A DNA stretch of 17,853 nucleotides, from assembly GCA_022703765.1 (NCBI GenBank), contig JAKJHQ010000001.1, positions 1-17,853 of the forward strand, given 5' to 3'. The notes under the pieces are model-generated. The model was not told the origin of the DNA, did not search any database, and was given only the letters and a program-made list of their open reading frames with translations. Origin of the DNA: Candidatus Wallbacteria bacterium. Its GTDB lineage: Bacteria; Muiribacteriota; UBA9980. This document shows, in pieces, positions 1 through 17,853 of the stretch (positions within the stretch are counted from its first letter, which is position 1; each line of letters starts with the position of its first letter). The translations under genes were made by a program, and so were the position numbers.

Positions 1-2867
1 AAATTTGTCGTACTCGTCCGCTGGCGCATTCTCTTTTCTAACGCGTCAATTAAATTATCGCGCTTTTCAGCGATTTCGTCTTCTATCGCAAATATGTGCT
101 CGCGCATTTTCCGCTTTTTCTGCTCTAGCTTTGCGATCTGCTCCTGCAGGCCTCCCTGTTCCTCGAGAGTGGGCGCCTGCCTCGCCTGACGCTGAAGTTC
201 GCGTATCTGACGCTTTATGTCGTCGAGCTCCTTCTGGGCGGCAATCTCCATATCCTCGGCCCATTTATCGAGCTGGTCGCGAGCTTCGCTGAAGTGGCGA
301 TTATTTTCTTCAAGGTTTCTGGCGATCGTCGCATTGACATGACGCTCGGTTTCAAGTCTCAGTCTTTCGGCCGTTTTACCGTCGATTTTATCGAGCGCCT
401 GATTTACCGAAGCACCGCAGTTGAATAGTTTTTCGCATGTCTGATGATCTATATTGCCGCCGGAATCGTCAAAAGCTGAAAAGAGCAAATATTCATCACT
501 TTCAAACGAATCGATCTTTAAATGTGATAAATTAAGCCAGCCGGCCTTTCCTTTTAGGCCTTCAATGACGGTATTTTTAAAAGCATGGTTCGTAACATCG
601 AATGATACTTCCGAAGGCGGGCAATCGGCGTCTTTAGCGCGGTTTATTGAAAATTCGCCGAGCGGATGGCTCAGGCGGTATAAAAATTCACCGAGCGCAT
701 TATCTTTGTTTTTGGATATCAGATAATATGTTCCGATAGAAATTTTCTTGTCGGGTGTTTTAGAGAGCGCGAAGGCGAGTTTTTCATCGTCGAATTTAGC
801 GAACTCCGCGAGTGAATATTTCGTTACCGCCCAGAACAACCGGCCTATACGGTCTAATTTATCACGAGTGCCGAGTAAATTGACTTTAAGACGCTCATGA
901 ACGTCTTCATCGAAATGCTCGAGCAATAATTTACGGGTGTCCTTCATCTTAATCTTTATCTGTTCGTCAAGCTCCGCCTGCAATTTCGCGAACGCCGCTT
1001 CTATTTCGGCCGTACTCCTGCACTGCTGGTATATCTCGAGCACACGCCGCTCGAAATCGACGCCCGATTCAATCGAGCCCAGAACGTCGTCTGACGCGCC
1101 GAATAACCCTGTAAATAGATTAAACTTGTTTTCGAGCAATTCGTAAACACGCCTGTCGGCTTCGTTTTTTTCGTTTAAAAAATTGATGACGACGACGTCA
1201 TGCTTCTGACCATAACGGTGACATCTTCCTATGCGCTGCTCGATTCGCTGAGGGTTCCAGGGCAGATCGAAATTTATCACGAGCGAGCAGAATTGAAGGT
1301 TAATACCTTCAGAAGCCGCTTCTGTGGCGAGCATTATGCACGATTCATCACGGAAATGGTCAATTATGGCCGTGCGCGAATCGATGCTGCGCGATCCTGA
1401 AACGCGACCGGTTTTTTTGTTTTTTTCAACCCACTGGTTATAAATCGAAGTCGAGCCTGCGTCGTCATTGCTTCCATTGAATAACAATACTTTACCCGCA
1501 TAGCCGCTGGCCTCGAGAAATTCTTTAAGATAGTCCTGCGTTCTTCGCGATTCGGTAAAAATTACGGCTTTTTTAGCCGCGCCCATTTCTTCCATTTTTG
1601 TAAAGCCTATTTCAAGCGCTTTGATCAATGCTTTCGCTTTGGTATCGACGCCTATTCCTCGCGCCCAGCGAATGTAGCCCTCGATTTCGTCGATTTCGGC
1701 TTTTAATTTATTAATATCGATTTTCGGTTCTTCGGTATTGGCCGCTTCAAGCGCCTCATCGGATTTTTCTACTTCAAAGTCTTCCTCGTCTTCGAGTATT
1801 TCATCGAGCAGATCGTCGTCAAGCGTTTCATTCAATATCAATCGGTCAACGACGCCGGCATTTTTTTGGGTTTCTTCGAGAAGCCGCTTCAATCTGTCGC
1901 GCATGATCTCAAGAGTGCCGGCTACGGCCCGCGGCGACGACGCCAGAACTTTACGCACGATCAAAATCAAAAGATGCTTTTGGTTGTTCGGTATTGCATA
2001 ATTGTCATCTTTTTTTAAAAAGTCGGAAATGGCCTCGTATAATTTATGCTCCTGATCGGTAGGTTTAAAAGGCCTTGTTATAAGTTTTCTTTCGGTATAG
2101 CGAATGTATTCGAGCACCTGGCGCCGTAAAGTCCGCCAGCAGAAAGACCTGATTCGATGGCGCAGCCCTTCCAGATCGCCGCCGTAATTTACATATTGCG
2201 TCCGAAACGATGGAAGATCGCCGAAAAATCTTTCATCTATCAGCAGTGAAAGCCCGTATAATTCGAGCAGTGAGTTTTGCAGCGGCGTCGCCGTCAGCAA
2301 TACTTTTCGCCGGTCTTCGGTCGCCCATTTGATCTTCTGGCCTATGCGGTTACTCTGACGATAAGAGTTTCTTAACTTGTGCGCTTCATCTATTACCACA
2401 AGGTCCCAGGGCGTCTGTTTTATCACGTCAGCCTTCGCTCCGGCAAAATGCATGGAACAAACTACAACGGCATTATTTTTAAACGGATCAGGGTTTCCGT
2501 TTTTAACCTGTTCGCGGTGCGTTTTGGCATCGAGAACGGTCGTCGGAAGGTTGAATTTTTCTGAAAGCTCGATCGCCCATTGTTTTCTGATCGACGCTGG
2601 AGTGATTACAAGAATTTTTCTGCGCCTTTCAGCCCAATGCTGGCATATCACAAGCCCGGCTTCGATGGTCTTGCCTAGCCCGACTTCATCCGCCAGCAAA
2701 ACACCCTTAGAAAGAGGCGAGCGCAGAGCGAATATGGCAGCTTCTATCTGGTGCGGGTTCAAATCGACGCAGGCGTCGAAAAGCGCATTGCCGAGGCGGT
2801 CGATAGACCGGCCGCCGGTGCGCGAAAGCTCATAAGCGAAGTATTTGGCGTGAAATGGAGTGGTCAT
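1..2867 (-). CDS. SNF2-family (DEAH-box) helicase with a C-terminal coiled-coil extension. It is 3'-partial: the C-terminus lies beyond the window start.
   Basis: I translated the reverse complement by eye from the ATG at 2867-2865. The N-terminus reads MTTPFHAKYFAYELSRTGG...DLNPHQIEAAIFAL...LLADEVGLGKTIEAG (SNF2_N motif I, Walker A). A DEAH box (VVIDEAHKLRN) and a TATPLQNSLLELY block follow. The Helicase_C motifs ATEAASEGINLQ and WNPQRIEQRIGRCHRYGQ lie near nt 1200-1500. No stop appears in this frame down to position 1. The plus-strand ORFs the track lists in this region are shadow ORFs. Confidence 0.85.
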   Translation of the reverse strand, partial: MTTPFHAKYFAYELSRTGGRSIDRLGNALFDACVDLNPHQIEAAIFALRSPLSKGVLLADEVGLGKTIEAGLVICQHWAERRRKILVITPASIRKQWAIELSEKFNLPTTVLDAKTHREQVKNGNPDPFKNNAVVVCSMHFAGAKADVIKQTPWDLVVIDEAHKLRNSYRQSNRIGQKIKWATEDRRKVLLTATPLQNSLLELYGLSLLIDERFFGDLPSFRTQYVNYGGDLEGLRHRIRSFCWRTLRRQVLEYIRYTERKLITRPFKPTDQEHKLYEAISDFLKKDDNYAIPNNQKHLLILIVRKVLASSPRAVAGTLEIMRDRLKRLLEETQKNAGVVDRLILNETLDDDLLDEILEDEEDFEVEKSDEALEAANTEEPKIDINKLKAEIDEIEGYIRWARGIGVDTKAKALIKALEIGFTKMEEMGAAKKAVIFTESRRTQDYLKEFLEASGYAGKVLLFNGSNDDAGSTSIYNQWVEKNKKTGRVSGSRSIDSRTAIIDHFRDESCIMLATEAASEGINLQFCSLVINFDLPWNPQRIEQRIGRCHRYGQKHDVVVINFLNEKNEADRRVYELLENKFNLFTGLFGASDDVLGSIESGVDFERRVLEIYQQCRSTAEIEAAFAKLQAELDEQIKIKMKDTRKLLLEHFDEDVHERLKVNLLGTRDKLDRIGRLFWAVTKYSLAEFAKFDDEKLAFALSKTPDKKISIGTYYLISKNKDNALGEFLYRLSHPLGEFSINRAKDADCPPSEVSFDVTNHAFKNTVIEGLKGKAGWLNLSHLKIDSFESDEYLLFSAFDDSGGNIDHQTCEKLFNCGASVNQALDKIDGKTAERLRLETERHVNATIARNLEENNRHFSEARDQLDKWAEDMEIAAQKELDDIKRQIRELQRQARQAPTLEEQGGLQEQIAKLEQKKRKMREHIFAIEDEIAEKRDNLIDALEKRMRQRTSTTN

Positions 2868-2990
2868 TAATAATTCCGTCACTTAACCTGGATATTATAT
2901 AATACCGCTAAATTATACTATAATTTAAACAAAATATGAAGTAAAATTTGATAATTTAGCAATAAAAAAGCGACGAGTATTTTACTTATT
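2868..2990 (-). promoter_or_regulatory. AT-rich upstream region of the SNF2 helicase gene. It probably carries a sigma70-type promoter, including a minus-strand TATAAT around 2912-2917.
   Basis: A non-coding stretch with very low GC lies immediately 5' of the helicase ATG. On the minus strand the sequence reads ...tatagTATAATttagcgg.... I could not identify a clear -35 element. Confidence 0.3.
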
Positions 2991-3125
2991 CATGGCTCGG
3001 TTAAAATCCCGTATGCCTTATTTTTTCATGTGCTTATCTGAAAAAATTCGTCCATCGCCTCATATGGTATTTTTTCAATACCCTTGCTGGCGGCCGCTCG
3101 ATACCATTCGACCGGTTTGCCGCAT

Positions 3126-3159
3126 AGAAGTCTCGCCGGCGACTTCGAGAGACTTCAAT
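3126..3159. other. Near-perfect inverted repeat or hairpin (gaagtctc-N14-gagacttc, with an internal palindrome tcgccggcga) in the 290-bp gap between the FGE-like gene and the helicase promoter.
   Basis: Read directly from the sequence: gaagtctcgccggcgacttcgagagacttc. It has 8-bp arms and a self-complementary GC-rich core. No T-run follows, so it is not a canonical intrinsic terminator. Confidence 0.35.
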
Positions 3160-3282
3160 TATCGAAACGCTTAAATAACTGGCAATCCAGTCATGTGCTG
3201 ATGATTGTAGTTGCCGCTCATCATTGTGCCGTAACGAAAACACAAATATTTTTGTCATCGTCAATTTTGTTGAAATGTCATT

Positions 3283-4422
3283 TTAAGAAAGGCAAACTCT
3301 AAAACCGAGGCTGTTATTATGATATGAAGGGGTGAAATTAATATAGCGAAGGGCCGACCGGCAATTTTCGGGAAGGCTGTCCCAGCCGCCGCCGCGCGCG
3401 ACGCGATTAGATCCTGTGACGGGCCCTTCAGGGTCGGTCTGAAACTGTTTTGAATAACTGCCGTACCAATCGGCGCACCATTCCCAGACGTTGCCGCACA
3501 TGTCATATAATCCCCATTTGTTGGGTTTTTTAAGCCCTACCGGGCACGTCGATTTTGAATTCCCTGCATACCAGCAGTAATTTCCGTCAAAATCATATCC
3601 CCAGTAATGCGTCGAAGCAGTTCCGGCGCGGCATGCATATTCCCACTCGGCCTCGGAAGGCAGATGGAATTTTTCTTCAGCCAGTTTCATGCCGTTGAGT
3701 TTCACAATGAAATTCCGGCAATCGTTCCAGGAAACATTTTCCACGGGATGATTACGGCTCTTTTTAAAATGGCTCGGGTCGCTTTTCATGATTATTTTAT
3801 ATTGTTCACGGGTCACCGGGTATTTGCCGATCCAGAATCCTTTCGTGATTTTGACTTTATGCGCCGGCTTTTCATCATCGCGCCCGTTATCATCGCCCAT
3901 TATAAAAGCGCCAGGCGCAATATACAACATGTCGAGCGCAACGCCGGCGCCTAAATAAAAAGACCTGGCGGCGCCGGTTTTATAAACCTTAATTACAGGC
4001 GGATCAGCCGATGAATTTTCTTTTCGAGTGTAATTATCGCGGCCGTCGCGGCTATCGTTGCCATTGCGGTAATCATCCTCACGATTTGAATTGGATCGGT
4101 TAAAACGATCTTCAGTGATCAATTTCAAAGATAGCGCGATCAGATTAACCGTCGAACCGGCTAATTCGTTTTTTAATCCATGTTCTTCGGCTAAACGATT
4201 GGCAAGCCTTTTCAACAAGGACTCCAGCGGGATATTTTCGTTATAACTCAGCAATTCTTTCGCTACCCCGCTTCGAACCGCGGCCATGACAAGGTTTATC
4301 TCACGCTTATAAGCGCCGCAAAGGTCCTTTAGCAGACCTTCGAGCCTTTTTTCGTCAAGGTATATCAGATTTCCATGATTTTCTAATATTTCGAAAAGTT
4401 TAATTTTTACTAGATCATTCAT
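3283..4422 (-). CDS. Two-domain protein. The N-terminal ~100 aa form a helical adaptor-like domain that is shared with the TPR protein at 9156-10307. The C-terminal part is a formylglycine-generating-enzyme-like (FGE-sulfatase/SUMF1/DUF323) domain.
   Basis: A 379-aa ORF. The C-terminal part carries FGE-family hallmarks: HKVKITKGFWIGKYPVTREQY, VSWNDCRNF, LPSEAEWEYACRAG, YDMCGNVWEWCADWY, RVARGGGWDS and a terminal GFRVCLS. The start ATG overlaps the stop of the upstream gene in an ATGA arrangement at 4419-4422, which indicates translational coupling. Confidence 0.8.
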   Translation of the reverse strand: MNDLVKIKLFEILENHGNLIYLDEKRLEGLLKDLCGAYKREINLVMAAVRSGVAKELLSYNENIPLESLLKRLANRLAEEHGLKNELAGSTVNLIALSLKLITEDRFNRSNSNREDDYRNGNDSRDGRDNYTRKENSSADPPVIKVYKTGAARSFYLGAGVALDMLYIAPGAFIMGDDNGRDDEKPAHKVKITKGFWIGKYPVTREQYKIIMKSDPSHFKKSRNHPVENVSWNDCRNFIVKLNGMKLAEEKFHLPSEAEWEYACRAGTASTHYWGYDFDGNYCWYAGNSKSTCPVGLKKPNKWGLYDMCGNVWEWCADWYGSYSKQFQTDPEGPVTGSNRVARGGGWDSLPENCRSALRYINFTPSYHNNSLGFRVCLS

Positions 4423-4808
4423 CGGTCGCTACCGGAGCTGATGTTATCGATTGAGCCGGACAGTTCGCCTTTGCCGCCGCACCAGCGGCACGTCACGAAT
4501 TTTACGACGCCGTCCCAGCAGTTAATTTTGCCGCAGGAGCATTTGAATATACCTTTCGACTCGCAATAAGGGCAGCCTTTGTAAGTTTCACCAAAATCAA
4601 AACTGCCGGCTATCGTTGTTTTATCGTAGCCTTCTTTGCTGGCCTGGTTTTCTTTTACCGGAAACGCCCAATCGCCAATCCATCGGTTCCGTGATTTTTC
4701 CTCGAACCGTATGCCGTAGAGCTTGCCGGTTTTAAGGCAGCGAACGGCCGCGACGGCCACGTTAAGAAGCGGAAAGCCTTTTTCTTTATTTTCCCTGAAC
4801 TCGTTCAT
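4419..4808 (-). CDS. Small Cys-rich zinc-ribbon protein and fourth gene of the TerY-P-type operon.
   Basis: A 129-aa ORF containing CPYC...CSCGKINCWDG...CRWCGGKG. It lies 4 bp after the kinase stop and overlaps the next start. Its C-x-C-G...C-W-D pattern resembles the zinc ribbon in the C-terminal tail of the kinase (CKCGAEN...CWDC). Confidence 0.6.
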   Translation of the reverse strand: MNEFRENKEKGFPLLNVAVAAVRCLKTGKLYGIRFEEKSRNRWIGDWAFPVKENQASKEGYDKTTIAGSFDFGETYKGCPYCESKGIFKCSCGKINCWDGVVKFVTCRWCGGKGELSGSIDNISSGSDR

Positions 4809-4812
4809 TATG

Positions 4813-6129
4813 CTACGCCCTTATTTCGCCCGTGGCTTTGCCGAAGTTGATCTTCAGGCCGTTAAGTATCGGCGCGTTCCTGCCGGGCTCAACGTCTTTT
4901 AAAGTGCCGTCCGGCATTGTGATATTCCACTTTTCGCTCGAATCGTTCTTCAGACCCCATTGCCCCGGTTTATTCGGGTTTTGATTCACTTCGGCCACTA
5001 ATATTGAAAAATCGAAGATCTTACTGTGATCGTCGATGTGGTGAGGATGGATTTTAGTGTCGTAGTTGAGCATCACTATATTGCCGCCGATATTTATTCT
5101 CGGAGGAAGCGTCATCGCTTTCCGGCAATCCCAGCATGTAAGTGATTTATTCTTTTGAAGTTTTTCCTTATCATAAAAATTCTCGGCGCCGCACTTGCAG
5201 TACATTACCGAGTCGAGAAGCCTTATCAGGGCCATGCGCCATTCGCTTTCGCGCACCCGGCCGTTGACCGGATCTTTTATTCCGGTAGTAAAGGCTTTCA
5301 TGAAAAGGTTCTTGATGAATTCCGGATAAATATCCCAGAAGGCGATGGCGTTGTCGTGATAACCTTTTACCGGCCGGTTGGAGTCGTCCGCCGGATCGTA
5401 AATAAAGACGGGCTCGGTGCCGTAAAGTTTGTTCATGGCCGGCAGGTCGAAACATTTGATGTCCGACTCTTTCTTGCCCTCGAGCGGATGGCTGGTCATG
5501 AGTATGTAAAATAAAAGAACGGCGAGGGAGTAAAGATCGGTATCCTTGTTCGGCTTCGAATCGCCGCGAACGACCTCGGGCGCCATGAAGCGGGGAGTAC
5601 CGAGAACTCCGCCGTCGCTCTGGCCGTCAATCGACACGTTATCGTTGTCGCATATCAGGACTTCGCCCGTATTCGGGTCGAAAAAAGCATTGCCGAATGA
5701 AATATCCCTGTAGCAAAGGCCTTTTGAATGAAGCTGAAGAAAGCTGTTGGCTAGTTCGAAACCGACCCTCACGAGCACCGCTAATTTTGGCGATATGCGG
5801 CGTTTCATGAGGTCCACTATATTGCCGAACCTTTTCTCGCGCAGCGGCATGACGTATCCAAATCCGGGCGTTGACGACTCAGTGACGATCTCGGCCGGCC
5901 AGAGGAACCTGGCGTTAGGCGCGCCTTTTTCGATTAGTTTTTCAAGCGCGGTTCGCTGCTGAGGAGTGGCTGAATTAGGATAATACCATTTCAGCGCGAC
6001 CGCCTGCCCGCCCAGATCGGCCTTATAAACTTCGCCCTGGCCGCCGCCGCCTAAAAATTCTCCCACGCGGCAGTCTAATTTGGATATTTCAGTCTTGACG
6101 ACCTGATTTTTTTTTAAGATCTCGCTCAT
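4813..6129 (-). CDS. Atypical Ser/Thr protein kinase (the TerY-P kinase) with a C-terminal zinc-ribbon-containing extension.
   Basis: Glycine loop LGGGGQGEVYKA and a VAIK-equivalent, VALKWY. The catalytic-loop motif is CYRDISFGN (YRD instead of HRD), and ICDNDN replaces DFG. An APE motif is present (GTPRFMAPE). A C-terminal ~150 aa segment contains CKCG...CWDC. Confidence 0.85.
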   Translation of the reverse strand: MSEILKKNQVVKTEISKLDCRVGEFLGGGGQGEVYKADLGGQAVALKWYYPNSATPQQRTALEKLIEKGAPNARFLWPAEIVTESSTPGFGYVMPLREKRFGNIVDLMKRRISPKLAVLVRVGFELANSFLQLHSKGLCYRDISFGNAFFDPNTGEVLICDNDNVSIDGQSDGGVLGTPRFMAPEVVRGDSKPNKDTDLYSLAVLLFYILMTSHPLEGKKESDIKCFDLPAMNKLYGTEPVFIYDPADDSNRPVKGYHDNAIAFWDIYPEFIKNLFMKAFTTGIKDPVNGRVRESEWRMALIRLLDSVMYCKCGAENFYDKEKLQKNKSLTCWDCRKAMTLPPRINIGGNIVMLNYDTKIHPHHIDDHSKIFDFSILVAEVNQNPNKPGQWGLKNDSSEKWNITMPDGTLKDVEPGRNAPILNGLKINFGKATGEIRA

Positions 6130-6188
6130 AATATCAACCTTTTTACTTCGCGAAAATTTTTGTGAACTAAACTTTTCGAGTTATTACC

Positions 6189-7112
6189 CTATATGTATTT
6201 TTTGTAGTCTTTTATTATCATTCCCAGAGTGACGTCGTCGCCCGACATTTTAGCCGAAGCTTCCAGCCATTCCCTGATGCTGCATTCTGTCGAGACCGCG
6301 CCTTCGCTTCGTAAAATGTCCAGAATGTCCTTTCCTACCTTAAAAAAATTATCATCATCACGGAATGAGTTGGAATAACCGTCGGTCGAGATCAGTATCA
6401 GCTCGGGAAATTTAAAATCAGCATTCACCGGGTAGAATTTAATTCGGAACTCGTTCCACGGGTCTTTCGAACAAAACGAAGTGGTTTCGTTGGCGATGAG
6501 TTTTTCGTCCCTGGCGACCGCCCTGACCGTCGTTCCGTCCTCGTAAACGCTTAAAATATCGCCGTCGCCGAGCTGCATGTAAAACATGAACGCATTATGA
6601 ATGCCGGCCATCAGAAGCGTCGAACCGTAAACTATTTTATTGTCCTTTAAAACTGCCTCGACGGACCTCGCATCCGACTTTTTCTCTAATTCCTTCAATT
6701 CTTCTTCGGTAAACGGGTTTCTTGAAACGTCGGTCTCGACCTCTTCGCGCCAGGCCTGAACGATCTTACGCGGGAGCCTGTTCTCGAGTTCGTCTTTGAT
6801 AAGGGACAGATTGTCGATATTATTCTTCGAGCATTCGTCAAAAAAATCCCTGACGGCTCTCACGGCTACTTTGACCGCATACTCCGAGCCGGTATGGCTT
6901 CTGAAACTCTTGACGCTTCCATGGCCGTCGGATATGGCCAGGACCAGAGGAATTGTATGGCCGGCAGCACATTCCGTCACCCAGTGGTTTTCGGCGTCCT
7001 GATTCTTGAGCCCCACCCGGGCGTGGGACGAGCCTATGACGCTTCCTGATATGATATTCCACGAAACGATCTTTTTATCGATCTGGTCGGGCATAAATTT
7101 TTCGATCACCAT
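6189..7112 (-). CDS. PP2C-family Ser/Thr phosphatase (the TerY-P phosphatase).
   Basis: PP2C motifs are present: GLKNQDAE, LAISDGHGS, QLGDGDI and ISTDGYSNSF. The start overlaps the vWA gene end by 7 bp. Confidence 0.85.
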   Translation of the reverse strand: MVIEKFMPDQIDKKIVSWNIISGSVIGSSHARVGLKNQDAENHWVTECAAGHTIPLVLAISDGHGSVKSFRSHTGSEYAVKVAVRAVRDFFDECSKNNIDNLSLIKDELENRLPRKIVQAWREEVETDVSRNPFTEEELKELEKKSDARSVEAVLKDNKIVYGSTLLMAGIHNAFMFYMQLGDGDILSVYEDGTTVRAVARDEKLIANETTSFCSKDPWNEFRIKFYPVNADFKFPELILISTDGYSNSFRDDDNFFKVGKDILDILRSEGAVSTECSIREWLEASAKMSGDDVTLGMIIKDYKKYI

Positions 7113-7807
7113 ACGTCGCCAGAACCGGCGGGATCCTGGGCCGGCGCCTGCGGAATAGGAACGTTGGTCGAGCCGTTCTGGGCGTCTTTAGCCTGGCTGG
7201 CAGGCGCGGAAGCCGATTTAAGGACGGCGGTAGAGACCCATTTAATATATTTAACGAGCGATTCGGGATTATTCGCCTCGAGCGGCTTTATCTCCGGATG
7301 GCCGATGAACTTCTGCAGCACGTCTTTATCGGCATCGGAGCCTATGGCTATCGATATGCGGACCGATTTTCTGCCCCAGGGCAGATCCATAAGTTCTTTC
7401 AGGCCGGACGCATAATCGTCCGTCGGCTGGCCGTCGGAGATCAGTACCAGCACGGGAGGCAGCGCCCTGTCCGACATCGGGGGGATCTTTAACTGTTCAG
7501 CCGTCATTTTAAGCGCGTGGCCGAGATCGGTAACGCCATCCGCGCTGAGGTCGGACCATTTGAAATCTCTGACCGGCGTCGGCTGCGTAATGTGCCACTG
7601 GGCACCGCTGGAAAACTTTATGGCGCGCACCAGCACTTCGGCGTTGGGGTTCTCGTCCGCTACTTTTTGCATGTGAGGTATAGACTCGCGTATTGCGTTA
7701 TTCAGAGACTGGATTTTGCCGTCAACACTCATCGAGCCCGAGCAGTCGCAGATCCATATAAAATGAAGCGGACGGGTCGCAAGCTCGCCGCCTGGAAGTT
7801 TTGCCAT
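7106..7807 (-). CDS. TerY-like von Willebrand factor A (vWA) domain protein, the first gene of the TerY-P triad.
   Basis: A MIDAS motif (DCSGSMS, i.e. DxSxS) follows a hydrophobic strand (HFIWICD). The vWA motif LVLISDGQPTDD is present. On the minus strand a GGAGGA RBS (plus-strand tcctcc at 7817-7822) sits about 9 nt upstream of the ATG. Confidence 0.85.
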   Translation of the reverse strand: MAKLPGGELATRPLHFIWICDCSGSMSVDGKIQSLNNAIRESIPHMQKVADENPNAEVLVRAIKFSSGAQWHITQPTPVRDFKWSDLSADGVTDLGHALKMTAEQLKIPPMSDRALPPVLVLISDGQPTDDYASGLKELMDLPWGRKSVRISIAIGSDADKDVLQKFIGHPEIKPLEANNPESLVKYIKWVSTAVLKSASAPASQAKDAQNGSTNVPIPQAPAQDPAGSGDVW

Positions 7808-7842
7808 AATTAATCATCCTCCCGTATATTTCGAATAAGATT

Positions 7843-7872
7843 ATTATAATATCTAATACGGAGGGTTGTCAA
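7843..7872 (-). promoter_or_regulatory. Near-consensus sigma70 promoter for the vWA-PP2C-kinase operon. The -35 TTGACA is at 7872-7867, followed by an 18-nt spacer and the -10 TATAAT at 7848-7843.
   Basis: Read on the minus strand: TTGACAaccctccgtattagataTTATAAT. The position is appropriate, about 35 nt upstream of the vWA ATG. Confidence 0.45.
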
Positions 7873-7878
7873 TATAAA

Positions 7879-7898
7879 TGTTATAATAACTTATAACA
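7879..7898. promoter_or_regulatory. Perfect 8-4-8 palindrome (tgttataa taac ttataaca) just upstream of the -35 of the TerY-P operon promoter. It is a candidate operator or regulator binding site.
   Basis: The inverted repeat is read directly from the sequence. It lies in the divergent intergenic region between the vWA gene and the DUF4236 gene. Confidence 0.35.
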
Positions 7899-8035
7899 TT
7901 AATTTACTCATTATTCAAAAATACAGTTCAAAAATTCATTATAAATTTATATTTAAAAAATAGATTGAATATGTTACAATTATTGTAAATTCGCAAAACA
8001 TAAGGCGATTATTTAGGTTCGAATTCGGGATTGAT

Positions 8036-9142
8036 ATGGGGTTTTATTTCAGAAAATCTAAAAAAATAGGGCCGTTCAGGATCAACTTTTCAAACAAGGG
8101 GATCGGCTTCTCTTCAGGCGTAAAAGGCGCACGCATTTCCACCAATTCAAAAGGAACTTATATAAATATGGGAAGCAACGGCCTCTATTACAGAGAAAAG
8201 ATCGGGCCGGGAATACCGCAGTTGAGTTTTTCTAACTTATTCGGATTGAATAAAAATAGCGGCAAGGGCCGAGCGCCGAACATCCCGAACGCCATTAAAG
8301 CGCCCGCCATAGACGATGGCGTCGATATTAACAATCTGCTTGCCGGGTCAAACGCTCAACTCGTAACGAAAATTAACGATAAAATAAAAACGGCCGGGAT
8401 CATGCCTCTGGTCGTTGCGTTCATAGTTATTTCAGGTTTTTTCGTCATCGTTTCCTATCCGTCTAAAATTTTGATAGTTATGGTCATCGCGATCATATCC
8501 TTCGTTGCGGCCAACATTTACGACAACTCACGGAGAACTTCCGAATTATTTTACGATCTGGACGATCCCGCGCGCGACGATTTCGACAAACTAAACCAGG
8601 CGTTATGCTCGTTATCCACGGCGCGCTTGTTGTGGCAGGTCAATGTGGCCCGCTCCGCAACGCCGTCGGCCGACAATAAGTACGGCCTCAAAGTTACGGG
8701 CCGCCGTGGGATCACTCTGTCAGACGCGCCTCCGCTTTTCATCGAGACCAATCTCGAGGTGTTTTCGATAGATATAGGCGAAGCCTCGCTTTATTTTTTA
8801 CCCGACAGGGTTCTGGTCTGCAAAAATTCGACCTATGCTTCGATCGGCTACGGCGATTTAAAAATAAAGTATACGGCGCTGTCCTTCGCCGAATATGAAA
8901 CCGTCCCGGACGACGCCGGCGTCATATCGCAAACCTACCTGCATGCGAACAGCGACGGCTCTCCCGATAAAAGATATTCGAACAACCCGCAGATACCTGT
9001 CGTTTCTTACGGGCTGCTCAAGTTATATTCAACCGGGGGATTGGAAATAAATCTGATGGTCTCGAATAATATTATCGCCGAAAAATTTTTTAACGATCTT
9101 TCTTCATGCATGAAAAGCATCAGTTCGAGGCTTTTGCCGTAA
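8036..9142 (+). CDS. DUF4236-family protein. It has the conserved N-terminal MGFxFRKSxKIGPFRINxS module, two central transmembrane helices and a C-terminal domain of unknown function.
   Basis: The N-terminus MGFYFRKSKKIGPFRINFSNKGIGFSSGVKGARIS matches the DUF4236 signature. A hydrophobic stretch, IMPLVVAFIVISGFFVIVSYPSKILIVMVIAIISFVAANIY, is consistent with two transmembrane segments. Confidence 0.7.
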   Translation: MGFYFRKSKKIGPFRINFSNKGIGFSSGVKGARISTNSKGTYINMGSNGLYYREKIGPGIPQLSFSNLFGLNKNSGKGRAPNIPNAIKAPAIDDGVDINNLLAGSNAQLVTKINDKIKTAGIMPLVVAFIVISGFFVIVSYPSKILIVMVIAIISFVAANIYDNSRRTSELFYDLDDPARDDFDKLNQALCSLSTARLLWQVNVARSATPSADNKYGLKVTGRRGITLSDAPPLFIETNLEVFSIDIGEASLYFLPDRVLVCKNSTYASIGYGDLKIKYTALSFAEYETVPDDAGVISQTYLHANSDGSPDKRYSNNPQIPVVSYGLLKLYSTGGLEINLMVSNNIIAEKFFNDLSSCMKSISSRLLP

Positions 9143-9155
9143 ATGCGGCGCGGCC

Positions 9156-10307
9156 CTACTGAACATTTGGGGCGAGCTTCGCCAATTCCGCCTTGCATTC
9201 ATCGAATTCGGGGCAAAGTTCCAGGGCGCGGTTATAGTAAAACGCGGCCTTTTCGCGGTCGCCTCTCTGACGGTATGTGTTAGCGAGCCTAAAGCAATAC
9301 TCGTCGTTATCGGGAAAAAGCCTTAAAGCTTCCTCGTAATATTTAACGGCTGAGGCGTAGTCATCAATTTGATAACAGCAGTTTGCCAGTTCAAAGTAAT
9401 AAAAATTATTATTCGGATCTATATCAACAGCTTTTTTCAAATATTTGACCGCTTCGGAATAGCCGTTCCGGGCTATCTTGATCCTGGCCGTCTGATAGTA
9501 ATATTCGGATTTTGAGTCATCGATCGATAACGCGGTATCAATATTTTTAAGAGACCTATCATAGTCAATTAATTCAAGATACGCGCAGGATAATTTGTAA
9601 TAGTAGCCGGCGGCGTAAGCAGTAGCTTGCGCGGTTAATTTTTCATAGTCGGCGGCGGCGGCCTTAAAATTCGCGATGTTAAAATTAGAGTTGGCGCGGT
9701 ACAGATAAGCCATAGAATAGTCAGGGTTCAGCTCGAGCACATGGCTGAAATCGTCGATCGCTTTTTCAAAAAAACCCAGATTATAGTAAGCCAGGCCGCG
9801 GGCATTGTATAGTTCGAAGTAAAACTGGTCGTATTCTAGAGCCTTATCGAAGCAGACAAGTGCCTGCTCATATTTAAACTCACTGACGAGTTCCAGGGCG
9901 CGGTTGTAATGAGTAAAAAAATCCCTTTCAGGGCGTTGCGGCCCGCTGAATACTATCCGTTCCGTCACGGGCTCCTGAGAATCTTCCAGAGAGTCTTCCG
10001 GCAATATCCCGAATGCGAACGCCCAGGAGTCGACTGCCCAGAATGCGCATTCTTTGGTAGTACCGTAATTGTCGATGATCTTTTTTGCAATGGACTGGCG
10101 GTCAAGCTGATAAGGAACCCTTTTTGCGTTTATCGCCGCGACGGATTCTTTTTGCGCGCATAGAAGCAGAAATATCTCGAGTTTGCGCGAACCGAAAAGA
10201 TCCTTAAAAAGACTTTCCAGGCGCTTCGGATCGTTTACGACATTAAAGCCGTAAATGTCAATAATTTCCTTTAATTTTTTTCGCACGTTATTGCCGTTTT
10301 TATCCAT
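9156..10307 (-). CDS. TPR-repeat protein. Its N-terminal ~100-aa domain is paralogous to the N-terminus of the FGE-like protein.
   Basis: 383 aa. There are multiple TPR-like repeats (for example AYYNLGFFEKAIDDFSHVLELNPDYSMAYLYRANS and ALRLFPDNDEYCFRLANTYRQRGDREKAAFYYNRALEL). The N-terminus, KLKEIIDIYGFNVVNDPKRLESLFKDLFGSRKLEIFLLLCAQKESVAA, aligns with the FGE-like protein segment KLFEILENHGNLIYLDEKRLEGLLKDLCGAYKREINLVMAAVRSGVAK. Confidence 0.85.
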   Translation of the reverse strand: MDKNGNNVRKKLKEIIDIYGFNVVNDPKRLESLFKDLFGSRKLEIFLLLCAQKESVAAINAKRVPYQLDRQSIAKKIIDNYGTTKECAFWAVDSWAFAFGILPEDSLEDSQEPVTERIVFSGPQRPERDFFTHYNRALELVSEFKYEQALVCFDKALEYDQFYFELYNARGLAYYNLGFFEKAIDDFSHVLELNPDYSMAYLYRANSNFNIANFKAAAADYEKLTAQATAYAAGYYYKLSCAYLELIDYDRSLKNIDTALSIDDSKSEYYYQTARIKIARNGYSEAVKYLKKAVDIDPNNNFYYFELANCCYQIDDYASAVKYYEEALRLFPDNDEYCFRLANTYRQRGDREKAAFYYNRALELCPEFDECKAELAKLAPNVQ

Positions 10308-10391
10308 AACTATTGCTTTACAATCCTTCGATAATTTTATACCATAAAATTAATATATTTTCAATATTATCTTTTGACGTATTACATATTT

Positions 10392-10442
10392 TTGACATTT
10401 TTGATATAAACGATTGACATCAAAATAGGTTAGTATTATAAT
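10392..10442 (+). promoter_or_regulatory. Consensus sigma70 promoter for the zorA-like gene. The -35 TTGACA is at 10414-10419, followed by a 17-nt spacer and the -10 TATAAT at 10437-10442. A second TTGACA lies upstream at 10392-10397.
   Basis: Read directly from the sequence. An AGAGG RBS at 10462-10466 sits 6 nt before the ATG at 10473. Confidence 0.5.
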
Positions 10443-10472
10443 ACCGAATATTTATTCATAAAGAGGTAATTT

Positions 10473-12560
10473 ATGCAGGAATATTCGAATTTAATAAATC
10501 TTACGATGTGCTGCTTAATAGGCATTGCATTTTTGATTTTCAGGATATCTCTGATCATCCCCATCAAGAATTTGAGGAAAAAACTTACATTTATCAATAA
10601 CAGGCTGACCTTATTCAAGTTCAATGACGAAACCGAGCTGGCCGTATTTTTAAAAGAAAATTTTAAAAATTTCGCCACACTTGCGGAAATTTATACGGAC
10701 TTCATAGAAGAAAGGTCTTTGAATATAATTGAATATTCTGGCAAAACATACAGCCACATCAAACATTCCGATTTTTTCAGCGCCGAAAATATTTCAGAAA
10801 AATTGCTCAATTTAAGGATGATAAATTCCATACCCGGCATAATGACAGGCCTTGGCATACTTGGCACCTTCATCGGCCTTATAATAGGCATTTCTTCAAT
10901 CCATATAACGAAGGGCGAGATATTACTAAACGACATTCAATCCCTTCTGTCGGGCATGAACATAGCCTTCTTAACTTCGATCGTTGGAATAATACTCGGA
11001 CTGTACTGGATCCTTAATGAAAAGCGCCATTATAAGAACCTTTTGATCGAGATTGAAAAATTTAATATCAACATAGAAAAGTACTATCCGACGATAGATC
11101 TCGAGCACATCATCATAAAAAGCATGATCTCGAACATTAAGAACAACGAGATCCTGCCCCAGAAATTTGAAAGCGTAAATAAGACGCTTGAGCTGACGGC
11201 CGACAGGATAATCGAATCTCAAAACAAAAGTTTCTCTTTGATATCATCGAGCATAAACTCAGGTCTTAAAGACGAATTCCTGCCTGAAATAAAGAAAGCG
11301 ATCGATCAATCGTTCGAATACACCAATAAGGCGATGAGCTTTCTGACGGAGTTCACCGCGACGCTTGACACACTGAAAGACGATCTTTTGAGGGTTAGCG
11401 CGGAGCACAAAGAGAACGCAATAACCGTCAAAACCGAGATCAAAGCCATAATGAACTCCATAAAGGAAAGTTTCGAGATAACTTCTAAATTCAGGGATTT
11501 CGCCAAGACGCTCAACGCAACGTTTGAAAAGGCGACGGGCAACATGAATCAAACTGTAAATAAAATGAATGAATTTTCAAATAAAATAGTCGAGTCGGCC
11601 GATAAATTCGAGGCCGGGTTAAATCAGTTCTCTGAAAAATTTCTGAACGGGAAACAGCAGGTCGAGATAAATATCAAAAAACTAGCGTCAGAAATATCGA
11701 TTTTGACTAATAGCTTCAATGATACTTTTGAAAAGATCAAGGTCGAAGCGGTTGATTTCAGCGGCGAACTCGATCGTATCGTTCATAAGGCCATTTTCAT
11801 ATTCAACAAACAACTCAGCTGCTATGAAGGCCTGCCAAATAAAATAGCGGACGTCGTGGCCAACAAGATCAACAGGGCGTTCGACAGCAACAAACTCGCA
11901 GATTCGGTAAAGGCGATAAGCGACGAGCTGGTGATCAAGTTTATCGGTATAAAGGATATGCTGAAGAACGCGACCGACAGCCTCGGCGGCAGCATCGCCA
12001 ATCTGGGCGACACCTTTGAAGTATATTCGCAGCAGATGAAAAGCCTGCCGGAAGATATCAGCATTGAAATATCCAAAAAAATCCAGACCGCGTTCGACAG
12101 TTCTGATAACTTCAAGATGTTCGGCGAGTTCAAAAACTCTCTTAATGAATTTAACAATAATTTCTCGGCGCAGGTCAAGGAAGCCGCCAGGGCCATCGGC
12201 GGCTCAGTAATGTCGAGCGTCAAGGACATTGAGTCGTTCCTCATGAAGACCAATAAGATTTTTGGCGATTTCCAGCGTTCCATAAATGGCATCGAAGACA
12301 AAATGCGCGAGACAGGCGAATTCTTAGAGAAATCAGCCGGCCTGCTGGGAACGAACCTGAGCCAAAGTTTCAACCAGACATTCTCCGTTTTTGACGAGCA
12401 GTTGTCAAAAATTTCAATGCGCCTGAGTGGCACTATAACGGAGATCGATTCAGCGGTTAAGGATATTCCAGCAGTGATAAACGAATTTCAGAACGCGCTC
12501 GACTCGCAGATCGGTTTAATCCAAAAGGAAGCGGTAAAAAATAATAATTTAAAACAATAA
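10473..12560 (+). CDS. zorA: ZorA-like protein, with a MotA/TolQ/ExbB-type proton-channel transmembrane core and a ~500-aa cytoplasmic coiled-coil tail.
   Basis: 695 aa. The transmembrane segments are LINLTMCCLIGIAFLIF, SIPGIMTGLGILGTFIGLIIGISSI and GMNIAFLTSIVGIILGLYWIL, a MotA/ExbB-like signature. A long heptad-rich alpha-helical tail follows. The gene sits immediately upstream of a MotB/OmpA partner, as in Zorya. Confidence 0.75.
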   Translation: MQEYSNLINLTMCCLIGIAFLIFRISLIIPIKNLRKKLTFINNRLTLFKFNDETELAVFLKENFKNFATLAEIYTDFIEERSLNIIEYSGKTYSHIKHSDFFSAENISEKLLNLRMINSIPGIMTGLGILGTFIGLIIGISSIHITKGEILLNDIQSLLSGMNIAFLTSIVGIILGLYWILNEKRHYKNLLIEIEKFNINIEKYYPTIDLEHIIIKSMISNIKNNEILPQKFESVNKTLELTADRIIESQNKSFSLISSSINSGLKDEFLPEIKKAIDQSFEYTNKAMSFLTEFTATLDTLKDDLLRVSAEHKENAITVKTEIKAIMNSIKESFEITSKFRDFAKTLNATFEKATGNMNQTVNKMNEFSNKIVESADKFEAGLNQFSEKFLNGKQQVEINIKKLASEISILTNSFNDTFEKIKVEAVDFSGELDRIVHKAIFIFNKQLSCYEGLPNKIADVVANKINRAFDSNKLADSVKAISDELVIKFIGIKDMLKNATDSLGGSIANLGDTFEVYSQQMKSLPEDISIEISKKIQTAFDSSDNFKMFGEFKNSLNEFNNNFSAQVKEAARAIGGSVMSSVKDIESFLMKTNKIFGDFQRSINGIEDKMRETGEFLEKSAGLLGTNLSQSFNQTFSVFDEQLSKISMRLSGTITEIDSAVKDIPAVINEFQNALDSQIGLIQKEAVKNNNLKQ

Positions 12561-12638
12561 TTTAAAGAAACAACAACAGAAGCAAAAGTAAAAACTATAT
12601 TAACAATAATAGTTAATAATACAAATATAGGTATCAAC

Positions 12639-13460
12639 TTGTTCAACAAGCAATTAAAACAACACGATTTAAGCGATAAAAACGACTTTCTCATCTCGAT
12701 CTCAGACCTGATGACCGGGATAATGATGATCTTCGTGCTCACCCTTATCGCGGTCTTATACAGCAAAACGACCGATGTGGTTCAATACGTAAGAGAAATC
12801 GAGGCCAAGAAGGAAACATTAGCTAAAATACAATCCGAACTCGACCATAAAACCGAACAATTAAAGCTTAAAGAAAACGCGCTCGACTCAAAGGAGATCG
12901 AACTAAAATATTACAAAGACCAGATCGAAAAAATTATAGGCATCAAGAGCTCTATAATCAATCTGATCAAGGAAAAATTCGAACGGTCGTCGTCTAATCT
13001 GAAACTGGCAGTCGATCCGTTCACAGGGGCGATCCGGATAAGCGGCGATATTTTATTCGATACCGACTCCGACGCCATTAAAGAAGAATTCAAGCCTCTG
13101 CTAAAACTGCTGCTGGAAACTTACGTCAACATCCTATTCGACACTCAGGAGTTCATAGACCATCTCGCAGAAATAGTCATAGAAGGCCATGCGGACAACC
13201 GCGGCGACTACATTTATAATCTTGATCTTTCGCAGCGCCGCGCGCAGTCTATCATGAAATATTTCATTCAGGTGGTCGATCCGGCCAAAAAAGAGCTTTT
13301 CCAGAAATTCGTGACGGCGAACGGCAAATCGTTCAGCGTTCCGATCAAAGACCCGACCGGGAACGTCGATCTTGACAAATCACGCCGCATCGAGGTCAAA
13401 TTCAGGTTAAAGGACGACGAGGCGTTGAAAGAACTTTCGAAATTACTGGATCAAAAATAA
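12639..13460 (+). CDS. zorB: ZorB-like protein, with a MotB-type plug and transmembrane helix plus a C-terminal OmpA-like peptidoglycan-binding domain. The start codon is TTG.
   Basis: 273 aa. The DFLISISDLMTGIMMIFVL segment (MotB plug and transmembrane helix; compare the ZorB/MotB WISYADLMT motif) is present. The OmpA-like motifs GHADNRGDYIYNLDLSQRRAQSI are also present. Confidence 0.8.
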   Translation: MFNKQLKQHDLSDKNDFLISISDLMTGIMMIFVLTLIAVLYSKTTDVVQYVREIEAKKETLAKIQSELDHKTEQLKLKENALDSKEIELKYYKDQIEKIIGIKSSIINLIKEKFERSSSNLKLAVDPFTGAIRISGDILFDTDSDAIKEEFKPLLKLLLETYVNILFDTQEFIDHLAEIVIEGHADNRGDYIYNLDLSQRRAQSIMKYFIQVVDPAKKELFQKFVTANGKSFSVPIKDPTGNVDLDKSRRIEVKFRLKDDEALKELSKLLDQK

Positions 13461-13477
13461 GCGGGCAGTGACAAACT

Positions 13478-14689
13478 ATGGCATCCGACTCGAATCGCGA
13501 CAAGGGAATATTTATAAATTTAAGCAGCTGCACGCCGACCAGACTTATCGAAGCGGCCGAGACGATCGCGCGTACGCATAAGCGGCACTCTAAAAATGAC
13601 GAGACGCTTTCGGCCGCGTCGGGGCCCGACAACTTTGACGAATTGCTCAAGAAGATAAAGCGCGGGGGCCGCAACGAACTCGTTAAAATAGCGTTCGCGC
13701 TCACCAGGCGGGAGGCTTTATTTTTATTGACCGCTTTAAAGAACGAAGATGATTCATTCTGCGATAAAGTCCTCGCCATAGTAGGACTTCGCAGACAGAT
13801 ATTCAAATTCTCGCTTTTCTGGAACGCGCTGGTGTTATCGCCCGAAAATAAAAATCTTTATTCATTGACGATCGCAACCACGTCGGCCGGAGGCGATCAA
13901 AAAAGGCCGGGCACGGAGGGCATAAATATGGTCGAAGCAGAGAGATTTTTCATCAAAAGTCAGCCGGCCTCTTTCATCGACGGCCTATTCATTTTATACC
14001 AGAATAAAAAATACATATTGAGTAACTTTTGCGCCTATTATTCGATACACAAAGACGGCTTTTTACACGGGCTGATGATAAAGAAGATTATGACGGGGTA
14101 CGAGCCTGAATTCGGAAGGCTTGAGGGCGACATCCAAATTTTTTCATATTTAACGAAGCACCTGTCAAAAGAAGAGGCGATTCAATTCGCCGGAAAATAT
14201 TTCAGCCAGACACCCGACGATGCCTGGAACGAGTTGATATTGAATTATTTTTTCCACCTGCTCGGAACGCCTTCCAACATGGACAACTGGAATTTCGTCA
14301 CGGGACCGGTTCTGAAAAAACTGCAGAACAGATACAGCATCGCCGAGATAAGAAAATTTTTCGACAAGCTCGACAAAGACAACGTCCGGTTCAACTTCTG
14401 GCAAAAGAACTACGGCCAGCGCTTCACGAACGCCTATAAATTCAGCCAGATAAACGCCATTCTAATGTATATCGAAAACATCGCGATCCTCGAATTCGCC
14501 AACATCGGCAACGCCTGTTACGTTTATAAAGCCGAATTCGCCGACCTGCTGATCAGAAAATTTTACAACTCATCATACGAGTCAAAACTGAAATATCCAG
14601 AACAAGCTCTGTTCAGGGTCATACACAAGCAGGACTGGCAGTACGAAGCGCTCGCGAGGATAAATAGCGCTATAGGTAATAAAATCTAA
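13478..14689 (+). CDS. Hypothetical 403-aa protein co-directional with zorAB. It may be a ZorC-like (EH-signature) protein or a novel Zorya partner. I found no nuclease or NTPase motifs.
   Basis: An ORF lies 17 bp after zorB on the same strand. The sequence is alpha-helical and aromatic-rich with no HNH, Walker or PD-(D/E)xK motifs. The ZorC-like assignment rests only on position and length. Confidence 0.55.
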   Translation: MASDSNRDKGIFINLSSCTPTRLIEAAETIARTHKRHSKNDETLSAASGPDNFDELLKKIKRGGRNELVKIAFALTRREALFLLTALKNEDDSFCDKVLAIVGLRRQIFKFSLFWNALVLSPENKNLYSLTIATTSAGGDQKRPGTEGINMVEAERFFIKSQPASFIDGLFILYQNKKYILSNFCAYYSIHKDGFLHGLMIKKIMTGYEPEFGRLEGDIQIFSYLTKHLSKEEAIQFAGKYFSQTPDDAWNELILNYFFHLLGTPSNMDNWNFVTGPVLKKLQNRYSIAEIRKFFDKLDKDNVRFNFWQKNYGQRFTNAYKFSQINAILMYIENIAILEFANIGNACYVYKAEFADLLIRKFYNSSYESKLKYPEQALFRVIHKQDWQYEALARINSAIGNKI

Positions 14690-14708
14690 TCATTTAAAAT
14701 CAGGACTT

Positions 14709-15239
14709 TTATATATCATCTTCTTCGTCTTCTTGTTCAAATCTTCGTTCGCCTTCATACCGATCATAATATCCGTTATTTTCTTCAAATTCCTCCTCTT
14801 CAGTTATTTCTTTGAGCCTCCTTGTATATTCTAAGTAATCTCTTTCTTCATCAGCACTTATTTCATATTCAATCTCCTCTTCTTTTCTGAGACATATTTC
14901 TTCGTCATCATCCATAAGATCATCTAGATCGATTTCATAATCTCCTGATTCATGTATAATTTGTTCTTCGACATCACGATCTATTTCCTCTTCAGTTAAA
15001 TTTTCTATTTCTTCTTCATCAATTTCCTTTTCTTTTAAGTATTCTTTTTCTTCCTTTTCTTTTTCTCTTTCTTCTTTATTTCTAATTTCTCCTTCGGTTT
15101 CTTCAATATCACAACCACATATAGGACATTCACCGTCATCAGTTATATAACCATAATAACCACATTCCGGACAAGTAACTTCATCATCAAACAATATTAT
15201 ACTCCTATTTTCAAAACGTTGAAAAACATGATTATTCAA
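14709..15239 (-). CDS. Hyper-acidic zinc-ribbon protein (N-terminal CPEC...CPICGC followed by a ~130-aa Glu/Asp-rich tail). It is a candidate DNA mimic or regulator.
   Basis: 176 aa. About 45% of residues are D or E after the zinc ribbon. The gene is very AT-rich, with GAA/GAG codon runs. It starts 7 nt after the SF1 helicase stop. Confidence 0.65.
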   Translation of the reverse strand: MNNHVFQRFENRSIILFDDEVTCPECGYYGYITDDGECPICGCDIEETEGEIRNKEEREKEKEEKEYLKEKEIDEEEIENLTEEEIDRDVEEQIIHESGDYEIDLDDLMDDDEEICLRKEEEIEYEISADEERDYLEYTRRLKEITEEEEFEENNGYYDRYEGERRFEQEDEEDDI

Positions 15240-15246
15240 TCAGCAG

Positions 15247-16998
15247 TTATAATTTTTCAGAGTTTATAACTTCAGAACTCTCAATAATCTTCTTAAATAT
15301 TTCCGTTTCATCTTTCGAGAAGTAATTCTGGTTCAAAAGATAATCTCGGTTTCCAACAATTATCAGTAATTCTTTAGCACGCGAAAGTGCAACATTGATT
15401 AACTCTTTTCTTGCAGTAAGTCTTGTCGGTTTAACTTCGTCGTCGCAGATATTCATAATAATGACGCTTTTTTCCTGGCCCTGAAATGAATGAATCGTCG
15501 ATACCTGTACTTGTTCAAAATACTCTGGATTGATTTTAATGAGTTCAGTGGACTTTGCGAGAACCTCTTTAATTTTGACTATCTGGGCGTTATAAGGTGC
15601 GATAATGCCAATTTCTTCAGATTTAAATTCCTTATTGTTTACAAGTTTAATTGTTATTCCGGCAATCGCTTCGGCATGCTTTTCATTGAATCTTCTTTCT
15701 TCCGTTCCATTTATAACGGCGCCGTTTATGTTTTCAATTTTTCCCTTACAATTTATAAACACTATATTGCTTTTGAAAGTTCCTTTAATGTCTTTTTTTG
15801 CCGTGCCCGTCTTTAACTCGCCTTCGTAAAATAGATCGCTTACAAGATTTCCAATCGGCTCCTGCATCCTGTACTGCGTATCGAGAAATGCTGTTCTTTC
15901 GTCGTGCCGTTCAACCTTTGCCATATCAAAAATATTCCGGCTAAACCAGGCATTCGGCTTGTCGGCGTCATCCGGGAATATAGGAGGAAGCTGCATGGGA
16001 TCTCCACCCAGAACCACGCCTTTTTTGGCGTAATAACAAGCCGCGATGATTGCCGGTATGCTGGCCATGGACATTTCGTCTGCAATAACGAAATCAACCG
16101 GACCCGGATCAGCGGTTTTAGGCGAGGCAAGCGACGCAAAGTTAGTGGCTACGCAGGTACAAAGGCTCACATGCTCGTTCCATGTAAAAGCGTTTCGCTT
16201 GATCCTATATTGCCTGTTCTGATATATGTCTCGGCTAAAAATCTTTACCGAATCATGCATATTATCAACGCTGCCCGTTCTTGCGACCGTAATATTGAAT
16301 TTGTTGAGCGGCGAGGCTGATTCCAGTGTAGATATGAGGAGCTGGTCCAGTGCCTTATTTGATAAAGCGGTCAGCAAAACCCGCTTACCGTTTTTTATAA
16401 GATGAGATGCGAGAGCGCCCATAGTTTTGGTTTTTCCGGTTCCAGGCGGCCCCCATACGAATGTGATATTTTGCGATAATGCTTTTTTGACGGCCTTTAT
16501 TTGAGATTCGTTAAGTTTATCGGCGGCAAATGCAGCGACGACTTCCTTATGATCAGATAAAACCGATTTATCGAGTAGTGACGATACTATCTCGTTTGGG
16601 TTTGTCGAATTAATCGTCAAAAAATTCAAAAGATCGGCGGTTAATCTTCTGCCGTCCATAATATAATCGATTCCAAAATCTGTAATTTGTCGCAGATTAA
16701 AATTATCTATCCCGCTCGATCTTAAAACCGCTTTTTCAAATGTTACTTTAACCCCGTTTGAAACTTTTTCGAACTTTCCGTTAACGAATAGATCGCCGAC
16801 CCTGAACAACGGCTCATAAACGTATTTAATGTCTCTTAAAACCCTTTCGGGCGCGTTACGAAAAACAACTGAATAAGACCCGTCTGAATCGCTTTCACCA
16901 GCCTTTCCATACATAAAATAGCGGGCGCGGTTACGCGGCTCATCGAGACGGGTAATTTCAGATTTAACCGACTCCTGTATTTCATTAAGGTCAATCAT
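15247..16998 (-). CDS. Upf1/DNA2-like SF1B helicase (AAA_11/AAA_12 type).
   Basis: Q-motif LNESQIKAV, Walker A FVWGPPGTGKTKT, Walker B VIADEMSMAS, motif III VLGGDPMQLPPI, motif IV DTQYRMQEPIG, motif V VSTIHSFQGQEKSVII and motif VI VALSRAKELLIIVG. The start overlaps the upstream gene by 8 nt. Confidence 0.9.
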   Translation of the reverse strand: MIDLNEIQESVKSEITRLDEPRNRARYFMYGKAGESDSDGSYSVVFRNAPERVLRDIKYVYEPLFRVGDLFVNGKFEKVSNGVKVTFEKAVLRSSGIDNFNLRQITDFGIDYIMDGRRLTADLLNFLTINSTNPNEIVSSLLDKSVLSDHKEVVAAFAADKLNESQIKAVKKALSQNITFVWGPPGTGKTKTMGALASHLIKNGKRVLLTALSNKALDQLLISTLESASPLNKFNITVARTGSVDNMHDSVKIFSRDIYQNRQYRIKRNAFTWNEHVSLCTCVATNFASLASPKTADPGPVDFVIADEMSMASIPAIIAACYYAKKGVVLGGDPMQLPPIFPDDADKPNAWFSRNIFDMAKVERHDERTAFLDTQYRMQEPIGNLVSDLFYEGELKTGTAKKDIKGTFKSNIVFINCKGKIENINGAVINGTEERRFNEKHAEAIAGITIKLVNNKEFKSEEIGIIAPYNAQIVKIKEVLAKSTELIKINPEYFEQVQVSTIHSFQGQEKSVIIMNICDDEVKPTRLTARKELINVALSRAKELLIIVGNRDYLLNQNYFSKDETEIFKKIIESSEVINSEKL

Positions 16999-17853
16999 AA
17001 TTTATTCTCGGTAATACTCTATAATTTCCGTTTTCCCAATCCTTATAAGGATTATCCAATATATTCCTCCAGGCTTCGTAAGGATTTTGAATTATTTCTA
17101 CCTGCGATTCCGACTTGCCGACGTTATAAACTTTGCAAATGTAATAATTTTCCTTCAATTCTTTTGCTTTCTTCCACTGCGCCCTGCTCGGCATTACCCA
17201 ATTATCCGTTTTAACTTCAAAATACTTACGAATTCCGTTTTCTGTAACGTCGATGTCTCTTCCAATGGCATTAACTTTTGAGCTGTTGACCAATTCTAAT
17301 TTTAATATTTCTTTTCCGTCGTCAATCAGCGCGAAAATATTTTCGCCATCGCAAGTTTTCCAGGTTGCGGACGGGTATAATTCTTTATAATATACTTCTT
17401 TTAAAAACTTAATTACAGTTAATTCTCCTCTGAACCCAATATTTTTCAATGACTCAGGGTTGCTCATTTTTCTTTTTTTTACGCCCGTAGTTGCGGTTTC
17501 TTCATTATCACATTCATATTGAAAATCATCAGAACATTTTGTATCGCTAGATGTGGCTCTGGTTACTTTAACATCATCGATTTTGCTGCATTCCGGCACC
17601 CAAATTTCGTTATTGAATTTTTCAGTTTGGTCAACAGACGAAGGCCTTTTTTTTGTACTCTTTTCATTAATTTCCCCTACTTTAGACGTACTTTCATCGA
17701 TCTGAATTTCAGTTTTTCCCCTTTTTCTTCTGAGAGCTTCGTTCAAATCTTCGATATCAAGTTCCAAAGCTATTTTAAGCTTGTCTCTGCATTTGTCGTC
17801 GCTTATTTTATTGATTGCTTCAAGCAATGAATCCTGCATAAAACTTAATTCTT
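16991..17853 (-). CDS. DUF3883-like protein with a restriction-endonuclease-fold (PD-(D/E)xK) domain. It may be 5'-partial: the frame is open upstream of the ATG at 17839 to the window end.
   Basis: The C-terminal part reads GRDIDVTENGIRKYFEVKTD...YYICKVYNV, which matches the DUF3883 core (D-x-D ... E-V-K-T, then Y-x-x-Y-x-V). A basic, low-complexity N-terminal half is present. There is no in-frame stop between 17839 and 17853, so the true start may lie beyond the window. Confidence 0.6.
   Translation of the reverse strand, partial: ELSFMQDSLLEAINKISDDKCRDKLKIALELDIEDLNEALRRKRGKTEIQIDESTSKVGEINEKSTKKRPSSVDQTEKFNNEIWVPECSKIDDVKVTRATSSDTKCSDDFQYECDNEETATTGVKKRKMSNPESLKNIGFRGELTVIKFLKEVYYKELYPSATWKTCDGENIFALIDDGKEILKLELVNSSKVNAIGRDIDVTENGIRKYFEVKTDNWVMPSRAQWKKAKELKENYYICKVYNVGKSESQVEIIQNPYEAWRNILDNPYKDWENGNYRVLPRINYD

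Follow-up and report, generated by a model that had tools for sequence, protein, structure and literature searches.

Type III restriction-modification (R-M) enzymes such as EcoP1I and EcoP15I pair a β-class methyltransferase (Mod) with an SF2 ATPase/nuclease (Res). Their cleavage depends on ATP and two inversely oriented unmethylated sites, and modification takes the form of hemimethylation of an asymmetric site. Other systems encode an SF2 motor as a polypeptide of its own, including the H-subunits of CglI and NgoAVII, which stand beside a nuclease and a methylase (PMC5861437), and BrxHII of type 3 BREX (PMC12839542). Class 1 DISARM opens with an SNF2 gene, drmD, followed by an adenine methylase, and the DISARM core triplet comprises drmA (helicase), drmB (DUF1998, PF09369) and drmC (PLD, PF13091) (10.1101/2021.12.28.474362). 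SNF2 proteins with other roles include HmaA, a single-gene defence with a C-terminal NOV_C nuclease domain (PMC11232893), and the RNA-polymerase recycling factor RapA, the N-terminal region of which contains tandem Tudor-like domains (PMC12839542). ZorD, the effector of type I Zorya, also has an SNF2-type ATPase core, to which a long N-terminal region and a nuclease domain are joined, and its gene is part of zorABCD.

We analysed a 17,853-nt stretch of a Candidatus Wallbacteria bacterium contig (hereafter the window) that begins inside an SNF2-family gene. In our assessment this gene is likely to be the first of a three-gene Type III-like R-M operon, SNF2-Mod-Res, in which it supplies the ATPase subunit.

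The SNF2 gene and its C-terminal module

The SNF2-family ATPase gene occupies positions 1..2867 on the minus strand, and reading from 2867 to 1 gives an open translation of 955 codons with neither stop nor frameshift, short of the last nine codons at the window edge. A near-identical database protein (P0001, ~99.9 % identity) is 964 amino acids long with the C-terminus ...TSTTNLFTIRWKVI, and the homologs range from 962 to 967 amino acids. Pfam recognises both halves of an SNF2 motor. Lobe 1 (SNF2-rel_dom, PF00176, E 2.5e-33; residues 39-296, positions 1980..2753, minus strand) carries the Walker A motif GLGKT (63-67), DEAH (160-163) and TATP (192-195), while lobe 2 (Helicase_C, PF00271, E 1e-21; residues 446-553, positions 1209..1532, minus strand) carries motif VI, QRIGRCHRYGQ (544-554). 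These motifs are intact and are invariant across 48 homologs (alignment A1). No nuclease family was detected in the protein by Pfam search at E ≤ 0.01, nor was there a match to NOV_C. The gene is an intact, bona fide SNF2-family DNA motor of a defence system.

Much of what the first-pass annotation of this gene had described is borne out. The SNF2 helicase is real, and the open frame disposes of the pseudogene that had been allowed for. The core, which had been placed from about residue 25 without an N-terminal accessory domain, begins at about residue 29, where the alignment to the DISARM family DrmD_b (residues 29-671) starts. The long C-terminal extension, put at more than 390 amino acids, amounts to 411 residues beyond Helicase_C.

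The C-terminal module (residues ~604-964, positions 1..1058, minus strand, its last nine residues falling outside the window) was modelled with AlphaFold2 (AF2) at a pLDDT of 91.4 and a pTM of 0.72; the full-length model was poor (pLDDT 66, pTM 0.33) and was left out of fold searches. The module is predicted to consist of helices, a β-rich domain (residues ~690-825, positions 393..800, minus strand, delimited by secondary structure in the model and by conservation), an antiparallel coiled-coil hairpin formed by helices 830-897 and 901-947 (positions 27..380, minus strand) and a closing β-strand. The hairpin, with ~65 residues per arm, projects from the β-domain in the model and the chain then returns as a β-strand at residues 950-963. 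The coiled coil that had been noted at the terminus is thus retained as a feature, but not as a terminal tail.

An alignment of 76 sequences (A2) identified conserved residues in both parts of the module. These include Y714, the R731-x-x-H-P-L736 motif and G776 in the β-domain, and W869, D872 and R922 in the hairpin; the same alignment contains no conserved acidic/lysine nuclease motif. A profile of the module gave no credible match in Pfam or in PDB sequences, and its sole significant structural match was the C-terminal region of RapA (Foldseek E 2.1e-4, 345 aligned columns). The module is present in 1423 clusters at 50 % identity, and an SNF2 core was found in all seven of the cluster representatives checked, with the module C-terminal in all but one. 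It is specific to this SNF2 family. A Cys/His-bearing block to which attention had been drawn in the extension does contain those residues, but the wider family does not conserve them: most members have L or T in place of C749, L in place of C817 and Q or P in place of H808, and C811 is kept in only 51 %. A zinc- or metal-binding motif at this place was therefore rejected.

Linkage of the SNF2 gene to Mod and Res

To follow the gene past the window edge we used contig L085, which has 99.1 % DNA identity to window positions 7250..1 and continues beyond them. Together with P0001 it supplies the remaining 3′ sequence: the nine missing residues, then a gene for a Mod methyltransferase (L085 7287-10682; 1131 amino acids, PF01555), then one for Res, a ResIII helicase-nuclease (L085 10824 to the contig end). 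The SNF2 gene is the only one of the three inside the window, and we infer Mod and Res in this exact genome from the 99.1 %-identical contig. The gene had been described as stand-alone, which does not survive this extension; the sequence flanking it is an R-M operon unrelated to the Zorya-like genes of the window.

Linkage was counted in 84 genome loci seeded with the SNF2 protein, taking as denominators the loci with enough downstream sequence. A same-strand Mod lies downstream in 71 of the 71 loci with at least 1 kb of downstream sequence and Res in 53 of the 54 with at least 5 kb. At the single locus lacking Res, Mod ends ~1.1 kb before the contig end and Res may be cut off. The Mod alignment begins no more than 150 nt from the SNF2 end in 51/75 loci, some of which have overlapping stop and start codons. 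The gene linkage holds in SNF2-Mod-Res loci that span many bacterial phyla, at 59-71 % identity. In Conchiformibius the order has changed to Mod-Res-SNF2, and divergent clades pair the SNF2 gene with a canonical short Type III Mod and a Res carrying RE_endonuc. Typical R-M cargo genes are carried in these operons, among them RhuM, Fic, AbiEii-like, GmrSD_N and AIPR. In one locus (L094) long Mod is split, and ORFs of 145 and 263 amino acids are fragments of it. Proteins of 666-855 amino acids between SNF2 and short Mod in a UGA-recoded clade were considered as a split-off N-terminal region of long Mod, an identity rejected since neither BLAST nor HMM comparison found similarity to that region.

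Approached from the other side, plasmid matches seeded with Mod had the SNF2 gene in the same record in 17 of 24 cases, immediately beside it in each except Hymenobacter, where it lies ~5.6 kb away. A Priestia plasmid carries a long Mod/Res pair without this SNF2 and has a UvrD-PDDEXK protein upstream instead. In two haloarchaeal plasmids with long Mod/Res, the 8-kb flanks contain no relative of this SNF2; there, genes for other ATPases/helicases are found upstream of the pair. Because these plasmids carry the pair without it, this Mod/Res lineage does not universally require the SNF2 protein.

Both partners have the features of Type III subunits. Mod is a β-class N6/N4 methyltransferase (PF01555, N6_N4_Mtase) of ~1100 amino acids; in L085 its DPPY motif at 528 precedes FAGSG at 830 (motif IV ahead of motif I). 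It matches the PADLOC MTase_III profiles at E 1e-182 to 1e-251 and, in the PDB, the Type III Mods 6k0w and 4zcf. Res, also ~1100 amino acids, has a ResIII Pfam match, the SF2 ATPase motifs GSGKT, DEGH and QxxGRGxR, and a set of conserved C-terminal residues (E947, P-D995, (E/D)1012-P-(K/H)1014 and K1025) resembling a PD-(D/E)xK nuclease. Its PADLOC match to REase_III is at E ~1e-176, and no sequence match to the solved EcoP15I Res was found, so that the label "Type III" is grounded in motifs and in the PADLOC/REBASE-derived profile. Catalytic motifs are present in all three proteins of the triad. A β-class Mod and an SF2 ATPase/nuclease Res are common to the triad and to EcoP1I and EcoP15I; unlike the two-component classical systems, however, the triad has a conserved third gene, and its Mod has an extra N-terminal region of ~460 amino acids.

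Alternative assignments of the SNF2 protein

The closest named relative of the SNF2 protein is DrmD_b of DISARM, as the suggestion of a DISARM-like motor would have it, and were the gene a drmD it should be followed by drmMI, drmA, drmB and drmC. The PADLOC DrmD model PDLC02619 matches at E 1.9e-208 and the NCBIfam model NF038318 at 690.8 bits, the best matches in either collection. As with DrmD, a long N-terminal domain is missing, the gene stands first in its operon with a DNA methyltransferase gene next, and the system is a methylation-based defence. The NF038318 score is nevertheless below the cutoff of 950 and covers residues 29-671 only (profile positions 23-649), and the second DrmD model, NF038317, gives 285.4 bits against a cutoff of 610. 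Residues ~672-964 no longer align with DrmD_b, the last ~290 residues, with the β-domain and the coiled-coil hairpin, being different from its C-terminus. The partners differ as well. DISARM has DrmMI (PF13659), DrmA, DrmB (DUF1998) and DrmC (PLD), whereas the methyltransferase here is PF01555/MTase_III and in L085 is followed by a ResIII protein instead of drmA, drmB or drmC. Res has no match to DrmA profiles at E ≤ 0.001 and matches only REase_III. PF09369 and PF13091 are absent from the Pfam gene tables of seven loci (L001, L002, L085, L091, L092, L094 and L095), and the PGAP annotation of two plasmid loci (L097 and L098) names no DUF1998 or PLD gene. The kinship to DrmD variants stands, but membership of class 1 DISARM is very improbable.

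An SNF2 protein might instead act alone, as a single-gene defence resembling HmaA or as a RapA-like housekeeping factor that happens to lie beside an ordinary two-gene Type III system. HmaA shows that a lone SNF2 protein can defend (PMC11232893), databases name this protein RapA, and RapA is both its best solved-structure match by sequence (E 2e-45) and, as described above, the only structural match of its C-terminal module. The NCBIfam RapA model (NF003426; cutoff 576) however gives only 188 bits, and the core starts at about residue 29-36 compared with about 150 in RapA, the N-terminal region of which (~115 residues) is absent. Relative to RapA, a long coiled-coil hairpin is inserted and the gene is found in an R-M operon carried by mobile DNA instead of at a housekeeping locus. 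The PADLOC match to HmaA (E 1e-59) is to the core only, in a protein without NOV_C or any other nuclease domain. Strict linkage to Mod and Res outlasts permutation of gene order, location on plasmids and horizontal spread across phyla, none of which would be expected of a housekeeping gene. We consider an autonomous SNF2 protein unlikely.

Two further readings look to the neighbourhood within the window. The first-pass annotation had proposed a displaced ZorD-like motor, which would be the missing effector of nearby ZorA-ZorB-ZorC-like genes. The window indeed encodes ZorA and ZorB along with a short EH-signature protein (ZorC-like) but no ZorD, ZorD is itself an SNF2 protein, and the PADLOC ZorD profiles match in part at E 1e-25 to 1e-31. 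Those matches are confined to the helicase core, as is that of the NCBIfam ZorD model (NF041790), which at 70.8 bits falls far short of its cutoff of 1500; among solved structures, ZorD (8qy7) matches far more weakly than RapA (8.5e-20 vs 2e-45). The protein has neither an Mrr-like nuclease domain nor the long N-terminal region of ZorD, and its gene lies outside any zorABCD arrangement, 7.6 kb from zorA with seven ORFs of mixed orientation between. No relative of the window's ZorA, ZorB or ZorC occurs in the 84 SNF2 homolog loci, against a linkage of 71/71 to Mod and 53/54 to Res, and an SNF2 of this kind is also missing from a Zorya-like locus of 76 % identity (L102). The proposal is already close to refuted and we attach next to no probability to it. 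The SNF2 protein could alternatively be the DNA-directed effector of the TerY-P-like operon upstream (VWA, PP2C, kinase, TerY_C and FGE-sulfatase genes; 7807..3283), which has the same orientation and directly precedes the SNF2 gene. Contigs L085-L089 keep this order; they are from the same strain (99.1-99.4 % identity) and so are not independent evidence for the link. Relatives of the five upstream genes are absent from all 84 SNF2 homolog loci. A 415-bp gap separates the FGE-sulfatase gene from the SNF2 gene and contains a promoter-like site (TTCATA, 17 nt, TATAAT; positions 2912..2940, minus strand) 45-73 nt upstream of the SNF2 ATG. The consensus scan found five such sites where 1.5 were expected, and the site is a consensus match alone, which does not attest function. 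The SNF2-Mod-Res operon probably has its own promoter, and a TerY-P effector is a very doubtful assignment. Within a defence island, the triad probably stands independently beside the TerY-P-like and Zorya-like systems.

Proposed role and significance of the triad

The best reading of the gene is as an obligatory motor, the third subunit of a Type III-like R-M system. Its docking, its translocation and the need for it in restriction are all suggested by gene linkage and by analogy with known systems. Mod would mark host DNA at a short asymmetric site, and the Mod-Res complex would recognise unmodified sites on incoming DNA. The SNF2 protein would dock onto Mod-Res through its C-terminal β-domain and coiled-coil hairpin, a module that may stand in place of the DrmD_b C-terminus of DISARM. 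ATP-driven translocation along dsDNA could then provide long-range communication between sites or clear DNA-bound proteins, with the Res nuclease cutting last. The SNF2 protein would in this way be a separate "H-type" motor subunit, the functional analogue of DrmD in class 1 DISARM, BrxHII in type 3 BREX and the CglI H-subunit. We put forward more tentatively, at slightly less than even confidence, that the triad is a distinct, unnamed class of ATP-dependent R-M system needing two different SF2 motors, one being the Res ATPase and the other an SNF2 translocase dedicated to the system. In such a class the β-domain and hairpin would couple a DrmD-like motor to Mod-Res by recruiting it there, and restriction would depend on SNF2 translocation or protein clearing as well as on the sliding that ATP triggers in classical Type III enzymes. 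By horizontal transfer the triad has reached many phyla and conjugative plasmids of Klebsiella, Salmonella and E. coli.

Relatives of the SNF2 protein were found at 369 places in a collection of species-representative genomes, and 81 plasmid records match it; in 45 of these the match spans 80 % or more of its length. Among the best plasmid matches are conjugative IncF plasmids from Klebsiella, along with E. coli and Salmonella plasmids, and the triad is found on plasmids of all three. K. pneumoniae plasmid p19-10_01 (NZ_CP023488.1, 17652-27404), for instance, carries it in the arrangement HTH-SNF2-Mod-Res. Megablast of window positions 1-8000 found nothing similar in the plasmid collection or among E. 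coli genomes. A metagenome scan with a distant member of the family (P0188) recovered one 1.1-kb fragment, and phage genomes are essentially free of the family, with one partial match. Our literature search returned no experimental or comparative paper on the triad, only incidental gene lists such as that of a Cronobacter element (PMC12757443). The triad is widespread and experimentally uncharacterised.

Current annotation divides the triad into "RM type III" and an orphan "DrmD/RapA/SNF2-related protein", and here the window edge cuts through the three-gene R-M operon. Recognising the operon removes a false lead, as the SNF2 gene does not account for the ZorD-less Zorya locus. Should the SNF2 protein prove dispensable, the triad would be just another Type III variant. 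If it is required, the triad would offer a tractable model for accessory SNF2 motors such as DrmD and BrxHII in methylation-based immunity, and would hinder phage therapy and the transfer of plasmids in clinical Enterobacteriaceae.

Genes downstream of the SNF2 gene

The SNF2 gene lies at 2867..1 on the minus strand of the window, where translation yields 955 stop-free codons running open into the left window edge. The start at 2867 agrees with the conserved N-terminus of the family (MxTxxHAKY...), and since homologs are 962-967 amino acids in length the window protein is short of only 9 residues and is not the product of a pseudogene; the frame-shift or stop that the first-pass annotation had envisaged within 1-2867 was not found. 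The near-identical database protein from the MAG 'bacterium ADurb.Bin243' (P0001, 964 amino acids) differs in at least one position (S for T at 619). Pfam places SNF2-rel_dom at residues 39-296 and Helicase_C at residues 446-553, and the ATPase motifs GLGKT (63-67), DEAH (160-163), TATP (192-195) and QRIGRCHRYGQ (544-554) are all invariant among 48 SNF2 homologs. The core starts at about residue 29 and, as had been noted before, no accessory domain precedes it.

An exact match to the FGE-sulfatase protein of the window identified a near-identical contig, L085 (JGI 3300010346, 12,942 bp), which shares 99.1 % identity with window 7250..1 and extends 5.7 kb further. An N6_N4 methyltransferase of 1131 amino acids starts 10 nt after the SNF2 stop codon on this contig and is followed by a ResIII protein interrupted by the contig end. 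The SNF2 gene is consequently not stand-alone, as it had been described, and its supposed link to the Zorya genes falls with the same observation, the flank being an RM operon unrelated to those genes, a result named beforehand as one that would refute the proposal.

PADLOC assigns both partners to Type III, the methyltransferase (Mod) by its methyltransferase profile PDLC03646 (E 1e-182 to 1e-251) and the helicase-nuclease (Res) by its restriction enzyme profile PDLC03654 (E about 1e-176). In the L085 Mod, DPPY at 528 precedes FAGSG at 830, which is the β-class order of Type III Mods, and a Mod homolog from locus L002 matches the solved Type III Mods 6k0w, 7dsu and 4zcf; an extra N-terminal region of ~460 amino acids is conserved in all long Mods. 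Res had no sequence match among solved proteins. It carries the motifs GSGKT, DEGH and QxxGRGxR, and its conserved C-terminal signature, E947...P-D995...(E/D)1012-P-(K/H)1014...K1025, reads as a PD-(D/E)xK nuclease, which places the nuclease of the system in Res and not in the SNF2 protein.

Linkage of SNF2, Mod and Res across genomes and plasmids

When one genome per species was scanned, SNF2 relatives were encoded in 369 places; the best 80 of them share 59-71 % identity and are spread over many bacterial phyla, among them Thermodesulfobacteriota, Planctomycetota, Verrucomicrobiota, Chlorobi, Nitrospirae, Chloroflexi, Acidobacteria, Bacillota, Cloacimonadota, CPR and others. We probed linkage by tblastn in 84 SNF2 loci, with counts restricted by the downstream sequence available. 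Wherever at least 1 kb of downstream sequence was available (71 loci), a Mod homolog was present on the same strand, and a Res homolog accompanied it in 53 of the 54 loci with at least 5 kb; in the single Res-less locus (L066) only ~1.1 kb of contig remains after Mod, and Res has perhaps been cut off. The Mod alignment starts no more than 150 nt from the end of SNF2 in 51 of 75 loci, with overlapping codons in some. None of the 84 loci contained a tblastn relative of any other window gene (TerY-P, FGE, Zorya or the rest). The intact SNF2 ATPase is thereby shown to be inherited strictly together with a methyltransferase and a helicase-nuclease, both of which have intact catalytic motifs, and we regard the assignment of the window gene to a SNF2-Mod-Res operon as highly probable.

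Approximately half of these operons carry one extra same-strand cargo gene, situated between Mod and Res (27/53) or between SNF2 and Mod (13/75) among L001 and L008-L079. The cargo families are numerous and unrelated. RhuM, AAA_21/AbiEii-like ATPases, DUF1016 with a YhcG PDDEXK nuclease, GmrSD_N, Fic/DOC, HTH_3 with Peptidase_M78 and AIPR are of the kinds that also hitch-hike in R-M operons, and DUF4062 with HATPase_c_4 and a Ser/Thr kinase occur besides; L085, representing the window strain, has no cargo insert. A small HTH gene precedes SNF2 in about a quarter of loci (22/89) and is absent from the window.

The linkage is also maintained where the operon is rearranged or divergent. A Bacillus MAG has the order SNF2-Mod-Res and a Conchiformibius plasmid the permuted order Mod-Res-SNF2. 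Desulforamulus retains the SNF2-Mod-Res layout with the long Mod in three ORFs; in D. profundi (L094:11998-15132) these are consecutive, encode 145, 263 and 623 amino acids and match successive parts of the long-Mod profile (E 6e-49, 5e-110 and 2e-213), representing either natural fission or a decaying gene. Four further loci (L091, L092, L093 and L096) contain 13-34 in-frame UGA codons per gene under genetic code 11, and the genes of L091 and L092 are fully open under code 4 or 25, indicating that UGA-recoded lineages carry a divergent SNF2. The C-terminus of SNF2 in this clade is only ~30 % identical to that of the window protein; in L091-L093 SNF2 is followed by an uncharacterised gene (666-855 amino acids) and then by Type III Mod and Res of the canonical kind, the Mod short and the Res with RE_endonuc.

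A plasmid search seeded with Mod found SNF2 in the same record for 17 of 24 near-full-length Mod matches, directly adjoining Mod in 16 and ~5.6 kb apart in Hymenobacter. Among the hosts of these plasmids are Klebsiella pneumoniae, with conjugative plasmids of the IncF group, E. coli and Citrobacter; those of Salmonella came from a search seeded with SNF2. K. pneumoniae plasmid p19-10_01 (L097, NZ_CP023488.1, 17652-27404) encodes HTH-SNF2-Mod-Res with an SNF2 protein 49 % identical to that of the window. PGAP gives the triad no more than the names 'SNF2-related protein', 'DNA methyltransferase' and 'DEAD/DEAH box helicase family protein'. On the conjugative IncF plasmids the operon adjoins ssb, psiB, psiA and parB. 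One of two Priestia matches, a P. megaterium plasmid (L099:3986-13121), has the same long Mod and Res with a 981-amino-acid UvrD-helicase plus PD-(D/E)xK nuclease in the SNF2 position, suggesting that the operon has a 'third motor' slot whose occupant can be exchanged. Two haloarchaeal plasmids (L100 and L101) have other ATPase/helicase genes upstream of Mod/Res and no relative of the window SNF2 within 8-kb flanks.

Family membership and the C-terminal module

The first-pass annotation had proposed a displaced ZorD-like or DISARM-like motor. Kinship with the DISARM subunit variant DrmD_b (NF038318) is upheld, with 690.8 bits and residues 29-671 aligning to profile positions 23-649 of 868, but this score falls below the curated cutoff of 950, as do those for DrmD (NF038317; 285 against 610), RapA (188 against 576) and ZorD (70.8 against 1500), and identity with DrmD, RapA or ZorD was therefore rejected. 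PADLOC likewise gave E 1.9e-208 for DrmD (PDLC02619) and 1e-25 to 1e-31 for ZorD; the best solved structure was RapA (2e-45), with ZorD (8qy7) at 8.5e-20. A displaced ZorD is further refuted by the lack of Zorya relatives at all 84 homolog loci. DISARM is defined by the core genes drmA, drmB (DUF1998) and drmC (PLD) (10.1101/2021.12.28.474362), none of which turned up in seven loci with Pfam gene tables or in two plasmid loci annotated by PGAP; the SNF2 operon also has a methylase of another Pfam type than DISARM. We accordingly place the protein outside DISARM, as a sister of DrmD_b whose C-terminus differs.

A search of 1.84 billion representative proteins with residues 640-955 returned 1423 clusters at E ≤ 1e-3, many matches being short fragments holding only the C-terminal module. 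All seven representatives scanned with Pfam have an SNF2 core, and the module is C-terminal in six. Fusion variants of the family are P0138 (1480 amino acids), with ~500 extra residues beyond the module without Pfam match, and P0191 (1375 amino acids), with HATPase_c_2 and DUF4325 (STAS-like) before the core.

A confident AlphaFold2 model of residues 600-964 from a 76-sequence alignment (pLDDT 91.4, pTM 0.72) contains two long helices (~604-686), a β-rich domain (~690-825), an antiparallel coiled-coil hairpin (830-897 and 901-947) and a final β-strand (950-963). Since this strand returns the chain to the β-domain, the coiled coil, previously reported as terminal, is an arm that projects from this domain and not a terminal tail. 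The residues of the reported Cys/His block are present, without conservation in the wider family. Conservation falls on the β-domain (Y714, R731, L736 and G776), the hairpin (W869, D872 and R922) and the last strand (W961), which is more in keeping with a surface for interaction than with a site of catalysis or metal binding.

Window neighbours and proposed role

Upstream of SNF2, also on the minus strand, genes for a VWA protein (7106-7807), a PP2C phosphatase (6189-7112), a Ser/Thr kinase (4813-6129), a small TerY_C protein (4419-4808) and a 379-amino-acid FGE-sulfatase domain protein (3283-4422) form one TerY-P-like operon, of which the FGE gene is the last. PADLOC gave no match for its VWA, PP2C, TerY_C or FGE proteins. 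The gene order is retained in the same-strain contigs L085-L089. The 415-bp gap before the SNF2 ATG contains a promoter-like TTCATA-17-TATAAT by consensus match. A DUF4236 protein (368 amino acids, plus strand) and a TPR-repeat protein (383 amino acids, minus strand), both without PADLOC match, are encoded within 8036-10307. Within 10473-17853, the plus strand encodes ZorA (695 amino acids), ZorB (273) and a short EH-signature protein (403) with weak ZorC matches and only two homolog clusters among 5.8 billion proteins; ZorD is absent from this locus. Three convergent genes follow, encoding a 176-amino-acid ORF, a 583-amino-acid SF1 helicase with an MkoA-like C-terminus and a NOV_C protein interrupted by the right window edge. 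The entire layout is kept, at 76 % identity, in L102:455-10232, where the NOV_C counterpart has 1059 amino acids with SACS and NOV_C (Tiamat/TmtA-like). The region looks like a defence island. In this ZorD-less locus the helicase and nuclease pair might conceivably take the place of ZorD, and the locus may be the window's more unusual feature.

We rate the SNF2 operon as a Type III-like R-M system with a dedicated SNF2 subunit. The specific role of that subunit is more tentative, at somewhat below even confidence. Mod would methylate host sites, and Mod-Res would sense incoming DNA by its unmodified sites. The SNF2 protein would dock via its family-specific C-terminal module and translocate on dsDNA, either coupling distant sites or stripping bound proteins, after which Res would cut. 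The motor resembles DrmD_b but ends in a different C-terminus, and in Priestia its operon slot is taken by a UvrD-nuclease; from both observations we suggest that the module is an adaptor assigning the motor to its partner system. In CglI, too, a motor subunit, the H-subunit, is encoded separately (PMC5861437), and DrmD and BrxHII may be functional analogues. No description of the SNF2-Mod-Res triad was found in the full-text literature searched, so that earlier notice elsewhere is possible; in that literature it appears only in incidental gene lists, such as that for a Cronobacter integrative element (PMC12757443). Although cut short by the window edge, the window SNF2 belongs to a very common family, which is abundant, clinically present and uncharacterised.

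What the first reader, a model, noticed from the sequence alone, without database searches (positions are those of the whole stretch)
10473..14689. ZorAB-like motor pair with a non-canonical gene complement (no adjacent ZorD or ZorE)
ZorA-like (MotA/ExbB core plus long tail) and ZorB-like (MotB plug plus OmpA) genes are clearly present. In described Zorya types they are accompanied by ZorC plus ZorD (SNF2 helicase), ZorE (HNH), or ZorF plus ZorG. Here only one 403-aa protein without HNH or helicase motifs follows. The only SNF2 helicase is 7.6 kb away on the opposite strand, behind the TerY-P operon. A convergent SF1-helicase and PD-(D/E)xK module abuts instead. This could be a new Zorya subtype, or a ZorAB motor re-wired to a different nuclease-helicase effector.
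Basis: partly seen in the sequence, partly recalled or inferred. Interest (0 to 1): 0.75.

Follow-up and report, generated by a model that had tools for sequence, protein, structure and literature searches.

The report
Zorya type I operon lacking ZorD
This is a three-gene remnant or variant of the type I Zorya anti-phage system: the ZorA-ZorB membrane motor and the DNA-binding protein ZorC are kept intact by selection, the usual nuclease-helicase ZorD is missing, and the neighbouring helicase-nuclease genes are an unrelated, separately exchanged cassette.

Summary
Window 10473-14689 encodes ZorA (695 aa), ZorB (273 aa) and a 403-aa protein. The 403-aa protein is a ZorC, not a new partner. It matches PADLOC ZorC models. 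All five tested residues of the E. coli ZorC EH-motif network are present. Its model matches only E. coli ZorC in the PDB.

No ZorD lies within about 16 kb upstream or 8 kb downstream. The SNF2 gene 7.6 kb away is DrmD-like and sits in an operon with type III Mod and Res homologues.

The convergent module is a Tiamat-like TmtA (1056 aa, cut by the window end) plus an SF1 helicase.
- The same pair occurs without Zorya in two other contigs.
- It is absent from a more distant ZorABC relative.
- Its synonymous divergence differs sharply from that of zorABC.
Re-wiring to this module is therefore not supported.

ZorD-less zorABC recurs in three loci. ZorB and ZorC are under purifying selection (dN/dS 0.03 and 0.09). 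On a ZorB tree these loci cluster with ZorAB-only pairs, nested inside canonical type I, and ZorB carries a lengthening linker in this clade.

Canonical relatives place zorD directly after zorC in 39 of 45 loci. I rate this a rare ZorD-less variant of a known system. Its effector step is unknown.

The parts
10414..10442 (+). Promoter-like site upstream of zorA (TTGACA, 17 nt, TATAAT; 12 of 12 matches). An AAGAGG ribosome-binding site precedes the ATG.
   Evidence: The site is conserved in L002. It is a consensus match only and has not been shown to function.
10473..12560 (+). zorA, 695 aa: MotA/ExbB-type membrane core plus a long helical tail.
   Evidence: PADLOC ZorA1 at 6.8e-32 over nearly the full length. 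Pfam MotA_ExbB at 24.5 bits. PDB 8vvn and 8qyd ZorA. 86% identical in L002 and 42% in L004.
12639..13460 (+). zorB, 273 aa: TM helix with Asp23 in the motif SISDLMTG, a helical linker about 30-40 aa longer than in canonical ZorB, and an OmpA-type peptidoglycan-binding domain.
   Evidence: PADLOC ZorB1 at 2.7e-61. Pfam OmpA. PDB ZorB chains. Alignment with canonical ZorB. dN/dS 0.03 against L002.
13478..14689 (+). zorC, 403 aa: EH-signature core domain, without the C-terminal globular domain of E. coli ZorC.
   Evidence: PADLOC ZorC1 at 3.5e-08. Pfam EH_Signature at 22 bits, below the 27.5-bit cut-off. 91 representative relatives, most about 380-410 aa. Motif D301-R304-W308...E339...H383. AF2 model with pLDDT 87.9 whose only significant PDB match is 8r68 ZorC. 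dN/dS 0.09.
9156..10307 (-). TPR protein, 383 aa, transcribed divergently from zorA. It is the only neighbour conserved at all three ZorD-less zorABC loci. It is a candidate accessory gene; membership is unproven.
   Evidence: Pfam TPR families. Same position and orientation in L002 (fragment, 78% identical) and L004 (31% identical over the full length).
14709..15239 (-). Neighbour judged not part of the system: 176-aa zinc-ribbon protein, 41% Asp+Glu, pI about 4.
   Evidence: Replaced by a non-homologous 206-aa gene in L002 and a 230-aa TPR gene in L082.
15247..16998 (-). Neighbour judged independent: SF1 (Dna2/Upf1-type, AAA_11/AAA_12) helicase, 583 aa.
   Evidence: Pfam. PADLOC MkoA C-terminal region at 7e-62. 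Paired with a TmtA-like gene without Zorya in L082 and L088. dS breakpoint near codon 450, about window 15650.
16991..17853 (-). Neighbour judged independent: C-terminal 286 codons (NOV_C domain) of a 1056-aa TmtA-like protein (sacsin/HATPase N-terminus plus NOV_C). The gene is cut by the window end.
   Evidence: The full gene is in L081, which is 100% identical to window 12316-17853. PADLOC TmtA at 4.8e-78.
3..2882 (-). Not part: DrmD-like SNF2 helicase, 969 aa in full, running off the window start.
   Evidence: PADLOC DrmD at 1.6e-208 against ZorD at 2e-31. Followed in L085 by MTase_III (6e-205) and REase_III (1e-146) homologues. A ZorD HMM built here scores it 127 bits on the helicase core only, against 741-1198 bits for true ZorD.

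Best explanation
The locus is a ZorD-less derivative of a type I Zorya system, consisting of zorA-zorB-zorC behind its own promoter. It sits in a mosaic defence island of a Candidatus Wallbacteria-type MAG.

Shown here:
- The three proteins are ZorA, ZorB and ZorC.
- No ZorD is linked.
- The arrangement recurs in three diverged loci and is under purifying selection.
- The flanking helicase/nuclease cassette and the SNF2 gene belong to other systems.

Inferred mechanism, by homology with E. coli Zorya I (Hu et al. 2024):
- ZorA5B2 is a proton-driven motor anchored to peptidoglycan through ZorB.
- Envelope perturbation at phage entry activates it.
- The long ZorA tail recruits ZorC, which binds the incoming dsDNA through the EH-motif face.

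The DNA-destroying step that ZorD performs is not encoded in the operon. I think ZorC capture most likely hands DNA to a nuclease supplied in trans. That could be an unlinked ZorD or another resident nuclease. Alternatively, capture blocks the DNA by sequestration alone. This last step is speculation.
For: Identity:
- PADLOC ZorA1, ZorB1 and ZorC1 hits.
- Best PDB sequence hits are Zorya chains.
- The ZorC model has pLDDT 87.9, and its single significant PDB match is 8r68 ZorC (prob 1.0, 374 aligned columns).
- D301, R304, W308, E339 and H383 correspond to the EcZorC network D332, R335, W339, E400 and H443. The DxxRxxxW spacing is identical.

Absence of ZorD:
- None in the window, nor 3 kb further (L081), nor 8 kb past zorC in L002, nor 6 kb before the window start (L085).

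Recurrence and selection:
- Same zorABC without zorD in L002 (ZorC 76% identical) and L004 (ZorC 31%, ZorB 63%).
- dN/dS is 0.03 for ZorB and 0.09 for ZorC, with saturated dS.

Derivation from type I:
- The nearest further ZorC relative (L089) sits in a canonical zorABCD locus.
- 39 of 45 genome loci with at least 1 kb downstream have zorD directly after zorC.
- A ZorB NJ tree places window, L002 and L004 with the ZorAB-only pairs in one clade inside type I.
Against: - In E. coli and Shewanella type I systems, ZorABC without ZorD gives no protection (PMC11946911; PMC11890865). A ZorD-less operon may therefore not defend at all.
- An unlinked ZorD could not be searched for, because the full genome is not available here.
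- Only three ZorD-less zorABC loci were found, possibly from related organisms. The recurrence could be inherited synteny.
- The tree is a neighbour-joining sketch without support values.
- EcZorC needs its C-terminal domain to bind DNA, and this ZorC lacks it. However, short ZorCs in canonical zorABCD loci lack it too (L011, L064, L089).
- No experiment supports any step.
Confidence: 0.55

Rival explanations
1. The ZorAB(C) motor is re-wired to the convergent SF1 helicase plus PD-(D/E)xK (TmtA-like) module, which replaces ZorD as the nuclease-helicase effector.
For: - The module abuts zorC with a 19-nt gap in the window and in L002.
- It combines a helicase with a nuclease-fold domain, as ZorD does.
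Against: - The TmtA-like plus helicase pair occurs without any Zorya gene in L082 and L088.
- zorABC in L004 has no such module.
- Between the window and L002, dS is about 0.1-0.6 for TmtA and helicase codons 0-450. It is saturated for helicase codons 450-583, ZorC, ZorB and ZorA. The two blocks therefore have different histories.
- The gene between them is non-homologous in the two genomes.
- The orientation is convergent, so it is not one operon.
Confidence: 0.07
2. A new Zorya subtype in which the divergently transcribed TPR protein is the fourth component. It may work together with the TerY-P kinase/phosphatase/VWA switch next to it. It would act as an adaptor replacing ZorD.
For: - The TPR gene is the only neighbour kept in the same place and orientation at all three ZorD-less loci. 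It is 31% identical over its full length in L004, the same divergence as ZorC.
- A VWA-PP2C-kinase triad lies beyond it in both the window and L004.
- TerY-P triads are known accessories of several restriction-type systems (PMC10542128).
Against: - There are only three loci.
- The TPR protein has no catalytic domain.
- The TPR family and its ~110-aa N-terminal domain are multi-copy in these genomes.
- The L004 triad is not the closest relative of the window triad: VWA is 38% identical against 61% for another L004 copy, and the kinase 29% against 57%. It is followed by a 1164-aa SF1 helicase and so may serve another system.
- A DUF4236 gene separates the triad from the TPR gene in the window.
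- The canonical type I loci surveyed gave no hit to the window's TPR protein at E <= 1e-3, though most of these 8-kb blocks reach only a few kb upstream of zorA, and some not at all.
Confidence: 0.15
3. A non-functional remnant of a type I Zorya that lost zorD and is decaying.
For: - ZorD is essential in the tested systems.
- Close relatives on the ZorB tree have also lost zorC (L072-L080).
- The ZorC/ZorB identity ratio for window versus L004 (0.49) is at the low end of the range for canonical pairs in the same ZorB-identity band (0.53-0.73).
Against: - All three ORFs are intact in three lineages separated by saturated synonymous divergence.
- dN/dS is 0.03-0.09.
- All five tested residues of the EcZorC EH-motif network are kept.
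- A consensus promoter and ribosome-binding site are conserved.
Confidence: 0.1
4. The clade's ZorAB has been taken over for a non-defence envelope function. The window's zorABC would be an intermediate on that path.
For: - The nearest ZorB relatives outside window, L002 and L004 are ZorAB-only pairs.
- Two of their lineages (P0098, P0099) share the same conserved housekeeping-type neighbourhood: DegT aminotransferase, polyprenyl synthase and secretin.
- The ZorB linker grows from 236-259 aa total protein length in canonical ZorB to 273, 299, 324 and 439-458 aa in this clade. In the published model, a short ZorB reach to peptidoglycan is what makes the motor an infection sensor.
Against: - The window locus lies in a dense defence island and keeps ZorC.
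- Nothing here tests the function of the orphan pairs.
- The tree has no support values.
Confidence: 0.13

Closest known systems
Type I Zorya (ZorABCD), e.g. E. coli EcZorI (Hu et al., Nature 2024, PMC11946911) and Shewanella ANA-3 (PMC11890865)
   Same: - ZorA with a MotA-like core and long tail.
- ZorB with the TM aspartate and an OmpA-type domain.
- ZorC with the EH-signature core.
- Gene order A-B-C in one operon.
- PADLOC type I models are the best hits for all three proteins.
   Different: - No ZorD, either adjacent or within the flanks read.
- ZorC is 403 aa without the C-terminal globular domain. This is also true of many canonical Firmicutes-type ZorCs.
- ZorB carries a helical linker about 30-40 aa longer.
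Type II (ZorABE) and type III (ZorABFG) Zorya
   Same: A ZorAB motor pair with an accessory gene set other than ZorCD.
   Different: - No HNH ZorE and no DUF3348/DUF2894 ZorF/ZorG.
- ZorA and ZorB score best against type I models.
- A ZorC is present.
Orphan ZorAB pairs found here (L072-L075, L076-L080)
   Same: - They are the closest ZorB relatives (44-50% identity).
- They have no ZorD.
- They have a lengthened ZorB linker.
- They fall in the same clade on the ZorB tree.
   Different: - They have also lost ZorC.
- Some lie in conserved non-island neighbourhoods.
- ZorA is shorter in L076-L080 (516-536 aa); the L072-L075 ZorA ORFs run off the contig ends, so their length is unknown.
Tiamat (TmtA) defence gene (PADLOC models PDLC03964-03972). 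This applies to the neighbouring cassette, not to the finding itself.
   Same: The 1056-aa protein matches TmtA models at both ends (4.8e-78). It has a sacsin/HATPase-like N-terminus and a NOV_C C-terminus.
   Different: - It is shorter than most TmtA models (1056 aa, against 1302-1782 positions for eight of the nine models and 1063 for the ninth).
- It is always followed by a separate ~580-aa SF1 helicase in the three lineages seen.
- As far as I know, Tiamat is described as a single gene.
MotAB / ExbBD / TolQR 5:2 ion-driven motors
   Same: A MotA/ExbB-type channel domain and a MotB-like TM-plus-OmpA partner.
   Different: - A ~480-aa cytoplasmic tail on the A subunit.
- The best profile and PDB matches are Zorya chains.
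- The pair is linked to a ZorC.

Membership tests
Zorya type I | ZorA: MotA/ExbB-like membrane core with a long C-terminal tail | tested here: met
   PADLOC ZorA1 at 6.8e-32, residues 8-667 against model positions 27-645 of 699. PDB 8vvn at 4e-14 and 8qyd at 4e-09. Pfam MotA_ExbB above its cut-off.
Zorya type I | ZorB: TM helix with the conserved aspartate plus a peptidoglycan-binding OmpA-like domain | tested here: met
   PADLOC ZorB1 at 2.7e-61. Pfam OmpA at 40.7 bits. Asp23 aligns with the invariant Asp of the SDLM/SDMM motif in all ZorBs compared. Its equivalence to EcZorB D26 is from memory of the published sequence and was not aligned here.
Zorya type I | ZorC: EH-signature domain protein | tested here: met
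   PADLOC ZorC1 at 3.5e-08. Pfam EH_Signature at 22 bits, below the 27.5-bit cut-off. A family profile finds 91 representative relatives, and relatives recovered through the shared EH motif (66 genome loci) and the next-nearest representative (L089) lie in zorAB(C)D loci. Foldseek gives 8r68 ZorC as the only significant hit. The D-R-W-E-H network is conserved.
Zorya type I | ZorD: SNF2-type helicase/nuclease encoded next to zorC, or before zorA in some lineages | tested here: not met
   No ZorD-like ORF in the window, L081, L002 or L004 using a ZorD HMM built from 30 canonical neighbours. The only SNF2 gene is DrmD-like. The rest of the genome could not be searched.
Zorya type II | ZorE HNH endonuclease next to zorAB | tested here: not met
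   No ZorE hit among any neighbouring protein scanned with PADLOC.
Zorya type III | ZorF (DUF3348) and ZorG (DUF2894) next to zorAB | tested here: not met
   No ZorF/ZorG or DUF3348/DUF2894 hit.
Tiamat (neighbouring cassette) | TmtA: large ATPase-domain protein matching TmtA profiles | tested here: inconclusive
   TmtA at 4.8e-78, but only model positions about 30-654 and 1072-1287 of 1302 are covered. A separate SF1 helicase always follows. Defence activity was not tested.
DISARM class 1 (SNF2 gene at window start) | DrmD SNF2 helicase together with DrmMI, DrmA, DrmB and DrmC | tested here: inconclusive
   The SNF2 matches DrmD at 1.6e-208. The next two genes score best as MTase_III and REase_III, not as DrmMI or DrmA. 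The contig ends before any DrmB or DrmC could be seen.

The most novel reading that the evidence does not exclude
A lineage of type-I-derived Zorya motors has dispensed with ZorD, and in some members with ZorC as well, while lengthening the ZorB linker. In this reading, the window's zorABC plus its conserved divergent TPR gene is a working fourth Zorya arrangement. Its ZorA tail would signal through ZorC and/or the TPR adaptor to effectors that are not SNF2 nucleases. Alternatively it is a step towards a non-defence envelope role of the ZorAB motor.
Probability: 0.2. Interest if true: 0.7.

Novelty: new variant of a known kind. Interest (0 to 1): 0.42.

Why it matters
Every tested type I Zorya needs ZorD. 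A zorABC module kept under purifying selection without a linked ZorD would mean one of three things:
- ZorD can act from an unlinked locus.
- ZorC capture of DNA is useful on its own.
- The ZorA tail can signal to other partners.

The same clade contains ZorAB-only pairs and ZorBs with progressively longer linkers. That offers a natural series for testing two open points of the published model. One is how the reach of ZorB to peptidoglycan sets the sensing threshold. The other is what the tail actually recruits.

The practical lesson is more modest. Adjacency inside a defence island is not evidence of coupling. Here the synonymous-divergence break shows that the neighbouring cassette was exchanged separately.

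Tried and rejected
I replaced it with a degenerate DNA pattern for EFxxxGNAAY[VIM]Y in genome contigs. This gave 66 loci in fixed 8-kb blocks, so some contexts are cut.
- A metagenome scan with the window/L002/L004 ZorC alignment found nothing. The ZorB alignment found only an identical fragment and L072.
- I tested whether ZorC evolves abnormally fast after ZorD loss. The ZorC/ZorB identity ratio of 0.49 is the lowest in its band but only just below canonical pairs at 0.53-0.58. That is not a clear signal.
- I first read the SNF2 operon as DISARM class 1 from Pfam domains. PADLOC then called the next genes type III Mod and Res, so I withdrew that label.
- L081's shorter gene calls for ZorC and ZorB looked like pseudogenes. 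The DNA is 100% identical to the window, so they are gene-caller choices.
- Loci L012, L014, L018, L054 and L059 show no ZorD in the block. Three are myxobacterial, and the D-A-B-C order seen in L027 and L028 may hide zorD outside the block. I did not count them as ZorD-less.
- The ~110-aa N-terminal domain shared by the TPR and FGE-sulfatase proteins has no Pfam match.
- Rfam, tRNA and repeat scans of the window found nothing relevant.
- The Anantharaman 2012 Ter-system paper, which I believe defined the TerY-P triad and the EH_Signature domain, is not held in the library.

Full report
**Gene map**

The window carries the following genes, in order.

| Coordinates | Strand | Gene or product |
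|---|---|---|
| 3-2882 | - | SNF2 helicase, running off the window start |
| 3283-4422 | - | FGE-sulfatase-domain protein |
| 4419-4808 | - | TerY-C zinc-binding protein |
| 4813-6129 | - | Ser/Thr kinase |
| 6189-7112 | - | PP2C phosphatase |
| 7106-7807 | - | VWA protein |
| 8036-9142 | + | DUF4236 membrane protein |
| 9156-10307 | - | TPR protein |
| 10473-12560 | + | zorA |
| 12639-13460 | + | zorB |
| 13478-14689 | + | 403-aa ORF |
| 14709-15239 | - | Acidic zinc-ribbon protein |
| 15247-16998 | - | SF1 helicase |
| 16991-17853 | - | NOV_C-domain ORF, running off the window end |

Domain assignments come from Pfam and PADLOC. The genes from FGE-sulfatase to VWA form a TerY-P-type operon. 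A 12-of-12 sigma-70 consensus (10414-10442) and an AAGAGG site precede zorA. Identical proteins are named by NCBI as from 'bacterium ADurb.Bin243' and 'Candidatus Wallbacteria bacterium'.

- ZorA aligns nearly end to end with a PADLOC ZorA1 model (6.8e-32). Its best solved relatives are type I ZorA chains 8vvn and 8qyd.
- ZorB hits ZorB1 at 2.7e-61, has a Pfam OmpA domain, and its best solved relatives are ZorB chains.
- This is not an ordinary Mot/Exb/Tol pair.

**The 403-aa protein is ZorC**

- PADLOC gives six ZorC1 models, the best at 3.5e-08. Pfam EH_Signature scores 22 bits, just under its cut-off.
- A profile search of 1.84 billion representatives found 91 relatives, most about 380-410 aa.
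- I scanned reference genomes for the shared motif EFxxxGNAAY[VIM]Y. The 66 loci were nearly all zorA-zorB-zorC followed at once by an SNF2 gene.
- The protein keeps D301-x2-R304-x3-W308, E339 and H383. These match the spacing of the D332-R335-W339, E400 and H443 network that Hu et al. describe in E. coli ZorC.
- An AlphaFold2 model (mean pLDDT 87.9) has one significant PDB match, 8r68 ZorC, with probability 1.0 over 374 aligned columns. The next hits are armadillo-repeat noise at E > 0.1.
- It lacks the C-terminal globular domain that E. coli ZorC needs for DNA binding. So do the ~390-aa ZorCs of canonical zorABCD loci such as L011, L064 and L089.

**ZorD is absent from the neighbourhood**

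- I built a ZorD HMM from 30 full-length SNF2 genes that adjoin zorC in canonical loci. It finds nothing in L002 or L004.
- In the window it finds only the SNF2 at 3-2882. That scores 127 bits on the helicase core, against 741-1198 bits for the true ZorDs.
- The same SNF2 scores 693 bits against a PADLOC DrmD model.
- In L085, which overlaps the window and extends about 6 kb beyond its start, the SNF2 is followed co-directionally by homologues of a type III methyltransferase (6e-205) and a type III restriction enzyme (1e-146). It belongs to that operon.
- L081 is 100% identical to window 12316-17853 and extends 2964 nt past the window end. L002 extends 8 kb past zorC. Neither holds a ZorD.

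**The convergent module is a separate cassette**

- L081 shows that the truncated NOV_C ORF is the end of a 1056-aa protein. It has a sacsin/HATPase-like N-terminus and a NOV_C C-terminus, and it matches PADLOC TmtA (Tiamat) at 4.8e-78. Its stop overlaps the helicase start.
- The same TmtA-like plus SF1 helicase pair occurs in L082 and L088 among toxin-antitoxin, Schlafen-like and AAA+ genes, with no Zorya gene. The helicases are about 60% identical and TmtA is 37-55% identical.
- L004, the more distant zorABC relative, has no such pair after zorC.
- Between the window and L002, synonymous divergence is about 0.1-0.6 across TmtA and helicase codons 0-450. It is saturated (above 1.1) for helicase codons 450-583, ZorC, ZorB and ZorA.
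- The small gene in between is non-homologous in the two genomes.
- There is therefore a recombination breakpoint near window 15650. The cassette has been exchanged independently of zorABC.

**What is unusual**

- zorABC without zorD recurs in L002 (ZorA 86%, ZorB 92%, ZorC 76% identical) and in L004 (42%, 63%, 31%).
- Selection is clearly purifying. dN/dS is 0.03 for ZorB and 0.09 for ZorC, at saturated dS.
- The next ZorC relative (L089) is in a canonical zorABCD locus.
- Among 45 reference-genome loci with at least 1 kb after zorC, 39 have zorD directly adjoining. One shows the order D-A-B-C (L027); the same order is seen in L028, which has too little downstream DNA to be counted.
- The closest ZorB relatives outside this trio are ZorAB-only pairs with no ZorC or ZorD ORF in any frame (L072-L080). 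Two lineages share a conserved housekeeping-type neighbourhood.
- A neighbour-joining ZorB tree, without support values, groups the window, L002, L004 and these orphans in one clade nested among canonical type I systems.
- Within that clade the helical linker between the ZorB TM helix and its OmpA domain grows. Total ZorB length is 273, 299, 324 and 439-458 aa, against 236-259 aa in canonical ZorB.

**The conserved neighbour**

- The only gene kept beside zorABC in all three loci is the divergently transcribed TPR protein. It is 31% identical over its full length in L004.
- A VWA-PP2C-kinase triad lies beyond it in both the window and L004. However, the L004 triad is not the closest relative of the window's, and it is followed by a 1164-aa SF1 helicase.
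- TerY-P triads are known accessories of several restriction-type systems and also work alone (PMC10542128).
- I treat TPR linkage as a lead, not a finding.

**Mechanism**

What is shown is the parts list. What follows is inferred by homology with E. coli Zorya I.
- A ZorA5B2 proton-driven motor is activated at the site of phage entry.
- A rotating tail recruits ZorC.
- ZorC binds dsDNA without sequence specificity.

In tested systems ZorD then degrades the DNA, and ZorABC alone does not protect. Here that step must be supplied in trans, replaced, or dispensed with. I cannot tell which. Three subtypes were recognised in the 2024-2025 papers I read. PADLOC's relaxed '_other' rules would flag such partial loci. 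I found no description of a ZorD-less zorABC lineage.

**Verdict**

This is a real Zorya locus and a rare ZorD-less variant of type I, not a re-wired motor. It is of moderate interest, mainly for the clade-level pattern. That pattern rests on few loci and needs a proper census and experiments.

Noticed in passing
window 12639-13460 (ZorB residues about 43-100); L004 9102-10001; L072 1396-2370; L076 10001-11320; L079 10001-11377: The helical linker between the ZorB TM helix and the OmpA domain lengthens stepwise in the ZorD-less clade. Total ZorB length is 273, 299, 324 and 439-458 aa, against 236-259 aa in canonical ZorB. The published sensing model depends on a short ZorB reach to peptidoglycan.
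   Followed up: partly
window about 15650 (inside the SF1 helicase gene), compared with L002: There is a sharp break in synonymous divergence. dS is about 0.1-0.6 for TmtA and helicase codons 0-450, and saturated for helicase codons 450-583 and all of zorABC. This marks a recombination junction inside a gene. The small ORF next to it is swapped for a non-homologous one.
   Followed up: yes
window 9156-10307 (TPR protein aa 6-111) and 3283-4422 (FGE-sulfatase protein aa 3-113); L004 11209-13314 (C-terminus), 5706-6812, 14024-15334: A ~110-aa domain with no Pfam match is shared by the N-termini of the TPR protein and the FGE-sulfatase protein. It also occurs in several L004 proteins. All of them lie near Ser/Thr kinase genes, so it may be a docking or substrate module.
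   Followed up: partly
window 14709-15239 (-): A 176-aa protein with an N-terminal CxxC...CxxC zinc ribbon followed by a tail that is 41% Asp+Glu (pI about 4). It has no family match. It sits between zorC and the helicase cassette and is not conserved in L002 or L082. It could be a DNA mimic or a regulator.
   Followed up: no
window 3-2882 (-) and L085 4368-12941: A DrmD-like SNF2 helicase (969 aa) heads an operon with a 1131-aa type III-like methyltransferase and a type III Res-like helicase. The arrangement is either DISARM class 1-like or an SNF2-assisted type III R-M.
   Followed up: partly
window 3283-7807 (-), promoter-like site 7872-7843: A TerY-P-type operon (VWA, PP2C, kinase, TerY-C zinc-binding protein, FGE-sulfatase protein) lies behind a 12-of-12 sigma-70 consensus. 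It is probably a stand-alone or accessory defence switch.
   Followed up: partly
window 8036-9142 (+): A DUF4236 protein (368 aa) with a hydrophobic central segment lies between the TerY-P operon and the TPR gene. No gene lies between the VWA gene and the TPR gene in L004.
   Followed up: no
L027 1094-7999 and L028 587-7773: Some genomes (Polyangiaceae, Silvanigrellaceae) carry type I Zorya in the order zorD-zorA-zorB-zorC rather than A-B-C-D.
   Followed up: partly
L004 1-6812: In L004 the VWA-PP2C-kinase triad next to the TPR/zorABC block is followed by a 1164-aa Upf1/Dna2-type SF1 helicase. This resembles the TerY-P plus helicase part of CoCoNuT-type systems.
   Followed up: no
L076-L080: ZorA-like (516-536 aa) plus long ZorB (439-458 aa) pairs lie in a neighbourhood conserved between two lineages: DegT aminotransferase upstream, and a radical-SAM-like gene, polyprenyl synthase and secretin downstream. 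This looks like core-genome rather than island context.
   Followed up: partly
window 10001-12000 and 14501-16000: G+C falls to 0.34-0.42 over zorA and over the acidic-protein and helicase region, against 0.46-0.53 in the TerY-P operon. This is consistent with a mosaic island.
   Followed up: no

Follow-up and report, generated by a model that had tools for sequence, protein, structure and literature searches.

According to its sequence and predicted fold, the 403-aa ORF found downstream of zorB in the 17,853-nt stretch of DNA analysed in this work (hereafter, the window) is a real and very divergent ZorC, encoded by the third gene of a co-directional zorA-zorB-zorC cluster. It is probably a naturally short (~390-400 aa) form of ZorC, the soluble EH-signature subunit of a type I-like Zorya anti-phage system, and by analogy with the Escherichia coli system it most likely works as a DNA-binding adaptor. 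The truly unusual feature of the locus is the absence of zorD, a trait that was not flagged in the original prediction made on this DNA; a zorABC operon conserved without zorD, as found in two lineages represented by metagenomic contigs, is not described in the literature searched, while ZorC itself is a divergent protein from an established family.

The ORF starts with an ATG on the forward strand, 17 nt past zorB, which confirms its proposed location, and a convergent gene ends 19 nt past its stop codon (Table 1). A promoter-like site was located in the 165-bp divergent intergenic region between zorA and a gene encoding a TPR protein, and no terminator-like site was found on the forward strand between zorA, zorB and zorC. 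Scans for Rfam families, tRNAs and repeats in this DNA gave nothing relevant, and the plasmid and phage collections searched yielded zero matches. Both upstream products obtained their top profile scores with type I models: ZorA matched PADLOC ZorA1 (6.8e-32, residues 8-667 against profile positions 27-645 of 699) and Pfam MotA_ExbB (24.5 bits, over its cutoff), and ZorB matched PADLOC ZorB1 (2.7e-61) and Pfam OmpA (40.7 bits). The window thus displays the type I arrangement of a long-tailed ZorA and a ZorB with a peptidoglycan-binding domain, encoded upstream of zorC on the same strand. In ZorB, Asp23 lies immediately ahead of the transmembrane helix (..ISISDLMTG..) and is invariant in a four-sequence ZorB alignment; judging from its position, and not from an alignment, this residue would be the counterpart of D26 of E. 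coli ZorB and D24 of the Shewanella protein, the residues mutated in previous studies (PMC11946911; PMC11890865).

Table 1. Features of the window and of related loci (window positions, unless a locus is named).
Feature	Position	Strand	Remarks
SNF2 helicase ORF, at least 960 aa	3..2882	-	Runs off the left window end; DrmD (DISARM), PADLOC 1.6e-208
Operon encoding VWA, PP2C phosphatase, Ser/Thr kinase, TerY_C metal-binding and FGE-sulfatase-domain proteins	3283..7807	-	
~110-aa domain, N-terminus of the FGE protein	4090..4422	-	Shared with the TPR protein
368-aa protein	8036..9142	+	N-terminal DUF4236 (5e-16), central hydrophobic stretch; between the VWA operon and the TPR gene
TPR protein, 383 aa	9156..10307	-	Divergent from zorA; TPR Pfam hits
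~110-aa domain, N-terminus of the TPR protein	9990..10307	-	Shared with the FGE protein
Promoter-like site of the zorABC operon	10414..10442	+	TTGACA-17 nt-TATAAT, 12/12 sigma-70 consensus; consensus match only
zorA, 695 aa	10473..12560	+	MotA/ExbB-like, long cytoplasmic tail
zorB, 273 aa	12639..13460	+	MotB-like, OmpA-type peptidoglycan-binding domain
zorC, short form, 403 aa	13478..14689	+	ORF under study
EH-signature alpha/beta module of ZorC, residues 272-403	14291..14686	+	
EH-module residue D301	14378-14380	+	
EH-module residue R304	14387-14389	+	
EH-module residue W308	14399-14401	+	
EH-module residue E339	14492-14494	+	
EH-module residue H383	14624-14626	+	
176-aa hyper-acidic protein	14709..15239	-	Long Glu/Asp runs, N-terminal CPxCG...CPxCG zinc ribbon; between zorC and the SF1 helicase gene
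SF1 helicase	15247..16998	-	AAA_11/AAA_12; MkoA-like, 7e-62
SACS/NOV_C Tiamat-like protein, TmtA	16991 to past the right window end	-	8-nt overlap with the helicase gene
SACS/NOV_C protein, full length	L006 4676-7846		1056 aa; TmtA match 4.8e-78
~110-aa domain in two TPR proteins and at the C-terminus of an AMP-binding protein	L005 12976-13308, 6327-6800, 15164-15334		40% over 111 aa in the AMP-binding protein
Stand-alone ZorAB pair	L019 1-2437		
Stand-alone ZorAB pair	L020 8451-11377		
Stand-alone ZorAB pair	L021 8344-11320		

ZorC was the sole family matched by the ORF in three profile libraries, although weakly: PADLOC ZorC1 (3.5e-8, residues 322-394), NCBIfam ZorC NF041789 (1.2e-6, 27.4 bits, for a curated cutoff of 490) and Pfam EH_Signature PF15611 (1.2e-4, 22.0 bits, for a gathering score of 27.5); the single-sequence thresholds of Pfam and NCBIfam miss this ZorC branch. 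With a single-sequence query, a word-indexed search of 5.8 billion proteins recovered only two close relatives, namely a 100% identical partial protein annotated as a Candidatus Wallbacteria MAG product, and a 76% homologue (locus L001). Scanning metagenomes and genomes with a three-sequence ZorC alignment retrieved nothing, and the word-indexed search with a 63-sequence alignment, which was swamped by candidates, gave four matches. When 1.84 billion cluster representatives were searched exhaustively with HMMER, 84 proteins were recovered at E<=1e-3; having been seeded with short-form ZorC, this search is uninformative on the overall abundance of long ZorCs. Residues R304, W308, A346, Y350 and W387 are invariant in the 63-sequence alignment, and conservation is 90% or higher at W271, F295, E339, F340, G344, Y348, K372 and H383, so that the conserved E and H of the EH signature, which had been proposed as a check, are present (E339 and H383). 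The corresponding profile had one convincing match in the PDB, E. coli ZorC (8r68_A, E=2.1e-15), and hhalign of the family against a 572-aa ZorC gave a probability of 98.8%. In the alignment to E. coli ZorC, D301, R304 and W308 fall on D332, R335 and W339, E339 on E400, and H383 on H443; these E. coli residues constitute the electrostatic network of the EH signature, and substitutions E400A and H443A abolish both DNA binding and defence (Hu et al., PMC11946911). No residue could be assigned to E. coli W458, W387 being invariant but differently spaced. The EH module is basic (pI 9.2), and its EH residues are all intact in a relative of only 31% identity (locus L005).

The AlphaFold2 model obtained with the 63-sequence alignment (mean pLDDT 90, pTM 0.80) was compared with the PDB by Foldseek, as the original prediction had suggested, and ZorC 8r68 was the only match at E<=1e-3 (probability 1.00 over 395 columns, but with a low global TM-score of 0.27). 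The next-best folds were small non-catalytic alpha+beta modules, several of them DNA-binding, such as the C-terminal domain of TnsE, the N-terminal domain of McrB and the C-terminal domain of T4 MotA. PD-(D/E)xK, HNH or other nuclease folds were absent from the Foldseek matches of the model, which weakly suggests binding, and not cleavage, by the EH module. The protein had been described as helical, rich in aromatic residues and devoid of catalytic motifs, and this description agrees with our data: the model is helical over residues 21-315, W, F and Y add up to 13.6% of the residues, and neither a Walker A pattern nor a nuclease Pfam match was detected. Conversely, the ORF is not an orphan, and the proposal of an undescribed Zorya component proved wrong. 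For annotation purposes, zorC (short form) is a suitable name for it in place of hypothetical.

The remaining proposal, a truncated ZorC with an EH signature, was right about the family; it is not a truncation in the sense of a damaged gene, since a length of ~390 aa is conserved in dozens of clusters that align end to end and whose members are normally found in complete zorABCD operons. Most sequences in hand (72 of 85) have 350-424 aa, many of them aligning end to end, so the ~400-aa length represents a conserved architecture and not a locus-specific truncation. This short architecture appears to be already covered by the PADLOC ZorC1 profiles (426 and 465 positions) and by the 423-position Pfam model. 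In comparison with E. coli ZorC (EcZorI, PDB 8r68, 560 aa; Hu et al., Nature 2024, PMC11946911), to which its identity is only about 14-21%, the window protein is missing the linker and the globular domain at the C-terminus (residues 487-560 in E. coli), a ~30-aa insertion ahead of the beta-sheet, and a ZorD partner; it ends 20 residues past H383. In the long form aligned by hhalign, ~30 residues are likewise inserted ahead of the beta-sheet, and the C-terminus extends about 115 residues further. The C-terminal globular domain is needed for DNA binding and defence by E. coli ZorC (Hu et al., PMC11946911); it is missing from the entire short-form subfamily, including members in complete zorABCD operons, and is therefore not universal in the ZorC family. 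For instance, the short-form ZorCs of loci L003, L007, L008, L012 and L014 (384-393 aa) belong to the same length class, align end to end, are encoded after zorAB and share the five invariant residues, with an identity of only about 20-26%. A Trp found family-wide at position 285 is replaced by Arg in the window ZorC and its 76% relative, and by Ile in the 31% relative (P0003).

These complete operons differ from the window in what follows zorC. A co-directional SNF2 protein of 913-942 aa, ZorD, is encoded directly after zorC in L007, L008, L012 and L014 (ZorC proteins P0004, P0007, P0006 and P0013, respectively), and in L003 (P0039) zorC is followed by a cut ORF matching ZorD1 at 4.6e-34; the spacing between zorC and zorD was a 0-20 nt gap or an overlap in every informative relative. 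Since five distant loci carry an adjoining zorD, short ZorC is an ordinary part of many complete type I systems. In the window, in contrast, zorC is adjoined by the convergent gene. ZorD was absent from the zorABC loci of the window, L001, L005 and L006/L015, the latter two being the same DNA as the window (about 10 kb per side were covered in the relatives). L001 displays the same layout as the window, with ZorC, ZorA and ZorB identities of 76, 86 and 92%, respectively; in L005, a 92-kb contig with identities of 31, 42 and 63%, zorABC is followed by an AMP-binding enzyme. Furthermore, the N-terminal halves of four canonical ZorDs gave zero matches in the window, L001, L005 and L006 (tblastn, E<=1), whereas in a control they matched one another at 1e-7 to 1e-61. 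A zorD remnant or pseudogene 3' of zorC was rejected on this negative result, and the SNF2 ORF at the left window end, the only SNF2 gene of the window, was rejected as a displaced ZorD, being DrmD-like and having its SNF2 core in the N-terminal instead of the C-terminal part.

ZorB-based scans provided one useful new locus, L016. The next ZorB relatives (45-50% identity; L016/L019, L020 and L021) are accompanied by ZorA alone, ZorC, ZorD and ZorE all being absent within 10 kb, and the pairs of L020 and L021 are syntenic, in a neighbourhood of DegT aminotransferase, radical SAM, polyprenyl synthase and secretin genes. According to this outward search, the lineage exists in the available sequence as ZorAB or ZorABC, never as ZorABCD. 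In the stand-alone pairs, ZorB is unusually long (439-458 aa) and ZorA is short (516-536 aa). Hu et al. (PMC11946911) and Mariano et al. give types I-III as the only Zorya types, and no description of a ZorD-less, orphan ZorAB or type IV Zorya was found in the literature searched. Types II (ZorE, HNH) and III (ZorF/ZorG) have in common with the window system a ZorAB core with subtype-specific soluble partners; however, their HNH, DUF3348 and DUF2894 proteins are absent from the window system.

Genes zorA, zorB and zorC are intact, with dN/dS values of 0.03-0.09 against the 76% relative; the value for zorC, about 0.09, indicates purifying selection, and its true value is probably lower because dS is near saturation. 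By analogy with type I Zorya of E. coli (PMC11946911), a phage-induced perturbation of the envelope would be sensed by a ZorA5B2 proton-driven motor and signalled via the long ZorA tail; ZorC would be recruited to the activated motor, and its basic EH module would bind the DNA as it enters. Canonical systems complete the process with degradation of this DNA by the SNF2-nuclease ZorD (PMC11946911); here, the destructive step would most likely come from a protein whose gene lies elsewhere, or from another partner. As the operon and two relatives lack ZorD, ZorC is most likely an adaptor, with destruction carried out by another protein, and in view of the missing C-terminal globular domain its DNA binding would have to rely on the EH module and the helical core. 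This explanation is weakened by canonical type I Zorya: the E. coli system depends on ZorC as well as on ZorD (Hu et al., PMC11946911), and, according to the legend of Fig. 2a in PMC11890865, a significant difference from the vector control was obtained with the complete system only, a zorD omission construct having been included. A defence role of the lineage is not guaranteed either, because its closest ZorB relatives belong to isolated ZorAB pairs amid housekeeping genes.

Current models consider ZorD as the executioner and the C-terminal domain of ZorC as necessary for DNA binding, so a ZorABC system under purifying selection without either of them constitutes a natural test of the EH domain alone; the same lineage also tests the coupling of the ZorAB motor to other outputs. 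We tentatively propose, as a possibility that we hold to be rather doubtful, that zorABC, perhaps together with the divergent TPR gene, represents a stable fourth Zorya architecture in which a ZorC devoid of the C-terminal domain works without ZorD. If true, the EH protein would suffice as the output of ZorAB (e.g., by blocking or sequestering injected DNA), or it would recruit a non-ZorD effector. At the system level, our ZorD-less hypothesis is comparative and thin, as it comes from two lineages on metagenomic contigs.

Several other explanations of the locus were considered. It could be a decaying remnant, i.e., a type I Zorya that has lost zorD and is heading for loss, with a useless ZorC, as would be expected from the dependence of canonical systems on ZorD described above and from the closest ZorB relatives (L016/L019, L020 and L021), whose lack of any soluble partner fits a stepwise loss. 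We consider this unlikely, given the three intact genes and their low dN/dS, the occurrence of a ZorD-less zorABC with every EH residue in a second lineage whose ZorC identity is only 31%, and the persistence of the consensus promoter-like site. Comparably unlikely is a regular type I Zorya whose genes are split between loci, in which zorD or another effector would be located elsewhere in the genome and act in trans: ZorD is the normal partner of short ZorCs and only about 10 kb of flank was inspected on metagenomic contigs, but no split type I locus occurred among the sampled relatives, zorD lies directly after zorC in every informative case, and L005 comprises 10 kb on each side without zorD. 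Even less probable is that the lineage has no role in defence, ZorAB being a membrane motor that serves some other cellular function, with ZorC as a lineage-specific accessory. The nearest ZorB relatives, found amid housekeeping genes and syntenic in two genomes, would agree with such a role; nevertheless, the window operon is flanked by defence-type genes (DrmD-like SNF2, VWA/PP2C/kinase triad and Tiamat-like), and the EH network, on which defence depends in E. coli, is retained without exception.

It is also improbable, if slightly less so than a non-defence role, that the SF1 helicase and the Tiamat-like SACS/NOV_C protein replace ZorD as surrogate effectors recruited by ZorC. The module adjoins zorC in the window/L006 and in L001 (a 19-nt spacer here, a 4-nt overlap of the gene ends in L001), and a helicase together with a restriction-endonuclease-like NOV_C domain would cover the ZorD activities. 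Against this, the large neighbour matches TmtA, and Tiamat is described as a single-gene defence system; moreover, L005 has no such module. When the window is compared with L001, pS is saturated in zorA (0.76), zorB (0.63) and zorC (0.66), in contrast to 0.24 in tmtA and 0.36 in the helicase gene, rising toward the zor side. This contrast and the non-homologous small ORF between the modules indicate that the two have not shared one history, in favour of a pair of separate mobile defence units lying next to each other; TmtA is a separate, opposite-strand gene unrelated to the 403-aa ORF. Inclusion of the helicase and TmtA in the Zorya operon is disfavoured both by synonymous divergence, which differs three-fold, and by their absence from L005. 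TmtA and the helicase form a two-gene arrangement, to which the small ORF of the window adds the third gene of the convergent module. This ORF, encoding the acidic zinc-ribbon protein, had zero family matches, and an unrelated 206-aa ORF takes its place in L001.

Regarding the other side of the zorABC operon, the TPR gene keeps its place and orientation beside zorA in L001, where a partial match has 78% identity, and in L005, where the top one among several TPR matches shares 31% identity along the whole protein, and it is the only non-Zor gene conserved in position across the window and these two loci; it is possibly an accessory of this zorABC lineage. Pfam detected no enzymatic domain in the TPR protein. 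The ~110-aa domain common to the N-termini of the TPR and FGE proteins, which has zero Pfam matches, recurs in L005 in two TPR proteins and in the AMP-binding protein encoded directly 3' of zorC, and it may mark proteins of the neighbourhood that work together. The operon from VWA to FGE resembles, by domain content, a TerY-P-type phosphorylation triad; PADLOC did not recognise its VWA and PP2C genes, and its kinase matched mad6 and PD-T4-6. The zorABC operon of L005 likewise has VWA/PP2C/kinase paralogues at its flanks, and the DUF4236 gene is absent from the matching position of that locus. Further DISARM genes accompanying the DrmD-like ORF, if any, would lie beyond the window. Finally, in the JGI record L006 (zorC at 1163-2371), the source gene caller provided only the C-terminal 204 aa (1760-2374); the frame is open over all 403 codons, with 100% identity, the short call being an annotation artefact that hides the true length of zorC.

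What the first reader, a model, noticed from the sequence alone, without database searches (positions are those of the whole stretch)
14709..17853. Convergent module: DUF3883 (REase-fold) protein, Upf1-like SF1 helicase and hyper-acidic zinc-ribbon protein, resembling a split nuclease-helicase immunity system
The three genes are co-directional with 8-nt and 7-nt junctions, which indicates an operon. A DUF3883 PD-(D/E)xK-like domain encoded next to an Upf1/DNA2-type SF1B helicase parallels single-chain nuclease-helicase defence proteins of the Nhi type. It also parallels helicase and nuclease pairs found in other defence systems. Here the two functions are split over two genes and combined with an unusual acidic third component. 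The module abuts the Zorya-like genes and may be functionally linked to them.
Basis: partly seen in the sequence, partly recalled or inferred. Interest (0 to 1): 0.7.

Follow-up and report, generated by a model that had tools for sequence, protein, structure and literature searches.

The report
Tiamat-like nuclease-ATPase with helicase partner
The "small nuclease" is the cut-off tail of a 1056-residue Tiamat-type defence protein that is paired in an operon with an Upf1-like helicase, while the acidic zinc-ribbon gene is swappable cargo and the Zorya genes next door look like neighbours rather than partners.

Summary
The three co-directional minus-strand ORFs exist, but the finding misreads two of them.

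- **Gene 1 is truncated by the window edge.** An identical metagenome contig shows a 1056-aa protein. It has an N-terminal sacsin/GHKL ATPase and a C-terminal DUF3883 (NOV_C) PD-(D/E)xK domain, and it matches PADLOC TmtA (Tiamat) at 4.8e-78.
- **Gene 2 is an intact Upf1/DNA2-like SF1B helicase.** Its start overlaps the TmtA-like stop by 8 nt.
- **The TmtA-like/helicase pair is conserved but narrow.** The pair, with a 4-8 nt overlap, occurs in five loci (helicase 60-87% identical in the four where it is complete). More distant TmtA-like proteins and helicase relatives stand alone. Two other lineages fuse a TmtA-like body to an AAA_11/12 helicase.
- **Gene 3 is not a conserved component.** In the closest relative, DNA homology stops at the helicase stop and resumes at the ZorC stop, with an unrelated gene between. 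Only one true homologue was found among 1.84 billion representatives.
- **Zorya looks like a neighbour.** ZorA, ZorB and a ZorC-like gene (no ZorD) lie beside the pair only in close relatives. Other loci lack Zorya or keep only a ZorC remnant.

Verdict: a new variant of a known kind, namely Tiamat-like with a dedicated helicase partner, sitting in a recombining defence island. Interest is moderate.

The parts
16991..17853 (-). 3' end (last 287 codons plus stop) of a TmtA-like (Tiamat-type) gene. The gene runs off the window. The full product is 1056 aa: sacsin/GHKL ATPase, a middle region, then DUF3883.
   Evidence: There is no in-frame stop upstream of 17839. L001 is 100% identical over 5538 nt and extends the ORF to 1056 aa. 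Pfam gives SACS 8.3e-18 and NOV_C 3.6e-7. PADLOC TmtA PDLC03972 scores 4.8e-78.
16994..17464 (-). DUF3883/NOV_C domain with a PD-(D/E)xK-type fold. Putative catalytic residues are E913 (17425-17423), D969 (17257-17255), E982-V-K984 (17218-17210) and Q995, in full-length numbering.
15247..16998 (-). Upf1/DNA2-like SF1B helicase, 583 aa. It comprises an N-terminal stalk plus 1B barrel (residues 1-158) and two RecA domains, with all motifs intact. Its start overlaps the TmtA-like stop by 8 nt.
14709..15239 (-). Hyper-acidic zinc-ribbon ORF. It is 176 aa from the TTG at 15239, or more likely 161 aa from the TTG at 15194, which follows AGGAG. It is lineage-specific cargo in a replaceable slot, not a conserved module component.
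   Evidence: Composition is. JGI called the start at 15194. It has no Pfam, PADLOC or NCBIfam family. One true homologue (P0243, 78% identity) exists in 1.84e9 representatives. L074 carries an unrelated gene in this slot, and DNA homology breaks exactly at the helicase stop and the ZorC stop.
10473..14689 (+). Neighbouring, convergent Zorya-like operon. ZorA is at 10473-12560, ZorB at 12639-13460, and a short ZorC-like protein (403 aa) at 13478-14689. No ZorD follows. It is listed as context, not as part of the module.
   Evidence: PADLOC gives ZorA 6.8e-32, ZorB 2.7e-61 and ZorC 3.5e-8 over the C-terminal region only. NCBIfam ZorC scores 1.2e-6, far below its cut-off. Pfam EH_Signature scores 1.2e-4, below its cut-off.

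Best explanation
The region holds the distal part of a Tiamat-like anti-phage module. Its conserved core is two translationally coupled genes.

- **Gene 1** is a TmtA-type protein. It has an N-terminal sacsin/Hsp90-like GHKL ATPase, a large middle region and a C-terminal DUF3883 PD-(D/E)xK nuclease domain.
- **Gene 2** is a compact Upf1/DNA2-like SF1B helicase.

**Proposed mechanism.** The two proteins form a complex. The helicase loads on foreign nucleic acid and translocates 5'->3'. The GHKL module acts as an ATP-driven dimerising switch that licenses the nuclease domain to cut.

**Shown**
- Domain composition and intact catalytic motifs of all three enzymatic modules.
- The 4-8 nt gene overlap, conserved in five loci.
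- Independent fusions of a TmtA-like body to an AAA_11/12 helicase.
- A defence-island setting.

**Inferred**
- Physical complex formation, nuclease activity, the target, and anti-phage function.
- 5'->3' polarity, taken from the established behaviour of the Upf1/DNA2/Sen1/IGHMBP2 family.
- The switch role of the GHKL module, taken from MutL/MORC-type GHKL proteins.

**Other genes.** The acidic zinc-ribbon gene is a narrow-range cargo gene sitting in a recombination-prone slot between two convergent systems. Its role is unknown; a DNA-mimic or regulator is possible. The adjacent ZorABC operon is most likely a separate system in the same island.
For: - **Identity of gene 1.** The full-length gene matches SACS plus NOV_C, and TmtA at 4.8e-78. 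The GHKL N-box E44-x3-N48-A-x-D51 and the GKFGIGF box can be read directly in the sequence.
- **Nuclease residues.** D, E-V-K and Q are invariant.
- **Helicase.** All motifs are invariant and it is Upf1-like by sequence and fold.
- **Conserved pairing.** TmtA-like lies directly upstream with a 4-8 nt overlap in window/L001, L074, L112, L070 and L075. Helicase identity is 87%, 61% and 60% in L074, L070 and L075 (in L112 it is cut by the contig end); TmtA identity ranges from 90% down to about 38%.
- **Domain fusions.** P0130 (1630 aa) and Chryseobacterium plasmid pA2BH1 WP_181715794.1 (1612 aa) fuse SACS to AAA_11/12.
- **Defence-island neighbours.** These include ZorABC, a DrmD-like SNF2 helicase, a VWA/PP2C/kinase operon, ParE and PhD toxin-antitoxin genes, BrxL-like and Schlafen-like genes.
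- **Literature.** DUF3883 is described as a REase domain (PMC3710099). Tiamat is listed as a single-gene PD-(D/E)xK system (bioRxiv 10.1101/2024.10.26.620412). HmaA needs its NOV_C domain to block T4 (PMC11232893). GHKL proteins work with helicases and nucleases in R-M-like operons (PMC2292703).
- **No phage context.** Searches found none.
Against: - No experiment exists for this family.
- The pair was seen in only five metagenomic loci, which fall into about three lineages. Window, L074 and L112 are close relatives, and L070 and L075 share 91-95% identical flanks.
- More distant TmtA-like proteins with NOV_C (P0159, P0175, Sulfuricurvum pSULKU01) have no SF1 helicase next to them.
- About 30 helicase relatives at 32-49% identity have no TmtA-like neighbour. 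The partnership is therefore lineage-specific.
- In L117 and L115 a helicase 57-60% identical follows a double-zinc-ribbon protein instead of TmtA.
Confidence: 0.6

Rival explanations
1. The system is larger than the pair. A DCD (PUA-like, putative modified-base reader) plus AAA+ ATPase protein, and a repeat protein X encoded upstream of TmtA, work with the Upf1-like helicase. The TmtA-like protein, or a double-zinc-ribbon protein in other strains, acts as an exchangeable effector or sensor cassette.
For: - DCD-AAA (433-438 aa) is present in every informative locus of the helicase clade at >=57% identity. It lies upstream in L074, L112 and L117 and downstream in L070 and L075.
- X (223-329 aa, no Pfam family) lies upstream of TmtA in L001, L074, L112 and L070.
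- L117 keeps DCD-AAA (94% identical to L074's) and a helicase, but swaps TmtA and X for a double-zinc-ribbon protein.
- DCD domains are predicted readers of modified bases in defence contexts (PMC7641849).
Against: - The same data fit DCD-AAA being a conserved flank of a variable hot spot. The flanks are 90-95% identical while the inner genes are 60-73% identical.
- Only two independent lineages show the linkage.
- The window itself does not reach these genes.
- Helicase relatives at 32-49% identity show no DCD-AAA neighbour.
Confidence: 0.22
2. The locus is a Zorya variant. ZorA, ZorB and ZorC-like lack ZorD and recruit the convergently encoded TmtA-like nuclease-ATPase and SF1B helicase as surrogate effectors.
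For: - ZorA, ZorB and ZorC-like have no ZorD downstream in the window or in L074.
- ZorD is an ATP-dependent SNF2 helicase-nuclease recruited by ZorAB (PMC11946911), and TmtA plus the helicase are functionally analogous.
- The adjacency is kept while the proteins have diverged to 76-92% identity.
Against: - The operons are convergent.
- The TmtA-like/helicase pair occurs without any ZorA or ZorB in the 7-10 kb flanks of L070 and L075.
- L117 retains the helicase module with only a 342-nt ZorC remnant.
- The two Zorya-adjacent loci are close relatives, so they count as one event.
- The ZorC-like protein has no other relatives to test reciprocally.
- A DrmD-like SNF2 helicase also lies in the island at window 3-2882.
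Confidence: 0.08
3. The locus is: a three-gene split Nhi-like system of a small DUF3883 nuclease, an Upf1-like helicase and an acidic zinc-ribbon subunit.
For: The three ORFs are co-directional and closely spaced. The nuclease-fold and helicase domains are confirmed.
Against: - Gene 1 is 1056 aa with a GHKL ATPase.
- The third gene is replaced by an unrelated one in the closest relative, and is absent or different in the others.
- The helicase matches no Nhi model in PADLOC.
Confidence: 0.03
4. The genes serve a housekeeping or repair function (a chaperone-like sacsin ATPase and a DNA2/RecD-like repair helicase) and are not part of immunity.
For: A source annotates the helicase as 'RecD-like' or 'Dna2'. 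Sacsin domains are chaperone-related in eukaryotes.
Against: - The distribution is patchy and both genes diverge fast between near-identical flanks.
- GC content is low (0.34-0.38) against 0.46-0.53 elsewhere in the window.
- The neighbours are defence and toxin-antitoxin genes.
- The TmtA HMM match is strong.
Confidence: 0.05

Closest known systems
Tiamat (TmtA), a single-gene anti-phage system catalogued in PADLOC and DefenseFinder
   Same: - The overall architecture is the same: an N-terminal sacsin/GHKL ATPase, a long middle region and a C-terminal DUF3883 PD-(D/E)xK domain.
- It matches nine PADLOC TmtA models, the best at 4.8e-78, covering both ends of the model.
- It sits in a defence island.
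   Different: - Tiamat is listed as a single-gene system (bioRxiv 10.1101/2024.10.26.620412). Here the gene is translationally coupled to an Upf1-like helicase and has conserved upstream neighbours (X and DCD-AAA).
- The protein is shorter (1056 aa) than eight of the nine matched PADLOC TmtA models (1302-1782 positions; the ninth has 1063), with part of the middle region missing.
- Identity to an experimentally tested TmtA was not measured.
Hma / HmaA (Snf2 helicase fused to NOV_C/DUF3883)
   Same: It combines an ATP-dependent helicase with a DUF3883 nuclease domain in phage defence. The nuclease domain is required against T4 (PMC11232893).
   Different: - Its helicase is SF2/Snf2 and is fused in one chain.
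- Here the helicase is SF1B/Upf1-like and sits on a separate polypeptide.
- Here the nuclease is fused to a GHKL ATPase instead.
   Same: It pairs a Upf1/DNA2-like SF1 helicase with a nuclease activity. This description is from my own knowledge and was not tested here.
   Different: Nhi is a single polypeptide with no GHKL module. The helicase here matched no PADLOC Nhi model at E <= 0.01.
Mokosh (MkoA helicase; MkoB or MkoC PLD nuclease)
   Same: The helicase core is most similar to the C-terminal helicase region of MkoA (7e-62 and 7e-53) and of MkoC (6.7e-29).
   Different: Only the last ~330 of 1112 positions of the best MkoA model align, so the MkoA N-terminal region is absent. No PLD nuclease is present. 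The partner is a TmtA-like protein.
Prokaryotic MORC/paraMORC GHKL ATPases in R-M-like operons (Iyer, Abhiman and Aravind 2008, PMC2292703)
   Same: It shares the theme of a GHKL ATPase working with a helicase and an endonuclease in DNA-targeting conflict systems.
   Different: Those systems use SF2 helicases and MORC-type GHKL+S5 modules. Here the GHKL is sacsin/NO VEIN-type and the helicase is SF1B.
Zorya type I (ZorABCD)
   Same: ZorA, ZorB and a ZorC-like gene lie immediately next to the module. ZorD is a helicase-nuclease effector, which the TmtA-like/helicase pair resembles functionally (PMC11946911).
   Different: - There is no ZorD.
- The pair is convergent with the Zorya operon, not part of it.
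- The pair is found without Zorya in other loci.

Membership tests
Tiamat (TmtA) | Significant match to TmtA profile HMMs over most of the protein | tested here: met
   PADLOC PDLC03972 scores 4.8e-78 (261 bits). Query residues 27-646 align to model positions 30-654. The C-terminal fragment aligns to model positions 1072-1287 at 4.4e-16. Eight further TmtA models also match.
Tiamat (TmtA) | N-terminal GHKL (sacsin/Hsp90-like) ATPase with ATP-binding motifs | tested here: met
   Pfam SACS scores 8.3e-18. PDB sacsin SRR scores 8e-8. The ExxxNAxD and GKFGIGF motifs can be read in the sequence.
Tiamat (TmtA) | C-terminal DUF3883/NOV_C PD-(D/E)xK domain with catalytic residues | tested here: met
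Tiamat (TmtA) | Acts as a single-gene system | tested here: not met
   A conserved 4-8 nt overlap with a downstream SF1B helicase is seen in five loci. By contrast, the more distant homologues P0159 and P0175 are stand-alone.
Tiamat (TmtA) | Protects against phage | not testable with these tools
The only support is the defence-island context.
Upf1-like SF1B helicases (AAA_11/AAA_12) | Both RecA domains with motifs I-VI intact | tested here: met
   Pfam AAA_11 scores 1.2e-26 and AAA_12 3.8e-35. The motifs are invariant in 26 family members. PDB matches are DNA2, Upf1, Sen1 and IGHMBP2.
Upf1-like SF1B helicases (AAA_11/AAA_12) | Stalk helices and a 1B beta-barrel N-terminal to RecA1 | tested here: inconclusive
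Nhi | Match to Nhi profile; nuclease and helicase in a single chain | tested here: not met
   No Nhi model appears among the 15 PADLOC hits of the helicase. The nuclease and helicase are on separate polypeptides.
Mokosh | Full-length MkoA together with a PLD nuclease (MkoB, or the MkoC fusion) | tested here: not met
   Only the C-terminal helicase part of the MkoA model aligns (positions 772-1099 of 1112). No PLD domain was found in any neighbouring gene.
Zorya type I | ZorA, ZorB, ZorC and ZorD all present in one operon | tested here: not met
   ZorA (6.8e-32) and ZorB (2.7e-61) are clear. ZorC-like is weak: 3.5e-8 over the C-terminal region only, and below the Pfam and NCBIfam cut-offs. There is no ZorD. 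The only SNF2 gene in the window (3-2882, minus strand) matches DrmD at 1.6e-208 and ZorD at only 2e-31.
   L074 carries an unrelated 206-aa protein in that position (E 0.07). L070 has a TPR protein there and L075 has nothing. DNA homology breaks exactly at the gene's borders.

The most novel reading that the evidence does not exclude
ZorA, ZorB and ZorC-like here form a ZorD-less Zorya. Its membrane motor recruits or activates the convergently encoded TmtA-like GHKL-nuclease and Upf1-like helicase in place of ZorD. That would be a Zorya subtype with a borrowed, independently mobile effector pair.
Probability: 0.08. Interest if true: 0.75.

Novelty: new variant of a known kind. Interest (0 to 1): 0.4.

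Why it matters
Tiamat is catalogued as a one-gene system, and none of the papers I retrieved reports a mechanism for it.

- **A handle on mechanism.** A natural variant has the TmtA-type GHKL-nuclease translationally coupled to an Upf1-like helicase. Other lineages fuse the two. This suggests the GHKL-nuclease works on substrates prepared or tracked by a 5'->3' translocase, as in MORC/paraMORC R-M-like systems.
- **Live module exchange.** The locus shows swapping within a defence island: near-identical flanks, 60-73% identical inner genes, a replaceable third-gene slot, and a ZorC remnant in a sister strain. This is useful for understanding how defence systems are swapped.
- **A practical caution.** A gene that is open at a window edge should not be read as a small protein.

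Tried and rejected
- **Genome-contig scan with the full helicase alignment.** The patterns chosen were generic (WGPPGTGK, HSFQGQE).
- **Viral-contig scan with the family-specific N-terminal alignment.** No hits.
- **tblastn against phage records.** Only helicases at 23-29% identity came back.
- **Homologue search for ZorC-like.** It returned only the protein itself and one relative at 76% identity. The reciprocal test, what lies next to other ZorC-like genes of this type, could not be made.
- **My recollection that ZorG is DUF3883.** This was wrong: ZorF is DUF3348 and ZorG is DUF2894. No known Zorya type carries DUF3883.
- **The idea that Zorya was inserted into a TmtA-helicase-TPR operon.** TPR genes do follow the helicase in L070 and L117. 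However, the window's TPR protein shares only generic repeat similarity with L070's (E 6e-11) and none with L117's, so I dropped it.
- **The SNF2 gene at window 3-2882 as a displaced ZorD.** It matches DrmD far better.
- **Promoter and terminator scan around the third gene.** Results did not exceed the shuffled controls.
- **Rfam scan of the window.** Nothing was found.


Full report
**Observation**

The minus strand of window 14709-17853 carries three co-directional ORFs at 16991..17839, 15247..16998 and 14709..15239. The first junction is an 8-nt overlap, ATGATTGA. The acidic ORF ends 19 nt from the stop of the convergent ZorC-like gene.

Two details of the finding fail.

The first ORF has no in-frame stop between its ATG at 17839 and the window end at 17853. 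An exact-sequence look-up of the helicase returned contig L001 (JGI 3300010355, Ga0116242_10022446). L001 is 100% identical to window 12316..17853 over 5538 nt and continues beyond the window. There the reading frame is a 1056-aa gene (L001 657..3827). The '282-aa DUF3883 protein' is therefore the C-terminal quarter of a much larger protein.

The '7-nt junction' to the third ORF assumes a TTG at 15239 that has no ribosome-binding site. A TTG at 15194 is preceded by AGGAG-N7. It is the start JGI called (161 aa), and the only homologue begins to align there. The likely gap is 52 nt.

**What the genes are**

*The TmtA-like protein.*
- The full-length first protein matches Pfam SACS (sacsin/Hsp90-like GHKL ATPase, 8.3e-18) at its N-terminus and NOV_C/DUF3883 (3.6e-7) at its C-terminus.
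- It matches nine PADLOC TmtA (Tiamat) models. The best, PDLC03972, scores 4.8e-78 and aligns to both ends of the model.
- The GHKL N-box (E44-x3-N48-A-x-D51) and the GKFGIGF glycine box are present in the sequence.
- The only solved relatives by sequence are sacsin SRR domains.

*The DUF3883 domain.*
- In an alignment with 14 relatives, D969, E982-V-K984 and Q995 are invariant and E913 is nearly so. These correspond to D76, E89-V-K91, Q102 and E20 in the numbering of the 163-residue fragment.
- This is the canonical PD-(D/E)xK constellation. The AlphaFold2 model (pLDDT 79.7) places these residues on helix 1, strand 2, strand 3 and helix 2 respectively.
- Foldseek against PDB found nothing significant.
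The Pfam match above gathering cut-off and the catalytic residues carry most of the weight.
- DUF3883 was described as a novel REase domain by Anantharaman et al. (PMC3710099).

*The helicase.*
- The second protein is an intact SF1B helicase: AAA_11 1.2e-26 and AAA_12 3.8e-35.
- Its closest solved relatives are DNA2, Upf1, Sen1/SETX and IGHMBP2, with E-values from 2e-28 to 5e-18.
- Its closest defence-system profile is the helicase part of Mokosh MkoA at 7e-62. No Nhi model matched.
- The Walker A, DE, GGDPxQLPP, QYRM and SRA motifs are invariant across 26 family members.

*The acidic protein.*
- The third protein has a CxxC-x11-CxxC zinc knuckle pair followed by a tail with 44% Asp+Glu, pI 4.05 and net charge -53.
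- It matches no Pfam, PADLOC or NCBIfam family.

**Conservation of the arrangement**

The helicase belongs to a sharply bounded family. About 112 near-full-length relatives score E < 1e-95, after which scores drop to 1e-43. I examined the genomic context of about 45 members.

- **Where the pair occurs.** A TmtA-like gene lies directly upstream, overlapping by 4-8 nt, in five loci:
  - window/L001;
  - L074 (helicase 87%, TmtA 90% identical);
  - L112 (TmtA 90%);
  - L070 (helicase 61%; TmtA about 38% over the C-terminal 800 residues and 43% over the GHKL region);
  - L075 (helicase 60%; TmtA is cut by the contig end, and its C-terminus is 54% identical).
- **Where it does not occur (helicase side).** An HMM built from 120 TmtA-like proteins found no further copy in the other loci. 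Helicases at 32-49% identity have no conserved neighbour.
- **Where it does not occur (TmtA side).** TmtA-like proteins with NOV_C at 30-33% identity (P0159, P0175) stand alone in defence islands, as does the copy on Sulfuricurvum plasmid pSULKU01. This matches Tiamat's listing as a single-gene system (bioRxiv 10.1101/2024.10.26.620412).
- **Conclusion.** The partnership is real but lineage-specific.
- **Independent support.** Two proteins fuse a TmtA-like body to an AAA_11/AAA_12 helicase: P0130 (1630 aa) and Chryseobacterium plasmid pA2BH1 WP_181715794.1 (1612 aa). The latter sits in an operon with a DNA methyltransferase and two further helicases.

**The third gene is not part of the conserved unit**

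- Between L001 and L074, DNA identity is 89.6% up to the helicase stop codon. It then vanishes and resumes at 78% exactly at the ZorC stop codon.
- L074 encodes an unrelated 206-aa protein in that slot (E 0.07). L070 has a TPR protein there, and L075 goes straight to the next gene.
- A full HMMER scan of 1.84 billion cluster representatives found one true homologue of the acidic protein: P0243, 78% identical, with all Cys conserved.
- The ORF is therefore a real but extremely narrow gene occupying a replaceable slot. A DNA-mimic or regulatory role is possible but untested.

**Relation to Zorya**

- Window 10473-14689 encodes ZorA (PADLOC 6.8e-32), ZorB (2.7e-61) and a short ZorC-like protein. 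The ZorC-like match covers the C-terminal region only (3.5e-8) and falls below the Pfam and NCBIfam cut-offs.
- No ZorD follows. In type I Zorya, ZorD is the SNF2 helicase-nuclease effector recruited by ZorAB (PMC11946911).
- The TmtA-like/helicase pair is therefore a tempting surrogate, but the evidence is against an obligatory link:
  - the operons are convergent;
  - Zorya lies next to the pair only in the window and in L074, which are one lineage;
  - L070 and L075 have no ZorA or ZorB in 7-10 kb of flank;
  - L117, from a closely related neighbourhood, keeps a helicase module but retains only a 342-nt remnant of the ZorC 3' end (89% identical to window 14364-14705). L117's DCD-AAA protein is 94% identical to L074's (the gene is 91% identical at DNA level).
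- The reciprocal test failed because ZorC-like has no other detectable relatives.

**A larger, recombining locus**

- Every informative locus of the helicase clade at >=57% identity also carries a DCD (Dev_Cell_Death, PUA-like) plus AAA+ ATPase gene. It lies upstream in L074, L112 and L117 and downstream in L070 and L075.
- Loci with TmtA also carry a repeat protein X upstream of it.
- In L117 and L115, TmtA and X are replaced by a 253-aa double-zinc-ribbon protein.
- Flanks are 90-95% identical while the TmtA and helicase genes are 60-73% identical.
- Two readings fit this pattern. One is a multi-gene system with exchangeable cassettes. The other is a hot spot bounded by a conserved DCD-AAA gene. 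I cannot separate them with these data.

**Mechanism and classification**

The best-supported reading is a Tiamat-like module in which the GHKL-nuclease and an Upf1-like 5'->3' translocase act as a complex on foreign nucleic acid.
- The domains, the motifs, the coupling of the genes and the fusions are shown.
- Complex formation, the substrate and the defence function itself are inferred.
- The general theme of a GHKL ATPase working with a helicase and an endonuclease is established for MORC/paraMORC systems (PMC2292703).
- Helicase plus DUF3883 is experimentally supported in HmaA (PMC11232893).

The locus fails the 'single-gene' criterion of Tiamat. It also fails membership of Nhi, Mokosh and type I Zorya. 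I therefore classify it as a new variant of a known kind.

No phage context was found. The low GC of this segment (0.34-0.38 against 0.46-0.53 in the left half) and the neighbouring defence genes fit a defence island.

Noticed in passing
window 3-2882, minus strand (runs off the left end): A reading frame of at least 960 aa encodes an SNF2-family helicase. The ORF listing does not show it because it leaves the window. Its best PADLOC match is DISARM DrmD (1.6e-208), against only 2e-31 for ZorD. Any DISARM partner genes would lie outside the window.
   Followed up: partly
window 3283-7807, minus strand: An operon encodes a VWA protein (7106-7807), a PP2C phosphatase (6189-7112), a Ser/Thr kinase (4813-6129), a TerY_C metal-binding protein (4419-4808) and an FGE-sulfatase-domain protein (3283-4422). 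From my own knowledge, it resembles the TerY-P triad conflict or stress modules.
   Followed up: no
L001 12-542; L074 1645-2316; L070 5068-6057; L112 2177-2848: A conserved gene X lies just upstream of the TmtA-like gene. It has 2-3 internal repeats of about 90 aa, with a motif of the form S-V-x-P-L-L-x-L-M...K-W-x-L...N-G-x-F-x-N-R. It has no Pfam or PADLOC family. It lies outside the window.
   Followed up: partly
L112 212-1513; L074 1-981; L070 12546-13862; L075 2158-3474; L117 2-580: A DCD (Dev_Cell_Death, PUA-like) plus AAA+ ATPase gene is linked to the helicase clade in every informative locus, in different gene orders. Its AAA part matches PADLOC IetA at 4e-30.
   Followed up: partly
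L117 622-1383 and L115 1-315: In sister loci the helicase (57-60% identical to the window's) is preceded by a 253-aa double-zinc-ribbon (DZR) protein instead of TmtA, and is followed by a TPR protein. This looks like an alternative cassette at the same position.
   Followed up: partly
window 3201-3264 and 14364-14705, compared with L117 4910-4974 and 4375-4716: L117 carries a ZorC 3' remnant and, about 200 nt further on, a 65-nt stretch 92% identical to window 3201-3264. Relative to L117, the roughly 11-kb block at window 3265-14363 is therefore an indel. That block holds the VWA/PP2C/kinase operon, DUF4236, TPR, ZorA, ZorB and most of ZorC.
   Followed up: partly
window 8036-9142 (+) and 9156-10307 (-): A DUF4236 protein with a predicted membrane segment, and a 383-aa TPR protein, lie between the kinase operon and ZorA. 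The TPR gene is also present after ZorA in L074 (78% identical over 81 aa).
   Followed up: no
L079, L080, L084, L085: Some helicase-family members at about 49% identity carry a C-terminal extension of about 260 aa (816-847 aa in total). They share a conserved downstream gene and a conserved 109-aa upstream gene, which suggests a different partnership in that clade.
   Followed up: no

Follow-up and report, generated by a model that had tools for sequence, protein, structure and literature searches.

A hyper-acidic zinc-ribbon protein from an apparently exchangeable slot between two convergent defence operons as a possible nucleic-acid competitor

Why would a bacterial defence operon encode, directly behind its helicase, a small protein almost half of whose residues are acidic? 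The question is raised by a 17,853-nt stretch of DNA from Candidatus Wallbacteria bacterium (GCA_022703765.1, JAKJHQ010000001.1:1-17853), hereafter the window, which carries on its minus strand, at 14709..15239, an open reading frame of 176 codons counted from the first TTG. The initial annotation read the product as a possible DNA mimic which, co-encoded with a helicase and a nuclease, could serve as an auto-inhibitor or antitoxin. Known DNA mimics, among them Ocr and ArdA, are mostly compact anti-restriction proteins encoded by phages or plasmids.

The reading frame is present and its composition is as extreme as had been claimed. The 176-codon translation contains FDDEVTCPECGYYGYITDDGECPICGCDIEE, which is followed by a tail dominated by Glu and Asp. 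Over its full length this form has a calculated pI of 4.05, a net charge of -52 and an Asp plus Glu content of 41%; the stretch of about 130 residues described as roughly 45% acidic measures 47.7% over residues 47-176. The proposed N-terminal C4 zinc ribbon (CPEC...CPICGC) is there as well, and every Cys is conserved in the sole homologue. The gene is a clear composition outlier, since the highest Asp plus Glu fraction among the 5142 other mechanically defined ORFs of at least 80 aa in the 1.9 Mb of fetched loci is 0.26. The coding strand is both poor in GC (0.31) and rich in purines (0.68), as first noticed; the purine richness results from GAA, GAT and AAA codons, with GAA used for 46 of the 51 Glu and GAT for 18 of the 21 Asp, whereas the low GC does not single the gene out, because the full TmtA-like gene upstream of it has the same value of 0.31. 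The features of the locus are collected in Table 1.

Table 1 Positions of the acidic gene, its parts and its neighbours in the window
Feature	Position	Strand	Remarks
ZorA	10473-12560	+	PADLOC and Pfam matches
ZorB	12639-13460	+	PADLOC and Pfam matches
ZorC-like EH-signature gene	13478-14689	+	PADLOC ZorC match; Pfam EH_Signature sub-threshold
Acidic zinc-ribbon CDS, most likely form	14709..15194	-	161 aa; TTG start at 15194; stop at 14711-14709
Acidic-hydrophobic tail, conserved	14712..15044	-	residues 51-161; ~48% D/E
Glu/Lys-rich linker of variable length	15045..15110	-	residues 29-50; 13-codon in-frame deletion in P0002
C4 zinc ribbon, CPECG-x11-CPICGC	15111..15173	-	residues 8-28 of the 161-aa form; Cys invariant in the homologue
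In-frame upstream extension, probably untranslated leader	15195..15239	-	contains AGGAG at 15206-15202
SF1 (Upf1/DNA2-like) helicase	15247..16998	-	583 aa; Pfam AAA_11 and AAA_12
TmtA-like gene, C-terminal part, running off the window	16991..17853	-	sacsin-type ATPase and NOV_C

Comparison with the homologous locus, L007, suggests that translation most likely begins at TTG 15194, giving a protein of 161 rather than 176 aa, because the Shine-Dalgarno/TTG arrangement is kept in L007, the frame upstream of it is not, and dN/dS is high at the 5' end. An AGGAG Shine-Dalgarno sequence (15206-15202) lies 7 nt 5' of this TTG (15194-15192), and the entire arrangement AGGAG-N7-TTG TTT GAT GAT is identical in the two loci. 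Over the 15 codons, or ~40 nt, that precede the TTG, the reading frames of the window and L007 differ, and dN/dS is ~0.8 for the first 45 aligned codons as against 0.29 for the remainder. The gene callers and the NCBI record (hypothetical protein BWY32_01660, from the MAG 'bacterium ADurb.Bin243') likewise give the 161-aa form, which begins MFDDEV and has a pI of 4.05, a net charge of -53 and an Asp plus Glu content of 44%.

Judged by its sequence, the acidic ORF is a real coding gene under purifying selection. At the base composition of the ORF about 10% of codons are expected to be stops; since about one codon in ten should thus close the frame, 176 open codons are not a product of chance (P ~1e-8, calculated from the same composition). 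Between the window and L007, dN/dS is 0.42 (Nei-Gojobori; bootstrap 95% CI 0.24-0.76) and reaches 1 in 0.2% of bootstrap replicates, the differences fall 20/14/35 on the three codon positions, and the frame survives one 13-codon indel and two small indels. This evidence for selection is a single pairwise comparison, as the family has only two members. In the same comparison dN/dS of the neighbouring genes is 0.09-0.15, and dS of the acidic gene is 0.32 versus 1.11 for the helicase and 1.40 for the ZorC-like gene. The low dS is partly explained by the extreme GAA/GAT codon bias; a more recent cassette exchange could account for the rest.

The protein is organized in three parts (Table 1). Its CPEC-x11-CPIC motif is invariant in both homologues, and AlphaFold2 (AF2) places short strands and beta-hairpins at both zinc knuckles; Pfam Zn_ribbon_3 and Zn_Ribbon_1 match the ribbon below threshold, so that it is assigned at the level of a motif rather than of a curated family. 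Most of the seven [DE]3-hydrophobic motifs of the protein lie within the tail, which ends in EDEEDDI in the window protein and in EDDDDL in its homologue, P0002. Conservation is stronger in the tail (dN/dS 0.29) than at the N-terminus, and the blocks that are invariant between the two proteins extend to ~30 residues; the better conservation of the tail points to a specific interaction rather than to bulk charge.

The AF2 model, obtained from a two-sequence alignment, is of low confidence (mean pLDDT 64, pTM 0.22). It predicts helices at residues 35-56, 60-65, 68-80 and 90-149, thus including a helical linker, with a local pLDDT of up to ~88 in the long helix 90-149, and displays neither tertiary packing nor a compact charge-displaying fold. 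On a charge-hydropathy plot the protein falls far into the disordered side (fraction of charged residues 0.55 and net charge per residue -0.33 for the 161-aa form). The predictions suggest a tail composed largely of helix or disorder; the model lends no support to a rigid mimic of the Ocr kind, but it is too weak to count against one or against a folded oligomer.

What surrounds the gene bears directly on its possible role. The initial annotation rightly placed it in one operon with helicase and nuclease genes, because the array is tight and co-directional, contains an 8-nt overlap and carries a NOV_C nuclease domain upstream. The acidic gene closes a row of three genes on the same strand and follows the helicase gene by 7 nt if the long ORF is considered, or by 52 nt from the likely start; it occupies the same position behind the helicase in L007. 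The helicase gene in turn shares 8 nt with the TmtA-like gene in the window, in L006 (a contig 100% identical to the window) and in the related locus L149; in L150 the two genes share 4 nt. Between the genes of this array we found no terminator-like site, nor did we find a usable promoter for the acidic gene alone: the one good sigma-70-like match lies across the ribosome-binding site, so that transcription from it would begin past the start codon. The acidic gene probably shares a transcript with the TmtA-like and SF1 helicase genes, as the third member of their operon.

The full TmtA-like gene, available in L006, encodes 1056 aa with the Pfam domains SACS and NOV_C (restriction-endonuclease-like) and the NCBIfam P_loop_sacsin domain, and thus pairs a GHKL/sacsin ATPase with a NOV_C nuclease. 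It matches the PADLOC TmtA profile PDLC03972 over residues 27-646 (E = 4.8e-78), and the C-terminal fragment encoded in the window also matches PADLOC TmtA models. In the PADLOC model of Tiamat, TmtA stands alone, whereas here a shorter TmtA-like gene overlaps an SF1 helicase gene, and the single-gene Tiamat architecture was found in none of window/L006, L149 and L150. According to PADLOC the window helicase resembles the helicase regions of MkoA and MkoC; its family measures ~580 aa, and nearly all of the ~110 relatives listed, at 37-87% identity, are full-length. Neither enzyme is notably basic overall (pI 8.0 for the helicase and 5.6 for the TmtA-like protein).

On the other strand, a Zor operon (10473..14689) converges on the acidic gene and ends 19 nt from its stop. 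ZorA and ZorB match the type I Zorya models clearly, while the third gene, which scores 27 bits against an NCBIfam ZorC cut-off of 490, is a weak ZorC-like gene. Type I Zorya proper comprises ZorA-ZorD, and no ZorD gene is adjacent to ZorABC here, so the system is not complete. A single SNF2 protein is encoded in the window (3..2882, minus strand); it was considered as ZorD and rejected, since its match to DrmD (E = 1.6e-208) is far stronger than that to ZorD (2e-31). We know of no Tiamat or Zorya system that includes an acidic zinc-ribbon protein, and the PADLOC search returned no match for this one.

Related operons reveal that the space behind the helicase gene is polymorphic. L149, whose helicase is 87% identical, is collinear with the window on both flanks; its homology to the window ends at 15251, at the helicase stop, and resumes at 14694, beyond the ZorC stop. 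The 650-bp slot thus delimited encodes in L149 an unrelated 206-aa protein of pI 6.2, for which the searches gave no family match. The C-termini of ZorC in L149 and L007 are 99% identical, and yet the acidic gene is present in L007 and not in L149. In L150 (helicase 61% identical) a gene for a 230-aa TPR protein comes after the TmtA-like and helicase genes, and no Zorya module is found near the operon. In L151 (60%) a Dev_Cell_Death-AAA gene comes directly after the helicase, with no small gene. In L155 and L157 (58-59%) the partner of the helicase is a double-zinc-ribbon protein instead of a TmtA-like one; convergent genes and no small gene follow the helicase in the former, and a TPR protein in the latter. 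L152 and L154 (46-48%) have neither a TmtA-like nor a double-zinc-ribbon partner gene. No other hyper-acidic ORF was found in the fetched loci, including ~150 related helicase loci gathered by generic Walker-A-type pattern scans of genomes and metagenomes, whose helicases, 22-35% identical, are too distant for an analysis of the slot.

The acidic gene thus accompanies the enzyme pair in the window lineage and L007 only. As the slot holds unrelated genes or none in related operons, these comparisons identify the acidic protein as an exchangeable accessory and not as a conserved part of either the nuclease-helicase pair or the Zorya module. Around the slot we found no flanking repeats, recombination sites or mobility genes, the only repeats being low-complexity ones inside the gene. 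A shared N-terminal docking motif of the slot and TmtA-like proteins (MNNFD, MENFDELL, MNDFNEL) was considered and judged to reflect AT-rich codon composition.

A word-indexed search of 5.8 billion protein clusters returned only the acidic protein itself and P0002, which is encoded in the same slot of L007 and is 72-78% identical. HMMER, run exhaustively with a profile against 1.84 billion representatives, adds P0123 and P0124, which have a generic CPxCG...CPxCG ribbon alone in common with the query: P0123 is an 827-aa protein in which nine ribbons, with a knuckle pattern like that of the acidic protein, are separated by E/K/P-rich linkers, and the other has a C-terminal C3H2C3 RING-like cysteine pattern. 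Both were rejected as family members, the overlap being confined to the generic ribbon. No relatives were found in GenBank phages by tblastn or in IMG/VR in two scans, and Pfam, PADLOC and NCBIfam gave no match at threshold; the Pfam match to OapC (E = 1.2) was set aside as probably driven by composition. The N-terminal 50-70 residues have marginal matches to phrog_4852 (E = 1.5e-4) and phrog_9700 (E = 5e-4). Both of these are phage families with no assigned function. A PDB sequence-profile search yielded nothing below E = 0.9, and Foldseek no match at E <= 0.001 in PDB and BFVD, a negative of little weight given the poor model used as query. The non-significant alignments from the PDB and Foldseek searches span the ~25-residue ribbon only, for example that of Nop10, LysW or NZF fingers. 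By these searches the protein is in essence an orphan, known from two uncultured lineages that are close relatives of each other. The contig itself is carried by anaerobic-digester samples, for example those behind L001-L006. The initial annotation had named lack of conservation as grounds for abandoning its proposal, and this applies by half: one close homologue occupies the same slot, and none was found elsewhere.

Based on the above data, we tentatively propose, with somewhat less than even confidence, that the protein is a lineage-restricted accessory whose acidic tail resembles nucleic acid electrostatically and serves as a competitor or modulator. We favour this proposal because of the extreme charge density, the conservation of the tail above that of the N-terminus, and precedents in the literature. 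The polyanionic C-terminal domain of Bacillus RNA polymerase delta is one such precedent for a competitor; another is YacG, a zinc finger with an acidic tail, which blocks DNA binding by gyrase; the DNA mimics Ocr and ArdA and the acidic tips of SSB and T7 gp2.5 are further ones. By analogy, the polyanionic tail would sit on a basic surface that binds DNA or RNA and would owe its specificity to the hydrophobic residues inside its acidic motifs. The likeliest target would be the co-encoded helicase or nuclease, which would be dampened until infection; alternatively, the target could be a phage DNA-binding protein, for which the acidic protein would be a bait. With either target the protein would be a modulator that the system can do without, rather than one of its core subunits or an antitoxin that it requires. 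Against the proposal stand the lack of any homology or fold match to a DNA mimic in the above searches, a low-confidence AF2 model that offers no rigid surface on which carboxylates could reproduce the phosphate spacing of DNA, the restriction of the family to two members, and the fact that neither the helicase nor the TmtA-like protein is notably basic overall.

Among the other explanations, the one that best withstands the data, although we regard it as unlikely, is that the gene is a stand-alone mini-gene, perhaps a decoy, a selfish insert or the remnant of an anti-defence gene, which has landed in a recombination-prone junction of the two convergent operons and has no functional tie to its neighbours. 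The slot lies exactly between the stops of the helicase and ZorC genes and holds unrelated genes in near-identical backgrounds, and the low dS of the gene relative to its flanks (1.1-1.4) is compatible with a recent cassette exchange; the weak N-terminal likeness to the two phage families points the same way. Against this view, the gene has no promoter of its own, neither flanking repeats nor mobility genes border the slot, no relatives appear in the phage and viral collections, and codon bias explains at least part of the low dS.

It is considerably less probable that the acidic protein is an obligatory antitoxin or auto-inhibitor, that is, that it neutralises a toxic nuclease-helicase pair stoichiometrically until phage components displace it, as was first put forward. 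Its gene is indeed tightly linked to, and co-directional with, those of the helicase and nuclease, and classical antitoxins are, as a matter of general knowledge, often small and acidic. This role is nevertheless disfavoured, because a factor of this sort should accompany its partners and yet relatives carry the same enzyme pair without the acidic gene. Operons with helicases 58-87% identical to that of the window (L149, L150, L151 and L155) do without it, three of them having the 206-aa protein of near-neutral pI (L149), a TPR protein (L150) or no small gene at all (L151) in its place, and no hyper-acidic ORF adjoins the helicase in the ~150 related loci. The gene is, moreover, the last of its operon, in a slot whose content is exchanged between near-identical backgrounds.

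We attach a similarly small probability to the view that the ORF is young or decaying, a purine-rich spacer which gained a zinc knuckle and has little or no function. The family is an orphan with two members among 5.8 billion clusters, imperfect low-complexity repeats occur inside the gene, an indel falls within an E/K stretch, and dN/dS is well above that of the neighbouring genes. A spacer of this kind is difficult to reconcile with a dN/dS that is significantly below 1, with the invariance of the zinc ligands, of the Shine-Dalgarno sequence and of 30-residue blocks of the tail, or with 161 open codons, which are very improbable by chance at such a composition.

There is likewise little chance that the protein is a cation-binding or chaperone-like polyanion, which would keep Mg2+, Ca2+ or Zn2+ buffered or accompany a basic protein and involve no nucleic-acid mimicry. 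Comparable binding to basic enzyme surfaces is seen in histone chaperones and in acidic zinc-ribbon carriers of the LysW type, the carboxylate density of the tail is extreme, and LysW is among the faint, non-significant similarities of the ribbon; but these matches have E > 1 and cover the generic ~25-residue ribbon only, and the genomic context is one of nucleic-acid enzymes and defence rather than of metabolism. Least probable of all, in our estimation, is that the 3' slot is a polymorphic bait or adaptor site in which the polyanion, TPR and 206-aa proteins are interchangeable specificity modules, the polyanion being a host-encoded nucleic-acid decoy whose SSB-like tip, together with the [DE]3-hydrophobic motifs, would trap an SSB-interacting protein or a DNA-binding protein of a phage and thereby release or license the nuclease-helicase pair, possibly together with the abutting ZorABC that lacks ZorD.

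The proposed competitor can be placed among known systems by its parts. If it is regarded as an acidic, zinc-anchored brake that works on a DNA motor, its closest analogue in architecture and mechanism appears to be YacG, which shares the N-terminal C4 zinc module and the acidic tail and prevents an ATP-dependent DNA enzyme from binding DNA; unlike the acidic protein, YacG measures ~65 aa and its tail is short. RNA polymerase delta (RpoE) of Firmicutes has a comparable plan, ~170 aa with a folded N-terminal domain and a disordered polyanionic half, the latter a nucleic-acid competitor that displaces DNA or RNA from RNA polymerase. Its N-terminal domain is however a HARE-HTH and not a zinc ribbon, and its genomic context also differs from that of the acidic gene. 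Neither YacG (PF03884) nor delta (HARE-HTH) appeared in the Pfam scan at E <= 10.

Ocr (T7 gp0.3) and ArdA resemble the acidic protein in being small, with a pI of ~4, and in belonging to the arena of conflict between phages or plasmids and nucleases, and they occupy DNA-binding sites electrostatically. They are, however, compact and rigid folds that are ~25-30% acidic and have no zinc site, whereas the acidic protein is 44-48% acidic, carries a zinc ribbon and is predicted to be extended or disordered; and they are encoded by phages or in plasmid leading regions, in contrast to a host defence operon. No relationship to either was detected in Pfam at E <= 10, in PDB profiles or by Foldseek against PDB and BFVD. 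The C-terminus recalls the tips of SSB, T7 gp2.5 and T4 gp32, where a run of Asp and Glu is likewise closed by a hydrophobic residue. Tips of the DDDIPF type bind in basic pockets on nucleases and helicases. The acidic protein differs from these three in having no OB fold, and so short a tip motif could be compositional. By analogy, then, the closest functional counterparts are YacG and the delta C-terminal domain as regards architecture, and Ocr and ArdA as regards the biological arena; what appears to set the acidic protein apart from all of them is the combination of a zinc ribbon, a composition that is almost half acidic, an apparently non-globular structure, and a host-encoded position in a defence operon.

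Should the tail indeed be a competitor, it would represent a host-encoded, zinc-anchored and largely disordered polyanion in a defence operon, unlike most known DNA mimics, and the exchangeable third-gene slot would offer a probe of how nuclease-helicase defence modules gain tuning or specificity. The present evidence is that of an orphan accessory gene, carried by two uncultured lineages and dispensable in relatives. The more general result is the existence of a cassette-like slot where two convergent defence operons meet, and a second by-product of general interest is a ZorABC set without ZorD that abuts a nuclease-helicase pair.

No structured RNA or tRNA was detected in the window. The remainder of the window is a defence island, in which the SNF2 protein mentioned above is a DrmD-like helicase (3..2882, minus strand). 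It also encodes an FGE-sulfatase-domain protein, a DUF4236 protein and a TPR protein, as well as a TerY-P-like set composed of a TerY_C protein, a kinase, a PP2C phosphatase and a vWA protein.

The interval between the stop codon of the SF1 helicase gene and that of the convergent ZorC-like gene behaves as a cassette slot. It holds a gene for a 206-aa protein in L149, a related locus whose helicase is 87% identical, and the gene for the acidic zinc-ribbon protein in L007, the locus of the sole homologue, P0002. The ZorC C-termini of these two loci are 99% identical, yet the slot genes are unrelated, and similarity with the window is lost abruptly at each of the two gene ends. When the window is compared with L007, dS is only 0.32 inside the acidic gene, three- to four-fold below that of both flanking genes (1.1-1.4), with similar dN. 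This low value is explained in part by the extreme GAA and GAT codon bias of the gene. For the remainder, recent cassette exchange is one candidate; the other is that the nucleotide sequence itself is constrained, for instance by overlap with the convergent ZorC transcript.

On the Zorya-like side, the operon consists of ZorA and ZorB genes plus an EH-signature gene that resembles ZorC weakly, with no ZorD adjacent to it in the window. It ends 19 nt from the operon of the TmtA-like nuclease and SF1 helicase, with which it converges. The same layout is found in L149 and, as far as the short contig reaches, in L007; in L150 (helicase 61% identical) the nuclease-helicase pair is present without Zorya.

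The TmtA (Tiamat)-like protein, of 1056 aa, combines a sacsin-type ATPase with a NOV_C domain, and its gene overlaps that of a dedicated SF1 helicase by 8 nt. Since Tiamat in PADLOC is a single protein (TmtA), whereas a helicase gene accompanies the TmtA-like gene here, the pair looks like a two-gene variant of this system. Helicases of the same family are partnered with a double-zinc-ribbon protein in L155 and L157, and occur with neither this partner nor a TmtA-like one in L152 and L154.

The SNF2-family helicase, whose stop-free frame is at least 960 codons long and continues beyond the left edge of the window, matches DISARM DrmD (PADLOC E = 1.6e-208) far better than ZorD (2e-31); apart from it, the window showed no DISARM genes. 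The TerY-P-like set, made up of vWA, PP2C phosphatase, Ser/Thr kinase and small TerY_C metal-binding protein genes, forms one co-directional array, followed by an FGE-sulfatase-domain gene, and may represent a further defence or signalling module of the island.

Coordinates of the features discussed (window unless a locus is named; L006 is a contig identical to the window that carries the full TmtA-like gene)
Feature	Position	Strand
SNF2-family helicase	3-2882	-
TerY-P-like array and the FGE-sulfatase-domain gene after it	3283-7807	-
FGE-sulfatase-domain protein	3283-4422	-
Small TerY_C metal-binding protein	4419-4808	-
Ser/Thr kinase	4813-6129	-
PP2C phosphatase	6189-7112	-
vWA	7106-7807	-
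ZorA, ZorB, ZorC-like	10473-14689	+
Slot	14694-15251; L149 7290-7939; L007 340-845	
Acidic gene (dS comparison)	14709-15194; L007 346-825	
Acidic C-terminal tip	14709-14732	-
TmtA-like and SF1 helicase genes	15247-17853; L006 657-5571	-
N-termini compared	L149 7328; L150 11776; L006 657	

The acidic protein ends in an acidic run closed by a hydrophobic residue (EDEEDDI), and P0002 follows the same plan (EDDDDL). Both tips are reminiscent of the SSB-type DDDIPF tips, by which helicases and nucleases are bound, but so short a match could reflect composition. The N-termini of the differing slot proteins and of the TmtA-like protein are also similar (MNNFDLDD, MENFDELL, MNDFNELI); AT-rich codon usage, and not a docking motif, probably accounts for this. 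Elsewhere, P0123, an 827-aa profile-search match, contains nine repeats of an ECPECGY..DD.FCPxCGYEI zinc ribbon; between them lie linkers rich in Glu, Lys and Pro and segments of the helix-extended-helix (SAP/Rho_N-like) type. This protein shows that a zinc ribbon with an acidic linker behind it is a mini-module that can be reused outside the acidic gene.
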